Assembly (NCBI GenBank): GCA_947307015.1
Contig: CAMZHV010000001.1
Location: 12,846 to 76,845, forward strand
From: an uncultured Prevotellaceae bacterium
Lineage (GTDB): Bacteria; Bacteroidota; Bacteroidia; Bacteroidales; Bacteroidaceae
DNA: 64,000 nucleotides
Direction: 5' to 3'
Part shown: one piece after another, positions 1 through 64,000 of the stretch
How positions within the stretch are numbered: the stretch's first letter is position 1
How the letters are laid out: each line of letters starts with the position of its first letter
Notes under the pieces: generated by a model
Told to the model about the DNA's origin: nothing
Database searches by the model: none
The model's input: the letters and a program-made list of their open reading frames with translations, nothing else
Made by a program: the position numbers and the translations under genes

Positions 1-31
1 CTATAGGTCAACACCGTTTAGATTAGCGCCG

Positions 32-39
32 CAAAGGTA
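32..39 (-). promoter_or_regulatory. Putative -7 promoter box TACCTTTG (TAnnTTTG) pointing out of the window
   Basis: Exact match to the Bacteroides-type -7 consensus on the minus strand. It lies downstream of the stop of the 100..4404 gene. The target gene is not in the window. Confidence 0.3.
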
Positions 40-99
40 CTCATTATTTCTTAAATAAAAGTCATAAAGTGGTAGAAAAAAGAAAGAGGAGGTCATTTC

Positions 100-3000
100 T
101 TATCGCCTTGACGTATTATAATTATATAGGAGGCCGCCGTTGGCTGTCTGACCTGCTGCATCGATGGCGATAGTGGTCTTCTGCGAGTTATTGAAGAGGC
201 GGACGTGGGCATGTCCGTTGGCGTCGAGCTTCAGTTCGGGATTCCAATAGAGCGTACGGCGGTAGTCCTTCTGACCTTCCTTGGGCGGATTGCGCTGATA
301 GTCGGGGCTGTAGAAATCCTCCTGGAAGGCAAAGCCGTCGAGGATGTAACGGCGGTCGCGGTAGGTGGCACGCTGGGAACCGTCCTTATAGCGATGGATG
401 TCCACGATGACTTCGGGCTGGTTGCTCTGCTCGTAACGCTCGTCGCCCTCACGGCGCGGCGAATAGTCGGTGTAGATGTAAATCTTGTCGAGGTTGCTCA
501 GCAGGCTGAAGCGCGCGCGCTCCAAAGGACCGTACCAGAAACTTGCAGGTTTGCCGTCTAAATAAGTCTTTGAGGTGTAGTGACGGTACATGCCCATATC
601 GCCTATCTTGACGCCTGTTATGCCACTGGTGGCATTGGAATAACCGCCGAAGAATCCAGCATCCATGGACTCGTTATGGGCTTGGTAAGCATCAATGACG
701 TAGGCGGGTTTGGAGAGGTCGACGTGCCGTAAGCCGCCGTGGCGGGTGCGCACGGTGATCTGGTCGAGCAGATGAGTGCCGTCGGTTAGCAGACGGGGTG
801 ATAAGTAGGTGGTATCGCGCAGTGGCGCATTGTGTACCTGATAATAGGTATAGGGCTTAATCCAGCGGGGGTAGGGAAAGTTGAGACGCACATAGTATTC
901 GGGGAAATCGCCGAGGCGCCCTGCCATGAGGTCGTATTCCGTCTGCCTGTCTATCTGTACCCAAGCGTGTGGTTTACGACGGTGTAATCCATCCCATTTC
1001 TTCTTCCATTTGGTGGTGTCGCTGGCACCGAGGAAGAATTCGCATTGCCCCTCGAAGCGCGGCAGATCGATTTGGAAAGTGCCGTTTGTGGTCTCCGTCT
1101 CGCCGACGAGGAAGTCGTTGGGGTCGTAGAGATTGATGAACTCGGCGTGTACGCGCACCTCCTTCTTCACGGTGCCACGCTCGATATAACGCCGTGCGGC
1201 GAGTTTGCGTTGCCTGCGCTGCTGCTCCTGATAGAGACGGTTGGTGCGGAAGCTGAGAACGTTGTAGTCCGTAGATTCCCAGTCGTTCCCTTGTAGAGAA
1301 TATATGCCATGCCAAGTGTCGGAGATGGCACCTATATTACTGCGCTGCTCGTAGATAGGGCTGAGGTTCCAAGCCATATTCCTGCGGCTATAGCCCACGG
1401 GCAAGCCTTGATGAAAATCGTTGGCATGGAAAGCTGTCGGACGGCCGTCGGCCTCGAAGAGCGGGTTCGACTGTTGCTCGCTCAGCGAAGGCGTCTGTTC
1501 CATCATGAAGCGCTCATGGTCGGCAGCCACATCTTGGAAAATATTGTCGCGCTCTTCCATAAGGCTCCAGTAGCGGTTCACGGTGCCGGTGACAATTTGC
1601 GTGTGTTCGGCGGGATGCGTGATGTCCCAAGCTCCCTTGATGGCCATATCCTGCCAGTTGAAGCGTCGCCAGCCCTGTGTCAGCATGAGCAGGTCGAGGG
1701 CGCGTCGGTGTTCCTCGTCGTCTTTTTCAAAGAAGTAATCGGGTTGCGGCACGAAGCCCTTGATTTCTGAGGCTAAGAGCAGCTCGGTCATGATGTTTCC
1801 GCTGTCGAAGGTGTTGTCGGAGTGGATGACATCGCGTACTGTCAGCGACACGGTTTGATCGGGCATGAGATGGGCAGAAGTGACGTCGAAGTCGATGCGT
1901 TCGAACGGCTCATACTGCTCCTTCTGACCCGTGAACTGTAGCGTTGGCTGCATGAGCTCAGGGTTGGTGACGAAGAAGAGTCGGTCGGCGTAGATATGAC
2001 CGATGGAATCGAAGACGGTGATCTGGTAGACGCCTGGGGAAGACTCTCCCCCCGCCCTCCCTGTTAGGGAGGGAGTAAAATGAATTTGAGAATGGGGGGT
2101 GGGGCTCATTTCTTCGAAGAACGCCACCTTCCCTTCGTTCATCACGGTGATGCCCAAGGGCTGTTGGGCAGCGAGACCTGCTGCGGCGATGTCGAAGAGC
2201 CAGTCTCCTGTAATCGTGTCACGGCGCACCTGCAAAGCCACGCCTTCGGACTTGATGTCTTTGATGTCCTGACTGACGGTCACTGGCTTCTTTGTGTCCT
2301 TGGGCTGCTCGTCGGGTGTGAAAACTGCCTCGTATTTCACCCCTTCCTGGGGCGTGAAGATGAAGGTGCCGCGGCCTCGGTTCTCAGTTATCACGGAGTC
2401 TACTACCTCGCCTTGATCGTTTTTGACTTTTATGATGTCTTTTTTCACGCGAAGGCATAGTGAGCCTTCCTTCATTTCACCCTCACTCGTTGCCGCCTCA
2501 AAGGCTACGCGGCAGGGCACACCTGCAACGAGATTGCCTCCCTCGGGGAAGAGGGAGAGGCGCAGTTCGGGGGCTTTAGGTTCGCTCTTAAAGTAGCGGC
2601 GCAACGGACGGAAGGTCATATCGCGGTAGAAATCACCCTCCTCCTTGGGTTTGTCGTAGACGGGGAAGACGCGCGAGTAGAGCTTCTCGTAATCGCGGAA
2701 GAAGTCCTTGGCCATTGCCTTGTTGTAGAAGCTGTATTCCGTTGACCACGCATGGAAGTGCTCCGTCTGCCCCCAGTTGAGCTGCCAGCGCGTGTAGGCA
2801 CGAAGCTCGAAGTAACCGGAATAGAGCGTGTCGGGCAGGGCAAAGAAGCCGTGACCGCGGCCTTCCTTCATCTCCACCAGCTTACGTTCGACCATGTAGC
2901 CGTCGTGGTTCCATAGCTCGGCATACAGCACGCGGGAGATGCGGCTTGGTTTGTCGTCGTTCGTACGGCGGGTGTAGGCAGCAAACCAGATGGTGTCGCC

Positions 3001-4404
3001 GAGGAAATAACTGGTGTTGTCCATGTGAACATAGACCTTCTCCTGTGGGATGAAGGTGCCGAAGCGTTCGAGGCGATCAACCAGGCGTTCCATTGGCGGT
3101 AGTGAAGCCTGATAGGCTGCGACGCTGTCGAGGCGCGCCTGCAGCAGATCCACAGTACCTTGCGCGATGGCCTGTTCCTCTGCAGTGCGTTTGATAATTT
3201 CATTATTGGCCCAGAAGGTGCTGTCGTATCCTGCTTCAGAAATGGCACTAAGCATATTCTCACGTGCACGCGCGCTTTTCTTTATTTTAAGGTGCGACTG
3301 GCCTTCCGTATTGAAGAGCATCGTGCGCGTCTGGAAGTCTCCCCATTTGGTTTGCATAGACAGGTCAGCGACTTCGGGGTATTTGTGGTCATAGCGATAG
3401 TCGATATGGAAATCCAGCGTCACGGGTATTACCGTAGCACTACGCAGGCTCCCCTTGCCGAAACTGATTTTCATGTTTTCCACTTGTCCGTCGAAAGCCA
3501 GCACGCTGAGCGTCCTGCGGTCGACATAGAGCGTACCTGTCATGATTGGCTGCTGGATGTCAAGGTTTTCGTTGCGTTTGAAATGGACGATATAGAGCTG
3601 TTGATCGGCATCTGCCGCTTCCTCGAAGGTAATATCGTAGTATTTTTTGAAGTATGAGATATTGCTGGTCTTCCTTTCTTTTTTTGCAGCACGATGTGCC
3701 CAGTCGTAGTAGTAGCTTTGCTGATGGTTGTAACCCGTGAAGCCCTTCTCGGGCAACGGAGTCAGCAGACGGTGCCAGAAGCTGGCATCGAGCGTCATTG
3801 GGCCTAACTCCAGGACGTGATGCAGGTTCATGTCGCTCAAATTGGACTCTGCCCACTGCTTCTGTGTTAATGCACCATGACGCCCTGTGAGGAAGGTCAG
3901 TTCGCGTAGGTTTACTGCCGAGCGTGCGCTGATGAATGCCTCCACGATGTCCTGCTTGCGGCTGATGACCGATGTTTGACGGTAGAAGAACTGTGCTGTC
4001 TTCGATTTCTTGCGATTGAAGGCTTTCTCCATCTGCTTGGCCACTTGTGCCAGGATGCTCTCGATGGCAGTCACCGTCACCTCGGAGAGCGTCGATGAGA
4101 GCATCTTCATCTTGATGGTTTTCGGTAGTTTGTTGGCGCGCAGGGTCAAGGTTTCACGGCCAATGCACGTCAGGCGCACGACATCCGAGGAATCAGCAGT
4201 GATGCTGAATTCTCCATCGAAGTTCGTCAGCGTGTTGTTCTCCTCGCTGACATAAACGCCCACTAACGGCAATGCCTCACCCGATTCAGCATCGATCACG
4301 CGTGCTGAGAAGGTTGCTTGCGCCATCGTGGTAAGGGTGGCTGCCAGCAACAAACAAACTGCCAGCACGCGTCGCCATTCTATAATAAAAACCTTCGTTT
4401 CCAT
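100..4404 (-). CDS. Large secreted protein: CarboxypepD_reg-like N-terminal domain followed by an MG2/alpha-2-macroglobulin-like region
   Basis: 1434-aa ORF. Signal-like N-terminus (LLLAATLTTMAQA), then ARVIDAESGEALPLVGVYV...NFDGEFSI, typical of carboxypeptidase-regulatory-like domains. Carries a 66-nt in-frame module at 2042-2107. Confidence 0.6.
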   Translation of the reverse strand: METKVFIIEWRRVLAVCLLLAATLTTMAQATFSARVIDAESGEALPLVGVYVSEENNTLTNFDGEFSITADSSDVVRLTCIGRETLTLRANKLPKTIKMKMLSSTLSEVTVTAIESILAQVAKQMEKAFNRKKSKTAQFFYRQTSVISRKQDIVEAFISARSAVNLRELTFLTGRHGALTQKQWAESNLSDMNLHHVLELGPMTLDASFWHRLLTPLPEKGFTGYNHQQSYYYDWAHRAAKKERKTSNISYFKKYYDITFEEAADADQQLYIVHFKRNENLDIQQPIMTGTLYVDRRTLSVLAFDGQVENMKISFGKGSLRSATVIPVTLDFHIDYRYDHKYPEVADLSMQTKWGDFQTRTMLFNTEGQSHLKIKKSARARENMLSAISEAGYDSTFWANNEIIKRTAEEQAIAQGTVDLLQARLDSVAAYQASLPPMERLVDRLERFGTFIPQEKVYVHMDNTSYFLGDTIWFAAYTRRTNDDKPSRISRVLYAELWNHDGYMVERKLVEMKEGRGHGFFALPDTLYSGYFELRAYTRWQLNWGQTEHFHAWSTEYSFYNKAMAKDFFRDYEKLYSRVFPVYDKPKEEGDFYRDMTFRPLRRYFKSEPKAPELRLSLFPEGGNLVAGVPCRVAFEAATSEGEMKEGSLCLRVKKDIIKVKNDQGEVVDSVITENRGRGTFIFTPQEGVKYEAVFTPDEQPKDTKKPVTVSQDIKDIKSEGVALQVRRDTITGDWLFDIAAAGLAAQQPLGITVMNEGKVAFFEEMSPTPHSQIHFTPSLTGRAGGESSPGVYQITVFDSIGHIYADRLFFVTNPELMQPTLQFTGQKEQYEPFERIDFDVTSAHLMPDQTVSLTVRDVIHSDNTFDSGNIMTELLLASEIKGFVPQPDYFFEKDDEEHRRALDLLMLTQGWRRFNWQDMAIKGAWDITHPAEHTQIVTGTVNRYWSLMEERDNIFQDVAADHERFMMEQTPSLSEQQSNPLFEADGRPTAFHANDFHQGLPVGYSRRNMAWNLSPIYEQRSNIGAISDTWHGIYSLQGNDWESTDYNVLSFRTNRLYQEQQRRQRKLAARRYIERGTVKKEVRVHAEFINLYDPNDFLVGETETTNGTFQIDLPRFEGQCEFFLGASDTTKWKKKWDGLHRRKPHAWVQIDRQTEYDLMAGRLGDFPEYYVRLNFPYPRWIKPYTYYQVHNAPLRDTTYLSPRLLTDGTHLLDQITVRTRHGGLRHVDLSKPAYVIDAYQAHNESMDAGFFGGYSNATSGITGVKIGDMGMYRHYTSKTYLDGKPASFWYGPLERARFSLLSNLDKIYIYTDYSPRREGDERYEQSNQPEVIVDIHRYKDGSQRATYRDRRYILDGFAFQEDFYSPDYQRNPPKEGQKDYRRTLYWNPELKLDANGHAHVRLFNNSQKTTIAIDAAGQTANGGLLYNYNTSRR
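2042..2107 (+). repeat. Type-A GC module (GACTCTCCCCCCG + CCCTCCCT-GTT-AGGGAGGG) plus degenerate partner tail GGGGGGTGGGGCTC, in frame in a CDS
   Basis: Near-identical to the arms at 21852, 21951, 34589 and 34696. Translated on the minus strand as [22 protein letters not shown]. Confidence 0.85.
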
Positions 4405-4480
4405 AATATTGTAATCTTTACGTTATATCGATATTTTGAATTTCATTATTTTGGTATTATCCTCTAAGGAGGCAGGAGTT

Positions 4481-5263
4481 TCACTTTACCCTTGTTTCCT
4501 GTAGCATCTTTTGTTCAAAGCGTGAGAGGGGACGGGGCTTGTGAGAGGTAACGGGCGGATTCTTTTCTTCTTTCTTCTTTTTGGAGAAGAGGCGCTGGAA
4601 GAAGGACTGTCGTGGTTGGGGCATTCGGCTGTTGACAAAAGTGCGCGCGCTACTTGTTGGTGTCTGGAGGGTGGCAGTTGGAACCCTTACCACTTCGGTC
4701 ATTGGTCTTTCCTGCTCATGTCGTAGCACGTATGCCTCATGCGGTGTCAGTTTCCATTTCCACACGACATAGTCGCGGAAGCGGGGCAAAAGGTCTTTTA
4801 ATGTGGTGTATATTGAGTCATCGACGAGCAACTCTGTAAGGCTGTTTGTGTGGATGATTCTCTCGATGGAATCAGGGATTTCTGCATCAGGATTGAACAC
4901 AGGACGCACCGTGGGGATATGCAGGCTTCGGATAGCACTATGCACGCCCATCCATCGGTGTTGCTCGTCGGCAATGAAGTCGAAGATGCGCGTTGTCGTT
5001 GGTAAAGGCTCAAACACCAACACGATGTCCTCGTTCAGCGTGTCGATGCGAAGCAAGGGATGGTGGCTGTCGGCCTCATCGGAGAGGGAAGCTGTTGAGG
5101 GTACCGTCCACATGGCGTCGCTGCCGCCGTTCTGCAGGCGCAGACGTGTTTCCGTCTGTCCCAACTCCACGGCAGCTATGCTCCCGCCCCCGCCCGTCTC
5201 AATGATTGCTTCGGGTTGGAACATCGTGATAATCTGCATCATTATGATTCCAAGTGTCATCAT
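4481..5263 (-). CDS. Hypothetical protein
   Basis: 260-aa ORF between two co-directional genes. I recognise no motif. Several candidate Met starts. Confidence 0.45.
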   Translation of the reverse strand: MMTLGIIMMQIITMFQPEAIIETGGGGSIAAVELGQTETRLRLQNGGSDAMWTVPSTASLSDEADSHHPLLRIDTLNEDIVLVFEPLPTTTRIFDFIADEQHRWMGVHSAIRSLHIPTVRPVFNPDAEIPDSIERIIHTNSLTELLVDDSIYTTLKDLLPRFRDYVVWKWKLTPHEAYVLRHEQERPMTEVVRVPTATLQTPTSSARTFVNSRMPQPRQSFFQRLFSKKKKEEKNPPVTSHKPRPLSRFEQKMLQETRVK

Positions 5264-5272
5264 GAACTTAAT

Positions 5273-6667
5273 TTATATCGTGAGCAGTACGTCATCCAAG
5301 GGCCGCTCGGGATCTGTCTCGCCAAAACCGTCCTTCTTCAATTTGAGCTTGCGGTGTTTTACGGCTGACACAGTGATGAGGTAAATGCTGGCTATCACCT
5401 GATTAGTAAGCTTCATGCGGGTGAGCATACAGAGCTGGATGTCCTCCTCGCTGAACTCGGGGTGCCGTGTCCGCAGGCGTGTCACGAAGCCGCTCGTGGT
5501 GCTGTCGAGAAGTTGCTCCACGTCGAGCCATTCCCTGGCGCTGAGTTGTTTTTTTCTGTCACCCTCTTCGCGCAGCCGCCGTAATACCTCGTTTTTCTCG
5601 AGGATGAAATGTTGTAGCAGCTGTATCTTTTGTCCCTGTTGTAGCAATCGTTCCTCCATTAGCTCGCGCTCGCGCAGTTCTGCCTGCAGGCGCTGTTGGT
5701 GCATCATTCGGCGATGACGGCTAAGCATGATGAGGAAAGCAACGGTCATCATGGCCACTACGCTGATGCCTATAAGCATCCATTGTGAAAGCTTTTGGCG
5801 GTAGGCCATCCGCTCTGCCTTGCGTTCCTGTTCGAGTGTGGCACGGAAGTAGACATCTTTCTGTTGCAATGCCGCAAAGAACACCGCTTCGGCGCTTGCA
5901 AAGGCTGAGTCTAAGAGCACAGGTAATCCCTCGAGGTCACTTTCCATGATGGCGATTTCGGCTAAATGGCGCTCTGCAATATACTGTGTCTTTGCATTAG
6001 GCAGTCGCCGCAAGTCCTCGTAGATGGCTCGTGCCTGTGCCAGCGAGTCGCACTGTAGGTAGCAGTTGGCTAAGATGAAACGTGGCTCGATGTCGGTGCT
6101 GTCCGTACCTTTCATGTTGATTTCACGTGCGATGCGCAACGCTTCCATAGCATCACCTTCAACCAAGCTGAGGTTTGCAAGTCGGCTGACGGCTATCTGA
6201 TGACTTGCGCTGTCAGAGAGGCATAGATTATATAAGGAACGTGCGCGAGTGTTGTCACCCGTCTGCTCGTACAAACCTGCTAACGTTAGTTTGATGGCAT
6301 AACTTAATTTTGCGATTTCATCGGCGCTTTTGACATTCTTTGTGGTCGCTTCATTCTCTGCGCGCTTCACAGCCTCTTGTGCTTGCTCGGCCAAAGCGAT
6401 TGCCTCATGTTCGTCTGTCCATTGCAGCTGTGCTGACAACAGGAGGCAAGCACGAGCTCCTGTCATCTGATCTTTGGCTGTTTCTGCCTCGCGAATGGTT
6501 GTACGCAGCAGGTCTTCGTAGGCTTTCACGCTGTCTGGCGAAGTCTGATGAAGTTGCTCTGCTGCCGCTAAGCAGGCCGCTGGCGACAGCTGGGCATCCC
6601 TCGTTTCGCAGGCAGCAAAAATTGCTGTCAGTGCGAGAAAGCAGTATGTAAGAAGGGCCTTTTTCAT
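5273..6667 (-). CDS. TPR-repeat lipoprotein-like regulator with a TM helix, coiled coil and C-terminal LuxR-like HTH
   Basis: Start moved to MKKALLTYCFLALTAIFAAC (lipobox-like), because a TACCTTTG box lies at 6690-6697, inside the longer ORF. C-terminus EEDIQLCMLTRMKLTNQVIASIYLITVSAVKHRKLKL resembles an HTH. Confidence 0.55.
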   Translation of the reverse strand: MKKALLTYCFLALTAIFAACETRDAQLSPAACLAAAEQLHQTSPDSVKAYEDLLRTTIREAETAKDQMTGARACLLLSAQLQWTDEHEAIALAEQAQEAVKRAENEATTKNVKSADEIAKLSYAIKLTLAGLYEQTGDNTRARSLYNLCLSDSASHQIAVSRLANLSLVEGDAMEALRIAREINMKGTDSTDIEPRFILANCYLQCDSLAQARAIYEDLRRLPNAKTQYIAERHLAEIAIMESDLEGLPVLLDSAFASAEAVFFAALQQKDVYFRATLEQERKAERMAYRQKLSQWMLIGISVVAMMTVAFLIMLSRHRRMMHQQRLQAELRERELMEERLLQQGQKIQLLQHFILEKNEVLRRLREEGDRKKQLSAREWLDVEQLLDSTTSGFVTRLRTRHPEFSEEDIQLCMLTRMKLTNQVIASIYLITVSAVKHRKLKLKKDGFGETDPERPLDDVLLTI

Positions 6668-6689
6668 AGCCTTTGCGATTTTTTCGCTG

Positions 6690-6697
6690 CAAAGGTA
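6690..6697 (-). promoter_or_regulatory. Putative -7 box TACCTTTG for the TPR/HTH regulator gene
   Basis: TAnnTTTG match 22 nt upstream of ATG 6667. Confidence 0.5.
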
Positions 6698-6854
6698 CGG
6701 CCTTTTCCGCAACCCACCAAAAGAAAGGTGTGGAAAAATCACATTCCACACCTTGCAGTCTTTCGTCTCATTTTCAGCTTTATAAATGCAACACTACCAT
6801 AAATAGGTGTGGAAAAGTGCAAAAACGGGCGAAAAAGGTACTTCTCATAGATGC

Positions 6855-8702
<1,848 letters not shown>

Positions 8703-8824
8703 AGTTTAATTGGATTTTTTCGTTCTTCTATTTACAGTCTTTGTATATATCTTTTGTATTTGTAGGGACACAACGAATGCGCTGCAAGCTTTCCTTTTGA
8801 TAGTGCTACTGCTGAAAACGGCGG

Positions 8825-8832
8825 CAAAGGTA
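8825..8832 (-). promoter_or_regulatory. Putative -7 box TACCTTTG for glmS
   Basis: TAnnTTTG match 122 nt upstream of the glmS ATG. Confidence 0.4.
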
Positions 8833-8902
8833 GCAAAAAGAAAGCAAACAGCCATGCTTTTAGAGCAAAAAGTTTGCTAATGTTGTATTTTTCTATTCTT
8901 TG

Positions 8903-9556
8903 TCAGACAATGATGTTCCCGTCCTTCATGTGAATAGTGCGGTCGGTGGTGGCGGCGAGTTGCTCGTCGTGGGTGACGATGACGAAGGTTTGGTGCATCT
9001 CGTCGCGGAGGCGGAAGAAGAGGGCATGAAGCTCGGCTTTGTTGGCGCTGTCGAGGCTGCCACTGGGCTCATCGGCAAGGACGACGGCGGGCTTGTTGAT
9101 GAGGGCTCGTGCCACGGCGACGCGCTGTTTCTCACCGCCGGAGAGTTCGGCGGGCTTGTGAGTGGCACGCTCGCTGAGCCCCATGAATGACAGAAGTTCT
9201 TCGGCGCGCTGACGTGCCTCGCGGCGGCTGGTTCCAGCGATGAGTGCTGGTATCATGACATTCTCCAATGCTGTGAATTCGGGCAGGAGCTGATGGAACT
9301 GGAAGACGAAGCCGATATGCTGGTTGCGAAAGCGTGCCAGGGCTTTCTGCGAGAGGCGGCTGACATCCGTGTCGTTTATGACAATGGTGCCGCTGTCGGC
9401 GCGGTCGAGGGTTCCCATAATCTGCAGCAATGTGGTCTTGCCAGCACCGCTGGGGCCAACGATGCTGACGACCTCGCCCTGTGCGATGTCGAGGTCAATG
9501 CCTTTGAGCACTTGCAATGAGCCGAAGCTTTTGGTGATATTCCTGAGTGTTATCAT
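8903..9556 (-). CDS. ABC transporter ATP-binding protein (LolD/MacB-type)
   Basis: 217 aa. Walker [10 protein letters not shown], signature [15 protein letters not shown], Walker B VVLADEP. Confidence 0.9.
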
Positions 9557-11649
9557 TTTCTAATCTTATTGAGCCATTCTTCGAAGAGGAGTTGGCGCTG
9601 GGTGACGCTCTGTCCGTTGGGTGCGAAGACAGAGAGTGATTCCTGCGGGTCGCCGTACTGGTCGGGATAGAGGAGAATGACGTTGTGGTTGGCGAAATGG
9701 CGGGCGATGTAGGCGGGCAAGGTGCCCTGAGCGGGCGTATGAGATATGAATCCCGCGCGCGCGGTGACGATGACGAGGAGCTGGTCGGTGTTGACTTCCG
9801 AGGGCAGGCGTGTCAGTAGGTTGCCGAAACCTGATTCCACCTTCACTTCCATCATCACGGAGGGATGGTGTTGGGTGAGATAATCTCGGATGTAGTAACC
9901 CGTGTCATCGAGGGTGTGGAAGCGCATTGGCTGCCCCGTGAGCTCGCCGATGCGGCAGAGGTGTTCGAGCCATTTGTAGAAACCTACTTCGTACTCGGCC
10001 TTGGCGGGTACGGCCACGACGATGCGCCGCAGTGTGCCAAGGGGCACGAGCAGGCGCACGATGAGTGCTTCGCGGTGTGTCGTGGCGAGTACGCTTTGTG
10101 CTACGATGCCGAGTTTTCCCGCAGGTTTACCATCCTCGTCTTCGTGCAACCCTAAGATGATTTCGCCAGCATCGACTTCCTTCATCGTATGGGTGATGGC
10201 GCTGGCCACGTTGGAACTGACGCGGCTCATGGTGGACATCGTCACGTTGGCAGCGGCGGCTATCTTACGCGCTTTCTCCAAATTGCGCTGTCCCTGTGCC
10301 CGCAGCACGTCGTCGGGGTCATCGTCCATGGAAACGGCGAGTCCCATGACGCTGTCGGCGATGTGCGGATTGCGTATCATGATGGAGAGCTGTGTCATGG
10401 CATCCACGGTCTTGGGATAGGCGTAAGCCGTGAGGCACTTGCCGTGGTAGCTGCCTCGGTTACGATCCAGCTCATTGGTGCGCAGGGCCAACTCACGTGC
10501 GGCCTTGCCAGTAGCCAGTGAGCTGATGATGCAGGAGCAGAGGATGAGAATCACGGTAGTGTTGAGCACCTGGGCATCCATCAGTTCCACACCAGGTTGT
10601 GTGCCGATCATGACGATGGCGAGGGCTCCGGCAGCGTGGGAGTTGGTGAGGCCGAACATCATCAGGCGGTCGGCGCGCGGCAGTTTGCACAAGCGCTGCA
10701 TCAGGAGTGCCGGCAGCCATTTCCCGAATGTTGCCACGGCGATGATGATGGCGCAGAGCATCAGGATGCGGGTGTCGTGGACGAGAATACCGACATCGAT
10801 AAGCATTCCCACACCGATGAGGAACCACGGCACGAAGAGGGCATTGCCGACGAACTCGATACGTGTCATCAGTGGTCCACCGTGGGGCACAACGCGGTTC
10901 AGGACAAGGCCGGCAAGGAAGGCACCCAAGAGACCTTCGAGGCCTACGAAGACGGCGAGGAAGGCGCTGATGAACACCATGGCGAGGATGAAAACATACT
11001 GCGTCACGGCATCTTCATTGCGACGCAGGAACCAGCGACCTATCTTCGGGAAGGCATAGGACACGCAGGTTATATACAGCACAATACCCACGGAGAAACG
11101 CACCCAGTACCACGCATCGCCACCACCGCGTTCATGTTGCACGACGATGGCCAGCATGAGCAGGGCACCGAAGGAGGCCATAGCCGTGCCGAGGATAGAG
11201 TAGACGACACTTGGATGCTTACCCAAGCCGTAGCGGCCGACGATGGGATAGGTGACGAGGGTGTGAGAGGCGAGTATACAGCTCAGCAACAGTGAAGCTG
11301 GCACGGTAAAATGTAGGGCGTAGCGCGCCACGAGATACCCCAGTACACCCGGCACGAGGAAGGTGAGAAAGCCGAAGCCTACGCCTGCATGCCCGTGTCG
11401 ACGGAAACTGCCCATATCCATCTCCAAGCCGGCGAGGAACATGATATAGTAGATGCCGACCTGTCCGAAGAGTTCGAACGAAGCATCGCGAGCCAGTACA
11501 TTGAAACCATGTTCACCCAGCACTACACCAGCCAGGATGAGGCCGATGATGTGCGGCACATGCAGACGCCTGAAGATGATGGGCGCCAGTAGCAAAACGA
11601 GCAACATGACGAGGAAAATCCACGTCGGATTGGTGATCAAAGGTTCCAT
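9553..11649 (-). CDS. Cation:proton antiporter (CPA family) with a large C-terminal cytoplasmic domain
   Basis: 698 aa. About 12 predicted TM helices of the Na+/H+ exchanger type, then a soluble C-terminal half. 4-nt overlap with the downstream ABC ATPase gene. Confidence 0.85.
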
Positions 11650-11656
11650 TGCGGTG

Positions 11657-11664
11657 CAAAGGTA
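11657..11664 (-). promoter_or_regulatory. Putative -7 box TACCTTTG only 7 nt upstream of the antiporter ATG (leaderless geometry)
   Basis: Minus strand reads TACCTTTG-CACCGCA-ATG. Confidence 0.45.
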
Positions 11665-11668
11665 GTAA

Positions 11669-11703
11669 AAAGTTTAAAGTTTAAAGGTCAAAGTGTGAAG
11701 TTT
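11669..11703. repeat. Five tandem AAAGTTT-like heptamers directly upstream of the antiporter -7 box
   Basis: aaagttt aaagttt aaaggtc aaagtgt gaagttt, read directly from the sequence. Confidence 0.7.
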
Positions 11704-11864
11704 TTGTTGTTTGCATGGCAATTTGTCGTTCATCTGCGGAAAATGTTAAGCTTTTTCGATAAAAAGATGCAAAAAAGAGCGGTGGCACTTGTTTTGTGTC
11801 ATGAAAAGGGACGCTTTTGTGATATTTTGGAATGTGATACCCCGCGTATTTTATAAAAAAGATG

Positions 11865-11872
11865 TACTTTTG
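11865..11872 (+). promoter_or_regulatory. Putative -7 box TACTTTTG for korA
   Basis: TAnnTTTG match 40 nt upstream of ATG 11913. Confidence 0.5.
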
Positions 11873-11912
11873 CAGCGTTAAGTCAGATTATATCAAACCT
11901 TAAAGTCATTAT

Positions 11913-13802
11913 ATGGCAGATAGTTTAAACATCCAAGAGCTGGAGCAGGTGGTGGTCCGCTTCTCCGGCGACAGCGGCGACGGTATGCAGCTCGCCGGCA
12001 ACATCTTCTCCACGGTATCGGCTACCGTGGGCAACAGTATCTCCACGTTCCCCGACTATCCCGCCGACATCCGCGCTCCGCAAGGCTCGCTGACGGGTGT
12101 GAGCGGCTTTCAGGTGCACATCGGTGCTGCTCAGGTCTATACGCCTGGTGACCAGTGCGACGTCTTAGTGGCAATGAACGCAGCAGCCTTCAAGACACAA
12201 CTGCGTTATGCCAAGCCTAACGCCACGATCATCATCGACACCGACTCCTTCACGAAGAAGGACCTCGACAAGGCGGAATTCAAGACCGACGACTACATCG
12301 CTGAGATGGGCGTTGACCCCGACCGTGTCATCGCCTGTCCGCTGACCACGATGGTCAAAGACGCGCTGGCCGACACGGGTATGGATGCGAAGAGCGTGCT
12401 CAAGTGCCGCAATATGTTTGCGCTGGGCCTCGTCTGCTGGCTGTTCAGCCGCGACCTGAACGTGGCTTTCAACTTCCTGCGTGAGAAGTTCGCCAAGAAG
12501 CCGGCCATCGCCGAGGCTAACATCAAGGTGATTCAGGCAGGTTACGACTACGGTCACAATACGCACTCCAGCGCGATGAACGTCTATCGCATTGAGTCGA
12601 AGGAAAAGAAGCCCGGACGCTACATGGATATCACAGGCAACAAGGCCACAGCTTACGGCTTCATCGCTGCTGCCGAGAAGGCTGGCTTGCAGCTCTACCT
12701 CGGCTCCTATCCCATCACCCCTGCTACGGATGTGCTTCATGAACTTTCGAAGCATAAGAGCCTAGGTGTGAAGACGGTGCAGTGTGAGGACGAAATTGCA
12801 GGTTGCTCATCGGCTGTTGGTGCAAGCTTTGCCGGTGCATTGGCTGTGACCTCCACCTCCGGTCCTGGCATCTGCCTCAAAAGCGAGGCAATGAACCTGG
12901 CGGTCATCATGGAATTGCCACTCGTCGTCCTCGACGTACAGCGCGGAGGTCCTGCTACGGGTCTCCCCACGAAATCGGAACAGACGGACCTCTTGCAGGT
13001 ACTCTTCGGTCGCAACGGTGAGAGCCCGATGCCTGTGATGGCAGCTCTCTCACCAACGGACTGCTTCGCAGCGGCTTACGACGCTTCGAAGATGGCGTTG
13101 GAGCACATGACGCCCGTCGTGCTCTTGACCGATGCTTTCATCGCCAACGGCAGCGGCGCCTTCAAACTGCCTGACCTCGAAAAGATGCCTGCCATCAAGC
13201 CGCCGTATGTGCCCGAGGAGCTGCGCGGCAGTTGGACGCCTTATATGCGTGCTGAAAACGGCGCCCGCTACTGGGCTGTACCGGGGCGCGAGGGCTTTGA
13301 ACATATTCTCGGCGGACTGGAGAAGGACAACAAGACAGGTGCCATCAGTACCAATCCCGAGAACCACGACCTCATGACGCGTCTGCGTGCTGAGAAGGTG
13401 GCCAAGATCCAAGTCCCCGACCTCGAAGTGGAAGGTGATACCGCAGACGCCGACCTGCTGATAGTAGGCTTCGGTAGCACCTACGGACATCTGCACGCGG
13501 CAATGGATGAACTGAGAGGAGTGGCGGCCCCCCATTCGGCCCCCAGGGGGGCTACGGATGTTAATCCCTATAAAGTGGCTCTTGCACAATTCCGTTATCT
13601 GAATCCCTTACCCGCAAATACAGCAGAGGTACTGAAGCGTTACCCAAAAGTAGTTGTCGCCGAACAGAACATGGGACAATTGGCTTCATATCTTCGCATG
13701 AAAATTGATAATTTTGTTCCCAAACAGTTTAACCAAGTCAAGGGCCAACCTTTCGTTGTTAGCGAATTGGTAGAAGCATTCAAGCAAATATTGGATGAAT
13801 AA
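11913..13802 (+). CDS. korA: 2-oxoglutarate/2-oxoacid:ferredoxin oxidoreductase subunit alpha (fused gamma-alpha type)
   Basis: 629 aa. FSGDSGDGMQLAG..., PITPATD and QRGGPATGLPTKSEQTDL motifs. Carries an in-frame module (VAAPHSAPRGATDV) at 13526-13560. Confidence 0.9.
   Translation: MADSLNIQELEQVVVRFSGDSGDGMQLAGNIFSTVSATVGNSISTFPDYPADIRAPQGSLTGVSGFQVHIGAAQVYTPGDQCDVLVAMNAAAFKTQLRYAKPNATIIIDTDSFTKKDLDKAEFKTDDYIAEMGVDPDRVIACPLTTMVKDALADTGMDAKSVLKCRNMFALGLVCWLFSRDLNVAFNFLREKFAKKPAIAEANIKVIQAGYDYGHNTHSSAMNVYRIESKEKKPGRYMDITGNKATAYGFIAAAEKAGLQLYLGSYPITPATDVLHELSKHKSLGVKTVQCEDEIAGCSSAVGASFAGALAVTSTSGPGICLKSEAMNLAVIMELPLVVLDVQRGGPATGLPTKSEQTDLLQVLFGRNGESPMPVMAALSPTDCFAAAYDASKMALEHMTPVVLLTDAFIANGSGAFKLPDLEKMPAIKPPYVPEELRGSWTPYMRAENGARYWAVPGREGFEHILGGLEKDNKTGAISTNPENHDLMTRLRAEKVAKIQVPDLEVEGDTADADLLIVGFGSTYGHLHAAMDELRGVAAPHSAPRGATDVNPYKVALAQFRYLNPLPANTAEVLKRYPKVVVAEQNMGQLASYLRMKIDNFVPKQFNQVKGQPFVVSELVEAFKQILDE
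13526..13560 (+). repeat. Type-B GC module, left end (GGCCCCCCATTC + GGCCCCCAGGGGGGCT + ACGGATG), in frame in korA
   Basis: Differs at 3 of 35 positions from the corresponding end of the 90-nt element in thrC (28400-28434, reverse complement). Confidence 0.85.
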
Positions 13803-14170
13803 TGAGCTACGACTACCAGACTGCCGATTCTGCTCTATATCACATATTGCGTGAAAATGCTGCATACAATAGGAATCACCCCACAGAAGCAGAAGCACTG
13901 CTTTGGGAATTCTTGGGTGCGGATGGACTGGGAGTTACATTCAAAAGCCAACATATTATAGGTGATTATATCGCGGATTTTGTATGTTTGACTTCCAAGT
14001 TAATCGTTGAACTCGACGGTGGATACCATCAACTCGCACAACAGCAAATAAGTGATGAGCAACGTACAGAATGGTTAGAAAGCAGAGGCTTCAAAATCAT
14101 CCGATTCACAAACGAAGAACTATTTCACAACGTTGACAAAGTATTAGATACGATAAAAGATAATCTATAA
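13802..14170 (+). CDS. DUF559 / Vsr-like endonuclease-domain protein
   Basis: 122 aa. DFVCLTSKLIVELDGGYHQ...EQRTEWLESRGFKIIRFTNEEL matches the DUF559 (PD-(D/E)xK, Vsr-like) pattern. TAATG overlaps with the korA stop and with the korB start. Confidence 0.85.
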   Translation: MSYDYQTADSALYHILRENAAYNRNHPTEAEALLWEFLGADGLGVTFKSQHIIGDYIADFVCLTSKLIVELDGGYHQLAQQQISDEQRTEWLESRGFKIIRFTNEELFHNVDKVLDTIKDNL

Positions 14171-15231
14171 TGAATACTAATTCCAATGCAAACGTAGCCC
14201 CCTCGGGGGCCGAAGGGGGGGCCGCTACTTGGATGGCTTCCGATTATAAGAAAGGGCAGCCGAGGTGGTGCCCGGGATGCGGAGATCATTTCTTCCTGGC
14301 ATCTTTGCATAAGGCGCTGGCCGAAATTGGCGTAGCGCCCAAGGACATCGCCGTCATCAGCGGTATCGGTTGCAGCAGTCGTCTGCCCCATTACATGGCC
14401 ACCTACGGCATGAACACCATTCACGGTCGTGCTGCCGCCATCGCCACTGGTGCGAAGGTGACGAATCCCAAGCTGGATGTGTGGCAGATCAGCGGCGACG
14501 GCGACGGCTTAGCCATTGGCGGTAACCATTTCATCCACGCCAACCGCCGAAACATCGACCTGAACATAATCCTGCTGAACAACCGTATCTACGGTTTGAC
14601 GAAGGGTCAGTACTCGCCCACCAGCCCTCGTGGCTTCGTCTCGAAGTCCAGCCCTTATGGCACTGTCGAGGATCCCTTCCGCCCCGCTGAGCTATGCTTT
14701 GGTGCCCGTGGTCATTTCTTCGCTCGTGCCGTGGCCACTGATGCTCCTGGTACCATCGAGGTACTGAAGGCTGCCCATGACCATAAGGGTGCCAGTGTCA
14801 CCGAGATCCTTCAAAATTGCGTCATCTTCAACAATGGTACGCACGATAGCGTCTATGACAAGGACGGCCGCAAGAAGAACGCCATCTACGTGCGTCACGG
14901 CGAGAAGCTCGTCTTTGGCGAGAACAACGAATTCGGTCTCGTGCAGCAGGGCTTTGGTCTCAAGGTCGTGGAGATTGGCAAGGACGGCTACACGCTCGAC
15001 GACGTTCTTGTCCACGATGCACACTGCGAGGACAACACGCTGCAGCTGAAGCTCGCCCTCATGGGCGATGGCGACGGTTTCCCCATCGCCCTCGGCGTCA
15101 TTCGCGATGTGGCAGCGCCCACCTATGATGATGCTGTCACCGCACAGATCGCAGAGGTCAGCGCCGCGAAGAAGTATCACAACTTCGCCGAGCTCCTCGA
15201 AACAAACGATATTTGGGAAGTTCGCGAGTAA
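14170..15231 (+). CDS. korB: 2-oxoglutarate/2-oxoacid:ferredoxin oxidoreductase subunit beta (TPP-binding)
   Basis: 353 aa. WCPGCGDH and GDGDGLAIGGNH motifs. An alternative in-frame ATG at 14233 lies just after the type-B module. Confidence 0.9.
   Translation: MNTNSNANVAPSGAEGGAATWMASDYKKGQPRWCPGCGDHFFLASLHKALAEIGVAPKDIAVISGIGCSSRLPHYMATYGMNTIHGRAAAIATGAKVTNPKLDVWQISGDGDGLAIGGNHFIHANRRNIDLNIILLNNRIYGLTKGQYSPTSPRGFVSKSSPYGTVEDPFRPAELCFGARGHFFARAVATDAPGTIEVLKAAHDHKGASVTEILQNCVIFNNGTHDSVYDKDGRKKNAIYVRHGEKLVFGENNEFGLVQQGFGLKVVEIGKDGYTLDDVLVHDAHCEDNTLQLKLALMGDGDGFPIALGVIRDVAAPTYDDAVTAQIAEVSAAKKYHNFAELLETNDIWEVRE
14194..14223 (-). repeat. Type-B GC module, right end (GTAGCCCCCTCGGGGGC + CGAA + GGGGGGGCC)
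   Basis: Inverted partner of 13526-13560. Resembles the other end of the thrC element (28345-28373). Read as VAPSGAEGGAA if korB starts at 14170. Confidence 0.8.
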
Positions 15232-15238
15232 TTTATTC

Positions 15239-15366
15239 ACAACGAATTTCACGAATTAAACGAATTCAGGTTGCGCAGTGTAAGAATGATCTTCGAATAG
15301 GTGTCATTCGTTATCAATCTTTGCTACACATAGAAAGTAATTCGTAAAATTCGTGTAATTCGTTGT
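15239..15366. repeat. AT-rich inverted-repeat element; each arm is three ACGAATT-type repeats
   Basis: Left arm acaacgaatttcacgaattaaacgaattc (15239-15267). The right arm (15337-15366) is its reverse complement, 26/30 by hand alignment. 69-nt spacer. Confidence 0.7.
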
Positions 15367-15385
15367 TCTAAAAGAAATATTTGAA

Positions 15386-16249
15386 GTGGACATCATCACC
15401 AGTACACAGAACCCTAAGATCAAGTTCTTGTTGGCGCTTCAGCAGAAATCGTCGGAGCGCCGCAAGAGTGGATTGTTCGTGGTCGAGGGACGGCGTGAAC
15501 TGGAACATTGTTTGGAGGCTGGTTACGAGGTGGAGAGCATATTTACGGACTCTCCCCCCGAACCAGTCCAGTCGGAACACTTAATAGTTCCGTCTTTCAG
15601 GCACCCTATAAGGGAGGGAGTGGTTACCTATGCTGTTTCCCGCCATGTGTACGAGCGTATCGCCTATCGAGGTAGCACTGAAGGTGTCATCGCTGTGGTG
15701 CGTGCCAAAGAGCACACTCTCGAGGATCTGCTCCCCTCCTTGACGGAAAAGGCTACGGGTAGGCAAGCTTTGCTCGGGAATGGGGTTGGGGGTGAGTCTT
15801 TATTTATTGTTTTGGAATCCGTGGAGAAGCCCGGTAATCTCGGCGCTGTGTTGCGCTCTGCTGATGCCGCTTCTGCCACTGCTGTCATCGTCTGCGACCC
15901 GCTGACCGATCTCTACAACCCCAACCTCATCCGTGCCTCCATCGGTGCCTGCTTCACTGTACCTACCGTAGCGTGCACGTCCGAGGAGTGTATCACGTTC
16001 ATGAAAACGCACGGTGTGCAGATCCTTACGGCACAGCTACAGGATTCCGAACTCTACTACGACACCGATATGACTGGCCCTACCGCCATTGTCATGGGCA
16101 CCGAATCTACAGGCCTCACCGACCTCTGGCGCCAAGCAGCAGATGCTCACATCCGCATCCCCATGCTTGGACACCTTGACTCTCTCAACGTCAGCGTTAG
16201 CGCAGCCATCCTCCTGTTCGAGGCGGTGCGCCAACGCTCTTCTCATTGA
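15386..16249 (+). CDS. TrmH/SpoU-family RNA 2'-O-methyltransferase
   Basis: 287 aa, GTG start. LESVEKPGNLGAVLRSADA, MGTESTGL and LNVSVSAAILLFE SpoU motifs. Two in-frame module insertions. Confidence 0.85.
   Translation: MDIITSTQNPKIKFLLALQQKSSERRKSGLFVVEGRRELEHCLEAGYEVESIFTDSPPEPVQSEHLIVPSFRHPIREGVVTYAVSRHVYERIAYRGSTEGVIAVVRAKEHTLEDLLPSLTEKATGRQALLGNGVGGESLFIVLESVEKPGNLGAVLRSADAASATAVIVCDPLTDLYNPNLIRASIGACFTVPTVACTSEECITFMKTHGVQILTAQLQDSELYYDTDMTGPTAIVMGTESTGLTDLWRQAADAHIRIPMLGHLDSLNVSVSAAILLFEAVRQRSSH
15548..15620 (+). repeat. Type-A module interrupted by a ~41-nt insert with its own hairpin (CGGAAC...GTTCCG), in frame in trmH
   Basis: GACTCTCCCCCCG ... CCCTATAAGGGAGGGAG. Translated as DSPPEPVQSEHLIVPSFRHPIREGV. 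Confidence 0.65.
15731..15798 (-). repeat. Degenerate, expanded type-A module in inverted orientation, in frame in trmH
   Basis: CTCCCCTCC...GGGGTTGGGGGTGAGTC. Translated as PSLTEKATGRQALLGNGVGGES (compare [11 protein letters not shown]). Confidence 0.55.
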
Positions 16250-16429
16250 CTACCAATCGATTTCCCATTCGCCTTTGACGCGATTTTCTTCATCGCTGTC
16301 ATCGGCATTGGGATCTATCTGTGGGTCGCCTTGGCCTTTACCACCACCATTGTAGGAGCTGTTGACCATGACGTGCTGACTTTCTATATTGACCACTTGA
16401 GTCATTGGTTGAAAATATATCTTTTTCAT
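16250..16429 (-). CDS. Small hypothetical protein (59 aa), doubtful
   Basis: ATG 12 nt after the stop of the 1337-aa gene. MKKIYFQPMTQVVNIESQHVMVNSS..., Gly-rich middle, acidic C-terminus ending EWEIDW. No recognisable domain. Confidence 0.3.
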   Translation of the reverse strand: MKKIYFQPMTQVVNIESQHVMVNSSYNGGGKGQGDPQIDPNADDSDEENRVKGEWEIDW

Positions 16430-16441
16430 AGTCAAGCCTTT

Positions 16442-19400
16442 TTATCTGATTGCAACCTTGTGACCATTGACAATATAAATACCGGGAGCCAATGGTTCAC
16501 GTTTCACTTTCCTTCCGCTCAGATCATATATCACGCCACTCTCTTCACTTGCGATAGTGGGTTTGATACCATCTATGCTTTCTTCTCCGTCGAAATGAAG
16601 GACAAAGTCCTTGACGTTCTGAGTAATGGATGATGGGAACTGGAAGTAGGCGCGGCAAGCCTTGAGGGTACGAGCCTTTGCTGTGTGCTTCAGGAGGTTG
16701 CCGGCAGTCAAGTAGTAGATGTCATCGTTGGCGGGCGTAATATTGAAGGCATCGTAGTAGCCGATGAACTTTACATTACCTTCTGCCATCGAGATGGTCC
16801 GATCTGCGAGGGCGGTGTTGACGAGGGTGACATTCATGAATGTCGGCGCTACAATTTCCTCATTACTTTCATTCCATTTGATGATATACGGTACACCAGC
16901 TTGTAATTCATTCACGTCTGCAAAGGTGAGGCTGACGGTGGTGCCGTCCATTGTGGCATCGCTGAGCGTCTTAGCCACTGCACCTTCTATTGGTGTCCCT
17001 GTGAAAGATATGTTGTCATCGGGATTGCTGTCGCTCACAATGAAAGGCAGGCAGATGGTGTTCCATTCGCCATCCCTGTACAGTGTGCGGTCGCTGAGTG
17101 TCACGTTACAGAGTTGTTGATCATTGTTTGCAATAATAGCACTATTCTGTTCCGAAGCATCTGCCAGTGTGATGGTGACTCGTTCCGAACTCTGCTTCTG
17201 GCGGTAGATTTGCGGTAGATTTCCTGTAGCAGAACTATAGCATGAGAAGATTGGAGTCCCGTTATTGGGGTTGTAACGGATGATATTCCGAGTATAAGCC
17301 CCCTGGAATGTAATGGTAGCCGTTCCCGAATTTATCGAAATGGACGCCTTGGCATTATCATCGGCTGTCTCTTCTGTTCGAAGGTAATTTTTACTGCTGC
17401 TGGCCGCATAGAGATAGCCATTGCCCACGTTGAACAAGAAATTATCTCCGTTTTTCTCCAAAGTGATGACCTGCGCATTATTATCAGGTGTCAGGGTTCC
17501 ATCACTATTCTTCGTAATGGATACAGCAGCACGATTGTTGTCGTTCTGAGTTGTTCCCAATACCATAGATTTATCGTTGTCTACGTCTGATGCAATTAGA
17601 ATTTTGTCTCCTTCCGCCAACGTGCTGGCATCAGTTACTAATTCGTAGCCATTGCTAACTATTGTCTCCTCATTATCGTAATCTTCATCTGTCGGACATA
17701 CATAATTATTGCAGCTAAAAGCCTCGTCAGCCTTCTTACCCCAGATGTACACTTCCAAACCGGGATAGTCAATGAAGGGGTTGCGGTTTTTCTGAAGGGC
17801 GTAGACTGCCTCGTTGCGTGCCGTCTCCTTATCGCTGACGGGGTCGTTCTTTGCCCATTTGATCAGCATCTTCAGCTGCCATTCTGAGAGACCTGGATAA
17901 GTGTTGCCGTCGAGGGTGGGACGAGATTCGGTATAGTTTGTGTACCAGTCGTGCAGCTTCTCCTCATAGCATATCACCATATAAAAATAGGTACGCGCAA
18001 AGTCACCCTTGTACTCATCGGCGGGTTCAAATACTGTGCCCTTGTATCCGGGGTCTGTACATGAGCCGAGTTTGCTGAAATCGTTGGTCGACTTATAGCT
18101 GTCGCCCGCTGTTTCACCGAGGGGATAGTTGGCGCGCTTGCCGTTGACGAAGCCGTCGGTGGGATAGATATGATGGAGGTCTGTATACATCGGTGTGTTA
18201 CTACCGAACCAGCTCTGTGGGAAGGAGTGTTCGCGGTTGTAGCAGTCGCCTTCTTTGCTATAATTGGAACCGCTTGTTACGGGATCATAGTTGGTGATAT
18301 TGGAGTACATATCCCATATCTTGCCATCGCTGCGTATATCGGTGGTCATGAAGGCTGACCAAAGATTGTCATATTGCAGTTCGGTTCGGTTGTAGATGAT
18401 TCCACTGAGGGCTGTCTTCAATTCCGCGCCTTTCTTACCGTCGGCTGCCAGATAGTATGTCAGTGCCGAGGGCTCATCGCCGCCGCCACCTGTGCCATTG
18501 TCAACATAGGTGACCTTCACCTGCTTAATTCGTCGGTGCCCACTCGTACCACTGATGGTGAATGTGACAGACGAGGCGCTACCTGTCCATGTACCATCGT
18601 CGTTGTATGTCCCAATATTTGTCGTGATTGAGTTGTTGGTCTTATCACCCGAACCGAAATTGAGTTCAATCTTGACGATAGTCTTGGAAGACGCAACTGT
18701 CATGGAGTTACTACCGTAGAGACGGATGGCTGTTCCCTCAGTATAATAGGTCGGTGTGTTGCTATTTGTCCCTTTGTCGAACGTGATGGAGCAATTCGTT
18801 CCTGTGACGTTTTCGATCTTTTGGGCATTTGCATAGCCCTTTTGCGAGAAGTCAAAGCTCTCTTTCGTTTCCTGGTCTTCCTCCTCAGTATTGCTTGCTT
18901 CCTCCCCTTTGAAATTAAAGGATATGGTGCCGTCAGCGTTCTGTGTGATATCTTCGACTGACGCGTTCAGGTAATTAGTGCCGTCGGTGTTTGCGTTATA
19001 GAGTTTTGCAGCAGGCGTTGTGTTCTTACCAAACGAATTGACAGCCCCATAAGGATAGGGATCGGTGGCCATACCTGCAGTAGTATAATACTTAGTGTCA
19101 TTATACATGGTATATTGATAATTATTGTCTGCTGCAATCCACGTCATACGCTGATGGCTGGGAACATCGTTCGGCGTATTACTCGCCCAAATGCTTGCAT
19201 CGTAGTCCACATGGAGGATGAGCAGCCCCTCGCCAGGCAGAGCGGCATCCCATCCCATCTTTTGACGGTTCTCCAAGAGTAAGTATTCGTCGCGATTCCC
19301 TGGGTTGTAGATGACATAGCTCTCGCCTTCCGCTGTTAATGCCTTCATGTTGCTAATGGTCTGCGTCGTGGTCAGCTCGATGGGCGTTTTCCAACCAGCC

Positions 19401-20455
19401 ACCCAGCGCTCGTAGCTGGTGTAGCCTGCGGGCTGGTGACCGTTGCCGTTGTATGATCCGCTGTCCATGAGATCCCAGTAGCCCATACCCTGACCGCCGC
19501 TGTAGTCCGTGTCGTAGAAGTCGGGATATCCGAGGCAATGGCTGAACTCATGGCACATCGTACCTATGCCGGCAATCTCGCCTGAACCGCTCAACTCGCC
19601 GCCACAGGCATAGGTGTTGATTTTCACACCGTCGAGCGTCTGTGCCCCACTGCCATCATTATAGTATTTAGCTTCGTTAAGTGTCCACTCATGTGGCCAA
19701 ATGGTAGATGAGGCACCGCCGTCGGCCTCTCCTTTACCAGCATAGACCACGTAGACCTGCTCCACTTCGCCATCGTCATTCCAGTCGTAGTTGGCGTAGT
19801 CGACCTGCGAATCGGCCAGCTTTAGTGCTTCAATAACCATCTCTGCTGGGTGCTTGTCGTTCCCCTCGCTGTCGTTCTCCCCATAGTAACTCCGAGCTTT
19901 CGACACTGTGACAGGTCCCACGACATCGAAATTCAACTTAAACTGTCCATCGCTCTGCGCATAGAAATAGTCGTACATCGACCCTTTGAAATCTCCCTCG
20001 GAGAGACCCACTTCATTGGCGATGCGCTGGTAGAGCGCATTATCATTGGCTTCCTGGAAAGAGGCATTAGAGAAATTAACCAGGATAATCAAACCCTTCT
20101 TCTCGCCTATAATTCCGCCAATCTCGCCGACACGCTTCGGCGCCAGGCGCCTCATACGGCGGCTGTTGACCTGTGAGCGGCGAGCCTGCGCCTTCTTAAC
20201 CACCTCTTGTCGATTCACTTGCTGGAATATTTCCGTACCGTCGACATCGAGGTATGCCTTGCCGTTGGAGGCCAGCCAGTAGTGACCGTGTTCGTCGCCC
20301 ACGAGTGTCGCCGTGACTGTGGTGTTGTCTGTCAATGTGAGTTTCTTGGTGATGCCGGGTTTGGCCGGCACGGCAAATGCGCTCAGCGCTATCAGCGCCA
20401 TCATGAGCGTGCAAAAGAATTGTTTCTTCATATAGATTGGATAGGATATAATCAT
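16442..20455 (-). CDS. Secreted fusion protein: M6 (immune inhibitor A-like) metalloprotease + endonuclease I domain + T9SS C-terminal sorting domain
   Basis: 1337 aa with a signal peptide. HEFSHCLGYPDFYD zinc site. NREHSFPQSWFG...LHHIYPTDGFVNGKRANYPLG...RNPFIDYP (endonuclease I). C-terminus VIYDLSGRKV...GIYIVNGHKVAIR (T9SS CTD). Confidence 0.85.
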   Translation of the reverse strand: MIISYPIYMKKQFFCTLMMALIALSAFAVPAKPGITKKLTLTDNTTVTATLVGDEHGHYWLASNGKAYLDVDGTEIFQQVNRQEVVKKAQARRSQVNSRRMRRLAPKRVGEIGGIIGEKKGLIILVNFSNASFQEANDNALYQRIANEVGLSEGDFKGSMYDYFYAQSDGQFKLNFDVVGPVTVSKARSYYGENDSEGNDKHPAEMVIEALKLADSQVDYANYDWNDDGEVEQVYVVYAGKGEADGGASSTIWPHEWTLNEAKYYNDGSGAQTLDGVKINTYACGGELSGSGEIAGIGTMCHEFSHCLGYPDFYDTDYSGGQGMGYWDLMDSGSYNGNGHQPAGYTSYERWVAGWKTPIELTTTQTISNMKALTAEGESYVIYNPGNRDEYLLLENRQKMGWDAALPGEGLLILHVDYDASIWASNTPNDVPSHQRMTWIAADNNYQYTMYNDTKYYTTAGMATDPYPYGAVNSFGKNTTPAAKLYNANTDGTNYLNASVEDITQNADGTISFNFKGEEASNTEEEDQETKESFDFSQKGYANAQKIENVTGTNCSITFDKGTNSNTPTYYTEGTAIRLYGSNSMTVASSKTIVKIELNFGSGDKTNNSITTNIGTYNDDGTWTGSASSVTFTISGTSGHRRIKQVKVTYVDNGTGGGGDEPSALTYYLAADGKKGAELKTALSGIIYNRTELQYDNLWSAFMTTDIRSDGKIWDMYSNITNYDPVTSGSNYSKEGDCYNREHSFPQSWFGSNTPMYTDLHHIYPTDGFVNGKRANYPLGETAGDSYKSTNDFSKLGSCTDPGYKGTVFEPADEYKGDFARTYFYMVICYEEKLHDWYTNYTESRPTLDGNTYPGLSEWQLKMLIKWAKNDPVSDKETARNEAVYALQKNRNPFIDYPGLEVYIWGKKADEAFSCNNYVCPTDEDYDNEETIVSNGYELVTDASTLAEGDKILIASDVDNDKSMVLGTTQNDNNRAAVSITKNSDGTLTPDNNAQVITLEKNGDNFLFNVGNGYLYAASSSKNYLRTEETADDNAKASISINSGTATITFQGAYTRNIIRYNPNNGTPIFSCYSSATGNLPQIYRQKQSSERVTITLADASEQNSAIIANNDQQLCNVTLSDRTLYRDGEWNTICLPFIVSDSNPDDNISFTGTPIEGAVAKTLSDATMDGTTVSLTFADVNELQAGVPYIIKWNESNEEIVAPTFMNVTLVNTALADRTISMAEGNVKFIGYYDAFNITPANDDIYYLTAGNLLKHTAKARTLKACRAYFQFPSSITQNVKDFVLHFDGEESIDGIKPTIASEESGVIYDLSGRKVKREPLAPGIYIVNGHKVAIR

Positions 20456-20471
20456 AAGTAGGTGTTCGTCC

Positions 20472-21074
20472 TTACTTTGTTCGCGTCAGCGTGAACTTTT
20501 GGGGCTTCTTGCCCTTACCGTTGTCCAAGATGCCGGAGAGCTTCTTGCCGTCAGGGCTGAGGTAAAGCGTATCGAGCTCACCGCTGCTGTCTTTTAGGAT
20601 GACGAGGTTGCCCTTGACCTGATAGGTGGCTTTCTCCGATGAAGGTGCCACAGCCAACGCCGCCTTCATGGCCTTACGCTTCGCCCAGCCTATACCTGCG
20701 GCTTTCATTGCGTCTTCGCTGACGGACATATCCACCTTCATCACAGCTTTCTCCTCGGTTTTGAAATTGAGGGTGATGGCGGTTTTCATACCTTTCTGGA
20801 GAGCAATCATCATGTTTTGAGCATCCTTAATCTGCTTTTCCACTTCAGCTATCTCCTCTGCGGTGAGCTCGCGCCCTTTTTTCTCTTTAAACTTGGTATA
20901 GGCTGTTGTTCTGAGGGAGTCCAGTTTCTGGTCCATCTCGCTCTTCAGCTTGTTCATTTCATCAGCGAGGATATTTGCGTTGTAATAAGTGCGTCCGACC
21001 AGATTGGTCTGTGCCGAGGTACTCATGGCTACCATCATGGCGACGAACAGCCAAACGAAACGATATTTCATCAT
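20472..21074 (-). CDS. Secreted hypothetical protein
   Basis: Start moved to MMKYRFVWLFVAMMVAMSTSAQ (signal peptide). Lys/Glu-rich helical region. No motif recognised. Confidence 0.55.
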   Translation of the reverse strand: MMKYRFVWLFVAMMVAMSTSAQTNLVGRTYYNANILADEMNKLKSEMDQKLDSLRTTAYTKFKEKKGRELTAEEIAEVEKQIKDAQNMMIALQKGMKTAITLNFKTEEKAVMKVDMSVSEDAMKAAGIGWAKRKAMKAALAVAPSSEKATYQVKGNLVILKDSSGELDTLYLSPDGKKLSGILDNGKGKKPQKFTLTRTK

Positions 21075-21157
21075 TATTGTTGGTATCTTGTTGTTGAATA
21101 GGATATGCTTATCGAAGAAAAAAGGCGTGTGGGAAGTATCGTGGTAAGCGTTGATCC

Positions 21158-21916
21158 TCAAGAGGCTTCTGCTTTCAGCAAGGCTTCAGCGATGATGAGG
21201 TCGAAAGGTGTGGTGATCTTGATATTCTCACGGTTGCCATCGACGAGGGTGACGGGATGCCCCAGGGCTTCGACGACAGAGGCATCGTCGGTAAAGGTGT
21301 CGCAGTAGGGCTGCTTGTAGGCTTGGAGAAGGAGGGAGTGCGTGAAGACCTGTGGGGTTTGGACAAGGCGCAGCTTCGAGCGGTCAATGGTAGCGGACAC
21401 CCCCTCCCCAGTGTGAGAGGGAAGAAGTTGGCGCACGGTCTCGACGACAGGGACGACGGGGACGACGGCGGCGTGCTCACGGGCAGCTTCGAAACAACGA
21501 CGGATAACATCAACGGAGACGAAGGGGCGCACGCCGTCGTGGACAGCAACCAAACTCCCCTCCCTCACGGGGGCGGGGGAGAGGCTTCTTAACCCGTTCT
21601 TTACACTATGAAACCGTGTTTCGCCGCCATCGACGATAGTATGTGGCAGGGTGAAAGCGTGCTGACGGCAGAGGTCGCGCCAAAAGTCCTGCTGGTCATG
21701 TGGCAGGACAAGCACGATGCGTATGCCAGAAATAGCACGCTCGAAAGCTTCAAGCGTGTGCATCAGCACGGGACGTCCCCCGATAGGAAGGAACTGCTTA
21801 GGCAGGTCGCTGCCCATCCGCAGTCCTTTGCCTCCGGCAACGATGATGACAGACTCTCCCCCCGCCCTCCCTATTAGGGAGGGAGTAGATTGTTTTGCTA
21901 TTGGATTATCTTCCAT
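21158..21916 (-). CDS. ispD: 2-C-methyl-D-erythritol 4-phosphate cytidylyltransferase
   Basis: 252 aa. [43 protein letters not shown] and LVQTPQVF motifs. The N-terminal 22 aa are encoded by repeat spacer + arm. Confidence 0.9.
21555..21585 (-). repeat. Short type-A variant in frame in ispD
   Basis: Reverse complement GCCTCTCCCCCGCCCCCGTGAGGGAGGGGAG. Translated as [10 protein letters not shown]. Confidence 0.6.
21852..21885 (+). repeat. Type-A module (left arm of the DJ-1|ispD doublet), translated in ispD
   Basis: GACTCTCCCCCCGCCCTCCCTATTAGGGAGGGAG. 33/34 identical to the reverse complement of 21951-21984. Confidence 0.9.
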
Positions 21917-21950
21917 AAAAAGATAATAATCAGTTCTTGTTAGGTAACCG

Positions 21951-21984
21951 CTCCCTCCCTAACAGGGAGGGCGGGGGGAGAGTC
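21951..21984 (-). repeat. Type-A module (right arm of the DJ-1|ispD doublet)
   Basis: CTCCCTCCCTAACAGGGAGGGCGGGGGGAGAGTC. Ends 5 nt from the DJ-1 stop codon. Confidence 0.9.
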
Positions 21985-21989
21985 TGTTT

Positions 21990-22532
21990 TTATCTATACA
22001 ACATCCCCTGTCTGAGCGCGTCGGCGGTGGCCTTGTCCTTCATCATCTCAACGATGGTATAGCCGAACTCGAAGACGGCGGCTGGACCTTTACCGGTGAT
22101 GTATTGTCCGTCAACTTCGACGAGGGCACCGGTGCAGGTGGCTCCCTTGAGCTCGTCCTCGAAGCCGGGATAGCAGGTGGCACGCTTGCCGTCGAGCAGA
22201 CCGATACGTCCAAGCACGAGGGGGGCGGCACAGATAGCTGCTATGGGACGTCCGATGTAGGCGTGGTCGCGGACACGTTCCACGAGGGCGTGACATTCGG
22301 CGAAGTTCTTTGCACCAGGCATACCGCCGGGCAGCACAAGCAGTTCAGCATCGAAGAAGTCGATATCCTTGAGCAGGGCATCACATTCGACGCGGATGCC
22401 ATGAGCACCCGTGATGATGCGCTCGTCGGTGATAGAAACGATCTGCAGGTCGAGGCCTGCGCGGCGGATGATGTCTGCAGTGCCGAGGGCTTCTATTTCC
22501 TCAGTGCCAGTGGTAAAGAATAGATAAATCAT
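21990..22532 (-). CDS. DJ-1/PfpI (ThiJ) family protein
   Basis: 180 aa. LVLPGGMPGA and AAICAAP (nucleophile-elbow Cys) motifs. Confidence 0.9.
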   Translation of the reverse strand: MIYLFFTTGTEEIEALGTADIIRRAGLDLQIVSITDERIITGAHGIRVECDALLKDIDFFDAELLVLPGGMPGAKNFAECHALVERVRDHAYIGRPIAAICAAPLVLGRIGLLDGKRATCYPGFEDELKGATCTGALVEVDGQYITGKGPAAVFEFGYTIVEMMKDKATADALRQGMLYR

Positions 22533-22543
22533 AGTAATTTGAC

Positions 22544-22572
22544 AATTATACGATTTTACGATTTAACAATTA
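22544..22572 (+). repeat. ACGATTT tandem motif (contains the 16-mer ACGATTTTACGATTTA) upstream of the DJ-1 gene
   Basis: The identical 16-mer recurs at 23387-23402 in the same orientation. Confidence 0.75.
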
Positions 22573-22586
22573 CGGGAATTGATAAG

Positions 22587-23348
22587 TTATTTCAAACAAG
22601 CAAGATATCTCTTGATAGTCTCTTCGAGGCCAAGGTAAAGGGCGTCGCAGATGAGGGCGTGACCGATGCTCACCTCGTCTGTCCAGGGTATCTGCTGGTG
22701 AAAGTAGGCGAGGTTGTTGAGGCTGAGGTCGTGGCCGGCGTTGAGGCCGAGGCCGAGGTCGCGGGCTGTTTGGGCGGCGCGGATAAAGGGGGCGATGGCG
22801 GCAGCACGGAGGCGATTACCCTCGGAAGAACCCTCGGAAACCGTGATGGCGGCCATTGCGGCGGCGTAGGGCTCGGTGTAGAGCTCCACGCGGTCAGCAC
22901 CGGCACGGGCAGCGTAGTCAACCATCGCTTCGTCGGCGTTGACGAAGATGCTCACGCGGATGCCAGCGGCCTTGAAGCGGGCTGTGACGTCGGTGAGGAA
23001 GTCGAGGTGTGTGCGGGTGTCCCAACCGTGGTTCGAGGTGATCTGGTCATGGCCGTCGGGCACGAGGGTGACCTGGGTGGGGCGGTTCTCAAGGACGAGG
23101 GCGATGAATTCCGAGATGGGATTGCCCTCGATGTTGAACTCCGTTGTCAGCAGCGGCTTCAAATCGCGCACGTCCTGATAGCGGATGTGGCGCTGGTCAG
23201 GACGGGGATGTACGGTGATACCCTGTGCGCCGAAGCGCTCGCAGTCCTGTGCCACACGCAGCACGTCGGGATTGTTACCGCCGCGTGCATTGCGGATGGT
23301 GGCCACTTTATTGATGTTTACGCTGAGTTTTGTAGGCATAACAGTCAA
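22587..23348 (-). CDS. pdxJ: Pyridoxine 5'-phosphate synthase
   Basis: 253 aa. [29 protein letters not shown] and NAGHDL motifs. The start could be the Met 3 codons downstream. Confidence 0.93.
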
Positions 23349-23368
23349 ATATAATCCTATTCTCGGCG

Positions 23369-23376
23369 CAAAGGTA
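23369..23376 (-). promoter_or_regulatory. Putative -7 box TACCTTTG for pdxJ
   Basis: TAnnTTTG match 20 nt upstream of ATG 23348. Confidence 0.5.
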
Positions 23377-23380
23377 ATGC

Positions 23381-23408
23381 AATTTTACGATTTTACGATT
23401 TACAATCT
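23381..23408 (+). repeat. ACGATTT tandem motif (16-mer ACGATTTTACGATTTA) directly upstream of the pdxJ -7 box
   Basis: Second copy of the 22550-22565 16-mer. Confidence 0.75.
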
Positions 23409-23446
23409 ACTATTTATTTGTTTTTTTCGGGTAAATAAGCAAATTA

Positions 23447-23473
23447 TCTATTGTCCATTGTCCATAATCCATT
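23447..23473 (-). repeat. Solo ATTGTCC-heptamer arm related to the argB element
   Basis: tctattgtccattgtccataatccatt; compare 54284-54317. Confidence 0.55.
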
Positions 23474-23482
23474 AAAAAGACG

Positions 23483-23490
23483 TACCTTTG
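23483..23490 (+). promoter_or_regulatory. Putative -7 box TACCTTTG for tRNA-Ala
   Basis: 26 nt upstream of the mature tRNA 5' end. Confidence 0.5.
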
Positions 23491-23516
23491 CACTGCCAAA
23501 GCCAGAAATGGCGCAT

Positions 23517-23590
23517 GGGGATATAGCTCAGCTGGCTAGAGCGCGGCGTTCGCATCGCCGAGGTCGCGGGTTCGAATCCCGTTATCTCCA
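23517..23590 (+). tRNA. tRNA-Ala (anticodon CGC)
   Basis: Cloverleaf read by eye. Acceptor stem GGGGATA/TATCTCC with a G3:U70 pair. Anticodon stem CGGCG/CGCCG with loop TTCGCAT. T-arm GCGGGTTCGAATCCCGT. No encoded CCA. Confidence 0.9.
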
Positions 23591-23641
23591 CTCCTGTGGG
23601 CTGCCTCGTCAGCCATTTTCCCCTTTTTGATTTCCCCGCCT

Positions 23642-24526
23642 ATGCGCAAGCTTCGTTTTGCCCTCTTTGGTAATGTTTTTCAAGCCAAAAAATCATCGTC
23701 CGTGCAGAAGCTCCTCTGCCTGTTGGAAGAGCGGGAGGCTGATTTGCTGGTCGATGCCAACTTCTATCATTTCCTTATCGATGACCTACAGATTGCCATG
23801 CCGCCGTCGGCACGCGTGATCAACGATGATGTCTTCGATGCGGATGTGCTCATCTCCATGGGCGGCGACGGCTCGTTCCTTGAGGCTGCTCGGCGCGTGG
23901 GCGACAAGGGCATCCCCATTGTCGGCGTGAACATGGGCCGTTTAGGTTTCTTGGCGGACATCGTCCCCGAGGACATCGAGACCGTCATACAGCAGATCTA
24001 CGACGAGGACTGCTGTGTCGAGGAGCGCTGCGTGTTGCAATTATCATACGACCAGGGTGCGCCCGAAGGCTATCCATACGCGCTCAACGAGGTGGCTGTG
24101 CTCAAGCGCGAGCTCTCGTCGATGATTTCCATCCGCGTGGATATCAATGGCGAATACCTGACCACATATCAGGCTGACGGTCTGATTATCAATACGCCGA
24201 CGGGCTCTACAGGTTATGCCCTCTCTGTCGGCGGACCTATCATGCAGCCTGGCAGCCGCACGCTGGGCCTGGTGCCTGTGGCGCCTCATTCGCTGACGGT
24301 GCGTCCGTTGACGCTGACTGATGATGCGGTGATCACGCTCACGGTGTCATCACGCAACCATCGCTTCCTCGTGGCGCTCGACGGTCGCAGCGAGCAATGC
24401 AGTGAGGACGTGCGGCTGACTATTCGTCGCGCTCCCTACACCGTCAAAGTGCTTAAACGCCCAGGTCAGAGCTTCTTCCGCACACTAAGAACAAAGCTCA
24501 TGTGGGGAACGGATGTTAGGGAATAA
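23642..24526 (+). CDS. nadK: NAD kinase
   Basis: The track ORF starts at a TTG; the first ATG gives MRKLRFALFGN. GGDGSFL and TPTGSTGYALSVGGPI motifs. Confidence 0.9.
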   Translation: MRKLRFALFGNVFQAKKSSSVQKLLCLLEEREADLLVDANFYHFLIDDLQIAMPPSARVINDDVFDADVLISMGGDGSFLEAARRVGDKGIPIVGVNMGRLGFLADIVPEDIETVIQQIYDEDCCVEERCVLQLSYDQGAPEGYPYALNEVAVLKRELSSMISIRVDINGEYLTTYQADGLIINTPTGSTGYALSVGGPIMQPGSRTLGLVPVAPHSLTVRPLTLTDDAVITLTVSSRNHRFLVALDGRSEQCSEDVRLTIRRAPYTVKVLKRPGQSFFRTLRTKLMWGTDVRE

Positions 24527-24555
24527 CACCCACCCCTGCCTCTACCTTTCGGGAG
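24527..24555 (+). repeat. Degenerate C-tail module (left arm of the nadK|ABC doublet)
   Basis: CACCCACCCCTGCCTCTACCTTTCGGGAG. Fills the gap between the nadK stop and ATG 24556. Confidence 0.5.
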
Positions 24556-26340
24556 ATGTGTTATTACCATAATAATATGACAGGAAAAGGAAACAATCAG
24601 CCAAAGGATACTGCTCCCCTCCCCGCAAAAGATAAGCGGGGGGGTGGGTCTGCTTATTTGACACGACAGCTGATAGCCTGGTTCTGGCATATTTTCATGC
24701 AGGTGAAGCTGCAGTCGTTCATCAATGCGATGAGCGGCATTATCCGTGTGGCGCTTGATTTTGCTTTCATCTGGGCCACGAAGGTGACCATCGATATAGC
24801 CACAGGCAATTTCTCGCCTTCATCCTTTATCCCCAAACCCTCCACCTTATTCAGTGCTGGCGTTCTGCTCATCAGCATCATGGTGCTGCAGATGGCTTTG
24901 GGCTATCTAAGGCGCTGGATTGCTGCACTTTTGGGCGTTGAGGCGCAGAACAGGATGCAACGCCACATCTTCGAGCATCTGTTGCGCAGCGAATGGCACG
25001 GTAAAGAGCGCCGTCACAGCGGCGATGTCCTCAACCGTTTGATCAGCGACAGCACCACGGTTGTCACCGTGGTCACGGATACGGTACCGCAGGCGTTGGC
25101 CGTGCTGGTGCGCCTCGTGTGTGCATTCTTTTTTCTTTACTCCATGGATGCCATGCTGGCGGTGGGCGTTATTGTCATCCTGCCGCTCTTCATCCTGCTC
25201 AGCCGCCTCTATGTCCATCGGATGCGTGCCATCACGCGTGAAGTGCGGAAGACCGACAGCCGCGTGCAGGCCATCTTGCAGGAGAGCGTGCAGCACCGCC
25301 TCGTACTGAAGACCTTGGAGCGTGTGCCGCTCCTTGTCCAAGCGCTGTCTGATTTGCAAGCCACACTACGCAGTCAAGTGCGCCACCGTACGCTCTTCTC
25401 CTCCACTTCCAACCTGGTGGTTAACATCGGTTTCGGTGCAGCCTATCTCTTCACCTTCCTCTGGAGTGTGAACCGTCTTTCTGATGGCACCATCACCTTT
25501 GGCATGATGACCGCCTTCATCCAGTTGTGTGGTCAGATACAAGGCCCCTTCCGCGAACTGACACGTTTCATCCCGGCCATCATCAGCAGCTTTACGTCAG
25601 CCGAACGTCTCATGGAGCTCGAAGAAACGCCCCTCGAGGAAGACGGTGAGCCTATTCGTTTCGAACGCGGTGCAGGCATACGTCTCACTGATGTCACTTT
25701 CGCCTATGACGACTACAGCCGTACCATCCTCAGCCATGCCACCTACGATTTTGCGCCCGGCTCCACAACAGCCGTCCTGGGCGAGACGGGGGCGGGCAAG
25801 ACAACACTGCTCAGGCTGGTGCTCGCCCTGCTAAAACCGCAACAGGGGACGGTGGAGATCTACGAACCTGCCACAGGGCGCGCCGTACAGGTCAGCGCCC
25901 GCACACGTTGCAACCTCGTCTATGTGCCACAAGGCAATTCACTCTTCAGTGGCACCTTGCGCTGGAACCTGCAGATGGGTAAGCCCGAGGCGACGGACGA
26001 AGAGCTGCATGAGGCGTTGCGCTTGGCCTGTGCCGATTTCGTGCAGACGTTGCCCGATGGCCTCGACACGCGCATCGGCGAGGGTGGCGCAGGTCTCTCT
26101 GAAGGACAGGCGCAGCGCATAGCCATCGCCCGTGCTCTCCTGCGTCAAGGTTCGGTGTTACTGCTCGACGAAGCCACCAGTGCCCTCGACCAGCAAACAG
26201 AGAAGCAACTGATAGAGAACCTTGTGGAACACCATAGCCACCTCTCCGTGAAGCCTACGCTCATTTTCATCACTCACCGCCCTGCCATCGTGAACTACTG
26301 CTCGCAGGTCATCACGTTTAAGAAATGTTCAGCTTCCTGA
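24556..26340 (+). CDS. ABC exporter, fused permease/ATPase (MsbA-like)
   Basis: 594 aa. Six-TM ABC_membrane region, Walker A GETGAGKTT, LSEGQAQRIAIARAL, Walker B LLLDEATSALD. The N-terminus contains a repeat arm, so the start is uncertain. Confidence 0.85.
   Translation: MCYYHNNMTGKGNNQPKDTAPLPAKDKRGGGSAYLTRQLIAWFWHIFMQVKLQSFINAMSGIIRVALDFAFIWATKVTIDIATGNFSPSSFIPKPSTLFSAGVLLISIMVLQMALGYLRRWIAALLGVEAQNRMQRHIFEHLLRSEWHGKERRHSGDVLNRLISDSTTVVTVVTDTVPQALAVLVRLVCAFFFLYSMDAMLAVGVIVILPLFILLSRLYVHRMRAITREVRKTDSRVQAILQESVQHRLVLKTLERVPLLVQALSDLQATLRSQVRHRTLFSSTSNLVVNIGFGAAYLFTFLWSVNRLSDGTITFGMMTAFIQLCGQIQGPFRELTRFIPAIISSFTSAERLMELEETPLEEDGEPIRFERGAGIRLTDVTFAYDDYSRTILSHATYDFAPGSTTAVLGETGAGKTTLLRLVLALLKPQQGTVEIYEPATGRAVQVSARTRCNLVYVPQGNSLFSGTLRWNLQMGKPEATDEELHEALRLACADFVQTLPDGLDTRIGEGGAGLSEGQAQRIAIARALLRQGSVLLLDEATSALDQQTEKQLIENLVEHHSHLSVKPTLIFITHRPAIVNYCSQVITFKKCSAS
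24614..24650 (-). repeat. C-tail module variant (right arm of the nadK|ABC doublet), in frame
   Basis: CTCCCCTCCCCGCAAAAGATAAGCGGGGGGGTGGGTC. Translated as APLPAKDKRGGGSA. Confidence 0.6.
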
Positions 26341-27308
26341 AGAATTGGACGTTGCCTGTGGCCATCACCGTGGGTGCCGTCGCCTATCTTGTGTTCGCCC
26401 TTGTGCCGGAACTCGATTCAGCAGGCGATGCGCTCTGTCCTGTCTTCGAGACGTTGCTGCCCATCACCATCTTCTTCACCCTCTTTGTCACCTTCTCCAA
26501 AGTGGACTTTCACCTGATGCGCCTGCGCCGCTGGCATCTCTACATCCTGCTGACGCAGCTGTTGCTTATTGCTGCGTTGGTTTCCGCCGTCCTATTCCTT
26601 TCCTCTGAGGGGCTAGGAAACTCCCCCTTTTCAGGGGAAAAGCTTCTTCTCGAAGCCATCCTCATCTGTGTCATTGCTCCCTGCGCTGCAGCTTCGCCCG
26701 TGGTGACGGCCAAACTCGGAGGCGACCTCACCCAGATGACGACCTTCGTGCTGCTCTCTTCCGTTGTGATGGCTGTGCTCATCCCCGCCGTCTTTCCCCT
26801 CTTGGAGCCTCATGAGGGTGCCACCTTCCTTACGGCTTTTCTGACTATTCTGCAACGCCTCTCGTTTGTCCTGCTATTGCCATTGGCTTTAGGTGCCGTG
26901 GTGCACCATTGGGTCAAACCGCTCTACGAATGGTTTAAACGAACGCCAGACTTAGGTTTCTATCTCTGGAGTGTGTCGCTGGCCATAACTTCCGGCATCA
27001 CTATCCGCAATATCAACCTTAGCCACGATGCCAGCCATATATTAGGTGATATTGCATTGCTGACGCTCATCACCGCCGTGGCGCAGTTCGCCATCGGTCG
27101 TCTGATTGGATGGATAGTTGGGGAGAAGGTTTGTACGGGACAGGCTATGTTTCAGAAAAACACGGGCTTGGCCATCTGGATAGCCTACACCTATCTCACC
27201 CCTGATGCCAGCATCGGGGCGGGATGTTATGTATTGTGGCAGAATATCATCAATTCCTATGAGCTTTGGCAGCACCGGCGCGCAACCAAAGGTCATAGGA
27301 ATAAGTGA
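26325..27308 (+). CDS. Polytopic membrane transporter (bile acid:Na+ symporter/SBF-like; function uncertain)
   Basis: 327 aa, about 9-10 hydrophobic helices. Overlaps the ABC gene by 16 nt. Confidence 0.5.
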   Translation: MFSFLKNWTLPVAITVGAVAYLVFALVPELDSAGDALCPVFETLLPITIFFTLFVTFSKVDFHLMRLRRWHLYILLTQLLLIAALVSAVLFLSSEGLGNSPFSGEKLLLEAILICVIAPCAAASPVVTAKLGGDLTQMTTFVLLSSVVMAVLIPAVFPLLEPHEGATFLTAFLTILQRLSFVLLLPLALGAVVHHWVKPLYEWFKRTPDLGFYLWSVSLAITSGITIRNINLSHDASHILGDIALLTLITAVAQFAIGRLIGWIVGEKVCTGQAMFQKNTGLAIWIAYTYLTPDASIGAGCYVLWQNIINSYELWQHRRATKGHRNK

Positions 27309-27309
27309 G

Positions 27310-27342
27310 ATAACGACCTTTGAGAGGGGAAAAGGAGGTTAT
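27310..27342. terminator. Possible bidirectional hairpin between convergent genes
   Basis: ataacgaccttt / aaaggaggttat arms (10/12 complementary), 9-nt loop. Overlaps the thrC stop. Confidence 0.3.
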
Positions 27343-28799
27343 TGCTGGAGGAGGAAAGCTTTGAAGTCGGCAAAATCCTTGCTCATGGCGACCGACTTCT
27401 TCTCGCCGCGCATGAAAGCCTGCAGCTTTTCGGGGATGGGAAGATCGATGCCGAGGATGCGGTCTACGGTGTCCTTGAATTTGGCGGGATGAGCGGTCTC
27501 AAGGAAGACGCCGACTTCGCCGTCTTGCAGCTGCTCTTTCAAGGCGCGATAACCGCACGCGCCGTGAGGATCAAGGATATAACCCGTGCGAGCATAACAA
27601 TCACGCATTGTCTCGGCAATCTGGTCGTCGGTGTAGGTGGCGCCGGAGATAAGGGGCCTCTCCCCCAACCCCTCCCCCGAGAGGGAGGGGAGTGGCTGTG
27701 CATAGCCTCTTTTACTTAACACTTCCATGACATCCTCACGACTGTAGAGGTCGAGGATGCGGGCGAAATTTGAGGGATCACCGACATCCATTGCATTGGC
27801 AATGGTCTGTTTCGAGGCTTTCGGCGTATACACACCTGTCTGGAGGTAGTTGTAGAACACGTCGTTGGCGTTGTTCGCCGCAATGAAACGTTTCACGGGC
27901 AGCCCCATGACGTGGCCGAACAGTGCCGAACAGATATTGCCGAAATTGCCGGAGGGGACGCAGATGACACAATCGGCTGCCCCACCGCCAACCCCTCTTC
28001 TCGTCAGGGAGGGGATAAGTTGCGCGTAAGCATAGAAATAATAAAACGCCTGCGGCAGGAAGCGGGCCACGTTGATGCTGTTGGCCGAGGTGAGGCGCAT
28101 GTGGGTATTCAGCTCCTGATCCATAAACGCCGACTTCACCAGTGCTTGGCAGTCATCGAAGACGCCATCGACCTCAATGGCCGTGATGTTTTGGCCGAGC
28201 GTCGTGAACTGACACTCCTGAATGGGCGACACCTTACCCTTCGGATAGAGCACATAAACATGTATACCCTCCACGCCGAGGAAGCCGTTGGCCACAGCCG
28301 AACCAGTGTCGCCGGAAGTGGCTACGAGTACATTAACCATGGAAGCCCCCCCTACTGCCCCCGAGGGGGCTTCTATTGTTTTGCGATTAGAGGACTTTAC
28401 ATCCGTAGCCCCCTCGGGGGCTGAATGGGGGGCCAACATATACTGAAGCAGGCGTGCCATAAATCTCGCACCCACATCTTTAAAAGCCAGCGTGGGGCCG
28501 TGGAAGAGCTCGAGGGCATAGATATTGTCCTCGACTTTCACGACAGGACAGTCGAAGGAGAGGGTGTCATAGACGATACGACGGAGGGCATCGGCTTCGA
28601 CATCTTCGCCGAAGAAGGCATCAGCGACGCGATAGGCCACCTCCTGGAATGTGAGGCCTGCCATTTCGTCCCAGAACGATTCAGGCAGTTGCTTGATGAC
28701 TTCGGGCATATACAGGCCGCGATCTTCGGCAAGGCCGCGGACGACAGCATCACGCAAAGTAGCGCGGGCAGCGGTATGGTTGGTGGAGTAGTAGAGCAT
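27339..28799 (-). CDS. thrC: Threonine synthase
   Basis: Start moved to MLYYSTNH. FKDVGARFMARLL, ATSGDTGSAVANGF and VPSGNFGN motifs. Three in-frame repeat insertions. Confidence 0.93.
   Translation of the reverse strand: MLYYSTNHTAARATLRDAVVRGLAEDRGLYMPEVIKQLPESFWDEMAGLTFQEVAYRVADAFFGEDVEADALRRIVYDTLSFDCPVVKVEDNIYALELFHGPTLAFKDVGARFMARLLQYMLAPHSAPEGATDVKSSNRKTIEAPSGAVGGASMVNVLVATSGDTGSAVANGFLGVEGIHVYVLYPKGKVSPIQECQFTTLGQNITAIEVDGVFDDCQALVKSAFMDQELNTHMRLTSANSINVARFLPQAFYYFYAYAQLIPSLTRRGVGGGAADCVICVPSGNFGNICSALFGHVMGLPVKRFIAANNANDVFYNYLQTGVYTPKASKQTIANAMDVGDPSNFARILDLYSREDVMEVLSKRGYAQPLPSLSGEGLGERPLISGATYTDDQIAETMRDCYARTGYILDPHGACGYRALKEQLQDGEVGVFLETAHPAKFKDTVDRILGIDLPIPEKLQAFMRGEKKSVAMSKDFADFKAFLLQQ
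27656..27692 (+). repeat. C-tail + hairpin module variant in frame in thrC
   Basis: GCCTCTCCCCCAACCCCTCCCCCGAGAGGGAGGGGAG. Translated as PLPSLSGEGLGERP. Confidence 0.65.
27979..28015 (+). repeat. C-tail + hairpin module variant in frame in thrC
   Basis: GCCCCACCGCCAACCCCTCTTCTCGTCAGGGAGGGGA. Translated as PSLTRRGVGGGA. Confidence 0.6.
28345..28434. mobile_element. 90-nt type-B doublet (REPIN/MITE-like), in frame in thrC
   Basis: Two inverted type-B ends (28345-28373 and 28400-28434) separated by 26 nt. 30 codons (PHSAPEGATDVKSSNRKTIEAPSGAVGGA) inserted between LQYMLA and MVNVLVATSGDTG. Confidence 0.8.
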
Positions 28800-28811
28800 A
28801 CTATAAAAAAA

Positions 28812-28844
28812 CCACCCCAACCTTCCCTGTGAGGGAGGGGGTGG
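28812..28844 (+). repeat. Type-A variant (arm of the apgM-like|thrC doublet)
   Basis: CCACCCCAACCTTCCCTGTGAGGGAGGGGGTGG. Lies 12 nt upstream of the thrC ATG. Confidence 0.7.
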
Positions 28845-28861
28845 AATGATTTGTATAATGG

Positions 28862-30172
28862 TTATTGATTATCTAATGTATCTACTCCCTCCCTCACAGG
28901 GAGGGTAAGGGGTGGGTCTGTCATAAACAACTTAATGAATTCATCGCCTTCGATGAGACCATAGGCGCCTTCGCGGGCAGCATCCTCGTCGAAGGTCTGC
29001 ACACTATCTGGCTCTATGCCGGGGTAGTAGATGGCAAAGGGGATGGGCTCGGCGGTGTGAGTGCGTAGCTCGCAGGGCGTGGGATGGTCGGGTAAAAGAG
29101 CAATGGCGAGGTCATCCGTCATTTCGAACGCATGAAGGATAGGCTGAATGAGCCGATGGTCGAGGTCTTCGATGGTCTGGAGCTTGAGGGGGACTGAACC
29201 ATCGTGACCAGCCTCGTCGCTGGCTTCGACGTGGAGATAGACGAAGTCATCACCGCTGCGAAGGGCCTCGATGGCAGCCTGTGCCTTACCCTCGAAGTTA
29301 GTGTCATAGAGACCTGTAGCACCAGGGACGTTGATGACGCGCAACCCGGCATAATGTCCGATGCCGCGGATGAGGTCTACGGCCGTGATCACGGAGCCAC
29401 GACGAATCTGCGGGAAGCGTTCGGTGAGCGGCACCATCTGCGGACGATAGCCGCCGCCCCATGGCCAGATGCTCGAAGCCATATCTTTACCCTCGCGCGC
29501 GCGTTCTTTATTTAATTCATGCAAAGGCAGAAGTTCTTGGGAACGGCGAATGAGGTCGCATAGCAGGTCGGCGGTCTCAGCGGGGGACAGGACCTCTCTT
29601 TGCTTCCCCTCAAAGGGGAGGGTGGAATCTTCAGCGCAGGTATCTGCCGAGGGGACCTTGTCGCGCCATGTCTGAAGGGGCACATCGTGTGGCGGTGTAC
29701 ATTTAAGGTGCTTGTTGCCGCCTTTGATGACCAACAGGTGACGGTACTGCACGCCCGTATAGAAATGTACGCGGTCGTTGGCTAAGTGTTCGTTGAGGTA
29801 TCGGATGAGGACGTCGCCTTCCTCCGTTTCGAGGCGTCCGCAGGAGTGGTTCTTGATGATGTCACCCTCGATGCAAACGAGGTTACAGCGTAGGGCAAGG
29901 TCACCTTCTTCCAGTTCCACGCCTATGCTGGCGGCTTCCAGCGGTCCACGACCCTCGTAAACGACGTGTTGGTCGTAGCCCATGATGCTGCTGTTGGCCA
30001 CTTCACTACCCGGATGAAAACCATCGGGAATGGTCTTCAACAATCCGCAACGACCATTACGCGCCAACCAGTCCATGGCGGGCGTGTCGGCGTATTGAAG
30101 GAGTGTCTTGTCACCGAGTGAAGGCACGTGCCAGTCGGCCATGCCGTCGCCAAGGATGATTAGATGTTTCAT
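28862..30172 (-). CDS. Cofactor-independent phosphoglycerate mutase-like (apgM family) protein; probable non-canonical homoserine kinase of the thr operon
   Basis: 436 aa. MKHLIILGDGMAD... metalloenzyme-superfamily N-terminus. Sits between thrA and thrC. The C-terminus runs into a repeat arm. Confidence 0.8.
   Translation of the reverse strand: MKHLIILGDGMADWHVPSLGDKTLLQYADTPAMDWLARNGRCGLLKTIPDGFHPGSEVANSSIMGYDQHVVYEGRGPLEAASIGVELEEGDLALRCNLVCIEGDIIKNHSCGRLETEEGDVLIRYLNEHLANDRVHFYTGVQYRHLLVIKGGNKHLKCTPPHDVPLQTWRDKVPSADTCAEDSTLPFEGKQREVLSPAETADLLCDLIRRSQELLPLHELNKERAREGKDMASSIWPWGGGYRPQMVPLTERFPQIRRGSVITAVDLIRGIGHYAGLRVINVPGATGLYDTNFEGKAQAAIEALRSGDDFVYLHVEASDEAGHDGSVPLKLQTIEDLDHRLIQPILHAFEMTDDLAIALLPDHPTPCELRTHTAEPIPFAIYYPGIEPDSVQTFDEDAAREGAYGLIEGDEFIKLFMTDPPLTLPVREGVDTLDNQ
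28885..28918 (-). repeat. Type-A module (arm of the apgM-like|thrC doublet), forms the C-terminus of the apgM-like protein
   Basis: Reverse complement GACCCACCCCTTACCCTCCCTGTGAGGGAGGGAG. Translated as DPPLTLPVREGV. Confidence 0.85.
29592..29624 (+). repeat. Hairpin module variant in frame in the apgM-like gene
   Basis: CCTCTCTTTGCTTCCCCTCAAAGGGGAGGGTGG. Translated as STLPFEGKQRE. Confidence 0.5.
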
Positions 30173-32598
30173 ATATTAGCAATAGACATGATGTCCGCAA
30201 ACACACCGGCGGCAGTGACGCTGGCACCGGCTCCGTAACCCTGGATGAGCATGGGATATTCGCGGTAGCGCTCAGTGGTGAGCATGACGATATTATTGCT
30301 GCCTTCGAGGCTGTAGAAAGGATGACCTTGAGGTATCTCGGCCAGCGACACGGAGGCCTTGCCGTCTTCGAACTTAGCCACGAAACGCCAGCGCTTGCCT
30401 TCGGACTCGATCTGACTGCGGCGTGCCTCAAAGTCGGCGTCGAGCGATGGCAGGTCGTGCCAGAACTGCTCCACATCGCCGGCGAAGAATGCTTCGGGGA
30501 TGAACAGATGAGCGTCCACATCGACCTGCTCCACACGGTAGCCGGCCTCGCGAGCCAGGATCACCAGCTTGCGGATCACGTCCGTACCGCTGAGGTCGAT
30601 GCGCGGGTCGGGTTCGCTGTAGCCCTCGGCCTTGGCCATTTTCACGGTCTGGCTGAAGGGCACGTCGGCGCTGATTTTGTTGAAGATAAAGTTCAGCGTG
30701 CCGCTGAGGACGGCCTCGATGCGCAGGATCTTGTCGCCGCTGTGGATGAGGTCGTTGATGGTGCGGATGATGGGCAGACCGGCTCCCACATTCGTCTCGA
30801 AGAGGAACTTGACACCGCGCTTCTGGGCGATGGTCTTCAGCTCGTGGTAGTTCTCATAGTCGCTGCTGGCTGCCAGTTTGTTCGCGGCGACAACGTTGAT
30901 GTTATGCTCCAGGAAGTCCTTGTACAGGCTGGCCACCTCGGGCGAAGCTGTGCAGTCGACGAAGACGGAATTGAAGATGTTCATCCCCACGACCTCGTCG
31001 CGCAGGCGCTGCACGTCGCTTTCCGGCGCGCTGTCCAACTGTTCGCGCCAATTACCAAGGCTGAGACCCTCGCGGGAGAAGATGGCTTTCTTGCTGCTGG
31101 CAAGACCCACGACGTTGAGCTTCAGGCCGTGCTCCTGCTTCAGTTTCTCCTGCTGCTGTGCAATCTGTTCGATGAGCGAGCGCCCTACGGTGCCTACGCC
31201 GCACAGGAAGAGGTTCAGCACCTGATATTCGGAGAGGAAGAACGCATCGTGGATGACATTCAGCGTCTTGCGGAGATACTGCGAGTTGACGACAAACGAG
31301 ATGTTGGTCTCCGAAGCACCTTGGGCACAGGCAATGACGCTGATACCCGAACGTCCAAGCGTCCCGAAGAGTTTACCTGCAATACCGGGCGTGTGTTTCA
31401 TGTTCTCGCCCACGACAGCCACTGTTGCCAGCCCGCCCTCGGCTTGCATACGGAACATGGCTCCCGTCTCGATCTCCTTGGCAAACTCCTCGTTGAGCAC
31501 GCGGCACGCCTCGCGGGCATCCTCGTCGCGAACACCGATACTGGTGCTGTTCTCCGAAGAGGCCTGCGATACCATGAACACCGAGATACCGTTTTCGGCC
31601 AGCACGGAGAAGATGCGGCGGTTGACACCGATGACACCGACCATCGAAAGACCCGACACGGTGATGAGCGTCGAACCCTTGATGCTGGAGATGCCTTTGA
31701 TGAGGCGGTTGTCAACGGCCACGTCCTTGGTGATGATGGTGCCGGGAGCCTCGGGGTTGAAGGTATTCTTGATGCGGATGGGGATATTCTTGACGCAGAC
31801 AGGATAGATGGTCGGGGGGTAGACTACCTTGGCACCGAAGTTGCACAGCTCCATGGCCTCGATATACGAGAGTTCGGGGATGACGTAAGCCGATGAGATG
31901 ACGCGCGGGTCGGCAGTCATGAAGCCGTCGACATCCGTCCAGATCTCCAGCACGCTGGCATCGAGGGCGGCGGCGATGATGCTGGCGGTGTAGTCCGAAC
32001 CGCCGCGACCGAGGTTCGTCACCTCGCCGCTCTCAGCGTCGGTGGAGATGAAACCCGGCACGAGGGAAACTTGAGGCAGCGTCTGCCACGTCTTGCGAAC
32101 AAGCTCGTTGGTGAGCTCGCTGGCCAGTAGGGAGCGTCCGCCCTTGACCTCCGTCTTGATGAACTCGCGGCTGTCATACCAGCGTGCACCGTTGATGAGC
32201 GTCGCCACGATATAGCTGCTGAGGCGCTCGCCGTAGCTGACGATGGCAGCCTGGGTCTTCGGCGAGAGGTCGCGGATAAGGTACACGCCCTGGAAGATGG
32301 AGCGCAGCTCCTCGAGGAGACCGTCGATGAGGCCGATGAGCTCGTCGCGCTTGGAACCCGCTGGGATGACGGTGTTGATCATCGCGTGATGGCGCTGCGC
32401 AATTTCTGCGAATGCCGTCAGGTAGGTCACGTCGCCGGCAAGGGCCAGCTGCGAGGTCTGGAGGAGCTTGTCGGTGATGCCGCCGAGTGCCGAGACAACC
32501 ACGATGACGGGTTCCGTCTCTGCCTCAACGATACGTTTGACACTGAGTATGCTATCTGCGGAGCCCACGCTGGTTCCGCCAAACTTAAGAACTTTCAT
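30169..32598 (-). CDS. thrA: Bifunctional aspartokinase / homoserine dehydrogenase
   Basis: 809 aa. MKVLKFGGTSVG aspartokinase N-terminus, ACT region, homoserine dehydrogenase C-terminal half. Confidence 0.95.
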   Translation of the reverse strand: MKVLKFGGTSVGSADSILSVKRIVEAETEPVIVVVSALGGITDKLLQTSQLALAGDVTYLTAFAEIAQRHHAMINTVIPAGSKRDELIGLIDGLLEELRSIFQGVYLIRDLSPKTQAAIVSYGERLSSYIVATLINGARWYDSREFIKTEVKGGRSLLASELTNELVRKTWQTLPQVSLVPGFISTDAESGEVTNLGRGGSDYTASIIAAALDASVLEIWTDVDGFMTADPRVISSAYVIPELSYIEAMELCNFGAKVVYPPTIYPVCVKNIPIRIKNTFNPEAPGTIITKDVAVDNRLIKGISSIKGSTLITVSGLSMVGVIGVNRRIFSVLAENGISVFMVSQASSENSTSIGVRDEDAREACRVLNEEFAKEIETGAMFRMQAEGGLATVAVVGENMKHTPGIAGKLFGTLGRSGISVIACAQGASETNISFVVNSQYLRKTLNVIHDAFFLSEYQVLNLFLCGVGTVGRSLIEQIAQQQEKLKQEHGLKLNVVGLASSKKAIFSREGLSLGNWREQLDSAPESDVQRLRDEVVGMNIFNSVFVDCTASPEVASLYKDFLEHNINVVAANKLAASSDYENYHELKTIAQKRGVKFLFETNVGAGLPIIRTINDLIHSGDKILRIEAVLSGTLNFIFNKISADVPFSQTVKMAKAEGYSEPDPRIDLSGTDVIRKLVILAREAGYRVEQVDVDAHLFIPEAFFAGDVEQFWHDLPSLDADFEARRSQIESEGKRWRFVAKFEDGKASVSLAEIPQGHPFYSLEGSNNIVMLTTERYREYPMLIQGYGAGASVTAAGVFADIMSIANI

Positions 32599-32621
32599 GA
32601 ATACTTTTTCTATTTGGGATG

Positions 32622-32629
32622 CAAAAGTA
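32622..32629 (-). promoter_or_regulatory. Putative -7 box TACTTTTG for the thrA operon
   Basis: 23 nt upstream of ATG 32598, downstream of the recQ terminator hairpin. Confidence 0.5.
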
Positions 32630-32631
32630 GT

Positions 32632-32651
32632 GAAAAACGCCCGAAGGGCGT
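32632..32651 (-). terminator. Rho-independent terminator after recQ
   Basis: Minus strand reads ACGCCC-TTC-GGGCGT followed by TTTTT. Confidence 0.6.
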
Positions 32652-32700
32652 GCCCTGCGTCAAAGAATTACGCCTTTTGCCCTCAAAAAAGCAATTTATA

Positions 32701-34656
32701 TCAAGAGGCAGCGGCCTCCTGCGGCGTCGAAAGCGCGATTTCCTCTTCCTCCATCATCTGATGGAGCACGCGGCCCACGACGCTGTCGGGGATGTCTGGG
32801 AAATGGAAGTCGAGGAATGATGTCGGCTTCTGCTCGGCAACGAAGGCGAGGATGCGCTGGCGCACGAAAGCGTCGTCAATGCGCGGCAGCGGGCTCCGCT
32901 CGGTGCAGTTGTCGCAATGTCCGCAGTCTTGAGCATCCTTCTCGCCGAAGTAACGCAGGAGGTAGCGGCTGTGGCATTCCGAGGTCTCGAGGTAGCCGAT
33001 CATCGTCTGAATGCGTTGTTCGAGTTCGCGCTTGCGGTCGCGATAAACGGATGGCGGCAGCACGATGTCGTCACTCTCGACGCGCCGCTGTCTGAAGGTG
33101 ATATAGGGGATGAACTTACGCGGCACGAACTGCAGGATATGCCGGCGGCTGAGCTCCACGAGCTGCTCGCTGACCTCTGCCTCACCTACGCTTAGGGCGT
33201 GGGCTATCTCGCCTTCGTCGATGTAGGCATACTCGCTGAAGATGCCTGTACACGTCCGCAGCAGGTGCTGCAACACGCGCTCCATCAGGGGCGGAAGATG
33301 ATAGGTGTAGAGCTCTTCGCGGTGGCAGCTCATCATCACGCGGCTGTGGTTTTCCTCCGCATCGGCCCATTCGATATAGCCGGCTCGCGACAGCAGCTGC
33401 AAGGCGTTGTAAGCCCGCACGGGAAAATGGTGGAACGTGCGACAGAACTCCTCCAGATTGAACTCTCGCGTGATGCCAAAGCCGTCGCCCATGGCTAACT
33501 GCAGGAAATAGCAGGCATCCTCGTAGACCTTCCTGACGTAATCCTCTGGCGGGTAGGTGTCTTCGATGCGGCGGCGTAGCACAGCGATGGAGCGGCTGTC
33601 GTAGAGAAGCACGGCATGAGCCTGCTGGCCATCGCGGCCGGCACGCCCTGCCTCTTGGAAATACGCTTCGGGGGAGTCGGGGACGTCGGTGTGGACGATG
33701 AGCCGCACGTCGGCCTTGTCAATACCCATGCCAAAGGCGTTTGTGGCCACCATCACGCGGATCTCGCCGTGCTGCCACGCCGCCGCCCGCTCGTTCTTCT
33801 CGCGATTCGTCAGGGCGGCATGGTAGTGAGTTGCCGTGATGCCCTGCGACACGAGCCACGAGGCCAGTTCGCGCGTAGCCTGACGGCTGCGGGTATAGAC
33901 GATGGCAGAACCGGGCACGCGGATAAGCAATTCCTGCAGCTCCTGTTCACGCGACTGTCGGATGCGGCGGACGGAATAGATCAGGTTCTTGCGTTCGAAG
34001 CTCATCCGCTTGACATTAGGCTCACGGAAGCCTAATTGCCGTTGGATATCTTCGACGACGGGCGGTGTGGCGGTGGCCGTCAGGGCAAGCACTGGCGCGT
34101 CGGGCAGCAGCTTGCGGATTTGGGAAATCTCGGTGTAAGACGGGCGGAAGTCGTAACCCCATTGCGAGATGCAGTGGGCCTCGTCCACCGTGATGAAGCT
34201 TACCTGCATGTGTCTGAGCTTGGCCTGAAAAAGCTCCGAGGACAGGCGCTCGGGCGAGACATAGAGGAATTTGTAATTGCCAAAAATGCAGTTCTCCAAC
34301 GCCGTAATCACCTCGTCGCGCGTCATGCCCGTATAGACGGCAGTGGCCTTGATGCCTTTCTCGCGGAGGTGCATCACCTGATCCTTCATCAAGGAGATCA
34401 GCGGGCTGATGACCAGGCACAACCCCTCCTGCGCCAATGCCGGCACCTGAAAGGTGATGCTCTTGCCGCCGCCCGTAGGCATAAGCCCTAAGGTATCCCT
34501 TCCCGCCCCAATACTCTCAATGATGTCCTGCTGAATACCACGGAAGGAAGAGAAACCGAAATAATGGTGTAAGATAGAACAATAAACAGACTCTCCCCCC
34601 GCCCTCCCTATCAGGGAGGGAGCAGTCACATGCGCCAGTTGCTCCTTTCCGTTCAT
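32701..34656 (-). CDS. recQ: RecQ-family ATP-dependent DNA helicase
   Basis: 651 aa. FRGIQQDII (Q motif), MPTGGGKS, DEAHCISQWGYDFRP, ATNAFGMGIDK and QEAGRAGRDG motifs. The N-terminal 23 aa are encoded by spacer + repeat arm. Confidence 0.92.
   Translation of the reverse strand: MNGKEQLAHVTAPSLIGRAGGESVYCSILHHYFGFSSFRGIQQDIIESIGAGRDTLGLMPTGGGKSITFQVPALAQEGLCLVISPLISLMKDQVMHLREKGIKATAVYTGMTRDEVITALENCIFGNYKFLYVSPERLSSELFQAKLRHMQVSFITVDEAHCISQWGYDFRPSYTEISQIRKLLPDAPVLALTATATPPVVEDIQRQLGFREPNVKRMSFERKNLIYSVRRIRQSREQELQELLIRVPGSAIVYTRSRQATRELASWLVSQGITATHYHAALTNREKNERAAAWQHGEIRVMVATNAFGMGIDKADVRLIVHTDVPDSPEAYFQEAGRAGRDGQQAHAVLLYDSRSIAVLRRRIEDTYPPEDYVRKVYEDACYFLQLAMGDGFGITREFNLEEFCRTFHHFPVRAYNALQLLSRAGYIEWADAEENHSRVMMSCHREELYTYHLPPLMERVLQHLLRTCTGIFSEYAYIDEGEIAHALSVGEAEVSEQLVELSRRHILQFVPRKFIPYITFRQRRVESDDIVLPPSVYRDRKRELEQRIQTMIGYLETSECHSRYLLRYFGEKDAQDCGHCDNCTERSPLPRIDDAFVRQRILAFVAEQKPTSFLDFHFPDIPDSVVGRVLHQMMEEEEIALSTPQEAAAS
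34589..34629 (+). repeat. Type-A module (arm of the recJ|recQ doublet), translated in recQ
   Basis: GACTCTCCCCCCGCCCTCCCTATCAGGGAGGGAGCAGTCAC. 39/41 complementary to 34689-34729. Confidence 0.9.
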
Positions 34657-34688
34657 TAACTATCAAAAAATGAAAACAAATCTTGAAG

Positions 34689-34729
34689 GTGACTGCTCCC
34701 TCCCTTTTAGGGAGGGCGGGGGGAGAGTC
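34689..34729 (-). repeat. Type-A module (arm of the recJ|recQ doublet)
   Basis: GTGACTGCTCCCTCCCTTTTAGGGAGGGCGGGGGGAGAGTC. Ends 6 nt from the recJ stop. Confidence 0.9.
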
Positions 34730-34735
34730 TTCTCC

Positions 34736-36457
34736 TTATTCCTCGCTCGGCCTGATATCCTCAATCTGCAACTGCACCTCGCCCCGCTTATGCGTGTTCT
34801 CCTCCACCGTGTAGCAGATGTCGAACGCCCGGCGACTCTTGATGAAGCGAGCCTGCGAGCTCTGGCCGAAAGCGATGCCGCTGACGACGTTGTGGCTCTT
34901 GTTGTCCACCAGCTCCAGCTTGATGTGTTCCTGGTGATGACCTACCACCTTGCTGGTGCCGTAGTCGTACACATGCTCCGTGCAGAACAGCGGCTTCTGA
35001 TTGTCCGGGCCGAAAGGTTGGAACTTGCGCAGGTCGTTGAAGAAGCGATGGCTGATGTCCTTGAAGTCCAACATTCCGTCGATATTCAGGTCGGGCTGGA
35101 TCTGCGATTCGAGGATGTTCTCATTGACATATTCCTCGAAGCGGCGCTTGAATTCGGGCACGTTCTCCACCTTCATCGATAGACCGGCAGCGTAGGTGTG
35201 ACCGCCGAAGTTCTCTAAGAGGTCGCGGCAGCTGTCGATGGCGCGGTAGACATCGAAGCCTCCGACGGAGCGTGCCGAGCCCGTGGCCATATCGTCGGTA
35301 CGGGTGAGTACGACAGCCGGACGGCAGTACACCTCTGTCAGTCGCGAGGCCACGATGCCGATGACGCCTTTGTGCCACTCCTCGTTGTAGATGACGATGG
35401 CGCGCTGCTCGTGGTTGTGGTCGAGCTTCTCCACGATGTCGTTGGCTTCCTGCGTCATCTCCTTGTCGAGGTCTTTGCGCTGGTCGTTATAGGCGTTAAT
35501 CTGCAGGGCCATGCGATGTGCACGGTACGGGTCACGCTCCACAAGCAGGGCCACGGCTTCGCTGCCCTTCTGCATACGTCCCGAGGCGTTGATGCGCGGG
35601 CCGATCTTAAAAATGATGTCGCTCATCGTGATCTCGCGATCCAGCAGGCCGCAGATCTCGATGATAGCCTTCAGCCCCACGCTCGCCTTCGAGTTGATCT
35701 GCTTCAGGCCGTGATAGGCCAGCACGCGGTTCTCGCCTAAGATAGGTACGATGTCCGAGGCGATGCTCACGGCGCACAAGTCCAGCAGCGGCACCAACTG
35801 CGAGAAGGGGATACCGTTGTCGATGGCAAAAGCCTGCATCAGCTTGAAGCCCACACCGCAGCCCGACAGGTGTTCGTAGGGGTAAGTGGCATCTACGCGC
35901 TTGGCGTTGAGGATAGCCACGGCGGGCGGCAGCTCATCATCCGGCACGTGGTGGTCGCAGATGATGAAGTCGATGCCTAACTCCTTGGCGTAGGCAATCT
36001 CCTCGTTGGCCTTAATGCCACAGTCCAGGACGATGATAAGTCCCACGCCCGTCTCATGAGCGAAGTCCACGCCCTGTTTGCTCACGCCATACCCCTCCTC
36101 GTAGCGGTCGGGGATGTAAAAATCGATGTTGGTTGTGAACTGTTGCAGGAAACGGTAGACCAAAGCTACCGCCGTGCAACCATCCACGTCGTAGTCTCCA
36201 TACACTAAGATACGTTCCTTGCGTCCGAGAGCCAGGTTCAGCCGATCGACAGCAACCCGCATATCACGGAAAAGAAAAGGATCAAGCAGTTCGTTGAGCT
36301 GCGGCCGGAAGAAACGTCGCGCCTCCAACGAATTGGTGATGCCGCGATCCAGTAGTAGCAGGCCGAGAGCGGGGTGAATACCCACGTCGGCGGCCAAGGC
36401 CTCAGCTGCTTCCTGTCGTTCGGGTGTAGGAGGTTCGTAATTCCATTTGTAGTTCAT
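34736..36457 (-). CDS. recJ: Single-stranded-DNA-specific exonuclease RecJ
   Basis: 573 aa. DHH motifs (VYGDYDVDG, DCG, ICDHH) and DHHA1 (GGHTYAAG). Confidence 0.93.
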   Translation of the reverse strand: MNYKWNYEPPTPERQEAAEALAADVGIHPALGLLLLDRGITNSLEARRFFRPQLNELLDPFLFRDMRVAVDRLNLALGRKERILVYGDYDVDGCTAVALVYRFLQQFTTNIDFYIPDRYEEGYGVSKQGVDFAHETGVGLIIVLDCGIKANEEIAYAKELGIDFIICDHHVPDDELPPAVAILNAKRVDATYPYEHLSGCGVGFKLMQAFAIDNGIPFSQLVPLLDLCAVSIASDIVPILGENRVLAYHGLKQINSKASVGLKAIIEICGLLDREITMSDIIFKIGPRINASGRMQKGSEAVALLVERDPYRAHRMALQINAYNDQRKDLDKEMTQEANDIVEKLDHNHEQRAIVIYNEEWHKGVIGIVASRLTEVYCRPAVVLTRTDDMATGSARSVGGFDVYRAIDSCRDLLENFGGHTYAAGLSMKVENVPEFKRRFEEYVNENILESQIQPDLNIDGMLDFKDISHRFFNDLRKFQPFGPDNQKPLFCTEHVYDYGTSKVVGHHQEHIKLELVDNKSHNVVSGIAFGQSSQARFIKSRRAFDICYTVEENTHKRGEVQLQIEDIRPSEE

Positions 36458-36507
36458 TTATGTTGTTTTTTATCCTATTTCTTTTCACGCTGCCCTATAA
36501 TGAGCGC

Positions 36508-36515
36508 CCAAAAGT
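36508..36515 (-). promoter_or_regulatory. Putative -7 box TACTTTTG for recJ
   Basis: 50 nt upstream of ATG 36457. Confidence 0.45.
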
Positions 36516-36702
36516 ACACAAAATATCGCAAAACTGTGCAAAAACTAATGCTAATAAACGCTAAACACCCTCATTTTACCTATTTTCAATGAAAATAGTG
36601 TCCCTTCAGACACGTTGCAGCTAAATTAATCCACGATTCACACTTTGATTACCTACTCTTTTCAGGTTCCAGGAAACTCTTGAACTCTTAGTAAAATTGT
36701 TT

Positions 36703-36764
36703 GCAGCATCGTGAATCTGCAATTGACGATTCACGATGCTGCAATTGACGGTTCGCGATGCTGC
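36703..36764. repeat. 15-bp perfect inverted repeat (GCAGCATCGTGAATC / GATTCACGATGCTGC) overlapping a 22-nt tandem duplication
   Basis: aattgacgattcacgatgctgc (36721-36742) is followed by aattgacggttcgcgatgctgc (36743-36764). Confidence 0.75.
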
Positions 36765-36791
36765 AACAAAAAGTTATAGGCGTTGAGGCGT

Positions 36792-36845
36792 ACAAAGCTG
36801 GACGTTCGCCCAAAGCTGGACGCTTGTCCAAAGTTGGAGGTTTGC
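36792..36845. repeat. Three tandem 18-nt repeats (CCAAAGCTGGACGnTTGn)
   Basis: acaaagctggacgttcgc / ccaaagctggacgcttgt / ccaaagttggaggtttgc, directly downstream of the alkaline phosphatase stop. Confidence 0.75.
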
Positions 36846-36857
36846 CTATTTGCTTGC

Positions 36858-38282
36858 CTATTCCACTTCGTAGCCGGCAATCTTAGCCATGCCCGGAGCT
36901 ATCTCGATGTTGTCGATACGGCCTTGGAAGATCTCGGTGCCAGGGCCAACAGCAAAGATGGGGACGTAGCCGTTGGAGTGTCCGCCGCTGGCCCAGCTGA
37001 TCATGGCGACCTCAGAGAGGATGTGCTTCGTGGTCTCGCAGAGGTCACCGATGCGGTCGCGCACAGCCTTGCTGTCGGGGTCGGCGTTGCTTTCAGTGAC
37101 GGCTTTCTCGATGTCGTTCCAACGACGCTGTATGCGCTCCTGCTGGGCATCCTTGAGCTTGATGCCTGCTCCGAAGCCCATGAGGTCGCGCAGCTGCTTC
37201 TCGACAGCAGTCCACGTGAACTTCTTCGGTGCCTTTTTGTATTGGTCGCGCAGGATGGACTTGAACTCATTGATGCTGCGACGCTGGTACTTGAGCAGGT
37301 CGGTGTGGATCTCGTAGGGACCTACGCCCATAGCCATACCGCCCGTCTCATGGTCGGCGCTGATGACGATGATGGTCTCGTCGGGGTGCTGCTGATAGAA
37401 TTCGTAGGCGACCTTGACAGCCTTGTCCATATCAAGCACCTCGTTGATGGCGGTGCCGATGTCGTTGCTGTGGCATGCCCAGTCAATCATGCCGCCTTCA
37501 ATCTGGAAGAAGAAGCCATCGGTGCCTTTATTCGAGAGATAGTTGATGCCGGCACGAACAATCTGCTCGAGGGTGAGGTCGTCCTTGTTCTGGTCGAGAG
37601 AGTAGGGCAGCTGATCGCTGGTGAGATGCTCGTTCCTCTTGTCGCTCTGGAAGAGGATGAGCTTGTCAGCCTTCAGGCCTTTCTTCTGATACTCCTTGTA
37701 GCCTTTTAGGATGGTGTAGCCTGCAGCCTTAGCCTGCTCATGCAGCGAAGGGCCGCCGTCCTTGACATGGGGCGTATGGAAGTCTGCTGCGGAAAAGAAG
37801 TCGAAGCCGCTCTTGCACAAGTCCTGACCAATCTCGTAGTACATGTTACGGTTGGGCTGGTGGCCGTAGAAGGAAGCGGGCGTAGCGTGCGTGATGGATA
37901 CTGTCGTGGCGATGCCCACGGCTTTGCCAGCTTTCTTGGCCCAGGTGGCAATGCTGGTGCAGGGCGTCTCCAGGTCTTCAAGCACGCCGATGGCGCCGTT
38001 CTTGGTCTTCTTGCCCGTAGCGAGCGCCGTGCCGCCAGCAGCGGAGTCGGTGACGCCATTGGTGGCAGAATAGGTGTTGACAAGTCCCACAACGGGGAAG
38101 CTGGCCATGAGGATAGGTTCGATACCAATCTTGCCCTTCAAGGCTGCCTGATAGGTCTCGGTGACGTTGATCTGGTTGACGCCCATGCCGTCGCCGATGA
38201 AATAAAATACATACTTGACCTCAGCGGAAGCCGTGAGGGCGATGAGTGTTGCCAATAGGCAACTGAGAAGACGATGTTTCAT
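36858..38282 (-). CDS. Alkaline phosphatase (PhoA family)
   Basis: 474 aa with a signal peptide. FIGDGMG, TDSAAGGTALATG (active-site Ser) and ADHETGG motifs. Confidence 0.9.
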   Translation of the reverse strand: MKHRLLSCLLATLIALTASAEVKYVFYFIGDGMGVNQINVTETYQAALKGKIGIEPILMASFPVVGLVNTYSATNGVTDSAAGGTALATGKKTKNGAIGVLEDLETPCTSIATWAKKAGKAVGIATTVSITHATPASFYGHQPNRNMYYEIGQDLCKSGFDFFSAADFHTPHVKDGGPSLHEQAKAAGYTILKGYKEYQKKGLKADKLILFQSDKRNEHLTSDQLPYSLDQNKDDLTLEQIVRAGINYLSNKGTDGFFFQIEGGMIDWACHSNDIGTAINEVLDMDKAVKVAYEFYQQHPDETIIVISADHETGGMAMGVGPYEIHTDLLKYQRRSINEFKSILRDQYKKAPKKFTWTAVEKQLRDLMGFGAGIKLKDAQQERIQRRWNDIEKAVTESNADPDSKAVRDRIGDLCETTKHILSEVAMISWASGGHSNGYVPIFAVGPGTEIFQGRIDNIEIAPGMAKIAGYEVE

Positions 38283-38285
38283 TAT

Positions 38286-38320
38286 AGTTAAGAGTTAAAA
38301 GTTAGGTGTTTAAGGTTTAA
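38286..38320. repeat. Five tandem AGTTAAN/GTTTAA-type heptamers directly upstream of the alkaline phosphatase ATG
   Basis: agttaag agttaaa agttagg tgtttaa ggtttaa. Confidence 0.6.
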
Positions 38321-38368
38321 GAGGGGAGGGGACCTCGGCTGGTGCCGAGGGCACGGTGGTGGGGTTGG
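38321..38368 (-). repeat. Single C-tail + hairpin module variant at the PPIase|alkaline phosphatase junction
   Basis: Minus strand reads CCAACCCCACCACCGTG-CCCTCGGCACCAGCCGAGG-TCCCCTCCCCTC, starting right after the PPIase stop. Confidence 0.4.
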
Positions 38369-39067
38369 TTATTCGACGATTGTTTTGATGATCATGACAT
38401 CCTCAAGGGGGCGGTCGTTCTTGTCTGTGGCTACGGCCTGTATAGCCTTGACGACCTTCATGCCGTCGATGACGCGACCGAAGACGGTGTAGGTGCCGTC
38501 AAGGTGAGGCGAGCCGCCATATTGCAGGTAGTCGTTCCACATATCGCGTGTCATCTCAATGCCCTGCTCGGCGAGGGCAGCACGCTGCTTGCCCAAGGAA
38601 CTTTCACCCCACGAGCGGCCATAAACGATGTAGAACTGCGAGCCGCTACTGCGCATCTCGGGATTCACATCGTCGCTTTCGCGGGCTGCTGCCAGCGCTC
38701 CGCGCACATGATAAAGCCAGGGGAGGTCGAACTCGGCAGGAAGCGTATAGCCTGTATCTCCTTCACCCAAAGGCTTCTCGCGTGAGGGCGATACAAGTTG
38801 CCCGTCCACCGTCTTCACGCGGCTGTCGGGATCGCCGCCCTGAATCATGAAGTCCTTGATGACGCGGTGGAAGAGTGTGCTGTCATAGAAACCTGCACGA
38901 CAGAGTTTCACGAAGTTATCGCGGTGCTTCGGCGTCTCGTCGCTCAGCTCTACGCGTATGGTGCCTGCCGTTGTCTCTATACGAATACGCTGCTTCTTCG
39001 GCTTGGCCTGAAGAGCCATACCGAAGAGCAGCGTAAGCGTGATAATCAGCGCGATTCGTTGTTTCAT
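38369..39067 (-). CDS. Peptidyl-prolyl cis-trans isomerase (cyclophilin type), secreted
   Basis: 232 aa with a signal peptide. FHRVIKDFMIQGGDP and SGSQFYIV motifs. Confidence 0.92.
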   Translation of the reverse strand: MKQRIALIITLTLLFGMALQAKPKKQRIRIETTAGTIRVELSDETPKHRDNFVKLCRAGFYDSTLFHRVIKDFMIQGGDPDSRVKTVDGQLVSPSREKPLGEGDTGYTLPAEFDLPWLYHVRGALAAARESDDVNPEMRSSGSQFYIVYGRSWGESSLGKQRAALAEQGIEMTRDMWNDYLQYGGSPHLDGTYTVFGRVIDGMKVVKAIQAVATDKNDRPLEDVMIIKTIVE

Positions 39068-39071
39068 GCCG

Positions 39072-39079
39072 CAAAGGTA
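39072..39079 (-). promoter_or_regulatory. Putative -7 box TACCTTTG only 4 nt upstream of the PPIase ATG (leaderless geometry)
   Basis: Minus strand reads TACCTTTG-CGGC-ATG. Confidence 0.45.
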
Positions 39080-39158
39080 AACTTTTTTTGGCAGAAACCG
39101 ACCATCATTCCCTAAAAAAATGATGATGGACGCGCAGAAAGATGATTGAGCGGCCTCG

Positions 39159-42100
39159 TCAACGCACTACCTTGCGGCCATTGATGACGTAGATGCCCGG
39201 ACGAACGATGCTGGTGACACGGCGTCCTGAGAGGTCATAGATGGCGTCGGACGGTGTATGAATGTCTTTCACAACGTCTGAGATGGCATCGGTGAAGTCG
39301 CTGCCGAAGGTGACCATGATATTCTCGTTCATCGAGGCCATGTAGATGCTGATGGAGGTGAAGAAGGCAGACTCTGCAATCTTACCTGACATAGACACAG
39401 GAAACTCGCCGAGGTAGGGACCTATCCATTCGATAGAGGAATCGCTGCCCGGCTGAATTGTGATGTTGTTGGAGGCCATGAACATATACAAGTCCTTGTC
39501 AGCCACCTGGACGGGCAGGATGTTCGTCAGCAGGATGGTGCCGATGGGTGTCTTTACGCCATCCTCGGTGGCGAGCCAGAAGTCGTTGAGCGAGAGGTTG
39601 ATCGTGCCGTCCTCGTTGACGGTCATCGTCACACTGGCATCTTCAGGATAGCTTGTCTCGCCGTTGACCGTGACGAAGATCGTGGATGTATAGGTGCAAT
39701 CGCGAAGGATTTTGTCCTTCTCTTCACCGCCGCCGCCGATTTCCGGCCAACCCTGGTCGGTGCCGAAGGTGACGTGGATGACGCCTACGCCAGCCATATT
39801 GATGTCGATGACGCAGTAGAGCTTGTCCTCGCCGACCTTACCATTGAGCGACACGGGAATAGTGCCGAGCATGGGACCCATCCACATCACGTTCGGGTCG
39901 TCGCCAGCGCTGATGGTGACGTTCTCGGAGGTCTTGAACGTAGCATAGGCTTTACCGGCACGAATCACGTAAGGCACGCTCTGCAACACGATATTACCGA
40001 CGCCCATGACCTCACCGTCCTGTTCCATCTGGAAGTTCTCAAGCATAAGATCCAGCGTTTTGTTTTCATCGTTGAAGACGACTTTGATGTTCGTCTGAAT
40101 CGGCTCATTAGCCATACCGTTGAGGGTGACGACGAGGTTGTCTGTGTAGACATGCGTGCCCTTCAACTCAATCATCTCGTCGTGATCGGGATTGGGATCG
40201 TGATCAATGAGGTCTGGGTCATCCAACTCGTTGATGAGCGATTCGCCGAAGATGACTTCAATATTCTGATTCAGTTTGGACATCATGTCAATAGTGATCT
40301 TCACGAGCAGCGAGTCGTTGCGGATGAGGCCGTCCATTACGATGGGCACATCTCCCAAGGCGGGCCCCATCCACGTGACACCGCTGGGCATGTCGCCGTC
40401 CTGTATCACGATATTGCGTTCCTCGTGGAAAGTCATGTCGCTGTTGAAGTGCATGTCTTCCACCTTAATCGTACCAACGTAGGTGGGATTGTCCACATCG
40501 CCCATCGTGAAGTTGCGCAGGATAAAGTTTGTCACGCCGTTGTCCATCTCCTCGAGAGTGATGGTGGCGCGTTTGGGCGTGCTGGAATAGTCGTTGACTG
40601 TGACCTTGATGAGGTCAGGATAGTCTTTGGAGTTGACAACCTGCGGGCCGAAGAGCACGGTGTAGGTGTTCTGGTTGGAGGGATTCTCGGCGATGTCAGA
40701 GCCACTCACCGTGATGGTCAGCAGTTTCTGCACCTCATCGAAGCTCGTCGTGATGGTGGCACCGCGGCCGTTGCTCTTCAGCGTGAGGAGCGACGGATCA
40801 TAGTCCGTCATCACACGTGCCTGACCGCCAATAAATTCTAACGTCGTGCCGTTGTAGGTTGCCTCGCTGAGCTCGCTATTGTACACAAATTCGAGGTCAT
40901 CCACCTCAAGGATGTTGTTATCCTTCATGTTGTCATGAGTCCAGTAGTCGGCACTGGAGATGATGATGTTCATCTTCTCAGGCAGTTCGGAAGCCGCAGC
41001 CGGCACATAGTTGAGGGGCACCGTGATGGCCTGCCAATTGCTGTTCTGCGTCGTGGTGAAGGCGTAGTCGCAGTAAGCGATGAGCTGCCCGTCGCCAGTG
41101 ACGTTGTTGTCCTTGCCCATGATGGCGCGGTCAACATTCTCGGCTTCGGTGTTGGGCGAACCGTTCTTACCGATCTTGCTCTTGAAGGTTCCCTTCCAGA
41201 GATAGACGATGATGCGTGCTGCCTCGTCGCCATCATTCAATGTACGACGGAACATTCCGCGGATGGCATCGGGACGACGGTTGAAGCTCTGACCGCCGTA
41301 AGTGCCGCCGTCGTGATCGCTAAGCGATGTCGAGGTGTGATAGAACCAGGGCGTACCAAGGGTGATATAGGCAGGATGGACGTAGTGATCCCACATAAAG
41401 ATGGTAGGATCCGTGGTCTTGTTCGTGAGCTTCACCGCATTGCCGGACAAGCCATCCGTTTTCTCTACCATTTCTGCCCTCTTGGTGCTCAGCAACACCT
41501 TATATTCCACGCTGCTGCCATTCCACCCCTCGGGTTCTATGCCTGGACGCTTCTGCTCGTTAGCTCCAACGAGGATGGTCTTGTCACAAGCTTCCTTCCA
41601 CAGTTCGAAGGAGCCGTTGGGAATAAGCGCACTGCCTGTGGTGGGTTCATCAGGATCAATGATCGGACCTACTGGCTCATCGGGATTCTCGTTGCCTGTG
41701 AAGGTGATGGTGTAGGAATGTTTGTTCTCGGGGTTGATACTGATGTCATCACCCTCAATGAGGATGCTCAGCGTGAGGCTGCCCTCGTCATAGCTGCGCG
41801 TGACCTTGGCACCCTGTCCCTTGATGCGCAAGCGCAGGAGCGTCTCGTCATACTGGCCGTCGATGGTAGCCGTGTTGCCTGTGAAGTTCACAGCACTGCC
41901 ATTCCAGATGGCGTTCTCCAACTCACTGTAGTAGAGGAACTCCACGTCGTCGGCAATCATCCAGTCGTTCTTGTTGCCCTTGCCGGGCTGACCGCTCGTC
42001 ATCAATGAGATGAGGGCGTAGGCAGGACGTGTGCCGTCGGTGACATCGTAGGTCAAGGGGATGATGACCTCCTGCCAGTCGTCGCTGTTGGGGATGGCCG

Positions 42101-42626
42101 CATGTTCGCCCTTAGCGATACGCACTGCCGTGATATTGTTCGCAGCGGGATCCTGGAAGTAACCGTCGGTATGCAGACTACAGCTGGCACCGGCACCATA
42201 TTCACACGATGACTTTGCCCAGAAGCGGAGAGCATCGGGAAGGCCCGTGAAAGGCTGGTTGAAGTCAGGGTCGGACGTGTCAGAGTAGTTGTAGTTGCCC
42301 GTGGCATCGGTAGCACTCGTGCTGCCCATATTGATGCGGCCAGTGGTCAGGTTGCCCTGTGCTACCACGCCGAAAACCGATCGTCCAAAGATGCGGGCGG
42401 CAGCCGAACCGGAGTGAGCGTCGGAGGATTTCTCGACCTGCTTACCTCCCATACTGGAAAGTCCTCCAGAGGCCGTCAGGAACGAATTCCAATGTGCGGG
42501 CTCAATGCTGTTTTCGCCCTCGCGCTCCCACTGTTCAAAACTACCGTTCTGGATCTGATACTGCGCCTGCACCGTCATAGCGGAAGCCAACGCAGCAACT
42601 AAGAAACATAATTTTTTCATTTTCAT
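39159..42626 (-). CDS. Large T9SS-secreted protein: two PCMD-like N-terminal modules, repeated lipocalin/calycin-like modules, C-terminal sorting domain
   Basis: About 1155 aa from MKMKKLCFLVAALASAMTVQAQ (the ORF extends to 42662). IQNGSFEQWE and IPNGSFELWK PCMD-type openings. Three similar LxNFxM...VG.I modules. C-terminus AIYDLSGRRV...GIYVINGRKVVR. Confidence 0.75.
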   Translation of the reverse strand: MKMKKLCFLVAALASAMTVQAQYQIQNGSFEQWEREGENSIEPAHWNSFLTASGGLSSMGGKQVEKSSDAHSGSAAARIFGRSVFGVVAQGNLTTGRINMGSTSATDATGNYNYSDTSDPDFNQPFTGLPDALRFWAKSSCEYGAGASCSLHTDGYFQDPAANNITAVRIAKGEHAAIPNSDDWQEVIIPLTYDVTDGTRPAYALISLMTSGQPGKGNKNDWMIADDVEFLYYSELENAIWNGSAVNFTGNTATIDGQYDETLLRLRIKGQGAKVTRSYDEGSLTLSILIEGDDISINPENKHSYTITFTGNENPDEPVGPIIDPDEPTTGSALIPNGSFELWKEACDKTILVGANEQKRPGIEPEGWNGSSVEYKVLLSTKRAEMVEKTDGLSGNAVKLTNKTTDPTIFMWDHYVHPAYITLGTPWFYHTSTSLSDHDGGTYGGQSFNRRPDAIRGMFRRTLNDGDEAARIIVYLWKGTFKSKIGKNGSPNTEAENVDRAIMGKDNNVTGDGQLIAYCDYAFTTTQNSNWQAITVPLNYVPAAASELPEKMNIIISSADYWTHDNMKDNNILEVDDLEFVYNSELSEATYNGTTLEFIGGQARVMTDYDPSLLTLKSNGRGATITTSFDEVQKLLTITVSGSDIAENPSNQNTYTVLFGPQVVNSKDYPDLIKVTVNDYSSTPKRATITLEEMDNGVTNFILRNFTMGDVDNPTYVGTIKVEDMHFNSDMTFHEERNIVIQDGDMPSGVTWMGPALGDVPIVMDGLIRNDSLLVKITIDMMSKLNQNIEVIFGESLINELDDPDLIDHDPNPDHDEMIELKGTHVYTDNLVVTLNGMANEPIQTNIKVVFNDENKTLDLMLENFQMEQDGEVMGVGNIVLQSVPYVIRAGKAYATFKTSENVTISAGDDPNVMWMGPMLGTIPVSLNGKVGEDKLYCVIDINMAGVGVIHVTFGTDQGWPEIGGGGEEKDKILRDCTYTSTIFVTVNGETSYPEDASVTMTVNEDGTINLSLNDFWLATEDGVKTPIGTILLTNILPVQVADKDLYMFMASNNITIQPGSDSSIEWIGPYLGEFPVSMSGKIAESAFFTSISIYMASMNENIMVTFGSDFTDAISDVVKDIHTPSDAIYDLSGRRVTSIVRPGIYVINGRKVVR

Positions 42627-42645
42627 TTCATATTTCATGTTTGAT

Positions 42646-43419
42646 TCAATATCTGTAAGCAACGCCTATCTTGGCGTAAAGGGGATACATGTTAAACGGC
42701 ACCGTTTCAAAGGAGTCTGGGAAAATGCTGCTCAAACTCCAGTCGAAGGCACCGAAGACGTTCAAGTGTTTCATCGCCTTGTACTCGAACATAAACTCCA
42801 GGCCCCAATAAAAATGGTTCATGTTGCCGGAGAAATCGTAGGTCGCGGGGTTGTCGTCCGTGATCTCGATCTTCTGTCCCGTGGGATCGCCCTCGCGGAG
42901 GTAGCCGTCGGTGACCTCGCCGTCGAATGTTCCTTTGGCAAGGAATGAGAAGAAGGGACCGACACCGATATTCCAGCGTGGCGACAGACGGCACGTGGCT
43001 GTCACAGGCACGGAGATGCCCGTCATCGTCGTATTCGTTATGTCCACGCCCGTGAAATTACCTTCCATGTAATTGTTACCCTGAGTAATACCCATACGGT
43101 AGTTCTTGACATTTGCATTCGTGCTGAAGCCTTCATGGAAGAAATGGACGCCAGCCTGTAGGCCGAAGCGACGGGAGAACATGTGATAGTAGTCGGCGCC
43201 AAAAGTGATGCCGCCCAAAGGCTCGAAAGCATTGATGGAACGAATCTCAGGAGGAACGGGCAACGGCGATGTGCCGCCGAGGACGAAGCCTACGCGGACA
43301 ATCCATCCGCCGTTTGTCAGACCGCCGGGACCCCAAGTTGTCCATTTGTCATTCTCTTGTGCAACCAGTGCTGTCGAAAGGCTGAGCAGCACGGCGAAGA
43401 GCGATATCTTGTGTCTCAT
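42646..43419 (-). CDS. Outer-membrane beta-barrel (porin-like) protein
   Basis: 257 aa, signal peptide ending VAQ, alternating beta-strand pattern, C-terminal aromatic residue (GVAYRY). Confidence 0.65.
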   Translation of the reverse strand: MRHKISLFAVLLSLSTALVAQENDKWTTWGPGGLTNGGWIVRVGFVLGGTSPLPVPPEIRSINAFEPLGGITFGADYYHMFSRRFGLQAGVHFFHEGFSTNANVKNYRMGITQGNNYMEGNFTGVDITNTTMTGISVPVTATCRLSPRWNIGVGPFFSFLAKGTFDGEVTDGYLREGDPTGQKIEITDDNPATYDFSGNMNHFYWGLEFMFEYKAMKHLNVFGAFDWSLSSIFPDSFETVPFNMYPLYAKIGVAYRY

Positions 43420-43441
43420 ACGTACCTATATATTTATCTTA

Positions 43442-44653
43442 TCAATACTCACATTCTATCGTTACATTGTCTATCCACAGCGTGCTGCCCACGGCACCAC
43501 AGAAATTGCCTCCGTCGGCACTCGAAGTGAAGACGATGGCCATCGAATAGTTCTCGCCCTCTACATCTTCCTGGCTGAGTTCAGTTGTATAGACGATGGG
43601 CAGTTCGAACTTTGTCCACTCCGAACTGTTCATGACCACGTCCTCGCTATTGATGCGGGCCTTACCCACTACATATTCTGCGTTGGGATTCTTCTGGGGA
43701 TTGGTCTCCAAGATGTTTCCATCCATCTGTATACGATTGCCCTGCGCATCCGCATTGCGATAGATGACGCAATAGATGTCGGGGTAGTCGATCTCGCCAG
43801 GCAAGGCATTACCCTGACGATCCTGCTTCGTAGCGCCGGGCTGATATTTATAGTAGCCTGACATCTTCACTGGCTTATGGGCATAGGGATGGCCCATCTT
43901 TGTGGCTGCCAATGCATTGCGCAAGGCATTCGCCACGTCAAAGCTTCCGGCGAATAGGTTGCCGGCAGCGATTCTCATATTGACCATCGCACCGAAGCCC
44001 TTCGTATCACTGGTTGTCAAACGGACGCAGTTCTTACCGTCGACACCCGTATGCTCCTCGGGGCAAGTGGGATATTCCTGCGGTTTAGCCGAGCTTACGC
44101 TGAGACGGTAGCCAGGATTGCCTGTAGCCCACCACGGCGATACGGGAACGTTGGGTTCATGCCATTCGTAGAAGCTGCCACGCTCGTCTAACTGGTAATA
44201 GTCGTCAAAAGAGAAATAGAGGTCACCGCCGCCACGGACACGTGGCATGACGCTGACGCCATAGTCGCGGTGGTAGTTTCCATCTTCGGAGTGTACGCGG
44301 AACATCACGACCTGGGCATTGGAAAAATCGACGACGTCACCGTTCACGAAGGGCACTTCGCGGTTGTTCAACGCATCTAAGCGGAAGATTTGCGCACCAG
44401 GCGTGACCTGCATATACAGGGGCATCTGCGTCACTACGACATCATAACGTGTCTGGAAGACTATCGCGGTCTCCGCCGAGGGCACCTCATAGAGGGTGTC
44501 ATAAGAATGGAAGAACATCTCTTCCGGCACGTCCGTATGAACCCATATTTTTTCGATGTCGCACTCGGCATTGGCCGGTTCGTCGCCGAAGCACGAGGCG
44601 AATTGCAGGGCACCCACAATGGGCAAAAGGGCGATGATATGTGTTTTCTTCAT
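43442..44653 (-). CDS. PCMD-domain lipoprotein
   Basis: Start at MKKTHIIALLPIVGALQFASC (lipobox). WWATGNPGY...IAAGNLFAGSF...MSGYYKYQPG pattern of the putative carbohydrate metabolism domain. Confidence 0.7.
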   Translation of the reverse strand: MKKTHIIALLPIVGALQFASCFGDEPANAECDIEKIWVHTDVPEEMFFHSYDTLYEVPSAETAIVFQTRYDVVVTQMPLYMQVTPGAQIFRLDALNNREVPFVNGDVVDFSNAQVVMFRVHSEDGNYHRDYGVSVMPRVRGGGDLYFSFDDYYQLDERGSFYEWHEPNVPVSPWWATGNPGYRLSVSSAKPQEYPTCPEEHTGVDGKNCVRLTTSDTKGFGAMVNMRIAAGNLFAGSFDVANALRNALAATKMGHPYAHKPVKMSGYYKYQPGATKQDRQGNALPGEIDYPDIYCVIYRNADAQGNRIQMDGNILETNPQKNPNAEYVVGKARINSEDVVMNSSEWTKFELPIVYTTELSQEDVEGENYSMAIVFTSSADGGNFCGAVGSTLWIDNVTIECEY

Positions 44654-44742
44654 GTTCTCTGCAATCAAAAAATGTGTGAAGTGTGATGTGAGTAAAAGCT
44701 ATTAAATGTGTAAATCTTGTTAACGTAGCCATAAAAACGGCA

Positions 44743-44750
44743 CAAAGGTA
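44743..44750 (-). promoter_or_regulatory. Putative -7 box TACCTTTG for the PCMD / beta-barrel / T9SS-protein operon
   Basis: 89 nt upstream of ATG 44653. Confidence 0.4.
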
Positions 44751-44885
44751 ATACTTTCTCCTTAAATAATATCAAAAAAACGGTAATATCGGCGTTTTGT
44801 ACCGAATTTTCCCTTCTCTACGCATTATTTTCACGACAGAGGAAAAGATTTTTGCGATTCCTTTCGCTTTTTTTGATTTTCTATA

Positions 44886-44893
44886 TATCTTTG
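44886..44893 (+). promoter_or_regulatory. Putative -7 box TATCTTTG for DUF4492-cydAB
   Basis: 74 nt upstream of ATG 44968. Confidence 0.45.
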
Positions 44894-44967
44894 TCCCGCA
44901 ATCGAATCACTCGAGCCCATTTCTAAACATCTTGACCTAACAAACCTACATTCCTAACCACCTGATA

Positions 44968-45237
44968 ATGTCCAAAGAAAGCTTTTGGCGCCGTGCCATC
45001 AACCTCTACTATGATGGTTTCCGACAGATGACGCTGGGTCGCACGCTCTGGCTCATCATCGGCATCAAGCTTTTCGTCATCTTTGTTATCCTCAAAATCT
45101 TCTTTTTCCCCGATTTCATCGGGCAAAATGCCGAAAAAGGCAAGGAAGCAGAGTTCGTGGCTGGGGAGTTGAGTAAAAGAACAGACCCACCTCCTGCCCT
45201 CCCTGTGAGGGAGGGTGATAATACCTGTCAAGAATAA
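44968..45237 (+). CDS. DUF4492-like small membrane protein preceding cydAB
   Basis: 89 aa. WRRAINLYYDGFRQMTLGRTLWLIIGIKLFVIF, position upstream of cydA. The C-terminal part is encoded by a repeat arm. Confidence 0.75.
   Translation: MSKESFWRRAINLYYDGFRQMTLGRTLWLIIGIKLFVIFVILKIFFFPDFIGQNAEKGKEAEFVAGELSKRTDPPPALPVREGDNTCQE
45184..45217 (+). repeat. Type-A module (left arm of the DUF4492|cydA doublet), translated
   Basis: GACCCACCTCCTGCCCTCCCTGTGAGGGAGGGTG. Translated as [11 protein letters not shown]. Confidence 0.85.
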
Positions 45238-45297
45238 TAAACTAATTAACAATTTAAAAGAATGACCCTAATAGCCTCCTTTACTCTAAACATTCAA

Positions 45298-45330
45298 CTC
45301 TCCCCATATAGGGGGAGCGGGGAGGGGGTC
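45298..45330 (-). repeat. C-tail module variant (right arm of the DUF4492|cydA doublet)
   Basis: CTCTCCCCATATAGGGGGAGCGGGGAGGGGGTC. Ends 10 nt before the cydA ATG. Confidence 0.6.
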
Positions 45331-45340
45331 TTTTAAACCT

Positions 45341-46900
45341 ATGAACCTTTTATCTATCGACCCTGCAGCCATCGACTGGGCGCGAGCGCAGTTTGCCCTC
45401 ACGGCCATCTATCACTGGCTCTTTGTCCCATTAACTTTGGGAGTTGGCCTCATCATGGCCATCATTGAAACAAAGTACTACCGCACAGGTGACGCGTTCT
45501 GGCGTCGTGCGGCACAATTCTGGCAGCGCCTCTTTGGCATCAACTTCGCCATGGGCGTAGCCACGGGCATCATCCTCGAGTTCGAGTTTGGCACTAACTG
45601 GTCCAACTACTCCTGGTTTGTCGGCGACATCTTCGGTGCGCCTTTAGCCATCGAGGGTATCGTGGCGTTCTTCATGGAATCGACCTTCGTGGCCGTTATG
45701 TATTTCGGTTGGGAGAAAGTGTCGCGAGGCTTCCACTTGGCTTCGACTTGGCTCACCTGGCTCGGCGCCACCATCTCGGCGTGGTGGATCCTCGTCGCCA
45801 ACTCATGGATGCAATATCCCGTGGGCTGCGAATTCAACCCCGACACCATGCGCAATGAGATGACTTCGTTCCTCGATGTGGCTCTCTCGCCCTTTGCCAT
45901 CGACAAGTTCTGCCACACCGTCATCTCATCTTGGATTGTCGGCGCCGTCTTCGTAGTGGCTGTTTCGGCATGGTACCTCCTCAAGAAACGCGAAGCCGAG
46001 CGCGCGCTGGCACTCAAGAGCTTACGCATCGGAGCCATCGTGGGACTCATCGCTGCTGTGCTGGCTGGTGCTACGGGCCACAAGTCGGCACAGACAGTCG
46101 CCGCCGTGCAACCCATGAAGCTCGCCGCCATGGAGGCGCTCTACGACGGCGGCAACGCTCAGGGACTCAAAATTATAGAAGGCATCGAGGTGCCCTACGC
46201 CCTCTCCTTCATGGCTACCAACGACTTCAACGGCTTCGTGCCCGGTATTAATGATATATTAAAAGGTTACACGCGCGAGGACGGCACAGTAGAACCGTCA
46301 GCTCAGGAGAAGCGCGAGCGTGGGCAGATGGCCATCACAGCCCTCGAGAACTACCGCCGCCTCAAGGCTGACGAGAAAACCTTTGCCGACCAGGATCCCG
46401 ACGGCTACATCACCGCTGCCAAGGAAAAACAGCTGGCTATACTCAAAGAGAATATGCCCTACTTCGGCTACGGGTATATCAAGGACGAGGCCGAATTGGT
46501 GCCTCCCGTGGCAGTCAATTTCTGGGCTTTCCGCGTGATGGTTGGCTTCGGCGGTCTCTTCATCCTCTTCTTCGCCTACATTCTTTTCCTCAACTGGCGC
46601 AAAAAAGATATTTCCTCGATGAAATGGCTACTTTGGCTCAGCATCATCCTCGTGCCCTGCGCATACATCTGCTCTGAAAGCGGCTGGCTCGTGGCAGAGT
46701 TTGGACGCCAGCCCTGGACGATACAAGATATGCTACCCGTCGCTGCCTCCGTCTCGGACATCGGTTCTGGCGCCGTCGCCACGACCTTCTGGCTTTTCCT
46801 CGCGCTCTTCACCACGATGCTTGCCGTGGAAATCAATATCATGTTGAAACAGATTAAAAAGGGAGATCCCCTCCTCACTCCCCCTCAAGGGGGAGAGTAG
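45341..46900 (+). CDS. cydA: Cytochrome bd ubiquinol oxidase subunit I
   Basis: 519 aa. ARAQFALTAIYHWLFVPLTLG and GRQPWTIQDMLP motifs. The last 11 codons are a repeat arm. Confidence 0.95.
   Translation: MNLLSIDPAAIDWARAQFALTAIYHWLFVPLTLGVGLIMAIIETKYYRTGDAFWRRAAQFWQRLFGINFAMGVATGIILEFEFGTNWSNYSWFVGDIFGAPLAIEGIVAFFMESTFVAVMYFGWEKVSRGFHLASTWLTWLGATISAWWILVANSWMQYPVGCEFNPDTMRNEMTSFLDVALSPFAIDKFCHTVISSWIVGAVFVVAVSAWYLLKKREAERALALKSLRIGAIVGLIAAVLAGATGHKSAQTVAAVQPMKLAAMEALYDGGNAQGLKIIEGIEVPYALSFMATNDFNGFVPGINDILKGYTREDGTVEPSAQEKRERGQMAITALENYRRLKADEKTFADQDPDGYITAAKEKQLAILKENMPYFGYGYIKDEAELVPPVAVNFWAFRVMVGFGGLFILFFAYILFLNWRKKDISSMKWLLWLSIILVPCAYICSESGWLVAEFGRQPWTIQDMLPVAASVSDIGSGAVATTFWLFLALFTTMLAVEINIMLKQIKKGDPLLTPPQGGE
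46865..46897 (+). repeat. C-tail module variant (left arm of the cydA|cydB doublet), forms the cydA C-terminus
   Basis: GATCCCCTCCTCACTCCCCCTCAAGGGGGAGAG. Translated as DPLLTPPQGGE, then stop. Confidence 0.65.
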
Positions 46901-46965
46901 TCACCTCTAAGAATCGATTCAAACTACTCATCTCTCATCTTTAATCTCTCATCTTTTCTCATATT

Positions 46966-48228
46966 ATGATTACTTTTAGTTCTCTCATAAGTCTATTACA
47001 AACCGCCCTTCCCATTGCGGGGGAGCAGGAAGGGTGGCTGTCTTATTCCTTTCTCCAACACTATTGGTGCTTCGTTGTCGCACTGCTCGGCGCCATCCTC
47101 GTGTTCCTGCTCTTCGTCCAGGGTGCCAACTCTGTAGCCGGCAGCCTTGGATACACAGAGGAGGGCCGTCGCCTCGTCTATAACTCCACGGGCCGCAAGT
47201 GGGAGTTCACCTTCACCACGCTCGTCACCTTTGGCGGTGCTTTCTTTGCATCATATCCCCTGTTCTACAGTACTTCATTCGGCAGTGCTTATTGGCTGTG
47301 GATGCTCATCTTGTTCACTTTCGTGGTTCAGGCGGTGAGCTACGAGTTCCAGAACAAACTTGGCAACTTCTTCGGCCCTAAACCCTTCCAGTTCTGCCTT
47401 ACCCTCAACGGCATCCTCGGCCCGCTACTCCTCGGCGGCGCCGTTGCCACTTTCTTCGAAGGTAGTAATTTTATTGTAGAAAAAGGAAACCTCATCACTG
47501 GGGCTGGGGGTGGGTCTCTCGTTATCTCCCACTGGGCCAACGCTTCTCACGGTCTTGACGCCCTACTCAACCCCTGGGTGCTTGTTTTCGGCTTTGCTGT
47601 CGTCTTCTTGGCTCGCACGTTAGGCATCCTCTACGTCATGAACAATGTCGATGACGAGGACATCCGCAGTCGTGGCAGTGTGCGTCTTATCGGCGCCGCC
47701 GTGCCCTTCGTCATCCTCTTCGTGGCCTACCTCGTACACTTGCTCCTTAAGGACGGCTATGCCTACGACCCCACCACCGGTGTTATCTTCATGGAGCCCT
47801 ATAAGTACCTGCACAACCTGCTCGACATGTGGTACCTCCTTATTATATTATTAACAGGTGTAGTCCTCGTGCTCTACGGCATCGCCATCGAAATCTTCGG
47901 TCGGTCAGATAAATTGTCAAATCGTAAATGGTTAAATAGTCAAATCAACAAGGGTATCTGGCCTGCTGGTATCGGTACCGTGCTTACCGTGCTCGCCCTG
48001 CTGCTTTGCTCCGCTTGGAACAACACCGCCTACTACCCCTCTACCGCTGACCTGCAGTCGTCGCTCACCATGCAAAACTCCTGCAGCAGCGAATTCACCC
48101 TACGCACCATGTTCTACGTCTCTCTCCTCGTCCCCTTCGTTCTGGCTTACATCATCTACTGCTGGCGAGCCATTGATGCTAAAAAGATCACCAAGGAGGA
48201 GATCATGGAAGGAGAGCATACGTATTGA
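46966..48228 (+). CDS. cydB: Cytochrome bd ubiquinol oxidase subunit II
   Basis: 420 aa. FLQHYWCFVVALLGAILVFLLFVQG is a typical CydB N-terminus. It is preceded by 24 codons from spacer + repeat arm that supply the only usable ATG. Confidence 0.9.
   Translation: MITFSSLISLLQTALPIAGEQEGWLSYSFLQHYWCFVVALLGAILVFLLFVQGANSVAGSLGYTEEGRRLVYNSTGRKWEFTFTTLVTFGGAFFASYPLFYSTSFGSAYWLWMLILFTFVVQAVSYEFQNKLGNFFGPKPFQFCLTLNGILGPLLLGGAVATFFEGSNFIVEKGNLITGAGGGSLVISHWANASHGLDALLNPWVLVFGFAVVFLARTLGILYVMNNVDDEDIRSRGSVRLIGAAVPFVILFVAYLVHLLLKDGYAYDPTTGVIFMEPYKYLHNLLDMWYLLIILLTGVVLVLYGIAIEIFGRSDKLSNRKWLNSQINKGIWPAGIGTVLTVLALLLCSAWNNTAYYPSTADLQSSLTMQNSCSSEFTLRTMFYVSLLVPFVLAYIIYCWRAIDAKKITKEEIMEGEHTY
47003..47037 (-). 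repeat. C-tail module variant (right arm of the cydA|cydB doublet), translated in cydB
   Basis: CCGCCCTTCCCATTGCGGGGGAGCAGGAAGGGTGG. Translated as ALPIAGEQEGW. Confidence 0.6.
47907..47945. repeat. AT-rich tandem NNNAAAT repeats in frame in cydB
   Basis: gtcaaat cgtaaat ggttaaat agtcaaat. Translated as DKLSNRKWLNSQI. Resembles the AAATCGTAAA motif upstream of pdxJ and the DJ-1 gene. Confidence 0.45.
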
Positions 48229-48803
48229 TGATTGTACGATTGCCGACGGCATATCTGGGGCCTGTGTCGTGGTATGCGGCATGGGCGAAGGCCGACGCAG
48301 TGATCGTGGAACAGCACGAGCACTACGTCAAGCAGACTTGGCGCAATCGCTGCCGCATCGCTATGCCCGACGGACCGCAGGACCTGATCGTACCCGTGGA
48401 GGCGGCAGCCAATCACACGCCTATCCGCGACATACGCCTCAGCGACCACGGCAACTGGCGCCACCACCACTGGAGCGCCCTGCGCACGGCCTACGGTAAG
48501 AGCCCCTTTTTTGAATACTACGCCGACGACTTCGCGCCCCTCTATGCACAGCGCTTCACCTTTCTCATCGATTTCAATGAGGCGCTGCGCGAGGTCGTCG
48601 GGCAGTTGTTGGATCTCGATGTTCCCGTACGCCGCAGTACGGCCTACGCCCCCACAGTACCATTCGCCGACTTGCCCGTGCCGGCAAAACATTACTATCA
48701 AGTCTTCAACCAACGTTTAGGCTTCCTGCCTAACCTAAGCATCGCCGACCTTCTCTTCAACCTCGGTCCTGAAGGCCTCCTCTACTTGACGTGTACTGAA
48801 TAA
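48225..48803 (+). CDS. WbqC-family protein
   Basis: 192 aa. PTAYLGPVSWY...QTWRNRCRI...HW.ALRTAYGKSPFFEYY pattern. ATGA overlap with cydB. Confidence 0.75.
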   Translation: MMIVRLPTAYLGPVSWYAAWAKADAVIVEQHEHYVKQTWRNRCRIAMPDGPQDLIVPVEAAANHTPIRDIRLSDHGNWRHHHWSALRTAYGKSPFFEYYADDFAPLYAQRFTFLIDFNEALREVVGQLLDLDVPVRRSTAYAPTVPFADLPVPAKHYYQVFNQRLGFLPNLSIADLLFNLGPEGLLYLTCTE

Positions 48804-48853
48804 GCTGACACTTTCTTGATTTCAAGAGTGTGTCAGCTTATTCAGTACACGTC
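48788..48853. terminator. 66-nt near-perfect palindrome (24-bp perfect arms) between convergent genes; probable bidirectional terminator
   Basis: gacgtgtactgaataagctgacac / gtgtcagcttattcagtacacgtc. The 18-nt spacer contains tcttga-tt-tcaaga. The left arm encodes the last 5 codons and stop of the WbqC-like gene. Confidence 0.5.
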
Positions 48854-48875
48854 AGATTATAGGTCAAGGGAAAGG

Positions 48876-51557
48876 CTATTCCTCTTGAATCAGGTGTACA
48901 TCACACTGCGGGAAGGCGATGGTGATACCCGCAGCGGTGAGGGCATCGTAGATGACTTCCTTTGCACGGTCGACGTATGCAATTTTCTCGGCAACGAGCA
49001 CTTGTTGCTTCACGCCGATGTCCACCGCGCTGTCGCTCATGTTGCTAACAATGACGTTGATGCCATACTTGGGATCCACAATCTCGCGGCCGTACTTGTC
49101 CTTGGTGCGCATCTTCTGCATAGCTTCCACCAGTACCTCGCGCACGTGCTTAACCTCCGTGCCGTAGGCCACACCCACTATCAGTGTGGTGAGCTCGTAG
49201 GAATTGTTGCGTGTGAGGTTGTTGAAGTTCTTGCCGAAGAGCGACGAGTTGAGGAACGACATCTCCGTACCTTCGATGGTCTCAGCCAGCACACACTGAT
49301 AGTTGATGGCAGTCACCTTACCTCGAATGCCGTCGCACTCAATCCAGTCGCCAACACGCAAACGTCCGCCCATCAGTTGGATACCATAGATGAAGTTGTT
49401 GATGACATCTTTCAGTGCAAGACCGATACCTGCCGACAGACCTCCCGCCACCAGGCCCAGCGAGCCTGTAGGTATTTTCCAAACGGAGATGACCACCATG
49501 ACAAATGACATCCAGATGATCACGCTGATGATGCTGTTGCCCAAAGAGAGGTTGATTTCATTGGGTCGGATAGAGGTGCGCTTGTGCCTACGCATGAAGG
49601 CAGCATAGCGTAAATACTGCCAGATGGCATGGACGGCCCGGCTGAAATAACACAGGACAAAGTAAAGGATCAAGAGGTAGATGATGCTCTGGCAGGAGAT
49701 CTGCAACATCACTGCACCATTCTTGTCGAAGAACAGGATGAAAGGATTCTCGTAGATCTTCACGTACAGGTCGTCGAAGTCGAACATTCCTAATGACAGG
49801 CGGACGCATAGCGGCAGGGAGAGCAGCACCATGACGGGTATGCCCACCTGACGGATGAGGTCGTAGAGCCAAGTGGCACCTAACAGCAACGACTCTCGGT
49901 CCTCGCCCGACACGTAGGTGATGCGGCTGCGCATGGCATCCAAGCGCTTGTCCAACCACCGCTGCTTATACTGGCTCATCAAATCCAGGAGGCAGAACAC
50001 GGTGAGCCATGCAGCCAACAGGAAATACCACCACACGAGAATGAGCAGCGCCACAAAGGTGTAGCCTAAAAAAGCAAAGACGAAGGCACCGAAGTAGACC
50101 GCCAGCGACACCCATCCCAGGGTGCTATCGATGGAGGCGGCCTTGCCGTTGACCTTGATACAGCAGAACAGCTGCCATACCACTACCAGAAACAAGATGG
50201 GCGGGAAGAGGAATACCATGAGCTTGTCTGGCATAAAGGTAATGCGGCAGGAGATGATGACCAGTACGATCAGGAAGGTGGCAGAATAGAGCAGGAAACC
50301 TGGACGGAACTGATCGGGCTTCACGCGCAGCAGCAGCGAGCCCGAAATCGCAATGAGCAGCCATAGGAAGGTGTTAACGTGCTTGACACCCAGATAGATA
50401 TATTCATCTCCAGATAAGCCATATAAGGAGAATCCAAAGACCAGAAAATAGACGATGGTGCCCGTTAGTATCGAAATGATGGACAATTTTGTCTTGGGGA
50501 CATAGCGTTTCAACCTCGTGAAACGGTAGAGCAATTTAAGCACCAAGAGGGTCATGAGCCAGAAAAAGAACAGCACGACCACTTGAATGATACAGAGGAG
50601 CAACAGCAAGGTGTTTTCAGCCTTGCTGGACCACTGCTGAGTGACTACTTCGCTACTGTTTTCGTCAGCCACTTTTTGCTCAGCATCATCATTACCCAGA
50701 CCCTCCGTCAATTCTTTCAGGCTATACTGCCCTCGCACATCCACCATCGCCTTGCTCCAATAGTAGTCGGGATTGGCGAGGATGTCGAGGAAGGGCGTCT
50801 GCCCCTCCACAAAGACATAGTGCTCAAGCGCGTGATAACGCTTCTCGGCATAGTCGTAGGTCTCCTTCATGCGCAAATAGGCCTCCTGATAATGCGAGCT
50901 GTCGGCAATCACGGTGGCGCGGTTGTCGGCGTTCTTCTTCAGGATCTCTGAGGCAAAGAAGATGCATGAATCACGCAGCGACTGACCTATTGAATCGAGG
51001 ATGAAGGGTGCCGAGAGCGAATCCTTGAAGGCAATCCTGATGATTTCTTTTTCGACCGAGGAGATGGAATCCGAGAAGTGAAGGTCCAACGAGTCGTTAT
51101 GATAGAGGAGGCTGTCGGGTACGATCTCCACCTCTATCTCCTTCATCATCGGCGGCAGCCTGCGCAGGGCTTCGATGAGGCGGGCATAGCGGTCTATCTC
51201 GTAGTTGAGGCTGTTGACGATGTTGTCGTAAGGTCCTCTGTCCTTACTGAAAGCCTGGTATGAGGCCGTCACCTTCTTCAAGGCGTATGCGAGGTCGAAC
51301 GTCATCTCCTGCTCCTGCGTGTAGAGGAGGATGGAGAGTTCGTTCGATTCGTTGATGACGTCAATCATCCGTTGATGTTGGCGCTCATAATCGTCATTGA
51401 ACCGCTGCTGGGCCTCAGCCCGCTGCTGAGAAGTCTTTTGCAGCTCCGTGCAAAGCTCCAGAAGGGTATTTGACAATGAACGCCCGCTAACGATGGCCCA
51501 AAGCGGAATGGCGCACAGGCAGAGGGCAATGGCGAGTGCCAGTAGTTTCTTTCTCAT
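48876..51557 (-). CDS. Mechanosensitive ion channel (MscS family, MscK-like large form)
   Basis: 893 aa. Signal peptide, periplasmic helical domain, about 11 TM helices, MscS core (GDWIECDGIRGKVTAINYQCVLAET). Confidence 0.85.
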   Translation of the reverse strand: MRKKLLALAIALCLCAIPLWAIVSGRSLSNTLLELCTELQKTSQQRAEAQQRFNDDYERQHQRMIDVINESNELSILLYTQEQEMTFDLAYALKKVTASYQAFSKDRGPYDNIVNSLNYEIDRYARLIEALRRLPPMMKEIEVEIVPDSLLYHNDSLDLHFSDSISSVEKEIIRIAFKDSLSAPFILDSIGQSLRDSCIFFASEILKKNADNRATVIADSSHYQEAYLRMKETYDYAEKRYHALEHYVFVEGQTPFLDILANPDYYWSKAMVDVRGQYSLKELTEGLGNDDAEQKVADENSSEVVTQQWSSKAENTLLLLLCIIQVVVLFFFWLMTLLVLKLLYRFTRLKRYVPKTKLSIISILTGTIVYFLVFGFSLYGLSGDEYIYLGVKHVNTFLWLLIAISGSLLLRVKPDQFRPGFLLYSATFLIVLVIISCRITFMPDKLMVFLFPPILFLVVVWQLFCCIKVNGKAASIDSTLGWVSLAVYFGAFVFAFLGYTFVALLILVWWYFLLAAWLTVFCLLDLMSQYKQRWLDKRLDAMRSRITYVSGEDRESLLLGATWLYDLIRQVGIPVMVLLSLPLCVRLSLGMFDFDDLYVKIYENPFILFFDKNGAVMLQISCQSIIYLLILYFVLCYFSRAVHAIWQYLRYAAFMRRHKRTSIRPNEINLSLGNSIISVIIWMSFVMVVISVWKIPTGSLGLVAGGLSAGIGLALKDVINNFIYGIQLMGGRLRVGDWIECDGIRGKVTAINYQCVLAETIEGTEMSFLNSSLFGKNFNNLTRNNSYELTTLIVGVAYGTEVKHVREVLVEAMQKMRTKDKYGREIVDPKYGINVIVSNMSDSAVDIGVKQQVLVAEKIAYVDRAKEVIYDALTAAGITIAFPQCDVHLIQEE

Positions 51558-51569
51558 TTTGTCAATGGT

Positions 51570-52301
51570 TTACCAGTCGTCATCCTCGTTGCCCACAATG
51601 CCGTTCTTCACCGCCTCCTCGACCTTGTCCAGGATAGCGTTGGAATAGGCATGTGTCATCACTAGGGCCTTGGCACAGGTGCGCTTCTGGGCATCTTTCT
51701 CAACGAAGGGATAGTGCTTAGCTATTTCCCACTGCTCATCGTAGAGATTGGCATTGGTCTTGTCGTCGGCCTTGCGCTTGCCGTCCTGATTCGGCTTGTC
51801 ATTATTGTCGGTAGGGCTAAGCCATCCGCCACTTGTGTCCTGCAGGACATCGTAGTTCTGAACCGTATAGGTCACTCGCACACGTCCTTCCTTAATATCA
51901 AGACGTATGAGGGGGGTGATGCTGACGGTGTACTTGCTGAGGGTACCCATGTGTTCTACGATGCTGCGAATCGTCGAGGAGATGATGATGCAGCCTGCTT
52001 CCTTGTCGTTGAGGGTGATGGCATGCTTGTCCTTGAAAGTGGCCGTCGCCCAGTAGTTCAAGGCTACATAAAGTTGCTCCTTCGTTTTACCAGGCACCTC
52101 GATGACCTCCTGATACGTTAGACTGGCGTTCTTGTCGAGGGTCAGACTTTTGGCCAGATTAGCGGCTGCACTGAGCCACTTGTCGCCATATTTTTCCTTA
52201 GCATACTTTTCCAGGTCTTCGGTTTTCATCACCTGTGCCTGAACTCCGACCGCAGCTCCACACACACACAGGAGGACGGTCAACATCCATTTCTTAATCA
52301 T
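51570..52301 (-). CDS. Secreted protein, DUF4468-like (uncertain)
   Basis: 243 aa, signal peptide ending VQAQ. The TKEQLYVALNYWATATFKD...LNDKEAGCII pattern resembles DUF4468. Confidence 0.45.
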   Translation of the reverse strand: MIKKWMLTVLLCVCGAAVGVQAQVMKTEDLEKYAKEKYGDKWLSAAANLAKSLTLDKNASLTYQEVIEVPGKTKEQLYVALNYWATATFKDKHAITLNDKEAGCIIISSTIRSIVEHMGTLSKYTVSITPLIRLDIKEGRVRVTYTVQNYDVLQDTSGGWLSPTDNNDKPNQDGKRKADDKTNANLYDEQWEIAKHYPFVEKDAQKRTCAKALVMTHAYSNAILDKVEEAVKNGIVGNEDDDW

Positions 52302-52343
52302 AGTGCTCTTTTTTATGAGTTATTACTTAGTGATGTTTATGAT

Positions 52344-53459
52344 TTAAAAACTGTATCCGAGGCCGAGGCCAAGGACAGACTTGAACTGTATGCGCTCCTT
52401 CCTGATGCCATCTCTCTCGATGAGGGTTCCGTTGTAGTATTTCAGATGGGTTCCGAGCGTCACATTCAGCATCTTGAGAAGCTGGTAGGAGACATTGACA
52501 TCCCAATCTATATCAAAACGCCCAAACTGGCGGTTCAAATTGGAGTACTGGTAGTAGCCCTCATACACGTATGTAGGATCCTCTTTCTGAATTTCCTGCT
52601 CAAACGCTTCCTTGAGGGGGTATCCTTTACCTTGATATGGTGTGAAGAACGCGAGCGAGGAGCGGAGTGTCAGTTTCTCGTATTTGTAGTCGATAGCACC
52701 CTTGAAAGAGAGGCCGAACTCGCAACGGTAATTGCGTAACTCCAAGGCGGGTTCCTTGTTGTCGAGCTTAATAAACTTGTAAGTACCGTATTTAATCTGC
52801 ATATCCGTGCGGAAATCGAAGTAGTCGTCAGGTAACGGTTTGCCTGCCGCCGTCATGGCCTCCTTATATTCCTCGGTGTATTTCTTGTTCCACGCCTCGC
52901 TGACGTAGGCTGTGGTGATACGTCCCGCTACAGGTGACAGATACACGGAGAAGTCGCAACCGTTCACGCTCTTCTTCCAATCCAGACCGATGGAGATGTC
53001 GGTATAGGAAGGAGACAGCCACTTGGAGATGACAGGGTCGTATTCTTCACTTTTATACTCCCGACCGAGTGCATATTGGCTTTGGAAACTAGCGAGAACG
53101 GTAAGGTACCAATTCTTATGAAACTCCCAGCCGAACTTGGTGGCAAGCTTGATATTGTCGGAGGTTTTTTGAATCTGGTCATCAGCCTGGTCGATCCAGG
53201 TCAGGCCGAAATCGGTGTCGAAATGGGTTTCCCACGCGATGACGTCCTTCTTGTAGAGCAGGTGCAGCTTCGCAAATGTGAGGCCGTTGACATTGTTGTT
53301 ACCGCCAGAAGACCAATTGACCAGACTTGTCGCCGCCGCATTAAGCCCCAACTGGCCATCGAATGTCCACGCCTTCGCGCCCGTCTCTGCTTTTGCTTGC
53401 GCATACAAAGCGGAGACGGTCAGCATACAAAGAACGACAAAGACACTTATTCGTTTCAT
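52344..53459 (-). CDS. Outer-membrane beta-barrel protein, DUF3078-like
   Basis: 371 aa with a signal peptide. WTFDGQLGLNAAATSLVNWSSGGNN opening. C-terminal GLGLGYSF. Confidence 0.55.
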   Translation of the reverse strand: MKRISVFVVLCMLTVSALYAQAKAETGAKAWTFDGQLGLNAAATSLVNWSSGGNNNVNGLTFAKLHLLYKKDVIAWETHFDTDFGLTWIDQADDQIQKTSDNIKLATKFGWEFHKNWYLTVLASFQSQYALGREYKSEEYDPVISKWLSPSYTDISIGLDWKKSVNGCDFSVYLSPVAGRITTAYVSEAWNKKYTEEYKEAMTAAGKPLPDDYFDFRTDMQIKYGTYKFIKLDNKEPALELRNYRCEFGLSFKGAIDYKYEKLTLRSSLAFFTPYQGKGYPLKEAFEQEIQKEDPTYVYEGYYQYSNLNRQFGRFDIDWDVNVSYQLLKMLNVTLGTHLKYYNGTLIERDGIRKERIQFKSVLGLGLGYSF

Positions 53460-53482
53460 TTGTTTCAGAAGGTATGAGACGT

Positions 53483-53989
53483 TCAGAGGCCGAAGCCTTG
53501 GATAGCAGTGTATTGCTCGCGAAGCTTGGTGCGGGCACGGTGAAGGTAGACGCGCACCTGATCTTCGGAGAGGTTGAGCTGGACGGCAATCTCGTGGTAA
53601 GTGAAGCCTTCCACATCGCGGAGTCGGATGATGTCATCTTGCGGCGGTGTCAGCTGTGCGATGAGGTTGGCAATGAGTGCAGAATCGCCGATTTCATCGG
53701 GAGATTGAGTCGCCACGAGGGTATGTTCTACATCCGATTCGCCTTTGGGGGACATAGGCAGGGGAGCCATGCGGTCCATTTTTTTTCGACGGTCTAATGC
53801 CAGGTTCTTGGCAATCTGCATAAGCCAGTTAGGCATACTCTGTATCTGCGGCCATTCGCTGCGCCGCTCCCAGGCCTTGAGCATCGTGTCCTGCACCACA
53901 TCCTCTGCCTCAGCCTTGTCGACCGTGATGCTGAGCGCAAGACGATAGAGGCGATCGCGATGGGGAAGGATGGTGGTGCGGAAATCCAT
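53483..53989 (-). CDS. RNA polymerase ECF-type sigma-70 factor
   Basis: 168 aa. Region 2 (AEDVVQDTMLKAWE) and region 4 (RDVEGFTYHEIAVQLNLSEDQVRVYLHRARTKL). Confidence 0.9.
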   Translation of the reverse strand: MDFRTTILPHRDRLYRLALSITVDKAEAEDVVQDTMLKAWERRSEWPQIQSMPNWLMQIAKNLALDRRKKMDRMAPLPMSPKGESDVEHTLVATQSPDEIGDSALIANLIAQLTPPQDDIIRLRDVEGFTYHEIAVQLNLSEDQVRVYLHRARTKLREQYTAIQGFGL

Positions 53990-54888
53990 TATATCACTGT
54001 GCCGCCCTGAAGGTCATGGATGTTGGTGATGCGGACGCTGGCGACCCCTGCTCGCAAAGCTGCAAAAGCGTTCTCGAGCTTGGGGATCATTCCACCTGCA
54101 ATCGTACCGTCAGCCACAAAAGCGCGGAACTCAGGTTCTGTGAGATGCGGGATGAGAGTCGAGGAATCGGCGGGGTCGCGCATGACGCCGGGGAGCTCGA
54201 AGCAGAAGGTTAAAGTTAATGGACAATGGACAATGGACAATGGGCAATGAGTCCCATGCTTGTTCACTACTATTGCAGAAGCGTCATTGTCCATTGTCCA
54301 TTGTCCATTGTCGCATTTTGCCAAAGCGACAGCTACCGTCTGTGCCATCGTGTCGGCATTGATATTAAGCATATTGCCCTGACCGTCGTGCGTGAGGGGT
54401 GCGATGACGGGGGTGATGCCCATCTGGAGTAGTTGCAGGAGTTGGGTGCCGTCGGCACTGTCCACATCGCCAACAAAGCCGAAGTCGATGCCTTCGGGGG
54501 TGATTGGACGGCGATGGGCACGGATGAGGTTGAGGTCGGCACCGGTGAGTCCTAAGGCATTGACACCACGTGCCTGCAATTGTGCTACGATATTCTTATT
54601 GACAAGTCCGCCATAGACCATCGTCACAACGCGCAGCATCGCTGCATCCGTGATGCGGCGGCCGTCTACCATCTGACTCTCAATGCCAAGCTGTGCCGCT
54701 AACTTCGTCGCCGAGCGTCCACCGCCATGCACAAGCACCTTAGGCCCTTCAATTTTGACGAATTCATCGAGGAGAACGGCCAACTGCTCAGGGTCTTCAA
54801 CAACAGCGCCACCAACTTTTATCAAAGAAATGCTCCGACCTACGTGCGTGGGCTGGGACTCTTCTTTATTCAAGATACGTGTATCCAT
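53989..54888 (-). CDS. argB: Acetylglutamate kinase
   Basis: Start at MDTRILNK; the longer ORF to 55164 overlaps speA. IKVGGAVV, LVHGGG, NINADT and GGMIPK motifs. Carries a ~100-nt in-frame insertion. Confidence 0.88.
   Translation of the reverse strand: MDTRILNKEESQPTHVGRSISLIKVGGAVVEDPEQLAVLLDEFVKIEGPKVLVHGGGRSATKLAAQLGIESQMVDGRRITDAAMLRVVTMVYGGLVNKNIVAQLQARGVNALGLTGADLNLIRAHRRPITPEGIDFGFVGDVDSADGTQLLQLLQMGITPVIAPLTHDGQGNMLNINADTMAQTVAVALAKCDNGQWTMDNDASAIVVNKHGTHCPLSIVHCPLTLTFCFELPGVMRDPADSSTLIPHLTEPEFRAFVADGTIAGGMIPKLENAFAALRAGVASVRITNIHDLQGGTVI
54218..54317. mobile_element. MITE-like palindromic element with arms of four GGACAAT heptamers, in frame in argB
   Basis: Left arm aatggacaatggacaatggacaatgggcaatga (54218-54250). 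The right arm (54284-54317) is its reverse complement apart from 2-3 positions. 33-nt spacer. Confidence 0.8.
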
Positions 54889-56758
54889 AAAGTCCTGCTC
54901 TGTAATTGCTGATAAATTCTTTGCCTTCGGCTTCGGTGATCTTGCCATCCTTGATAGCGCGGCTGACCCATATCTCGAGTCGGCGGACGAGCTTCTTGGG
55001 ATCGTACTGCACATATTCGAGCACATCGGCAACGGTCTCGCCGTCAATAATCTGTTCGATGTCATAGCCCTCGCGATTGACCGTGATATGTACGGCGTTG
55101 GTGTCGCCGAAAAGGTTGTGCATATTGCCGAGAATCTCCTGATAGGCACCGACGAGGAAAACACCGATGTAGTAGTGCTCGCCTACTTTCACAGAATGCA
55201 AGGGGATATAGTTGGTCTGATGGCCACCGTTGACGTAGGTCGTAATCTTGCCGTCGGAGTCGCAGGTGATATCTTGCAGGGTTGCACTGCGCGTGGGCTG
55301 CTCACCCAGACGGGCGATAGGCATGATGGGGAAAAGCTGGTCGAGAGCCCATGAGTCGGGCATCGACTGGAAGAGGGAGAAGTTGCAGAAATACTTGTCG
55401 GCCATCTGCTTATCCAAGGCACGCAGCTCGTCGGGGACGTGCTTTTGGTGGTGTGCAAGCTCGGCAACCTCGTGACTGATAGCCCAATAGATGGACTCAA
55501 TCTGTGCGCGTGTCTTGAGGTCGATGATGCCGTGACGGAACAGGTCGAGGGCTTCCTCTCGGATGTCCTCAGCATCATGCCAGTCTTCGAGCAGCGAGCG
55601 GTTGGAGAGTTTGTCCCAGATCTCCGTGAGGTCGTGAACAAGCTTGTGGTCGGCTTCGCTCGGCTCAAAGTCTTCAGGCATCTGCGGCGCACAGACGCTC
55701 TCGAGGACATCGACGATGAGCACGCTGTGGTGTGCAGTCAGCGAACGTCCGCCCTCAGTGATGATGTTGGGATGAGGTATGTCGTTCTTGTTAGCTGTCT
55801 CGACGAGGTTGTAAACACAGTCGTTGACATACTCCTGAATGCTATAGTTGACCGAACTCTCTGAGTTAGAGGAGCGTGTGCCGTCGTAATCGACACCGAG
55901 GCCACCACCACAGTCAATAAACTCTATGCCGAAGCCCATGGCATGGAGCTGCGCATAGAACTGAGCGGCCTCGCGCAGGGCGGTACTGATGCGACGTATT
56001 TTGGTGATCTGGCTACCGATATGAAAGTGAAGGAGCTTCAGGCAGTCACGCAGGCCCATCTCGTCAAGCAGCTGCAGGGCCATGAGCAGCTCGGAGCTGT
56101 TGAGGCCAAACTTGGAGGCATCGCCGCCGCTCTCACTCCACTTGCCAGAACCGTTGGCGGCCAACTTGATGCGAATGCCAAGGTTGGGACGTACGCCTAA
56201 ACGCTGTGCGGTCTCGGCGATGATCTTCAATTCGGGCAGTTTCTCAATGACGAGGAATACGCGCTTGCCCATCTTCTGCGCCAGCAGCGCCAGCTCGATG
56301 AAGTTCTGGTCCTTGTGGCCGTTGCAGATAATGAGGCTGTCGGAGTCCATATTCGTGGCGAGCACGGCATGGAGCTCAGGCTTGGAGCCGGCTTCAAGAC
56401 CGAGGTTGTAGCGCTTACCGTGGCTGATAATCTCTTCGACAACGGGTCGCATCTGATTGACTTTCACGGGGAAGATGATGAAATGCTCGGCCTGGTAATC
56501 GTACTCTTTGGCAGCCTTTCGGAAACATTCGTCGGTCTTCTCGATACGGTTGTCAAGGATGTCGGGGAAGCGCAGGAGCACGGGCGCCGTAACGTGCCGC
56601 GTGGACAGTTCGTCGATGACGTCTTTCAAATCTATCTGCACGCCATTCTTCTTGGGCGTCACGTAGACATGTCCCTTGTCGTTAATACCAAAATAGTTGA
56701 CACCCCAGCCCTTGATGTTATAGAGCTCTTCGGAGTCTTCAATACGCCACTTTTTCAT
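54866..56758 (-). CDS. speA: Biosynthetic arginine decarboxylase
   Basis: 630 aa. Full-length SpeA-type PLP decarboxylase (FPVKVNQ, GLEAGSKPEL, CGGGLGVDYDG). Confidence 0.95.
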   Translation of the reverse strand: MKKWRIEDSEELYNIKGWGVNYFGINDKGHVYVTPKKNGVQIDLKDVIDELSTRHVTAPVLLRFPDILDNRIEKTDECFRKAAKEYDYQAEHFIIFPVKVNQMRPVVEEIISHGKRYNLGLEAGSKPELHAVLATNMDSDSLIICNGHKDQNFIELALLAQKMGKRVFLVIEKLPELKIIAETAQRLGVRPNLGIRIKLAANGSGKWSESGGDASKFGLNSSELLMALQLLDEMGLRDCLKLLHFHIGSQITKIRRISTALREAAQFYAQLHAMGFGIEFIDCGGGLGVDYDGTRSSNSESSVNYSIQEYVNDCVYNLVETANKNDIPHPNIITEGGRSLTAHHSVLIVDVLESVCAPQMPEDFEPSEADHKLVHDLTEIWDKLSNRSLLEDWHDAEDIREEALDLFRHGIIDLKTRAQIESIYWAISHEVAELAHHQKHVPDELRALDKQMADKYFCNFSLFQSMPDSWALDQLFPIMPIARLGEQPTRSATLQDITCDSDGKITTYVNGGHQTNYIPLHSVKVGEHYYIGVFLVGAYQEILGNMHNLFGDTNAVHITVNREGYDIEQIIDGETVADVLEYVQYDPKKLVRRLEIWVSRAIKDGKITEAEGKEFISNYRAGLYGYTYLE

Positions 56759-56799
56759 TTTATTATTGGGGGAGGTAAAAGGTTATGGGGATGGGGGCA

Positions 56800-57327
56800 T
56801 TAAATTTTCAGCATTTGTCGGATGAGTGTTACGCTCTCCTGGATTTTGGTGAAGTTGTCGAGGAGAGAGACGTCAAGGGAGTATTTGGCCTTGGAATAGA
56901 AGGCTTCGCGCTGTGACACAGTCTCGCGAACATAAGCTTCCAGCTCTTCGGGGCTCTTGCCCTCGATGAGCGGCCGCTTACCCTTGCCCATGCGGAGGTG
57001 CATGGCGAGGACTTCGGGCTCGGCCTTGAGATAAACGGTGTCGGCCAGCGAGTTCATATAATCCATGTTGTCGTAGAAGCAGGGCGTACCGCCGCCGCAG
57101 CTGACAACGACATTCTCGAACTCAGCCACTTCATGCAGCATACGACGTTCGAGGTCGCGAAAGCCCTGCTCGCCTCGCTCGGCAAAGATTTCGGGGACGC
57201 TCTTGTGGTAGCGCATGGTGATGTACCAGTCGAGGTCGTAGAAATAGACACCCAGTTCCTGTGCCAGCGCCTTACCGACAGTCGTCTTGCCGGCACCCAT
57301 GAAACCAATAAGAATAATCCTGATCAT
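56800..57327 (-). CDS. aroK: Shikimate kinase
   Basis: 175 aa. GFMGAGKTTVG Walker A, FRDLE, GGG. Confidence 0.92.
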   Translation of the reverse strand: MIRIILIGFMGAGKTTVGKALAQELGVYFYDLDWYITMRYHKSVPEIFAERGEQGFRDLERRMLHEVAEFENVVVSCGGGTPCFYDNMDYMNSLADTVYLKAEPEVLAMHLRMGKGKRPLIEGKSPEELEAYVRETVSQREAFYSKAKYSLDVSLLDNFTKIQESVTLIRQMLKI

Positions 57328-59675
57328 GACTTGCGACGGATAAAACGGCGTTTAGTCGTGGGATTTGCCTTGGACTTCTCGTCCGCCTCGCGGATAACGG
57401 TCATGCACTCTTCGAGGGTCAGCTCCTGCGCATGTTCCTGCTGCGCCTTAGTAAGGCGGTAGTTGTCCCCTTTGTAGATCATGTAAGGCCCGAAGCGTCC
57501 GTTTACAATCTCAAGGTCGGGCTCCCCATCGAAAGACTTGATATGACGATCGGTATCGTTGCGCCGTCTCTCCTCGATGTGTGCAATGGCCTCTTCGAGC
57601 GTGATAGCCAACGGATCGGTCTGCGGGGGCAATGAGATGAATTTCTTCTGGAACAAAACGTAGTTGCCATAACGTCCCGTGCCCACGGTGATGTCCTCGC
57701 CCTCGAACTGTCCGAGCAGGCGCGGCAGGCGGAAGAGCTCCAGCACCTCGTCGAGGGTGACGGTCTCTATACTCTGTCCCTTCCTGAGCTGTGCGAAGCG
57801 TGGCTTCTCCGTATCCTCGGCAGAGCCGATCTGCGCCACGGGTCCGAAGCGCCCTATCTTCACACTAACGCACTTGCCCGTCGCGGGGTCGGTGCCCAGC
57901 ACACGCTCGCCTGCCCTCAGTTCGTTTTTGACGTGAAGCGAGGTCTCTACCTGAGGCTCAAACTCCGTCCAGAACTGACGTATCATCTCCGTCCAGGCTT
58001 CCTTGCCGTCGGCAATGGCATCGAATTCCTTCTCAACGTCGGCAGTGAAGTTGTAATCCATGATTTTTGGAAAGTATTCCATGAGGAAGTCGTTGACGAC
58101 GAGACCGATGTCAGTGGGCAGCAGGCGTCCGCGTTCAGCGCCGAAGACGGCGGTGTTCTGTTCGGCTGTTACATTTTGGTCGCGCAAGTAGAGCGTCGTG
58201 AACGTGCGCTCGTCGCCGCTCTTGTCACCTTTGACGACATATTCGCGCTGTTGGATGGTGCTGATGGTGGGTGCGTAGGTCGAAGGACGTCCAATGCCCA
58301 GCTCCTCAAGCTTGCGCACAAGGCTGGCTTCGTTGAAACGTGAAGGACGCTGCGTGAAGCGCTCCATGGCCTGCACCTCGACGCGCTGTAGGCTGTCACC
58401 CGCAGTGAGTGGAGGAAGGATGACGGCGCTCTCGTTCTGGCGTTCTTCGGCCTCGTCGTTGTCGGTCTCGCGATAGACCTTGAGGAAGCCGTCGAATTTG
58501 ATGACCTCACCTGTGGCCACGAACTGCTCGTCGCGGTTGCTGATGGTGATGGTGGCTACGGTCTTCTCCATCTCTGCATCGGCCATCTGGCTGGCAATGG
58601 TGCGCTTCCAGATAAGGTCGTAGAGGCGGCGCTCCTGTGTCGTTCCCTCGGTGAGCTCGGTGCGATCCATATAGGTGGGGCGGATGGCTTCGTGTGCCTC
58701 CTGAGCGCCTTTAGAGGAGGTGTGGAACTGGCGCGTCTTGACGTATTCCTCGCCCATGATCTCCGTGATGACATTGCGACTGGTGCCGAGAGCAAGCGAA
58801 GAGAGGTTGACGCTGTCCGTACGCATATACGTGATGAGTCCGCTCTCATAGAGGTGCTGCGCCACAAGCATGGTCTGCGAGACGGGGAAGCCCAGCTTGT
58901 GGGCCGCTTCCTGCTGCAAGGTGCTCGTCGTAAAAGGCGGTGCGGGTGAGCGGTGTACGGGGCGCATCTGGATATCCTCGACGGTCAGTTTGGCATCCTT
59001 GATGCTGTTAAGGAAGGCCTCAGCCTCCTTACGGGTGGCAAAGCGGCGGTTGAGTTCAGCGCGCAGCTGGCTGCCGTCGGCTTTGGCGAGGATGGCCGTC
59101 ACACGGAACCAAGCCTCGCTCTGGAAAGCCTGCACTTCGCGCTCGCGCTCCACGATGAGGCGCACGGCGACGCTTTGCACGCGACCAGCGCTGAGGCTGG
59201 GCTTCACCTTACGCCAGAGCACGGGTGAGAGCTTGAAACCTACGATGCGGTCAAGCACGCGGCGTGCCTGTTGGGCATTGACAAGTCCCATCTCCACCTG
59301 TCGCGGGTGCTCGATGGCTTCGAGGATGGCGGGTTTGGTGATCTCGTGGAACACGATGCGCCGCGTCGTTTCGGGCTTCAAACGCAGCACTTCCTGCAAG
59401 TGCCAAGAGATGGCTTCTCCCTCGCGGTCTTCATCGGATGCGAGCCATACGAGGTCCGCCTTCTTGGCGTTCTGCTTGAGTTGTGATACAATGTGTGTCT
59501 TGTCGGCAGGTATTTCGTACTGCGGCAAGAAAGAATTGAGATCTACGCTGAAGTCTTTCTTCTTCAGGTCGCGGATATGTCCGTATGAGGACATCACTTT
59601 GTAGTCCTTACCAAGGAATTTCTCTATAGTCTTGGCCTTGGCAGGGGACTCTACGATGACGAGATTTTTAGGCAT
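57324..59675 (-). CDS. topA: DNA topoisomerase I
   Basis: Start at MPKNLVIVESPAKAKTIEKFLG (TOPRIM). ITYMRTDS active-site Tyr region. A -7 box at 59706-59713 argues against the longer ORF. Confidence 0.95.
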   Translation of the reverse strand: MPKNLVIVESPAKAKTIEKFLGKDYKVMSSYGHIRDLKKKDFSVDLNSFLPQYEIPADKTHIVSQLKQNAKKADLVWLASDEDREGEAISWHLQEVLRLKPETTRRIVFHEITKPAILEAIEHPRQVEMGLVNAQQARRVLDRIVGFKLSPVLWRKVKPSLSAGRVQSVAVRLIVEREREVQAFQSEAWFRVTAILAKADGSQLRAELNRRFATRKEAEAFLNSIKDAKLTVEDIQMRPVHRSPAPPFTTSTLQQEAAHKLGFPVSQTMLVAQHLYESGLITYMRTDSVNLSSLALGTSRNVITEIMGEEYVKTRQFHTSSKGAQEAHEAIRPTYMDRTELTEGTTQERRLYDLIWKRTIASQMADAEMEKTVATITISNRDEQFVATGEVIKFDGFLKVYRETDNDEAEERQNESAVILPPLTAGDSLQRVEVQAMERFTQRPSRFNEASLVRKLEELGIGRPSTYAPTISTIQQREYVVKGDKSGDERTFTTLYLRDQNVTAEQNTAVFGAERGRLLPTDIGLVVNDFLMEYFPKIMDYNFTADVEKEFDAIADGKEAWTEMIRQFWTEFEPQVETSLHVKNELRAGERVLGTDPATGKCVSVKIGRFGPVAQIGSAEDTEKPRFAQLRKGQSIETVTLDEVLELFRLPRLLGQFEGEDITVGTGRYGNYVLFQKKFISLPPQTDPLAITLEEAIAHIEERRRNDTDRHIKSFDGEPDLEIVNGRFGPYMIYKGDNYRLTKAQQEHAQELTLEECMTVIREADEKSKANPTTKRRFIRRKS

Positions 59676-59705
59676 AACTATCGCTTCTTTTTCGATTAGT
59701 GGGCG

Positions 59706-59713
59706 CAAAACTA
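59706..59713 (-). promoter_or_regulatory. Putative -7 box TAGTTTTG for topA
   Basis: 30 nt upstream of ATG 59675. Confidence 0.45.
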
Positions 59714-59761
59714 CATAAAAAAAGCGAACTATACCTTATATATATAAGAAAAAAACATTTT

Positions 59762-60565
59762 TTAGGCCTTTTCCGTGCCTTTTAACCCTTCTTTTCGCAC
59801 CGCAAGGATGCCCACATAGAGGAAAAAGAGGCTCACGAGACCCAATAGGCCGGCACCCACAGGGCCGCCCACAAAATGGATCAGCGAGTCGTCATCGGGC
59901 GAGAGGAACCCCAGCAGGCAGGCGAAGGAGTTGTTGAAGACGTGGATGCAAACGGGGGCTGCCAGCGAACCCGTCCACCAATAGGCAAAGCCCAACATGA
60001 TGCCGAGGACTAAAGCCACCACCATCTGCGCGGGATTCAGGTGGACGAGCGAGAAGATGGCTGCGCTCAGGCCAATGGAAACCGCCACGCCCTGATGGGC
60101 GTACTTACGCAGCAGACCGTTCATCACACCGCCGCGGAACAATAGTTCCTCGGACAGCGGCCCCAGCACGGCCACCGTGATCAATCCGAAGGGGTTGTAC
60201 ATGATGGTCTCCATATCCTGATCAGAAAGCAGGTTGGGCAGGTCGGGTAAGAACGCTTCCTGAATAAGATTGGTCAGGATGATAAGAGGCAGGGCCAGCA
60301 GAAAGGCCAGCAGCGTGCGGCGCCCCATGCTGCCACGCAAGCCTGCCACGGTGCTTGCCCATGTGATATTGTGTGGACGAAAGAGGAAGAAGAGCAGGAT
60401 AGCCAACACATTAGCCAAGAAGAGCGCCGTGACCATATATTCCCCCGACATACCAACTTGATGGTTCTTGATCAGCGAAAAGGCAAAAGCAAGGACGATG
60501 GCCGTGATCTGACTGACAATAAAGAGGATGATGTATATCCACCAATCTGTACGTAAGTTCTTCAT
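59762..60565 (-). CDS. CPBP-family intramembrane glutamic endopeptidase (CAAX protease-like)
   Basis: 267 aa, polytopic. SEELLFRGG and FSLVHL motifs. Confidence 0.85.
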   Translation of the reverse strand: MKNLRTDWWIYIILFIVSQITAIVLAFAFSLIKNHQVGMSGEYMVTALFLANVLAILLFFLFRPHNITWASTVAGLRGSMGRRTLLAFLLALPLIILTNLIQEAFLPDLPNLLSDQDMETIMYNPFGLITVAVLGPLSEELLFRGGVMNGLLRKYAHQGVAVSIGLSAAIFSLVHLNPAQMVVALVLGIMLGFAYWWTGSLAAPVCIHVFNNSFACLLGFLSPDDDSLIHFVGGPVGAGLLGLVSLFFLYVGILAVRKEGLKGTEKA

Positions 60566-60577
60566 CGTTTCAAAGAT

Positions 60578-61501
60578 TTACAATGTATATTTTTTTGTTT
60601 TCAACGCGTCCAAAGCCTGCACCTTGTCAGCTTCCAGCTGTTTTGCCAGCTCTGCTTCGCTGCTGAACCGTCGCTCCTCGCGCAGGCGGGCGATAAAAGA
60701 TAGGGTGAGGACGTGGTCGTAGAGGTTGCCATGGAAGTCGAAGAGATGGGCTTCGATGCTCACGTCTTCGCCATTGTCTATCGTAGGTCGACAGCCGATA
60801 TTGAGCATTGCAGCTCCTTCCCATCTGTCCCCCAAATGAGAGAAGCAACTAACCCAGACAGCATAGACACCACGCGCAGGCAGCAACTTGGCAGCATCAA
60901 CGGCTTGGAGGTTGGCCGTTGGGAAGCCGAGCTGGCGCCCAACTTCATGCCCATGTACAACGTGCCCCGACCATGTGTAGGACCGTCCGAGCAGCTGGGC
61001 AGCCGTTGCGACATCCCCTTCCTCAAGGGCTCGTCGTATGGCCGAGCTGCTGACATGTCCACCCTCCAACGCCTTCGCCAGCACAACGTCTATGCCCACT
61101 TCGCGCCCATACGCTTGATAATCCGCAAAGGTCTCAGGCACAGCCCCTCGCCGTCCGAAATGATGGTCGTAGCCGATGACGAGCACAGTGGCACCGAGTT
61201 GGTCGCACAACACCTGCTGCATGAAATCACGGGCGCTGAGCGATGCCATCATTTGGTCGAAAGGCAGCACGAAGATGTCATCGACGCCTGTTGCCCTAAG
61301 CAGCGCCATCTTCTCTTCAGCCGTTGTCAGCTGAGGCGGTACGCTGTCAGGGGCAAACACAGCACGAGGATGGCGGTCGAAGGTGATGAGCAACGAGCGT
61401 GCATCGCGCCGCCGTGCCTCGTCCTGCACTTGACGGATGAGGCACTGGTGACCGCGATGCACGCCGTCGAAGAAGCCGATAGAACAAACAGCCCCTCCCA
61501 C
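60578..61501 (-). CDS. ribF: Bifunctional riboflavin kinase / FMN adenylyltransferase
   Basis: 307 aa, GTG start. IGFFDGVHRGHQ; riboflavin kinase C-terminal half (GFPTANL, EAHLFDF). Confidence 0.92.
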   Translation of the reverse strand: MGGAVCSIGFFDGVHRGHQCLIRQVQDEARRRDARSLLITFDRHPRAVFAPDSVPPQLTTAEEKMALLRATGVDDIFVLPFDQMMASLSARDFMQQVLCDQLGATVLVIGYDHHFGRRGAVPETFADYQAYGREVGIDVVLAKALEGGHVSSSAIRRALEEGDVATAAQLLGRSYTWSGHVVHGHEVGRQLGFPTANLQAVDAAKLLPARGVYAVWVSCFSHLGDRWEGAAMLNIGCRPTIDNGEDVSIEAHLFDFHGNLYDHVLTLSFIARLREERRFSSEAELAKQLEADKVQALDALKTKKYTL

Positions 61502-61509
61502 GCTCTTTC

Positions 61510-62409
61510 TTATACCAAATGTCCTACAATTTCCTCCCTATCTCCAGGCAGCAGATCGATGATAGGTATCTCGATCATGGTGTAGCAGCCGGGCTGCTGA
61601 CGCATCGAGGCGCGAGCTACGTTGACGAGCACCTGAGCCGTGAGGGCAGGATTGTTGATCTTCATGTTGAACTCGAAGAGTTGGTTGTGTGTCTGGCCGC
61701 TGACACCCTTGCGCACGAGGTTCACACCGTGACCGACATCGTTCAGGTCCTTGACGCAGGGTACCTGATTGACGTGGGTCTCATCGTTGACGAAATAGGG
61801 GTCTGTGAGGATAGCCTGCTTGACGGTCTCGAAGTCGGCTCCGTCCTCCAGCTCGACATATACCATGCGGCGGTGAATACCCGTGCCAAGGGGGATGGTC
61901 ACGCTCAGCGCATCGCGAACACCTGCAATAGCACGAACAGCTACGCTATGTCCCATCGATCGGCCGGGGCCAAAGTTGGTGTAACTGATGCCCTTGGGTG
62001 CTAGGCTCTCCATGAGGGTACGCACGACGCTGTCCGATCCGGGGTCCCAACCTGCGCTGATGATGCTGACGGCACCGCCGGCCTTGGCGGCAGCGTCCAA
62101 CGAGCGGCGCAGCTCAACAATCTTCGTGTGGATGTCAAAGGAGTCAACGGTGTTGATACCCAGCGCCAGGATGTCCTTGGCATAGGCTTCCACGCTGCGC
62201 GTCGGCGTGGCGAGGATGGCTACATCCACGTCCTGAAGCTCGCGGATATCCTTCACAACCTTGTAGCCTTCGAGTTCTTTGGGCAGATCCTCGGCACCAC
62301 GACGGCGCACGATGCCGGCCACTTCCATATCAGGCGACTCAACGAGCGCCTCCAACGTGTACTTTCCGATATTGCCGTAACCTACTACGGCTGCACGAAT
62401 CTTCTTCAT
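61510..62409 (-). CDS. ddh: meso-Diaminopimelate D-dehydrogenase
   Basis: 299 aa. VVGYGNIGK Rossmann N-terminus and AGWDPGS motif, typical of Ddh. Confidence 0.88.
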
Positions 62410-62502
62410 TGTGTTTGTTCTTTTTTTATTTGTGGGGTTATTCTGTTTATTTGTAGGATTACGCTGTCATTCTCTTAACGGACATTTCTCACTAAGACGC
62501 TG

Positions 62503-62510
62503 CAAAGGTA
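62503..62510 (-). promoter_or_regulatory. Putative -7 box TACCTTTG for ddh
   Basis: 93 nt upstream of ATG 62409. Confidence 0.4.
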
Positions 62511-62626
62511 AACAAAAGTAACGCTTTGGCCAAATCTCAGCCCCAAAATATGTCTCAAAAAGTGCGATGATACGTCAGCAAAAGAGATTGTGACACGAGA
62601 GCGCACTTCCTTTCAGTTTTTTTACC

Positions 62627-62634
62627 TACATTTG
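62627..62634 (+). promoter_or_regulatory. Putative -7 box TACATTTG for the GPH-family transporter gene
   Basis: 38 nt upstream of ATG 62673. Confidence 0.45.
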
Positions 62635-62672
62635 CAGCGCAAAACGACCGTATTCATCAAAAAACAATATTT

Positions 62673-64000
62673 ATGTCAGACAAAAAACAACCCTCTGCCG
62701 CCGCACAGGCCAACGGCTTCTACCGCTTATCGTGGCTGCAGCGCATCGGCTTCGGCTCCGGCGACTTGGCACAGAATCTGATTTTCCAGACGACGTGCAT
62801 GTACCTGCTTTTCTTCTACACCGACATCTATGGTCTGGATGCCGTTGACGTCTCGGTGATGTTCACCATCGGTAATGTGGCCAACGTCATCTGGGATCCT
62901 ATCGTGGGCACCCTCATTGACAAGAGCAACCCGCGGTTAGGCAAGTACCGCTCCTACCTCGTGTTTGTGGGCATCCCGCTCACAGGCTTTGCCATCCTGT
63001 GCTTCTGGAACGGTTTTGCGCCCTCGCTGCTGTATGCCTACGTGACATATATATCCATGACGCTTCTCTATACGTTCATCAACGTGCCCTACGGCGCTTT
63101 GAACTCGTCGCTGACACGCGACACGGACGAGATCACCATCCTGACCTCCGTGCGTATGTTCATGGCGAACTGCGGCGGTCTGGCCGTAGGTTCAGGTCTG
63201 CCCATCCTCATCTCTTATTTCACCAACGAGGCACACGAAGGACTGCCCAAAGACTCAGCGGCGTGGTTCACCACGATGACCATCTACGCCCTCGTCGGCC
63301 TGGCTCTCCTCTTCTTCTGCTTCAGCCAGTGTAAAGAGCGCGTGGTCATGGATGCCAAGGAAAGCGCCAACGTGAAAGTTAGCGACCTGTGGATGGAATT
63401 CGGACACAACCGCCCCCTGCGCGTCATCGCCTTCTTCTTCATTACGGCCTTCGCTATGATGTCCATCGGAAACGCCGCTGGAGCCTATTTCATCAACAGC
63501 AACATGCACGGCTCGGCCGACCAGCTCAGCATCTTCATGGGTCTCGGCTCAGCCCCCTCGTTCATCTTCATGCCACTCGTGCCGATGATCAAGAGATTGG
63601 TGGGCAAGAAGAATATGTTCTACATCTTCCTGACCATCGCCATCGTTGGCATGGGCTTCCTCTATGCTGTAGCCAAGATGGAGAACCCCAGCATGACGCT
63701 CGTCTACATCGCTCAGTTCGTGAAGTCTACGGGTGTCATCGTTTCCACAGGTTATATGTGGGCGTTGGTGCCTGAGGTCATCTCCTATGGTGAATGGAAG
63801 AGCGGCAAGCGCATCGCGGGCATCGTGAACGCCCTTACCGGTATCTTCTTCAAGGCTGGCATGACACTCGGCAGCGTGGTGGCTCCCGCCATCCTAGCCT
63901 ATGTAGCCTACAACCCCGACGTCATCGACCAGACGCCCAAAGCTGAGGAAGGCATCCTCTGGCTCGTTTGCGTCATTCCCGCTGCCCTCCTTCTCCTTGC
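62673..64000 (+). CDS. MFS/GPH-family (glycoside-pentoside-hexuronide:cation symporter-like) transporter, 3'-truncated by the window edge
   Basis: Not in the ORF track because it runs off the end. My own translation gives MSDKKQPSAAAQANGFYRLSWLQRIGFGSGDLAQNLIFQTTCMYLLFFYTDIYGLDAV..., open to position 64000. The GFGSGD / FYTD pattern is typical of GPH transporters. Confidence 0.8.
   Translation, partial: MSDKKQPSAAAQANGFYRLSWLQRIGFGSGDLAQNLIFQTTCMYLLFFYTDIYGLDAVDVSVMFTIGNVANVIWDPIVGTLIDKSNPRLGKYRSYLVFVGIPLTGFAILCFWNGFAPSLLYAYVTYISMTLLYTFINVPYGALNSSLTRDTDEITILTSVRMFMANCGGLAVGSGLPILISYFTNEAHEGLPKDSAAWFTTMTIYALVGLALLFFCFSQCKERVVMDAKESANVKVSDLWMEFGHNRPLRVIAFFFITAFAMMSIGNAAGAYFINSNMHGSADQLSIFMGLGSAPSFIFMPLVPMIKRLVGKKNMFYIFLTIAIVGMGFLYAVAKMENPSMTLVYIAQFVKSTGVIVSTGYMWALVPEVISYGEWKSGKRIAGIVNALTGIFFKAGMTLGSVVAPAILAYVAYNPDVIDQTPKAEEGILWLVCVIPAALLLL

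Follow-up and report, generated by a model that had tools for sequence, protein, structure and literature searches.

Copies of a dispersed GC-rich repeat within the threonine synthase gene of an uncultured Prevotellaceae bacterium and their association with DUF559 genes

The threonine synthase (ThrC) encoded in a 64,000-nucleotide stretch of DNA from an uncultured rumen-type Prevotellaceae bacterium (the whole stretch is hereafter referred to as the window) is about 53 residues longer than the 433-aa norm of the Prevotellaceae, the surplus being located at three sites with a repeat copy in each. The locus raises the question of what these segments are, how they came to lie within the gene and whether the enzyme remains functional with them. 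The reading favoured here, at a probability of about 0.72, is that the inserts are copies of a dispersed GC-rich unit, one of them an inverted doublet that would represent the ORF-less form of a DUF559 cassette, and that they have been tolerated and are later eroding, with ThrC probably staying functional throughout.

The thrC gene and its three inserts

The gene and its inserts, mapped against the 433-434-aa ThrC of Segatella buccae and Xylanibacter ruminicola as the reference, are as follows.

27339..28799, minus strand: thrC, encoding a threonine synthase of 486 aa; ORF intact, with three insertions derived from repeats (Pfam, TIGR00260, PDB)
28345..28434, minus strand: insert (3), at site 1, after reference residue 125, 90 nt; inverted doublet of two G5/C5 three-block units (type B)
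27979..28015, minus strand: insert (2), at site 2, after reference residue 239; single three-block unit, partly degenerate
27655..27692, minus strand: insert (1), at site 3, after reference residue 325; single three-block unit

The product carries the Pfam domains Thr_synth_N and PALP, scores 281.3 bits with the TIGR00260 equivalog model (cut-off 167.1) and has E. coli ThrC (1VB3, E 2.6e-99) as its best PDB match. The PLP lysine motif FHGPTLAFKDVG is invariant, as are all the catalytic motifs of ThrC. The gene lies in an operon of the order thrA-pgm-thrC, and strong purifying selection acts on its product, with dN/dS against relatives at 0.048-0.093 (427 core codons, pS about 0.6). An identical 486-aa ThrC is encoded in two other assemblies, which match the window at 99.8% DNA identity across 5461 nt, and hence the inserts are not an assembly artefact. 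An earlier note on this DNA, made from the sequence alone, had described a canonical thrC with three separate in-frame repeat insertions; this description is borne out, and the gene is evidently maintained.

In conceptual translation, insert (3) reads APHSAPEGATDVKSSNRKTIEAPSGAVGGA(S) and is placed between LQYML and MVNVLVATSGDTG. Insert (2), with the DNA sequence CCCCTCCC..GAGGGG TT GGCGGTGGGG, would be translated as IPSLTRRGVGGGA, and insert (1), with the DNA sequence CTCCCCTCCCTC TCGG GGGAGGGG TT GGGGGAGAGG CC, as LPSLSGEGLGERP; the peptides predicted across the insert junctions are LLQYMLAPHSAPEGATDVK, TIEAPSGAVGGASMVNVLVATSGDTGSAVANGFLGVEGIHVYVLYPK and GYAQPLPSLSGEGLGER. The doublet of insert (3) is predicted to fold as RNA with -60.2 kcal/mol (z -5.7 against composition-matched shuffles). 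Its arms measure 27 nt, with 35 nt between the extended arms and 37 nt between the hairpin cores, which corrects an initial estimate of 26 nt. The ends of this inverted doublet are shared with those flanking the DUF559 gene of the kor operon (85% identity over 48 nt and 80% over 46 nt), in agreement with the earlier note. The tetranucleotide GTAG, which the note had placed at the start of one hairpin, precedes one thrC unit (28403-28406) and both kor units, the other thrC unit having GAAG. The single units of inserts (1) and (2) fold no better than composition-matched shuffles (z -1.1 and -0.1), and their identification as repeat copies is therefore based on membership of the sequence family and not on RNA structure.

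In the AF2 model of the product, which is of moderate confidence (mean pLDDT 70.7; TM-score 0.83 to 1VB3, target-normalised), the inserts sit in predicted loops, modelled with low confidence at sites 1 and 3: pLDDT falls below 50 at residues 126-152 in insert (3) and at residues 374-379 in insert (1), while insert (2) forms a loop (268-276, pLDDT about 67-68) behind a helix (244-267). All three coincide with gaps in the alignment with E. coli ThrC 1VB3. A search of a 5.8-billion-protein collection with the doublet peptide returned six weak matches to short ORFs and missed ThrC itself, presumably owing to composition filtering.

The 120 closest ThrC homologues (435-586 aa) were compared to examine the same sites in relatives. 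Internally, their lengths differ solely in the blocks that follow reference residues 125, 239 and 325, the one exception being a 4-column block at 328 in 7 of the 120 sequences, and inserts at these sites are present in over 100 relatives. At each site the relatives differ in having or lacking an insert, a check that the earlier note had proposed and that was run here on the homologues. Insert (2) is missing from most of the 120, and a QPLPSLxGGxGGGS segment akin to insert (1) is found in most of them; a relative designated P0113 is repeat-free at all three sites and another, L009, at sites 1 and 3. Three or more repeat families are represented, namely APHSAPEGAT..APSGAVGGA, SPNPSPVRAGNE..SPLPNRGGAGEG and SPLSRKGESL..QPLPSLTGG, of which SPNPSPVRAGNE..SPLPNRGGAGEG occurs at all three sites in different lineages. 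The sequences thus compared indicate that at least three repeat families entered these sites independently and later eroded. Apparent remnants include the left half of the doublet alone in L001, TCCTCT in L009 and, at site 2 of L002, AGCCAG together with GAAGGGGCC of a doublet. The insert peptides vary among relatives through codon changes and in-frame deletions. The exact type-B core gave no matches in 80 thrC loci, the units of the relatives being slightly different.

The repeat family in the window and the DUF559 genes between inverted ends

The unit common to these copies is about 35 nt long; a short loop separates a C-rich block from the G-rich block complementary to it, and a linker of 2-4 nt leads to another G-rich block. 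The type-A core (CCCTCCC N3-12 GGGAGGG) occurs eight times in the window against an expectation of 0, and the type-B core three times against 0.03. About 15 units are present in the 64 kb, four of them within the 1.46-kb thrC (Poisson P about 4e-4). A regex census of strict three-block units yielded 10 in the window, inserts (1) and (3) included, and nine in the related locus L170; insert (2) matches the pattern loosely. The linkers of the window doublets are GAAT/AGTA and C/TAA. The features outside thrC are listed below.

2041..2082, minus strand: single type-A unit inside a 1434-aa ORF, a candidate in-frame insertion judged from the repeat match
13526..13573, plus strand: type-B unit within korA and in its frame (AAPHSAPRGATDVNPYK), bounding the kor segment on the left
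13574..14176, plus strand: low-GC segment between the type-B units, comprising the last 76 korA codons and the DUF559 gene; GC about 0.38-0.45 against 0.55-0.63 in the flanks
13802..14170, plus strand: DUF559 gene, Vsr-like PD-(D/E)XK endonuclease, 122 aa (PF04480, E 9e-31); its start overlaps the korA stop codon
14177..14222, plus strand: type-B unit, right end of the kor segment, directly upstream of korB or in the korB N-terminus
21851..21985, no strand assigned: 135-nt type-A doublet at the ispD 5' end, with one arm reaching into the longest ORF for ispD
28807..28919, no strand assigned: type-A inverted doublet, 113 nt, at the junction of the pgm-like gene with thrC; spacer AT-rich; -61.8 kcal/mol, z -8.3
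28862..30172, minus strand: cofactor-independent phosphoglycerate-mutase-like gene of the thrA-pgm-thrC operon, with a repeat-derived C-terminus TDPPLTLPVREGVDTLDNQ*
34588..34730, no strand assigned: type-A doublet, 143 nt, between recQ-like and recJ-like genes; one arm overlaps the longest recQ-like ORF
45183..45224, plus strand: single intergenic type-A unit upstream of cydA

Copies that are in frame and free of stop codons are found in the window in thrC (three), in korA, at the C-terminus of the pgm-like gene, whose last 19 codons and stop codon lie inside the 28807..28919 doublet, and in the 1434-aa ORF; elsewhere they occur in L170, in both thrC and the pgm-like gene, and in L089, where korA has the thrC doublet in the same frame at a position that is empty in the window korA. 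The site of the 13526..13573 unit is in turn empty in korA of L093 (ELRDKGHKVALAQF). The type-B copies observed all use one frame, a regularity to be read with the small number of independent sites and with only 2-3 of the 6 frames being open (2 of 6 for the type-B doublet). Target-site duplications were not seen at six junction pairs, a test weakened by divergence and erosion; the junctions are not clean since the 'empty' sites of relatives are often eroded remnants.

The DUF559 protein of the kor locus matches the PDB entries 3HRL (E 2.2e-28) and 3R3P, which is I-Bth0305I (E 6.3e-7), and the PADLOC homing-endonuclease model (4e-6). The view of the kor 'cassette' as a simple insertion had to be given up, as the segment also holds the last 76 codons of korA, in low-GC DNA. 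The association of such genes with inverted ends is a statistical one that extends beyond this locus. Inverted GC-rich ends flank DUF559 in 42 of 67 metagenome loci against 5 of 221 shifted controls, and arms of at least 20 nt in 36 of 67 against 0 of 221; about one-third of the DUF559 loci are without inverted ends. The median cassette length is 489 nt. The similarity of the ends follows that of the DUF559 proteins (Mantel r 0.43, 0 of 2000 permutations), and type-B cassettes with identical ends are found at three unrelated junctions. The DUF559 ORF is intact in 79 of 80 loci; E31, W35, D85, R88, R101 and N104, which lie outside the retrieval motifs, are invariant in the 80 sequences, as is the E-x-D-G-x-x-H motif, which was itself used for retrieving them.

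The ends of the thrC doublet are essentially equal to those of the DUF559 cassettes of about 460 nt in L090 (930-1389) and L091 (386-847), on which basis the doublet is regarded as the ORF-less form of such a cassette. At the pgm/thrC junction, DUF559 between terminal inverted repeats is present in L086, L005, L169 and L170, an ORF-less doublet in the window and neither in L002, L004 and L010, where the junction is empty. All nine units of L170 cluster within the thr operon, surrounding the DUF559 gene there. TCA/GC/TT linkers characterise the ends on either side of DUF559 in L170, L086 and L005, while the L170 thrC doublets pair TTA with CCG; with linkers so different, these doublets are not simple recent deletions of the neighbouring cassette. 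An origin of the intergenic doublet of the window by in-situ deletion of DUF559 was also considered but found no support, the AT-rich alignment of its spacer with the 3' end of the L086 and L005 DUF559 genes being unconvincing.

It counts against DUF559 as a mobiliser that, to our knowledge, neither transposition nor cleavage activity has been described for it, and we know of no transposase that consists of a 120-aa nuclease on its own. The failure to see target-site duplications, the DUF559 loci without inverted ends, the differing linkers and the unconvincing spacer alignment count in the same direction. Literature searches, the coverage of which was incomplete, returned no paper tying DUF559/YcjD to inverted repeats, MITEs or BoxC and no description of such repeats in Prevotella.

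Comparison with described repeats and weighing of the explanations

The closest described repeats, judged by sequence architecture, are the BoxC/PIT/'TM' (TMECO) intrastrand-triplex motifs, known from E. coli and from over 260 further genomes (Holder et al. 2015, PMC4666352), and not the GTAG-REPs; triplex formation by the present units is a candidate property. The E. coli TM unit, CCCTCTCCC-TTGA-GGGAGAGGG-TTA-GGGTGAGGG (TMECO, Table 1, PMC4666352), can be set beside CCCCTCCC-TAACA-GGGGAGGGG-TTA-GGGGAGGGG in L170 and CCCCTCCCTC-TCGG-GGGAGGGG-TT-GGGGGAGAGG in the window thrC. Both groups have dispersed three-block units of about 35 nt (strictly so in inserts (1) and (3), loosely in insert (2)), inverted doublets that pair a TTA-linker with a CCG-linker unit (in L170 thrC, 2869-2902 and 2933-2966, respectively) and an association with locally variable genome regions. 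However, the E. coli units are reported to be always intergenic, without a mobility gene having been found for them (PMC4666352), whereas many of those described here are in frame in coding sequences, and they flank DUF559, and the G5/C5 variant, type B, is absent from PMC4666352, as are the Bacteroidetes. The ycjD gene of E. coli K-12 terminates in a BoxC-like unit and adjoins the BoxC copy by fabI. The gene is missing from 38% of complete E. coli genomes, and since genomes without it have the eefRABCD island at its site (PMC12817139), no precise empty site can be defined.

Rickettsia palindromic elements (RPEs; Ogata et al. 2000) are likewise found in frame in unrelated housekeeping genes, and PMC10969869 describes them as palindromic selfish repeats with a constant translation frame, fold-tolerant positions and presence or absence between relatives. 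They are about 100-150 bp long and AT-rich, occur in reduced alphaproteobacterial genomes and have no associated gene, whereas the present units are 35-100 nt long and GC-rich, recur at three particular loops and may have a protein partner in DUF559; by composition, homology between the two is unlikely. Classical MITEs (PMC10969869) share a length below 200 bp, terminal inverted repeats, a longer ORF-carrying relative with the same ends and occasional in-frame fusion with host ORFs, but differ in that neither a DDE transposase parent nor a target-site duplication was seen here.

The REP/REPIN-RAYT systems resemble the present one in their short palindromes, in inverted doublets that give long hairpins, in the lack of target-site duplication (PMC3337134, PMC3733652, PMC8266576), in a single-copy flanked gene accompanied by many ORF-less copies and in copies that are intragenic or supply stop codons. 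It was accordingly considered whether insert (3) represents a REPIN, and each single unit a REP, moved by a RAYT (Y1/HUH transposase) whose gene lies outside the window. The folding of the doublet into one long hairpin, CGTAG before three of the four type-B units, the failure to see target-site duplications, as for REPINs, and the documented intragenic REPs (PMC3733652) all accord with this. Yet the flanked gene in the 42 of 67 loci is the PD-(D/E)XK Vsr-like DUF559 and not a RAYT; no Y1_Tnp domain (PF01797) or other transposase domain was detected in the approximately 41 long ORFs of the 64-kb window; the type-A units are without GTAG, which is partly present in type B only; the third G-block is not a REP feature, the three-block architecture fitting BoxC/TM instead; and GTAG-REPs were reported from the Proteobacteria and Cyanobacteria, not from the Bacteroidetes (PMC3733652). 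The REPIN/RAYT interpretation, which had drawn on the doublet shape and the partial GTAG, is thus set aside as very improbable. Still less credible is a decaying thrC pseudogene, or removal of the inserts at the RNA or protein level as an intron or intein: the ORF is intact within its operon, the catalytic motifs are all invariant, the low dN/dS and the more than 100 relatives with inserts at these sites speak for a working gene, the insert peptides evolve through codon changes and in-frame deletions, no intein blocks were detected in the inserts (12-30 aa), and an Rfam scan of them gave no family at threshold, with sub-threshold generic hairpin matches to microRNA models only. The degenerate state of insert (2) and the shuffle-like folding of the single units could suggest ordinary low-complexity loops, arising by chance or compositional convergence, or assembly chimeras. 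The existence of copies elsewhere that share 80-100% of their DNA sequence with these segments over 30-48 nt, the recurrence of 90-100-nt doublets in unrelated genes, the zero core matches expected by chance and the same allele in three independent assemblies make this the least probable explanation of all.

More weight belongs to the proposal, though it is on balance doubtful, that the units and doublets are primary and spread otherwise, and that DUF559 is a homing endonuclease lodged in the centre of the doublet and parasitising it as its own recognition site. The catalytic domain of I-Bth0305I (3R3P), one of the Vsr-like 'EDxHD' homing endonucleases (PMC3239194, PMC2677866), is picked up by the DUF559 profile and is a proven homing-endonuclease domain; DUF559 is free-standing and present at the same junctions (pgm/thrC, korA/korB) in diverged genomes with different end families; the kor segment resembles a co-converted low-GC tract reaching the neighbouring gene; and the ORF-less doublets have conserved spacer and linker types of their own. 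The co-variation of end families with DUF559 lineages is neutral, specific recognition being compatible with either model. On the other hand, DUF559 (about 120 aa) is without a NUMOD/HTH DNA-binding region and is not in an intron or intein, structured inverted ends and ORF-less doublets are absent from homing endonucleases, and the spread of the doublets is left unexplained, with other mobility genes absent from the window; routes that could be envisaged are an unseen transposase, structure-induced breakage with template switching, or gene conversion. Identical ends of type-B cassettes at three unrelated junctions also speak against homing, and the clustering of the L170 units around DUF559 is what would be expected for local hopping from a master copy.

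The preferred reading, of DUF559 cassettes and their ORF-less derivatives, would operate as follows. Inserts (1) and (2) are single units and insert (3) is an inverted doublet, taken as a MITE-like form of the DUF559 cassette of about 460-490 nt, with an active DUF559 enzyme possibly moving the ends and doublets; the mechanism of mobilisation is put forward here as an inference. Copies that happen to be in frame and free of stop codons in length-tolerant loops would survive selection and probably be translated as Pro/Ser/Gly-rich, presumably disordered, loops, and later erosion by partial deletion would result in loop turnover through cycles of insertion and decay. Whether as mobilisers or as homing parasites, DUF559 proteins of the YcjD type may be dedicated partners of the BoxC/PIT/triplex-motif repeats across phyla, a generalisation to which we give slightly less than even odds.

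Implications

In-frame repeat insertion as such is already known from the Rickettsia RPEs and intragenic REPs, while the link to DUF559 and the intragenic location of BoxC-type units appear to be unreported. The repeats inflate and fragment gene calls in rumen metagenome-assembled genomes and give rise to pgm-DUF559 fusion ORFs and to unusual N- and C-termini; annotation should recognise them. The BoxC/PIT/TM repeats are widespread, form stable triplexes in vitro and mark unstable regions, with their origin and spread unexplained (PMC4666352); the statistically solid association with DUF559 provides a concrete candidate partner for them, E. coli K-12 (ycjD) included. If the wider partnership of DUF559 with these repeats across phyla is real, DUF559 with its structured inverted ends (about 490 nt, a 120-aa nuclease) would constitute a previously unrecognised class of nuclease-borne mini-elements, and a mechanism would be at hand for repeats in which thirty years of study have revealed 'no mobility activity'. 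The ORF-less doublets and single ends of this class would then spread through genomes and, in rumen Prevotellaceae, repeatedly rewrite the variable loops of essential enzymes. The more than 100 ThrC variants represent a natural experiment that singles out three loops of a PLP enzyme as able to take up 7-80 additional residues, and they indicate that protein loops can evolve by capturing selfish DNA that later erodes, in a gut lineage that is free-living and GC-rich and not only in the reduced genomes of Rickettsia.

Repeat inserts in threonine synthase

The thrC gene is the final gene of an operon ordered thrA, a phosphoglycerate-mutase-like (pgm-like) gene and thrC. It carries inserts derived from GC-rich repeat units of about 35 nt (a C-rich block, a loop, a complementary G-rich block, a linker and a second G-rich block), two inverted units being referred to as a doublet. 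Handles beginning with L denote DNA loci fetched from relatives or metagenomes and those beginning with P denote ThrC homologues.

27339-28799, minus strand: thrC, threonine synthase, 486 aa (Pfam Thr_synth_N and PALP)
27655-27692: insert (1), site 3
27979-28015: insert (2), site 2
28345-28434: insert (3), site 1, the type-B doublet

The earlier note had described three in-frame repeat insertions in thrC, and its coordinates and translations match the codon alignments. Canonical Prevotellaceae ThrC is 433-434 aa long (Segatella buccae, L065; Xylanibacter ruminicola, L043), and the extra length lies entirely at three sites, after reference residues 125, 239 and 325 of the alignment, all of which are gaps against E. 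coli ThrC. An assembly error is excluded because two further assemblies, the DNA of which is 99.8% identical to the window, encode the very same protein. Repeat cores of the two types occur 8 times (0 expected) and 3 times (0.03 expected) in the window, which has a GC content of 54%, and the presence of four units in the 1.46-kb thrC, given about 15 units per 64 kb, has a Poisson probability of about 4e-4. The doublet (-60.2 kcal/mol, z -5.7) is the sole structurally exceptional thrC insert; for the single units, folding is no stronger than in shuffled sequences, and insert (2) is degenerate. The inserts show nothing typical of an intein or intron, and no Rfam family reached threshold.

As judged from its sequence, thrC is a maintained gene. 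The protein scores 281 bits against the TIGR00260 cut-off of 167, has E. coli ThrC as the best PDB match (1VB3, E 2.6e-99), and retains the PLP-lysine motif and the SGDTG and SGNFGN loops, all invariant. The nearest relatives are uncultured Prevotellaceae MAGs from rumen and hind-gut, to which ThrC is 80-90% identical once the three sites are left out, with dN/dS of 0.048-0.093 over 427 core codons and synonymous sites close to saturation. In the AF2 model (mean pLDDT 70.7; target-normalised TM-score 0.83 to 1VB3), residues 126-152 of insert (3) and 374-379 of insert (1) form low-confidence coil, and insert (2) forms a loop following helix 244-267 (pLDDT about 67-68). The in-gene copies are in frame and stop-free, and they occupy variable loops, while the gene itself is under purifying selection. 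The earlier reading of them as tolerated in-frame repeats is supported.

Among the best 120 ThrC homologues, lengths range from 435 to 586 aa and internal length variation is confined almost solely to the same three sites; the suggested check for presence or absence in relatives showed that the inserts vary at all three. The insert peptides fall into recognisably repeat-derived families. APHSAPEGAT...APSGAVGGA corresponds to type B of the earlier note, while the SPNPSPVRAGNE...SPLPNRGGAGEG family occurs at site 1 (P0002, P0037, P0084), at site 2 (P0045, P0080, P0084, P0101) and in extended or nested form at sites 1-3 of P0116 and sites 2-3 of P0118. SPLSRKGESL...QPLPSLTGG represents a third doublet family, and site 3 holds one QPLPSLxGGxGGGS unit in most homologues. 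P0113 is free of repeat units at all three sites and L009 at sites 1 and 3.

Erosion of the inserts is visible at the sequence level in several relatives: of the type-B doublet, the left half alone remains in L001 and six nucleotides in L009, and two doublet fragments remain at site 2 of L002. The left half in the window (28345-28389) differs from that at site 1 of L001 at 3 of 45 nucleotides, including 1 of 15 third codon positions, despite a host-gene synonymous divergence of about 0.6; this near-identity could be due to recent re-insertion, to gene conversion by other copies or to constraint on the DNA itself. Separately, site 1 of the L007 ThrC (1660-3186) carries a five-fold DELTSKQV tandem repeat, and the pgm-thrC spacers of L007, L011, L003 and L001 contain AT-rich micro- or minisatellites (CCTTAAAT-, CTTCTTAAA- and TTTCAATA-like), so that repeats of other kinds are also accepted in these loops and spacers.

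DUF559 cassettes and their ends

The ends of insert (3) had been equated with the units flanking the gene for the Vsr-like endonuclease DUF559 in the kor locus (korA-DUF559-korB), and this holds, the arms matching at 85% over 48 nt and 80% over 46 nt.

13526-13573: type-B unit, one end of a low-GC segment
14177-14222: type-B unit, other end of the segment

The enclosed segment (GC about 0.38-0.45 vs 0.55-0.63 in the flanks, overall about 0.40 vs 0.59) takes in the 3' end of korA, 76 codons long, and a 122-aa DUF559 gene; stops and starts overlap there (TAATG, ATAATG). It has the appearance of foreign DNA that took the place of the korA 3' end, as a co-conversion tract or as the captured end of a gene. 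The sister strain L089 has the same arrangement; L093 carries a different DUF559 cassette at the korA|korB junction, next to a native, high-GC korA tail.

A DUF559 gene is also found at the pgm|thrC junction of L086, L005, L169 and L170, with inverted units of the SPNPSPVR.../...PLPNRGG family on either side. In three of these a translated unit joins it in frame to the pgm-like gene (L086:1239-2942, 567 aa; L169:3-1646, at least 547 aa; L170:650-2443, 597 aa), and read-through from host genes may serve to express DUF559. The same junction holds a 113-nt doublet without an ORF in the window and one unit in L083, and is empty, with overlapping stop and start, in L002, L004 and L010. In L170, one complete doublet separates the pgm-like domain from DUF559 and a second lies within the pgm-like domain. 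Nine near-identical units of L170 cluster in the thr operon around DUF559, with none in the other 2.8 kb.

Two cassettes (L090:930-1389 and L091:386-847; DUF559 65% and 63% identical to that of the window) have essentially the same ends as the thrC doublet, the left arm matching except for the outermost 1-2 nt and the right arm being identical in L090 and 2 nt different in L091 (AAGCCCCCCATTCAGCCCCCGAGGGGGCTAC ... GAAGCCCCCTCGGGGGCAGTAGGGGGGGCTT). The thrC doublet thus corresponds to a DUF559 cassette without its ORF. The L090 cassette lies between glutamyl-tRNA-synthetase-like (47-973) and Kdo-transferase-like (1388-2665) ORFs, identified by eye, and its left end encodes the tail of the upstream ORF, KAPHSAPEGATNAK and stop. 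Most cassettes seem to lie at gene junctions in the orientation of the operon.

A metagenome scan with the DUF559 alignment returned 80 loci, 67 of them evaluable for ends. Inverted GC-rich arms of at least 14 nt surround DUF559 in 42 of the 67 (5 of 221 shifted controls) and arms of at least 20 nt in 36 (0 of 221), with a median cassette length of 489 nt. End similarity follows DUF559 similarity (Mantel r 0.43, 0/2000 permutations), and the ORF is intact in 79/80 loci, residues beyond the retrieval motifs also being invariant. The units, the doublets and the DUF559 cassettes constitute one element family, copies of which occupy different sites in close relatives.

In-frame copies in other genes and other repeats

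In the window, units are also read in or through the following genes.

korA: in-frame unit, read as AAPHSAPRGATDVNPYK
korB, longest ORF: unit read through
pgm-like gene: unit supplying the C-terminus and stop codon
1434-aa ORF: unit read through
ispD and recQ-like gene, longest ORFs: units read through

A full type-B doublet, AAPHSAPEGATDAKSSVNNGKEAPSGAVGGAS, lies in the korA of L089 and is read in the frame used in thrC; the korA of the window has ALADTGMD at that position. Of 25 GC-rich doublets in the 1.0 Mb of DNA fetched, 13 are located well within long ORFs; the sample is biased to thr loci, and 3 of the 13 are one and the same thrC allele.

Besides its 5'-end doublet, ispD (21158-21916) has further in-frame GC-rich hairpin-like segments at 21400-21421 (PSHTGEGV) and 21558-21583 (LSPAPVREG), possibly old insertions. 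The Pfam models of an alkaline phosphatase ORF (36858-38282) and a diaminopimelate-dehydrogenase-like ORF (61510-62409) are each matched in two separate stretches, and a RibF-like ORF (60578-61309, ATG-called) lacks the first 70 or so FAD_syn positions; further insertions or start-site problems are possible explanations. A repeat class separate from the GC-rich units consists of intergenic AT-rich short tandem or inverted motifs (54216-54312, 23431-23475, 22535-22573, 23380-23402, 15239-15366), including AATGGACAATGGACAATGG and its complement, TACGATTT runs and an AATTCGT-type inverted repeat. Between convergent genes, 48787-48854 holds a 33-nt near-perfect palindrome (94% complementary, 2-nt loop), probably a bidirectional terminator.

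Possible mobility mechanism and likeness to BoxC repeats

A REPIN/RAYT connection, hinted at in the earlier note, found no support, the long ORFs of the window encoding no RAYT or other transposase domain. A DDE-type mechanism is ruled out because target-site duplications are absent from the six junction pairs read. We favour, with a probability of about 0.5-0.6, a mechanism in which the DUF559 nuclease would act on the structured ends and thereby mobilise both the cassettes and the ORF-less doublets; insertions would be filtered by selection, leaving survivors in permissive loops, and these would later be eroded by deletions. The main alternative would be that the doublets are primary and DUF559 is a homing endonuclease living inside them; we regard this homing reading as rather unlikely. 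DUF559 matches a PADLOC homing-endonuclease model (E 4e-6). The low-GC korA tail of the kor segment fits homing with co-conversion, as does the finding of DUF559 at both korA|korB and pgm|thrC with different end families. Local transposition fits the sharing of identical ends by unrelated junctions and the clustered units of L170. The absence of target-site duplications is equally compatible with homing and with mobilisation by DUF559.

Rickettsia RPEs (PMC10969869) and some REPs (PMC3733652) are established cases of palindromic selfish DNA surviving in frame, and the thrC inserts are a fresh instance of the same kind. The units share their block structure with E. coli BoxC/PIT/'TM' repeats, and inverted doublets likewise pair a TTA-linker unit with a CCG-linker unit. 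Holder et al. (PMC4666352) described the BoxC/'TM' repeats of K-12 as strictly intergenic and reported no mobility function associated with the family, whereas many of the Prevotellaceae units lie within genes and such units flank DUF559. The single DUF559 gene of K-12 is ycjD (NCBIfam PRK09767), the stop codon of which lies within a degenerate BoxC-like unit (L171, NC_000913.3 1351100-1351800), with a full BoxC/TMECO-type unit 154 nt downstream on the fabI side. A partial duplicate of the ycjD 3' end likewise falls within the 190 nt that follow in this direction. The ycjD-fabI locus is presumably where BoxC was first described. Of 5426 complete E. coli genomes, 3378 (62%) have ycjD, and other genomes carry the eefRABCD island in its place, a replacement that reportedly occurred in at least two independent events (PMC12817139). 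No paper in the literature searched ties DUF559 or YcjD to these repeats; as an apparently unreported and testable lead, DUF559 as the partner of BoxC-type repeats makes the thrC case more interesting than one more RPE-like case.

Follow-up and report, generated by a model that had tools for sequence, protein, structure and literature searches.

Several described systems come close to the repeat reported here. The REP, BIME and REPIN sequences of Proteobacteria go together with RAYT, a Y1 HUH transposase (Bertels and Rainey 2011; Nunvar 2010; PMC3733652), and Bacteroidetes-specific RAYT subclasses exist (PMC6006769). For the Rickettsia palindromic elements (RPEs; Ogata et al. 2000) no autonomous partner is known, and they have not been reported to carry a start codon of their own. 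Free-standing homing endonuclease genes are known from the seg/mob "intronless homing" of phage T4 and from "fractured genes" (PMC2677866); the Vsr-like EDxHD homing family includes I-Bth0305I (PMC3239194), and Vsr, DUF559 and 3R3P have been grouped together (PMC3424549). Finally, there are MITEs such as the Correia elements of Neisseria.

We analysed a long inverted repeat at the recJ|recQ junction of a 64-kb stretch of DNA from an uncultured Prevotellaceae bacterium, the whole of which (64,000 nucleotides) we call the window. We consider this repeat, with a probability of roughly two in three (about 0.68), to be a non-autonomous copy, shortened by internal deletion, of a small mobile cassette of uncultured rumen and gut Bacteroidales. 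Its geometry is as given in an earlier note on this DNA: the arms, at 34589-34629 and 34689-34729, are identical at 39 of 41 positions with both mismatches in 3-nt hairpin loops (ATC versus AAA), the 59-nt spacer (34630-34688) contains the recQ ATG, and the repeat begins 6 nt past the recJ stop. The whole repeat (141 bases) and both genes are on the minus strand, where the parts of the locus, in the direction of reading, are as follows.

34736..36457, minus strand: recJ, 573 aa, with Pfam domains DHH, DHHA1 and RecJ_OB; stop codon TAA at 34738-34736
34730..34735, minus strand: outer flank of 6 nt between the recJ stop and the arm, purine-rich (GGAGAA)
34689..34729, minus strand: upstream (recJ-proximal) arm, GACTCTCCCCCCGCCCTCCCTaaaAGGGAGGGAGCAGTCAC, untranslated here; covariance-model match of 63 bits
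34657..34688, minus strand: 5' part of the spacer, CTTCAAGATTTGTTTTCATTTTTTGATAGTTA, A+U-rich and, by alignment, homologous to the DUF559 5'UTR of complete elements
34654..34656, minus strand: recQ start codon ATG, aligned with the DUF559 start codon of the element in locus L164
34630..34653, minus strand: leader of eight codons, NGKEQLAH, which joins the recQ ATG to the downstream arm
34588..34629, minus strand: downstream (recQ-proximal) arm, 14 codons in frame with RecQ motif 0; covariance-model match of 68 bits
32701..34656, minus strand: recQ ORF, 651 aa, with Pfam domains DEAD, Helicase_C and RecQ_Zn_bind; conserved core from VYCSILHHYFGF (34587 downward)

Between 34400 and 34900 a repeat finder returned a single inverted pair, with arms of 53 nt (34577-34629 and 34689-34741; 87%) around the 41-nt core, and a pattern search recovered both 41-nt cores at two mismatches, where shuffles predict 0 matches. 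Folded as RNA, the region gives -106.3 kcal/mol (z = -10.9), with the arms predicted to be about 93% paired and the recQ start region about 50% unpaired; the 25 nt ahead of the recQ ATG are 84% A+U.

Comparison of alleles establishes that the recJ|recQ repeat is an insertion, and that recJ|recQ alleles are polymorphic for it. Armless alleles, in which recJ and recQ overlap at ATGA without any spacer, are found in the nearest species (L081), in the same-species L091 (about 98.5% identity apart from the junction), in L089 and in L090. The earlier proposal that arm, spacer with ATG, and arm form one unit is borne out by these relatives, which lack the spacer and the N-terminal extension along with the arms. 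Six other alleles (L084, L086, L088, L092, L093, and L116) also carry the doublet, with decayed arms in L084 and L086, and on the RecQ tree its presence and absence are patchy, with decayed remnants such as MQSEEQSAGAESMY and MSESVY. Doublets are kept at this junction across lineages with 65-77% RecQ identity; the two arms of one recJ|recQ doublet are 78-95% alike, more so than arms of different alleles, and the right boundary of the doublet is constant among lineages while the left boundary varies. In same-species pairs, SNPs cluster beside the recJ|recQ indel. No target-site duplication, of TA or otherwise, was found at the element ends on comparing empty with filled alleles and on inspecting 180 flanks, and no complete DUF559 copy stands at recJ|recQ in the roughly 10 alleles read. 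In a RecQ search of genome contigs the matches were distant relatives, at 60% identity or less, and all were without copies of the repeat.

The palindromic arm family is abundant in uncultured rumen and gut Bacteroidales, and an exact arm 22-mer is present in at least 120 metagenome stretches. Within the window the arm core has 8 matches (0 expected), and a covariance model gives 10 matches of at least 27 bits. An inverted partner lies within 260 nt for 127 of 211 right arms. The flanks of 180 arms are purine-rich, with position -1 invariably A or G; AAGGAGAA is found ahead of the arm in the complete element of L164, as in the recJ-side flank, and the 6-nt flank GGAGAA probably belongs to the inserted DNA. 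The recQ-type arm ends in ..AGGGAGGGAG(C/T)(A/G)G.., its tag lying on the 3' side of the stem and reading GTAG in just 2 of the 8 window copies; a second arm family (CGTAGCCCCCTCGGGGGC..) has the canonical 5'-GTAG. Single arms also exist, as at 2036-2084 in the window and at L084:20320, where a 42-nt in-frame insert in SDH_alpha is absent in L089. Three other doublets in the window lie at gene starts or junctions:

21846..21990, minus strand: sister doublet at the ispD start; ATG 21916-21914 in the spacer, and the arm peptide followed by VIIVAGG
28802..28924, minus strand: sister doublet between apgM and thrC; the C-terminus of apgM runs into the arm, and the thrC ATG (28799-28797) lies beyond the arm
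46859..47044, plus strand: diverged doublet at the cydA/cydB junction; cydB ATG 46966 in a 97-nt spacer

The apgM/thrC gap measures 2 nt in the relative L081, and the TAG stop of cydA is provided by the arm tag. The ispD doublet does share the recQ-type arm core, as had been claimed (repeats I2, 91%, and I10, 92%), but the accompanying claim that the recQ and ispD spacers are unrelated in sequence does not hold: both open with ..T(C/T)ACCT(T/AA)CAAGA.., and in both, 66-69 nt separate the ATG from the outer end of the downstream arm. The layout described for these two loci, namely an upstream stop, a few nucleotides, an arm, a spacer with ATG, a second arm and then the conserved protein core, proves to be general. 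In a set of 24 long metagenome doublets, 18 of 20 have the upstream stop at a distance of 0-9 nt from the arm, and 18 of 24 have an in-frame ATG within the spacer. We also considered the CAAGAA box as a directional functional motif, but dropped it since its polarity has two simpler explanations; a reversed box would put TGA in the translated frame just ahead of the arm, and the box is part of the DUF559 5'UTR.

The arm is shown by its codon phase to be frame-locked, and appears to be translated, because one reading frame is shared by 43 of the 50 arms sampled ahead of a gene on the same strand (47 distinct loci). In Fmt, FucI, ArgB, and RfbB the Pfam domain starts at profile position 1-4 right after a cassette of 21-24 aa, and a leader, ATGAATACA.., is common to three different host genes. 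In-frame arm copies that leave the host ORF intact are present in RecQ, IspD, ThrC, KorA, KorB, and SDH_alpha. The recQ-type element occurs not only at recQ and ispD, but also at fmt, argB, fucI, valS, rimO and other genes, and compact doublets (about 114-117 nt) lie in frame within many unrelated genes, in both orientations. These compact in-gene doublets look like products of transposition, and site-specific homing does not explain them.

DUF559 ORFs (tblastn and HMM) are present in 10 of 120 repeat-selected loci and in none of L001-L093. Nine of these 10 metagenome ORFs have an arm on either side, at a minimum of six different host junctions, in the order host stop, arm, DUF559, ATG leader overlapping the DUF559 stop (ATGA), arm, host gene; from these loci the complete cassette is shown to have an arm-DUF559-leader-arm architecture. 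All 11 complete DUF559 genes found have a repeat arm within about 150 nt. The ORFs match Pfam PF04480 at E = 1e-31 to 1e-34, and their PDB matches include 3HRL (1e-16) and the homing endonuclease I-Bth0305I (3R3P, 0.012). An E-x-D-G-x-Y-H motif is invariant in 9 aligned arm-flanked copies, and is present in the window and L129 copies too. Substitution ratios (dN/dS 0.03-0.14 with dS saturated, the arms meanwhile being nearly identical) indicate that DUF559 is under purifying selection. One locus (L152) holds a truncated DUF559 intermediate. DUF559 genes invading pre-existing doublets would yield an identical flanking pattern. The window itself has one such gene:

13802..14170, plus strand: DUF559 ORF between korA and korB (element 13802..14222), followed by an ATG leader and then a family-2 arm

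The family-2 arm (14193-14222) is translated into the KorB N-terminus, and a korA|korB DUF559 element with both arms is found in L214. This DUF559 gene, the only one in the window, is paired with an arm of the second family instead of the recQ type. A sample selected by protein instead of by repeat gave a matching layout with family-2 arms at korA|korB, the junction at which this DUF559 lineage always lies. The two arm families correspond to two DUF559 lineages.

At their 5' ends the doublet spacers match the DUF559 5'UTR, with the ACCTTTCAAGA box in common. Aligned with L164 up to the DUF559 ATG, the recQ spacer has 28 of 35 positions identical, and 1 of 1000 shuffles scores as well; with flank and arm included, the alignment, again ending at the DUF559 ATG, has 77 identities among 88 aligned positions. 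These alignments establish homology between the 5' part of the recQ spacer and the DUF559 5'UTR, and since the match runs up to and includes the start codon, the doublet is most likely a deletion derivative, in which DUF559 would have been deleted rather than invading later.

The complete cassette starts after the upstream host stop with 0-9 nt, a REP-like arm and a short A+U-rich 5'UTR, continues with a DUF559 gene of about 121 aa for a Vsr-like putative endonuclease of the PD-(D/E)XK superfamily, and closes with an ATG leader overlapping the DUF559 stop, an inverted fixed-frame arm and then codon 2-5 of the downstream host gene. In this layout both host ORFs stay intact. At recJ|recQ the ancestral state would have been a 4-nt ATGA overlap, and the insertion would have supplied recJ with a TAA stop and pushed aside the native recQ start; once the endonuclease ORF was lost, the DUF559 translation-initiation region and ATG would have come to serve as the recQ start. 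No start codon lies between the arm and RecQ motif 0, and the next in-frame Met is within the Walker A motif; judged from its reading frame, RecQ is without any other usable start. The takeover of the displaced native start would therefore leave RecQ with an N-terminal extension of 23 aa, comprising 9 leader residues (M + NGKEQLAH, with Q replacing H in the same-species strain P0121) and 14 arm-encoded residues. In the mRNA, pairing of the arms would place the A+U-rich start region in a loop, and recQ translation would be uncoupled from that of recJ. DUF559 may drive the spread of the cassette, whether through homing into empty sites, accompanied by co-conversion, or through an action on the arms.

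More tentatively, and with somewhat less than even confidence, we propose that the arms and DUF559 together constitute an undescribed class of bacterial mobile element, with a putative Vsr-like endonuclease in the place that RAYT holds in a REPtron. Such an element would land at tight gene junctions and keep host ORFs whole, providing the upstream gene with a stop, linking its own stop to an ATG leader and continuing through the arm into the downstream gene in a harmless frame of Pro/Ser/Gly. Its endonuclease-less doublets would have spread in rumen and gut Bacteroidales to dozens of housekeeping genes, at their starts as well as in their interiors, giving start codons and N-terminal tags to RecQ, IspD, Fmt, ArgB, ValS, and FucI.

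The arms have REP hallmarks, being GC-rich imperfect palindromes in head-to-head doublets just past upstream stops, with a second family carrying 5'-GTAG, and these fit the description of REPs by Di Nocera et al. 2013 (PMC3733652). The recQ repeat might then be an ordinary REP/REPIN doublet moved by a RAYT encoded elsewhere, in which case the DUF559 genes would be secondary passengers homing into spacers, and the recQ spacer would never have held an endonuclease gene. We judge this unlikely, even though Bacteroidetes-specific RAYT subclasses exist, the compact in-gene doublets look transposed, and spacer invasion leaves split 5' and 3' flanks just as deletion does. A regex for the HUH and Y1 motifs matched no ORF of the 64-kb window, nor any in about 1.1 Mb of related contigs that comprise L081-L093 and 0.82 Mb of repeat-bearing sequence; the DNA screened represents partial genomes. 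Secondary passengers would also fit poorly with the nearness of an arm to all 11 complete DUF559 genes found, with the constant arrangement of the 9 metagenome copies between arms, in which DUF559 stop and leader overlap at ATGA, with arm families and DUF559 lineages that pair two by two, with the alignment of the recQ ATG to the DUF559 ATG, or with the truncated DUF559 of L152, which represents decay in place.

It is improbable that the repeat is instead a selected cis-regulatory RNA device, a role hinted at in the earlier note, whose 41-bp stem would uncouple recQ from recJ through an RNase III cut or a stalled ribosome, with the start in the loop, and so tune RecJ and RecQ levels. The very stable predicted hairpin (-106 kcal/mol, z = -10.9) would suit such a device, as would its paired arms against a half-unpaired, A+U-rich start region, and the persistence of doublets at recJ|recQ in lineages of 65-77% RecQ identity, with arms co-similar within a doublet. 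Work by Liang, Rudd and Deutscher in 2015 is said to have found that E. coli REPs less than 15 nt from a stop codon reduce expression of the upstream gene. Nevertheless, the doublet is present or absent within one species and is missing from the nearest species, the arms have decayed in L084 and L086, and the element is shared with fmt, argB, fucI, ispD, valS, rimO and others. No Rfam family matches: scanning the locus with gathering thresholds, and then permissively, yields nothing beyond chance miRNA-like matches to the long hairpin. No intrinsic terminator follows the long stem on the coding strand, the sole minus-strand match being a 5-bp stem inside the upstream arm. Because regulatory side effects would fit a mobile cassette too, the RNA device is more an addition than an alternative to it; copies at dozens of unrelated genes, and polymorphism within species, fit a mobile element better.

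Separate insertion of two single palindromes, on either side of an older intergenic region in which recQ already had its start, is very doubtful: single arms do exist (2036-2084; L084:20320), and the left boundary of the doublet varies by lineage with the right constant, but every armless allele is without any intergenic region, and the spacer has element-specific sequence common to other loci and to complete cassettes. We give just as little credence to an inverton, in which recombination at the 41-bp arms would flip the spacer and toggle the recQ start, since, for all the resemblance of inverted repeats around a short start-codon segment to Bacteroidales invertons, and although in the flipped spacer only one ATG runs on into the arm, in a frame that is not that of recQ, the spacer is sense-oriented in 8 of 8 assembled alleles (window, P0121, L084, L086, L088, L092, L093, and L116), the arms come from a dispersed family that includes single copies, and no recombinase gene was noticed among the neighbouring ORFs, which were viewed unsystematically. 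A promoter-cassette idea was dropped because the spacers show no enrichment of the Bacteroidetes -7 box TAnnTTTG (0 observed versus 0.66 expected in the oriented set); a sigma-70 promoter scan of the locus returned nothing relevant.

If the repeat is indeed a deleted mobile cassette, then a housekeeping helicase of a gut or rumen bacterium begins translation from a start codon that a selfish endonuclease gene, now decayed, left behind, a clear instance of gene starts being rewritten by a mobile element. For REP-like palindromes RAYT would no longer be the only kind of protein partner, and DUF559, a large family, would receive its first proposed biological role, one that is open to testing. Annotation of Prevotella-like MAGs constantly meets these inserts, in the form of N-terminal extensions, fused or truncated gene calls, and contig breaks at DUF559, and recognition of the element would improve it. 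Peptides from the fixed-frame arm can be searched for in rumen metaproteomes, so that the translation claim is testable now.

The recJ|recQ repeat and its relatives share features with each of the systems named at the outset. Like the Correia elements, they are 100-150 bp units with inverted-repeat ends and, as we propose, a longer coding ancestor, which lie at gene junctions, can be co-transcribed to form RNA hairpins, and can change or fuse with neighbouring ORFs. Unlike MITEs, they have no target-site duplication and their arms are themselves hairpins, while the presumed autonomous partner (9 longer loci, one element truncated) encodes DUF559 and no recognised transposase.

As with free-standing homing endonuclease genes, a small ORF lies between conserved host coding sequences, and its nuclease fold is Vsr-related. 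A lineage tied to a single host junction (korA|korB), empty and occupied alleles within a species, SNPs beside the insert and degenerate copies, the last being expected from an invasion-decay cycle, may also recall such genes, but the filled recQ alleles are without the endonuclease and related arms occur at many sites. The palindromic arms are conserved, however, and occur also in hundreds of endonuclease-less copies at unrelated sites; the setting is a bacterial chromosome rather than a phage, with neither intron nor intein, and the element is translationally fused to the downstream host gene.

RPEs provide the precedent for in-frame palindromes in housekeeping genes, N-termini included, that are tolerated as peptide and are present or absent between close relatives. 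Their host phylum and consensus are different, so that homology in sequence is not expected, and the subfamily described here, unlike RPEs as reported, brings an ATG and leader that replace the native initiator region.

With REPs and REPINs the repeats have in common that they are many, short, GC-rich and imperfectly palindromic, form head-to-head inverted doublets able to make long hairpins, lie within a few nucleotides of the upstream gene's stop (where the arm tag may give the TAG stop, as in cydA), have some copies within ORFs, DNA-repair genes included (PMC3733652), and are conserved in their arms far above neutral sequence. They differ in that the recQ-type arm is without the 5'-GTAG tag, that a large share of copies appear to be translated in one fixed frame, that many lie in frame within ORFs or at their starts and the location is not predominantly extragenic, that the gene between the arms encodes a DUF559 putative endonuclease of PD-(D/E)XK type and not a Y1 HUH transposase, and that the host gene uses a start codon carried in the doublet spacer.

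The inverted repeat that the earlier note had described between recJ and recQ is real and lies on the minus strand, as both repeat search and pattern search confirm, and it is the only inverted pair returned by the repeat search between 34400 and 34900 (53 nt, 87%). Its arms match at 39 of 41 positions, with both differing positions in the 3-nt loops, and shuffled sequences yielded zero such matches; the 59-nt spacer, the 6 nt from the recJ stop codon (TAA) to the arm, and the location of the recQ ATG inside the spacer, where the ORF begins at 34656-34654, also agree with that description.

recJ: 34736..36457, minus strand, Pfam-confirmed
recQ: 32701..34656, minus strand, Pfam-confirmed
recJ|recQ arm cores: 34589-34629 and 34689-34729, minus strand, 41-nt core of the inverted pair

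As RNA, the region is predicted to form a hairpin of -106.3 kcal/mol (z = -10.9), and an Rfam search of the repeat returned no fitting family.

Judged by sequence comparison, this doublet (arm, spacer, and arm) is an insertion that is polymorphic between close relatives. The nearest RecQ homologues (80-88% identity) are without the N-terminal extension and start MTPYL(S/T)IL; L081, the nearest homologue's locus, has a 4-nt recJ/recQ overlap (GAGGAATGACCCC) with neither arms nor spacer, and an apgM-thrC gap of just 2 nt. L091, from the same species as the window (∼98.5% identity outside the junction), has a recJ/recQ overlap too (GAGGAATGATTTCC, MISILHQYFGF); it shares all 42 nt upstream of the junction with the window, departs from it over the first ∼7 recQ codons, and is near-identical again beyond them. 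Two further same-species pairs differ by a doublet, L084 with and L089 without (98.4% identity), and L088 with and L090 without (97.8%); in both, SNPs are bunched within ∼100 nt of the indel and further repeat indels lie close by. Relatives that lack the arms and keep the spacer, a pattern that would have spoken for independent arm insertions, are absent from the loci compared; since arm-less relatives do not retain the spacer, arm, spacer, and arm form a single unit, as the earlier note had proposed. At precisely recJ|recQ, lineages that are more distant (65-77% identity in RecQ) also bear a doublet, with a constant right boundary (..GTCT|GTTTAT) and varying left boundaries and spacers. Across the RecQ tree doublet presence is very patchy, and some RecQ N-termini resemble decayed remnants (MQSEEQSAGAESMY, MSASEDSVY, MSESVY). 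Elsewhere, L084 has a 42-nt single arm (14 codons; L084:20320-20361) in frame in its serine dehydratase (SDH_alpha) that is absent from the 98.4% identical L089, as is an unrelated 131-nt inverted-repeat element at L084:526-656 (…GTTTAAAGTTTAACG… / …CCTTCAACCATCAACC…).

The window has 8 copies of the arm core CCCTCCCTnnnAGGGAGGG against 0 expected, and a covariance model trained on the window's arm copies finds 10 copies there at a cut-off of at least 27 bits. The features located with this model include the following.

21846-21990: doublet at ispD
28802-28924: doublet at apgM/thrC
45178-45336: doublet just upstream of the cydA ATG (45341)
46859-47044: diverged doublet at the cydA/cydB junction
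2036-2084: single arm, in frame in a 1434-aa ORF
24605-24656: single arm, in frame at the N-terminus of ORF 24556..26340

At the cydA/cydB doublet, the arm tag supplies the cydA TAG stop, and the cydB ATG (46966) lies within the 97-nt spacer. Single or decayed arm copies are also in frame in ispD (21549-21591) and apgM (29584-29631). The window holds a second palindrome family (CGTAGCCCCCTCGGGGGC..GGGGGGCC), and many palindrome copies lie in frame within housekeeping ORFs (thrC, ispD, korA, korB, and apgM), where they encode Pro/Ser/Gly/Ala-rich peptides. In thrC (27339..28799, minus strand), a family-2 doublet (28345-28434, ∼90 nt) and a further palindrome (27650-27697) are in frame and make the threonine synthase ∼50 aa longer than the L081 counterpart (435 aa). 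Other window repeats include a 33-nt near-perfect palindrome (48787-48854; 94%, 2-nt loop) among ORF ends at ∼48803-48876, possibly a bidirectional terminator; inverted arrays of the heptamer GGACAAT/ATTGTCC (54216-54312 and 23443-23475); and short ACGATTT(T) repeats (22540-22571 and 23377-23408) at both ends of ORF 22539..23354, with a tRNA gene at 23517-23590.

Doublets fall into two classes. Compact doublets (∼114-117 nt) have related spacers, lie in frame within genes in both orientations, and translate as an arm peptide, ∼14 aa, and a second arm peptide; long doublets have A+T-rich spacers. The geometry noted earlier at recQ (stop, few nt, arm, ATG-bearing spacer, arm) proves general among 24 unique long doublets, with orientation set by the inner box: a same-strand stop precedes the arm by 0-9 nt in 18/20, and the spacer has an in-frame ATG in 18/24, compared to 1/24 and 3/24 in the other frames and 6/20 in reverse orientation, with 13 in-frame ATGs situated 60-75 nt from the arm end. 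In predicted RNA folds the arms are ∼92% paired and the start region, 70-88% A+U, is ∼50% unpaired. No target-site duplication was found at the element ends, where the outer flanks are just purine-rich.

The arm appears to be translated, with the spacer ATG as the recQ start. Only the codons GTT TAT TGT separate the arm from helicase motif 0, and the next in-frame Met falls within the Walker A motif. Metagenome contigs were scanned with a 22-nt arm tail (at least 120 stretches), and a codon-usage model trained on window genes located the gene downstream of each arm. For arms that run directly into a same-strand gene (47 distinct loci), the phase, which depends on gene calls by this simple model, is one frame for 43/50, a second for 4/50, and the third for 3/50; an untranslated leader element should show no phase preference, which argues for translation. 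In Fmt, FucI, ArgB, and RfbB the Pfam domain starts, at profile position 1-4, right after a 21-24-residue cassette, which would thus replace the native initiator region. One and the same leader (ATGAATACAnCnrGTCA..) stands before the arm in three unlike hosts, namely fmt, fucI, and an MFS transporter gene, so the ATG belongs to the element.

A motif search of the window and ∼1.1 Mb of related contigs found no RAYT. The window does encode a DUF559 endonuclease, whose start and stop overlap those of korA/korB (TAATG).

13802-14170, plus strand: DUF559 ORF, 122 aa, wedged between korA and korB (PF04480, E = 9e-31)
14193-14222, plus strand: family-2 palindrome 3' of the DUF559 ORF, translated into the KorB N-terminus
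13526-13573, plus strand: in-frame family-2 palindrome within the C-terminal region of KorA

Its PDB matches are 3HRL (1e-16) and, weakly, 3R3P (0.012), which is I-Bth0305I, a homing endonuclease of Vsr-like type; Vsr, DUF559, and 3R3P are grouped together by Steczkiewicz et al. (PMC3424549). By tblastn and HMM, DUF559 homologues occur in 10 of 120 repeat-selected loci among the matches listed, and in none of the loci L001-L093. Nine of these 10 loci have the ORF enclosed by two arms, and the order of parts is constant: the host stop and an arm come first, then ..ACCTTTCAAGAAT.. and ATG-DUF559 (∼121 aa), a leader, an arm in the translated frame, and the host gene, with the DUF559 stop overlapping the short leader's ATG (ATGA or TAATG). 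Hosts include fmt (three genomes), argB, a sugar transporter, and an acyl-ACP thioesterase-like gene. Among the DUF559 proteins identity is 69-91% and synonymous sites are saturated (dN/dS 0.03-0.14), yet the adjoining arms stay almost identical. A second sample, picked by protein rather than repeat (at least 749 homologues of the window's DUF559), agrees on this architecture: L214 has the full layout with family-2 arms, and in all contexts read two homologues (66-68% identity) occupy korA|korB. Many homologues are on very short contigs (0.5-1.5 kb), which is what an element that disrupts metagenome assembly would produce, and the source names of some are wrong (guanylate kinase, methionine synthase).

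The analysis covered 64 kb of the source genome, which belongs to an uncultured Bacteroidales (Bacteroidaceae/Prevotella-like) known from gut or rumen metagenomes. On this sequence evidence, the most plausible reading of the recJ|recQ doublet is a DUF559 cassette derivative that no longer has its endonuclease. In their 5' parts, doublet spacers match the DUF559 5'UTR. At recQ, left flank, arm, and spacer together agree at 77/88 positions with the element of metagenome locus L164, up to the DUF559 start codon (spacer alone 28/35, a score equaled in 1/1000 shuffles). In L152, the arms upstream of ribF enclose a DUF559 truncated to its N-terminal 49 aa, from its sequence a decay intermediate. The former DUF559 start codon would now serve as the recQ ATG, and the change was probably the deletion of DUF559, less likely its later entry into a doublet already in place. 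DUF559 may mobilize the element; spread could be homing-like, given lineages tied to one locus, alleles with and without the insert, and SNPs bunched next to the indel, or transposition-like, given compact in-frame copies at many sites. For expression, ATGA coupling of recJ and recQ would be lost, a strong hairpin would form 6 nt past the recJ stop codon, and recQ initiation would occur from an A+U-rich loop. Such a start would suit Shine-Dalgarno-independent initiation in Bacteroidetes.

In Proteobacteria and Rickettsia, REPs near stops, head-to-head dimers, tag-supplied TAG stops, and REPs within ORFs, including DNA-repair genes and N-termini, are documented (PMC3733652), and RAYT subclasses specific to Bacteroidetes exist (PMC6006769). 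Phage and ocean metagenomes are known to contain Vsr-like homing endonucleases and free-standing copies placed between the halves of genes (PMC3239194, PMC2677866). We found no paper tying DUF559 to repeats or mobility, and no description of these elements in Bacteroidales; given these known REP, RPE, and homing features without a DUF559-repeat link, the element appears to be a variant not described before. The recQ-type element behaves like a REPIN/MITE and like an RPE, but differs from them in being partnered by a DUF559 endonuclease and in donating start codons.

Follow-up and report, generated by a model that had tools for sequence, protein, structure and literature searches.

In a 64,000-nt stretch of DNA (hereafter, the window) from a rumen Prevotella, a small palindromic repeat separates cydA from cydB, the main cytochrome bd oxidase genes. 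We consider it likely that a MITE-like element replaced the cydA/cydB junction and that it supplies both the end of CydA and the start and leader of CydB. The element seems to be a copy, lacking the gene, of a repeat unit whose arms usually enclose a gene for a DUF559 nuclease. On this reading, a single insertion in an essential respiratory operon gives one subunit its stop codon and the following subunit its start codon, with the native start lost, and the element-dependent termini of cydA and cydB persist across species-level divergence. The takeover recurs at several genes, and Shine-Dalgarno-independent initiation in Bacteroidota offers a plausible lineage-specific reason. Gene-start annotation in Prevotella MAGs is affected, as N-terminal extensions of this kind might be discarded as miscalls. 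If the nuclease mobilizes the repeats, DUF559 would acquire a testable role and the REP-RAYT paradigm a second enzyme class. Translation of palindromic repeats within genes has precedents in Rickettsia and in some REP families, and the basic phenomenon is therefore not new.

Table 1. Features in and around the cydA/cydB junction (positions are those of the window)
Feature	Position	Strand	Description	Basis
DUF4492 gene	44968-45237		tail (17 residues) reads through left arm of second doublet	
Second doublet, same operon	45177-45334	+	between DUF4492 gene and cydA	
cydA, cytochrome bd oxidase subunit I	45341-46900	+	519 aa	ORF; Pfam PF01654
Junction element, whole	46864-47040		177 nt; two inverted GC-rich hairpin arms and 92-nt spacer	
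Left arm (arm 1; type B)	46864-46906	+	AGATCCCCTCCTCA + hairpin + AGTAGTCACCT	type-B arm profile
Repeat-derived CydA tail	46865-46900	+	codons 509-519 (DPLLTPPQGGE) and stop TAG 46898-46900	
Left-arm hairpin	46878-46895		CTCCCCC-TCAA-GGGGGAG	
AT-rich spacer	46907-46998	+	92 nt, 28% GC	
14-nt tandem duplication	46930-46956		within spacer; unit ATCTCTCATCTTTA	
In-frame stop TAA	46942-46944		within spacer; closes cydB frame upstream	
cydB, cytochrome bd oxidase subunit II	46966-48228	+	420 aa read from ATG 46966	ORF; PF02322
Repeat-derived CydB leader	46966-47037	+	24 codons: MITFSSLISLLQTALPIAGEQEGW	
Right arm (arm 2; type B, decayed)	46999-47040	+	inner flank TTACAAACCGCC + CTTCCCATTGCGGGGGAG + CAGGAAGGGTGGCTG	type-B arm profile
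cydB codon 25	47038-47040	+	CTG, Leu, in frame; inside the repeat's terminal GTCTG	
Arm remnant within cydB	47501-47520	+	GGGGCTGGGGGTGGGTCTCTC, encoding ..TGAGGGSL..	

The arms of the junction were compared with a profile made from 19 type-B arms, all of which come from loci other than the junction. Arm 1 matches this profile over nearly its full length on the minus strand (46906-46864, E=5.7e-11, 39 bits) and arm 2 matches it on the plus strand (46999-47039, E=1.2e-4), so the two are inverted copies of one repeat, as an earlier note on this DNA had proposed. That note put the arms in the right place but drew them too short (46865-46897 and about 47003-47037), and the 105 nt it gave for the spacer is too long. 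The junction arms of two related genomes, L001 and L192, are far cleaner than those of the window, with E-values of about 1e-10 to 1e-12 against the same profile. It was only once the type-B sub-family had been found that the junction arms were recognized: they went unpaired in a repeat search of the junction with a seed of 7, and their matches to the type-A family profile were marginal and not significant (E=0.2-0.7). With up to 3 mismatches allowed, the window contains 6 occurrences of the arm-1 hairpin core, where 0.03 would be expected.

Between the arms, the left end of the spacer is still homologous to the DUF559 unit up to about 46917, and the copy number of the tandem unit differs in three other carriers of the element (L002, L190, and L191). 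In fold predictions, the right arm forms a 10-bp stem as RNA (CCGCCCUUCC/GGAAGGGUGG). A search of Rfam at the gathering threshold gave no match at the junction. Neither a sigma-70 or Bacteroidetes-type (TAnnTTTG) promoter nor a plus-strand terminator was found in the junction, and a separate cydB transcript is therefore not supported. With terminal inverted repeats (the arms of about 42 nt), a length of 177 nt, and no ORF of its own, the element resembles a MITE in build.

The consequences for CydA are confined to its last residues. The protein matches PF01654 with E=5e-159 over residues 13-508 (profile positions 1-417 of 418), and everything that follows Gly508 aligns to the repeat, the stop codon included, so that the coding sequence ends in arm 1 as ...KKG-DPLLTPPQGGE-TAG (predicted peptide ...KKGDPLLTPPQGGE). 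The stop itself belongs to AGTAG, a common variant of the arm's inner flank. In relatives, KKG is followed by 1-13 variable and unrelated residues (PEL*, PEYSNE*). By this comparison, the part of CydA that was replaced is a short, naturally variable tail and not a conserved C-terminus. The earlier note, which had correctly ended cydA inside arm 1, had the doublet replacing the CydA C-terminus along with the cydB start; the second part of that statement stands, and the first applies to the short tail only.

CydB matches PF02322 with E=1e-59 over residues 30-402 (profile positions 1-301 of 302), and the extra termini of both subunits lie outside their Pfam domains. As had been claimed, the only ATG available to cydB lies in the AT-rich spacer; it is also the only ATG, GTG, or TTG ahead of the conserved N-terminus. 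The leader read from it begins with a hydrophobic stretch, contains neither Lys nor Arg, and has a net negative charge. It is homologous to the 3'UTR and right arm of a DUF559 unit at locus L211, as well as to the CydA leaders of L003 and L001. The resemblance of its first residues, MITFSSL, to the native start of CydB in some relatives, MITYSFL, raised the possibility of a duplicated native start, which we rejected because the leader is also found on the CydA of L003 and matches the 3'UTR of the DUF559 unit. The CTG at codon 25 lies where the native start would be expected, a point the earlier note had made: it aligns with the start ATG in 68 of the 79 relatives, and 8 more have an ATG one codon upstream. 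The CTG most likely comes from the terminal GTCTG of the repeat itself and not from mutation of an ATG.

The position of the CTG invites the alternative that cydB initiates there, or at some other non-AUG codon no earlier than the end of arm 2, which would make arm 2 a 5'UTR and CydB a protein of native length. In some bacteria CTG can serve as an inefficient start codon, and here it sits exactly at the native start position. The leader peptide, moreover, is under modest sequence constraint, with about as many non-synonymous as synonymous changes. We nevertheless regard this alternative as highly improbable. The window and L001 have CTG as codon 25, L192 has TTA, and L002, L190, and L191 have CTC; these are synonymous leucine codons, which indicates that the position acts as an internal leucine codon and not as a start, and two of them (TTA and CTC) cannot initiate. 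Under published rules for initiation context (PMC6847099), ATG 46966 lies in an unstructured region (upstream pairing 0.20) with A at -3, whereas the CTG, buried in the 10-bp GC stem, has an upstream pairing of 0.94, T at -3, and 25% AT. The next in-frame canonical or near-cognate starts are found from 47083 onwards, and their use would cost CydB part of its conserved first helix. In every carrier, the frame from the ATG is open, even in L002, L190, and L191, in which arm 2 has been removed by an exact in-frame deletion of 45 nt and the ATG retained. Initiation at the CTG, which the earlier note had named as the outcome that would leave the arm untranslated, is thus contradicted by the other carriers and by the codon's own context. 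We infer that ribosomes start cydB at ATG 46966 and translate arm 2, and that the extended CydA and CydB are made and functional.

The comparison with relatives, all of which are MAGs or metagenome contigs, supports the earlier note's view that both subunits have repeat-derived termini. No such junction structure is present in 76 of the 79 relatives. Between the window and L001, the segment from ATG 46966 through arm 2 aligns without gaps and is identical at 62 of 72 positions (86%), whereas the segment from the cydA stop to the ATG cannot be aligned (25 gap positions), so that a conservation boundary falls at the ATG. Three lineages keep the frame open; their cydB genes are 16-18% divergent at the nucleotide level with amino-acid identity of 88-93%, which indicates purifying selection on cydB. 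The conservation of arm 2 could also stem from constraint on the hairpin. L049 is without the element and has the native ATG although it is 95% identical to L192 in cydB, which implies loss or recombination in the history of the element. When the first 81 residues of CydB were used to search a protein database, all the matches were fragments beginning at the native position, and no further carriers emerged; the window's exact CydB sequence was not found in the contig index.

Longer units with the same ends as the junction element exist at L211 and elsewhere, and they encode a putative DUF559 nuclease. A full unit consists of a left arm, the gene for a 121-aa DUF559 (Vsr-fold) endonuclease, and a right arm. 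The arm-bracketed ORF matches PF04480 with E=4.6e-33, and the protein is similar to 3HRL (E=4e-16) and to the catalytic domain of I-Bth0305I (3R3P, E=0.0018), members of the same EDxHD/Vsr-like fold family. Inverted arms bracket 65 of 71 DUF559 loci, with scores of 10-65, whereas shuffled controls reached at most 9, and nuclease clade and arm type co-vary. The window has a DUF559 gene of its own at 13802-14170, which goes with the second arm family. L211 belongs to the same MAG as L001, the closest relative of the window; the left flank of its unit is identical to window positions 46864-46917 at 47 of 54 nucleotides, and its right flank aligns with the CydB leader and arm 2. These associations suggest that the DUF559 nuclease may be what spreads the repeats. 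No description of the system was found in the literature searched, which concerned DUF559 in connection with repeats or mobile elements and REPs or MITEs in Prevotella; coverage was incomplete and novelty is unproven.

The same arms are found at unrelated loci in many genomes, and the junction is one of several places where they have entered coding sequence. Within the operon itself, the ATG of cydA lies 7 nt past the right arm of the second doublet. IspD and RecQ in the window start inside doublet spacers and have no start codon after the arm; the CydA proteins of L001 and L003 likewise start in a doublet spacer and have homologous leaders. In-frame arms were found in cydA, cydB, threonine synthase, ispD, recQ, and other genes. 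The doublets have a fixed orientation (74 left-right pairs and no right-left pair). Arm loops are exact complements within one doublet and differ between doublets, from which it follows that each doublet was copied as a unit. No target-site duplication was detected among 65 doublets, in which flank matches of 2-4 nt occur at chance level.

These observations suggest a history in which 46864-47040 would be a MITE-like element without coding capacity, copied from a palindromic repeat unit that is widespread in rumen Prevotellaceae and keeping about 54 nt of that unit's left end and about 60 nt of its right end around an AT-rich center. It would have taken the place of an originally tight cydA|cydB junction in an ancestor shared by at least three species-level lineages. 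The cydA frame would then have extended 11 codons into the left arm, to end at the TAG of the AGTAG flank, while the native cydB ATG would have been lost and the ATG in the unstructured, AT-rich spacer put to use, the right arm being translated into a 24-residue leader joined to native CydB at Leu25. The GC-rich hairpin against the old start would disfavor initiation there, and the spacer ATG would be favored. Such a takeover would be workable in Bacteroidota because initiation in this group proceeds without a Shine-Dalgarno sequence and favors unpaired, A-rich leaders. The order of these events is a reconstruction from present-day sequences. More tentatively, and with appreciably less confidence than we attach to the replacement of the junction, we propose that a DUF559 nuclease gene and its cognate palindromic arms may constitute a previously undescribed kind of selfish element in rumen Prevotellaceae, comparable to RAYT-REP systems except that the enzyme is different. 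The ORF-less doublets would be portable intercistronic cassettes that have repeatedly rewritten the termini of essential proteins (CydA, CydB, IspD, RecQ, and the DUF4492 protein). Two properties would let doublets land on tight junctions or within genes: most reading frames through the arms are open, and the AT-rich center offers a start site independent of a Shine-Dalgarno sequence.

The relation between nuclease and arms can be read the other way around, with the doublets coming first. DUF559 would then be a free-standing homing-endonuclease gene that inserts mid-doublet, with the palindrome as its target; something else would spread the doublets, and the junction doublet would never have been a deletion derivative of a nuclease-carrying unit. 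Homing-endonuclease genes typically sit within their own target site, and inner flanks common to units and doublets are predicted equally well by this account. The fold family also includes a proven homing endonuclease (3R3P/I-Bth0305I, the match with E=0.0018; PMC3239194). We think this reading unlikely, as it offers no explanation for the spread of hundreds of ORF-less doublets, and loop complementarity within doublets points to copying of the doublet as a unit. The co-variation of arm type and nuclease clade fits co-evolving partners in either model.

Another possibility is that the arms are REPs or REPINs mobilized by a RAYT (an IS200/IS605-type Y1 transposase) and that the link to DUF559 is incidental. 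The arms do share with REPs their build as dispersed, 20-40 bp GC-rich palindromes in inverted doublets, often by the 3' ends of ORFs (cf. PMC3733652), and the AGTAG variant includes GTAG. However, the 5' GTAG/CGTC tag is not conserved: the family consensus flank is AGCRG (AGCGG/AGCAG), it lies 3' of the stem, and GTAG occurs only in variants. At the loci examined, the arm-flanked gene encodes a DUF559 PD-(D/E)XK-type nuclease (the 65 of 71 cases above) and not an HUH/Y1 transposase, and no RAYT was seen in the parts of genomes examined. Mobilization by a RAYT is accordingly very unlikely in our judgment. The least probable reading of all treats the hairpins as native regulatory structures of the cydAB mRNA (an attenuator, a stabilizer, or a processing site) whose overlap with coding sequence is incidental. 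Hairpins of E. coli REPs near stop codons affect mRNA stability and translation, and the junction RNA folds more stably than its shuffles (z=-2.8). But a native structure would hardly be missing from nearly all relatives (76 of 79), recur as the same arms at unrelated loci in many genomes, or be present in one and absent from another of two relatives that are 95% identical. A regulatory side-effect of inserted hairpins is compatible with the replacement of the junction by a MITE-like element, the explanation we favor.

Several known systems resemble parts of this picture. Rickettsia palindromic elements (RPEs) are short palindromic repeats that are inserted in frame in unrelated housekeeping genes and translated, N-terminal insertions included (PMC10969869, PMC3733652). 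Their likeness to the present arms, which also lie in frame in unrelated genes, is one of behavior only: RPEs belong to a different phylum, are presumably unrelated in sequence, and have no known associated nuclease gene. The junction element, for its part, is more than an internal insertion, as it also contributes the stop codon and the start codon where two genes of an operon meet. REPs form inverted doublets of GC-rich palindromes that act as units and prefer the 3' ends of ORFs, sometimes lying inside ORFs (PMC3733652). REP/REPIN-RAYT systems (REPtrons) likewise have a cognate gene flanked by its own repeats, with repeat type co-varying with the protein, but they differ in host as well as in enzyme, the arms described here being found in Bacteroidota. 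MITEs such as Correia/NEMIS, ERIC, BOX, and Nezha are small, non-coding, and bounded by terminal inverted repeats, and they can produce in-frame fusions or alter the expression of neighbors (PMC10969869). The junction element differs from them in having no target-site duplication, and its putative autonomous partner is a Vsr-fold nuclease and not a DDE transposase. Finally, Vsr-like/EDxHD homing endonucleases (I-Bth0305I; "fractured genes") are of the same fold family and include selfish nuclease genes located inside or between host coding sequences (PMC3239194, PMC2677866). Those genes are housed in group I introns or between split inteins and removed by splicing, whereas the DUF559 gene is free-standing between palindromic arms, and its ORF-less copies would be translated into host proteins.

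One further trace of the repeat lies within cydB, downstream of the junction. At the site of the remnant at 47501-47520, L001, L049, and L192 have an intact arm, in frame.

The window derives from the genome of a rumen Prevotellaceae bacterium, and the closest relatives of its cydB are in rumen MAGs. At the cydA|cydB junction, cydA terminates in one arm of an inverted doublet, while cydB opens in the AT-rich spacer and reads through the other arm. Pfam domains cover CydA residues 13-508 and CydB residues 30-402, so the 11-residue CydA tail and the 24-residue CydB leader lie outside the conserved proteins. A TAA at 46942-46944 shuts the cydB frame upstream, and ATG 46966 is the sole ATG, GTG or TTG ahead of the conserved first CydB helix. 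The earlier note had derived the CydA tail and stop from the repeat and placed the cydB start in the spacer. Both points hold, the tail lying beyond the Pfam domain and its TAG being a variant of the arm's inner flank, and the overall reading of repeat-derived termini in both subunits is supported at the sequence level. The front of the leader is hydrophobic (Kyte-Doolittle mean of 1.55 across residues 1-17), and the leader contains two acidic residues and neither Lys nor Arg. In the solved structures of bd oxidases the CydB N-terminus lies on the periplasmic side, which a putative leader without positive charges would suit.

Features of the cydA|cydB junction and of DUF559-associated arms, in the window and in related loci
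Feature	Position	Strand	Observation
cydA	45341-46900		ends ...KKG-DPLLTPPQGGE-TAG
cydB	ATG 46966 to 48228, open		N-terminus MITFSSLISLLQTALPIAGEQEGW-LSYSFLQHYW
Arm 1	46906-46864	minus	type-B profile E=5.7e-11
Arm 2	46999-47039	plus	type-B profile E=1.2e-4
ATG 46966	46966		mean upstream pairing probability 0.20; -3 = A; upstream AT 70%
CTG 47038	47038		mean upstream pairing probability 0.94; -3 = T; upstream AT 25%
CydB leader, window			MITFSSLIS-LLQTALPIAGEQEGW-; codon 25 CTG
CydB leader, L001			MITHSSLIS-LLQTALPLEGEQGGG-; codon 25 CTG
CydB leader, L192			MITHSSLIS-LLQTALPLEGEQGGG-; codon 25 TTA
CydB leader, L002, L190, L191			MLTISSLIS-; codon 25 CTC
In-frame arm insertions, L001	2585-2661 and 3536-3573		cydA (RPTPNPSREGGELLPITGEVGRG), cydB (LPSLTGGVGGG); equivalents in L049, L192
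DUF559 gene, window	13802-14170		PF04480 E=9e-31
Arms around window DUF559 gene	13520-13556 / 14193-14229		second family, GGCCCCCC..GCCCCC-loop-GGGGGC, 89% complementary

The arms belong to a family of GC-rich hairpins that occur in the window as inverted pairs flanking AT-rich spacers. Scanning a genome collection with the main (type-A) arm consensus gave upwards of 108 stretches, every one of them from a rumen or horse-gut MAG of Prevotellaceae or 'Bacteroidaceae'. A set of 261 arms yielded the consensus AAAAGAAGACTCTCCCCCCG-CCCTCCCTGTTAGGGAGGG-AGCGGTTACCTTTGAA and 74 left-right doublets, and no right-left pairs. The two hairpin loops are exactly complementary inside each doublet and vary from doublet to doublet, so a doublet acts as one palindromic unit. 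Just beyond the doublet ends there are often further partial copies of the terminal 14 nt or so (GACTCTCCCCCC / GGGGGGAGAGTC; L104, L108, L112, L114, L119, L147), which could be the footprint of an insertion or copying mechanism.

The junction arms match the type-A profile only marginally (E=0.2-0.7). A search with the cydB leader and arm led to a second sub-family, type B (...GGTGACCACTCTCCCCC-TTGA-GGGGGAG-CGGGGAGGGGGTCT). Against a profile of 19 type-B arms, all taken from other loci, the window's arms and the equivalent junction arms of the relatives' loci L001 and L192 (E about 1e-10 to 1e-12) score well past chance, and the doublet is therefore real. Its limits shift from those first proposed to 46864-46906 and 46999-47040, with a spacer of 92 nt rather than 105 (28% GC vs 54% for the window). 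This spacer holds a 14-nt tandem unit (ATCTCTCATCTTTA, 46930-46956) whose copy number varies, minisatellite-like, among near-identical contigs of the L002 type (L002, L190, L191); the L002 junction has an additional CAACTTGT-type array.

We extracted the cydA|cydB junctions of 79 relatives. CTG 47038 occupies the native start position, as the earlier note proposed: 68 of the 79 have ATG there, and another 8 have ATT, CTT or CTA with an ATG exactly one codon 5'. Past KKG the relatives' CydA tails are short and variable (PEL-stop, PEYSNE-stop and others), and in many cases the two genes overlap as ATGA. Among these relatives the window's architecture recurs in L001 and L002 alone; scanning metagenomes brought in L190 and L191, of the L002 type, and L192, of the L001 type. 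In the stretch that separates the cydA stop from the ATG, the window and L001 are unalignable (37 matches, 25 gap positions), vs 62/72 identical positions and no gaps from the ATG through the end of arm 2. In the L002 group arm 2 is absent, as an exact 45-nt (15-codon) gap.

Could cydB instead start at CTG 47038, which would leave the arm untranslated? Bacteroidota ribosomes use no Shine-Dalgarno pairing, and initiation is helped by an A at -3 and by weak folding of the region about -20 to +20 (PMC6847099). The properties of the two codons on these counts are tabulated, and arm 2's 10-bp stem is predicted to enclose the CTG. Initiation there, which the earlier note held would refute its reading, is not borne out: codon 25 varies among the synonymous Leu codons CTG, TTA and CTC in carriers of the element, and TTA (L192) and CTC (L002, L190, L191) are unable to initiate. 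We found no match to a plus-strand terminator or to a promoter in the junction, so cydB would most simply be co-transcribed with cydA.

Between the three carrier lineages, cydB nucleotide divergence is 16-18% and amino-acid identity 88-93%; of the conserved codons, about 29-37% differ synonymously. Judged from these alignments, cydB is under purifying selection in the carriers, and the open leader frame is retained over substantial time. Loss or recombination also happened, since L049, whose cydB is 94-95% identical to those of L001 and L192 and shares their internal arm insertions, lacks the doublet at its junction (about 2930-3001) and has the native ATG AGT TAC start, the same as the more distant L008; this state suggests recombination or precise loss of the element. 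Other Prevotella junctions (L010, L029, L036, L039, L041, L049, L051, L065) carry different AT-rich short repeats, namely heptamers in tandem (AAATTGA or AGTTGAA) and inverted arrays of AACGAATT/AATTCGT; the AATTCGT type is also present at window 15239-15366.

In eight genomes, left and right type-A arms enclose the same 121-aa ORF, a DUF559 protein (PF04480, E=4.6e-33). Among solved structures its closest relatives are 3HRL (E=4e-16) and 3R3P, the homing endonuclease I-Bth0305I (E=0.0018). We added 80 loci encoding relatives that are 52-100% identical to it; the cultured strains Xylanibacter brevis ATCC 19188 and Prevotella lacticifex JCM 34664 are among their sources. In this set (L193-L272, with L101, L122, L127, L133, L134, L164, L173, L183 and L211; Prevotellaceae/Bacteroidales), inverted GC-rich arms lie within 200 nt on both sides at 65 of 71 analysable loci. 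They score 10-65, whereas shuffled controls reach no more than 9. Arm sequence co-varies with nuclease clade. The organisation is REPtron-like, around a Vsr-fold nuclease, and we infer a putative action of the nuclease on its cognate arms. L164 is a frameshifted DUF559 copy, and L166 has two same-orientation arms. The window's own DUF559 gene sits between 2-oxoacid:ferredoxin oxidoreductase subunit genes (alpha/gamma-type, 11913-13802; TPP-binding beta, 14170-15231), with its upstream arm inside the first ORF and its downstream arm in the first codons of the second, where a later ATG is available (..WMASDYKK).

L211, from a MAG shared with L001, has a DUF559 gene between type-B arms. Its left flank matches window 46864-46917 at 47 of 54 positions, and its 3'UTR and right arm can be aligned to the cydB leader and arm 2, so the junction element is best interpreted as a copy of a type-B DUF559 unit that lacks the ORF. 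The cydA TAG would then be the AGTAG variant of the arm's inner flank, the leader would have the unit's 3'UTR as its 3' portion, and CTG 47038 would fall within the repeat's terminal GTCTG. Doublets may have derived from the DUF559 unit by deletion; in the alternative order, the nuclease gene may have been inserted into doublets.

At ispD (21158-21916, minus strand), ATG 21916 lies in a doublet spacer (doublet 21842-21994) and the frame reads through an arm into the conserved motif, with no alternative start between the two. recQ (32701-34656, minus) begins at ATG 34656 in the spacer of a doublet at 34577-34741 and reads through the other arm, past which there is no start codon. The minus-strand DJ-1/PfpI and RecJ genes, followed by ispD and recQ, terminate where one arm has its outer boundary. 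An ApgM-type phosphoglycerate mutase (28862-30172) ends after arm read-through (..TDPPLTLPVREGVDTLDNQ-stop), and threonine synthase (27339-28820) contains an in-frame f-type doublet (28345-28434), adding about 30 residues immediately ahead of the VLVATSGDTGSA motif, as well as one lone in-frame arm (27655-27695). The 1434-aa ORF at 100-4404 encloses a short doublet (2041-2110). Around the 74 doublets, an open frame of 100 codons or more runs outward on 92 sides, with the first ATG in the spacer for 41 and the whole element read through for 22; these counts are upper bounds that include spurious ORFs.

Upstream of cydA, in the region 44968-45341, the DUF4492 gene terminates inside the left arm of a second doublet, a hybrid with a type-A-like left and a type-B right arm; its counterpart in L003 ends ..SKRADWQ-stop. 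The operon's two junctions have four gene ends, and in the window three of these are thus repeat-derived. CydA of L001 and L003 starts in the upstream doublet's spacer, with leaders (MLSLLLTSLPLGGEQGGG..., MTILTSLISLLQVAIPEQGG...) whose DNA is homologous to that of the CydB leader in the window. L001, L049 and L192 carry more in-frame arms in CydA and CydB loops, and the window's cydB keeps a mere remnant of the internal arm (47501-47520).

The basic phenomenon is already known: Rickettsia RPEs and some REP families are established examples of palindromic repeats translated inside genes, and Di Nocera et al. warn that repeats at N-termini frequently go untranslated (PMC3733652; PMC10969869). 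The window's case withstands this warning, since the native start has gone and there is none downstream. The organisation resembles REP-RAYT, but two features that define REPs are missing: the arms lack the GTAG tag, and the bracketed gene is DUF559, not a Y1 transposase; the element also resembles MITEs, but no target-site duplications were found at doublets. Our literature search, incomplete in coverage, found no publication linking DUF559 to dispersed palindromes. The added interest lies in the replacement of both termini at one essential-operon junction, the recurrence at several genes, the tie to SD-independent initiation and the association with DUF559. The window also holds a 33-nt palindrome (94% complementary, 48787-48854) between a WbqC-like gene and a convergent 893-aa ORF, and GACAATG-type tandem and inverted arrays at 54216-54312 and 23431-23475.
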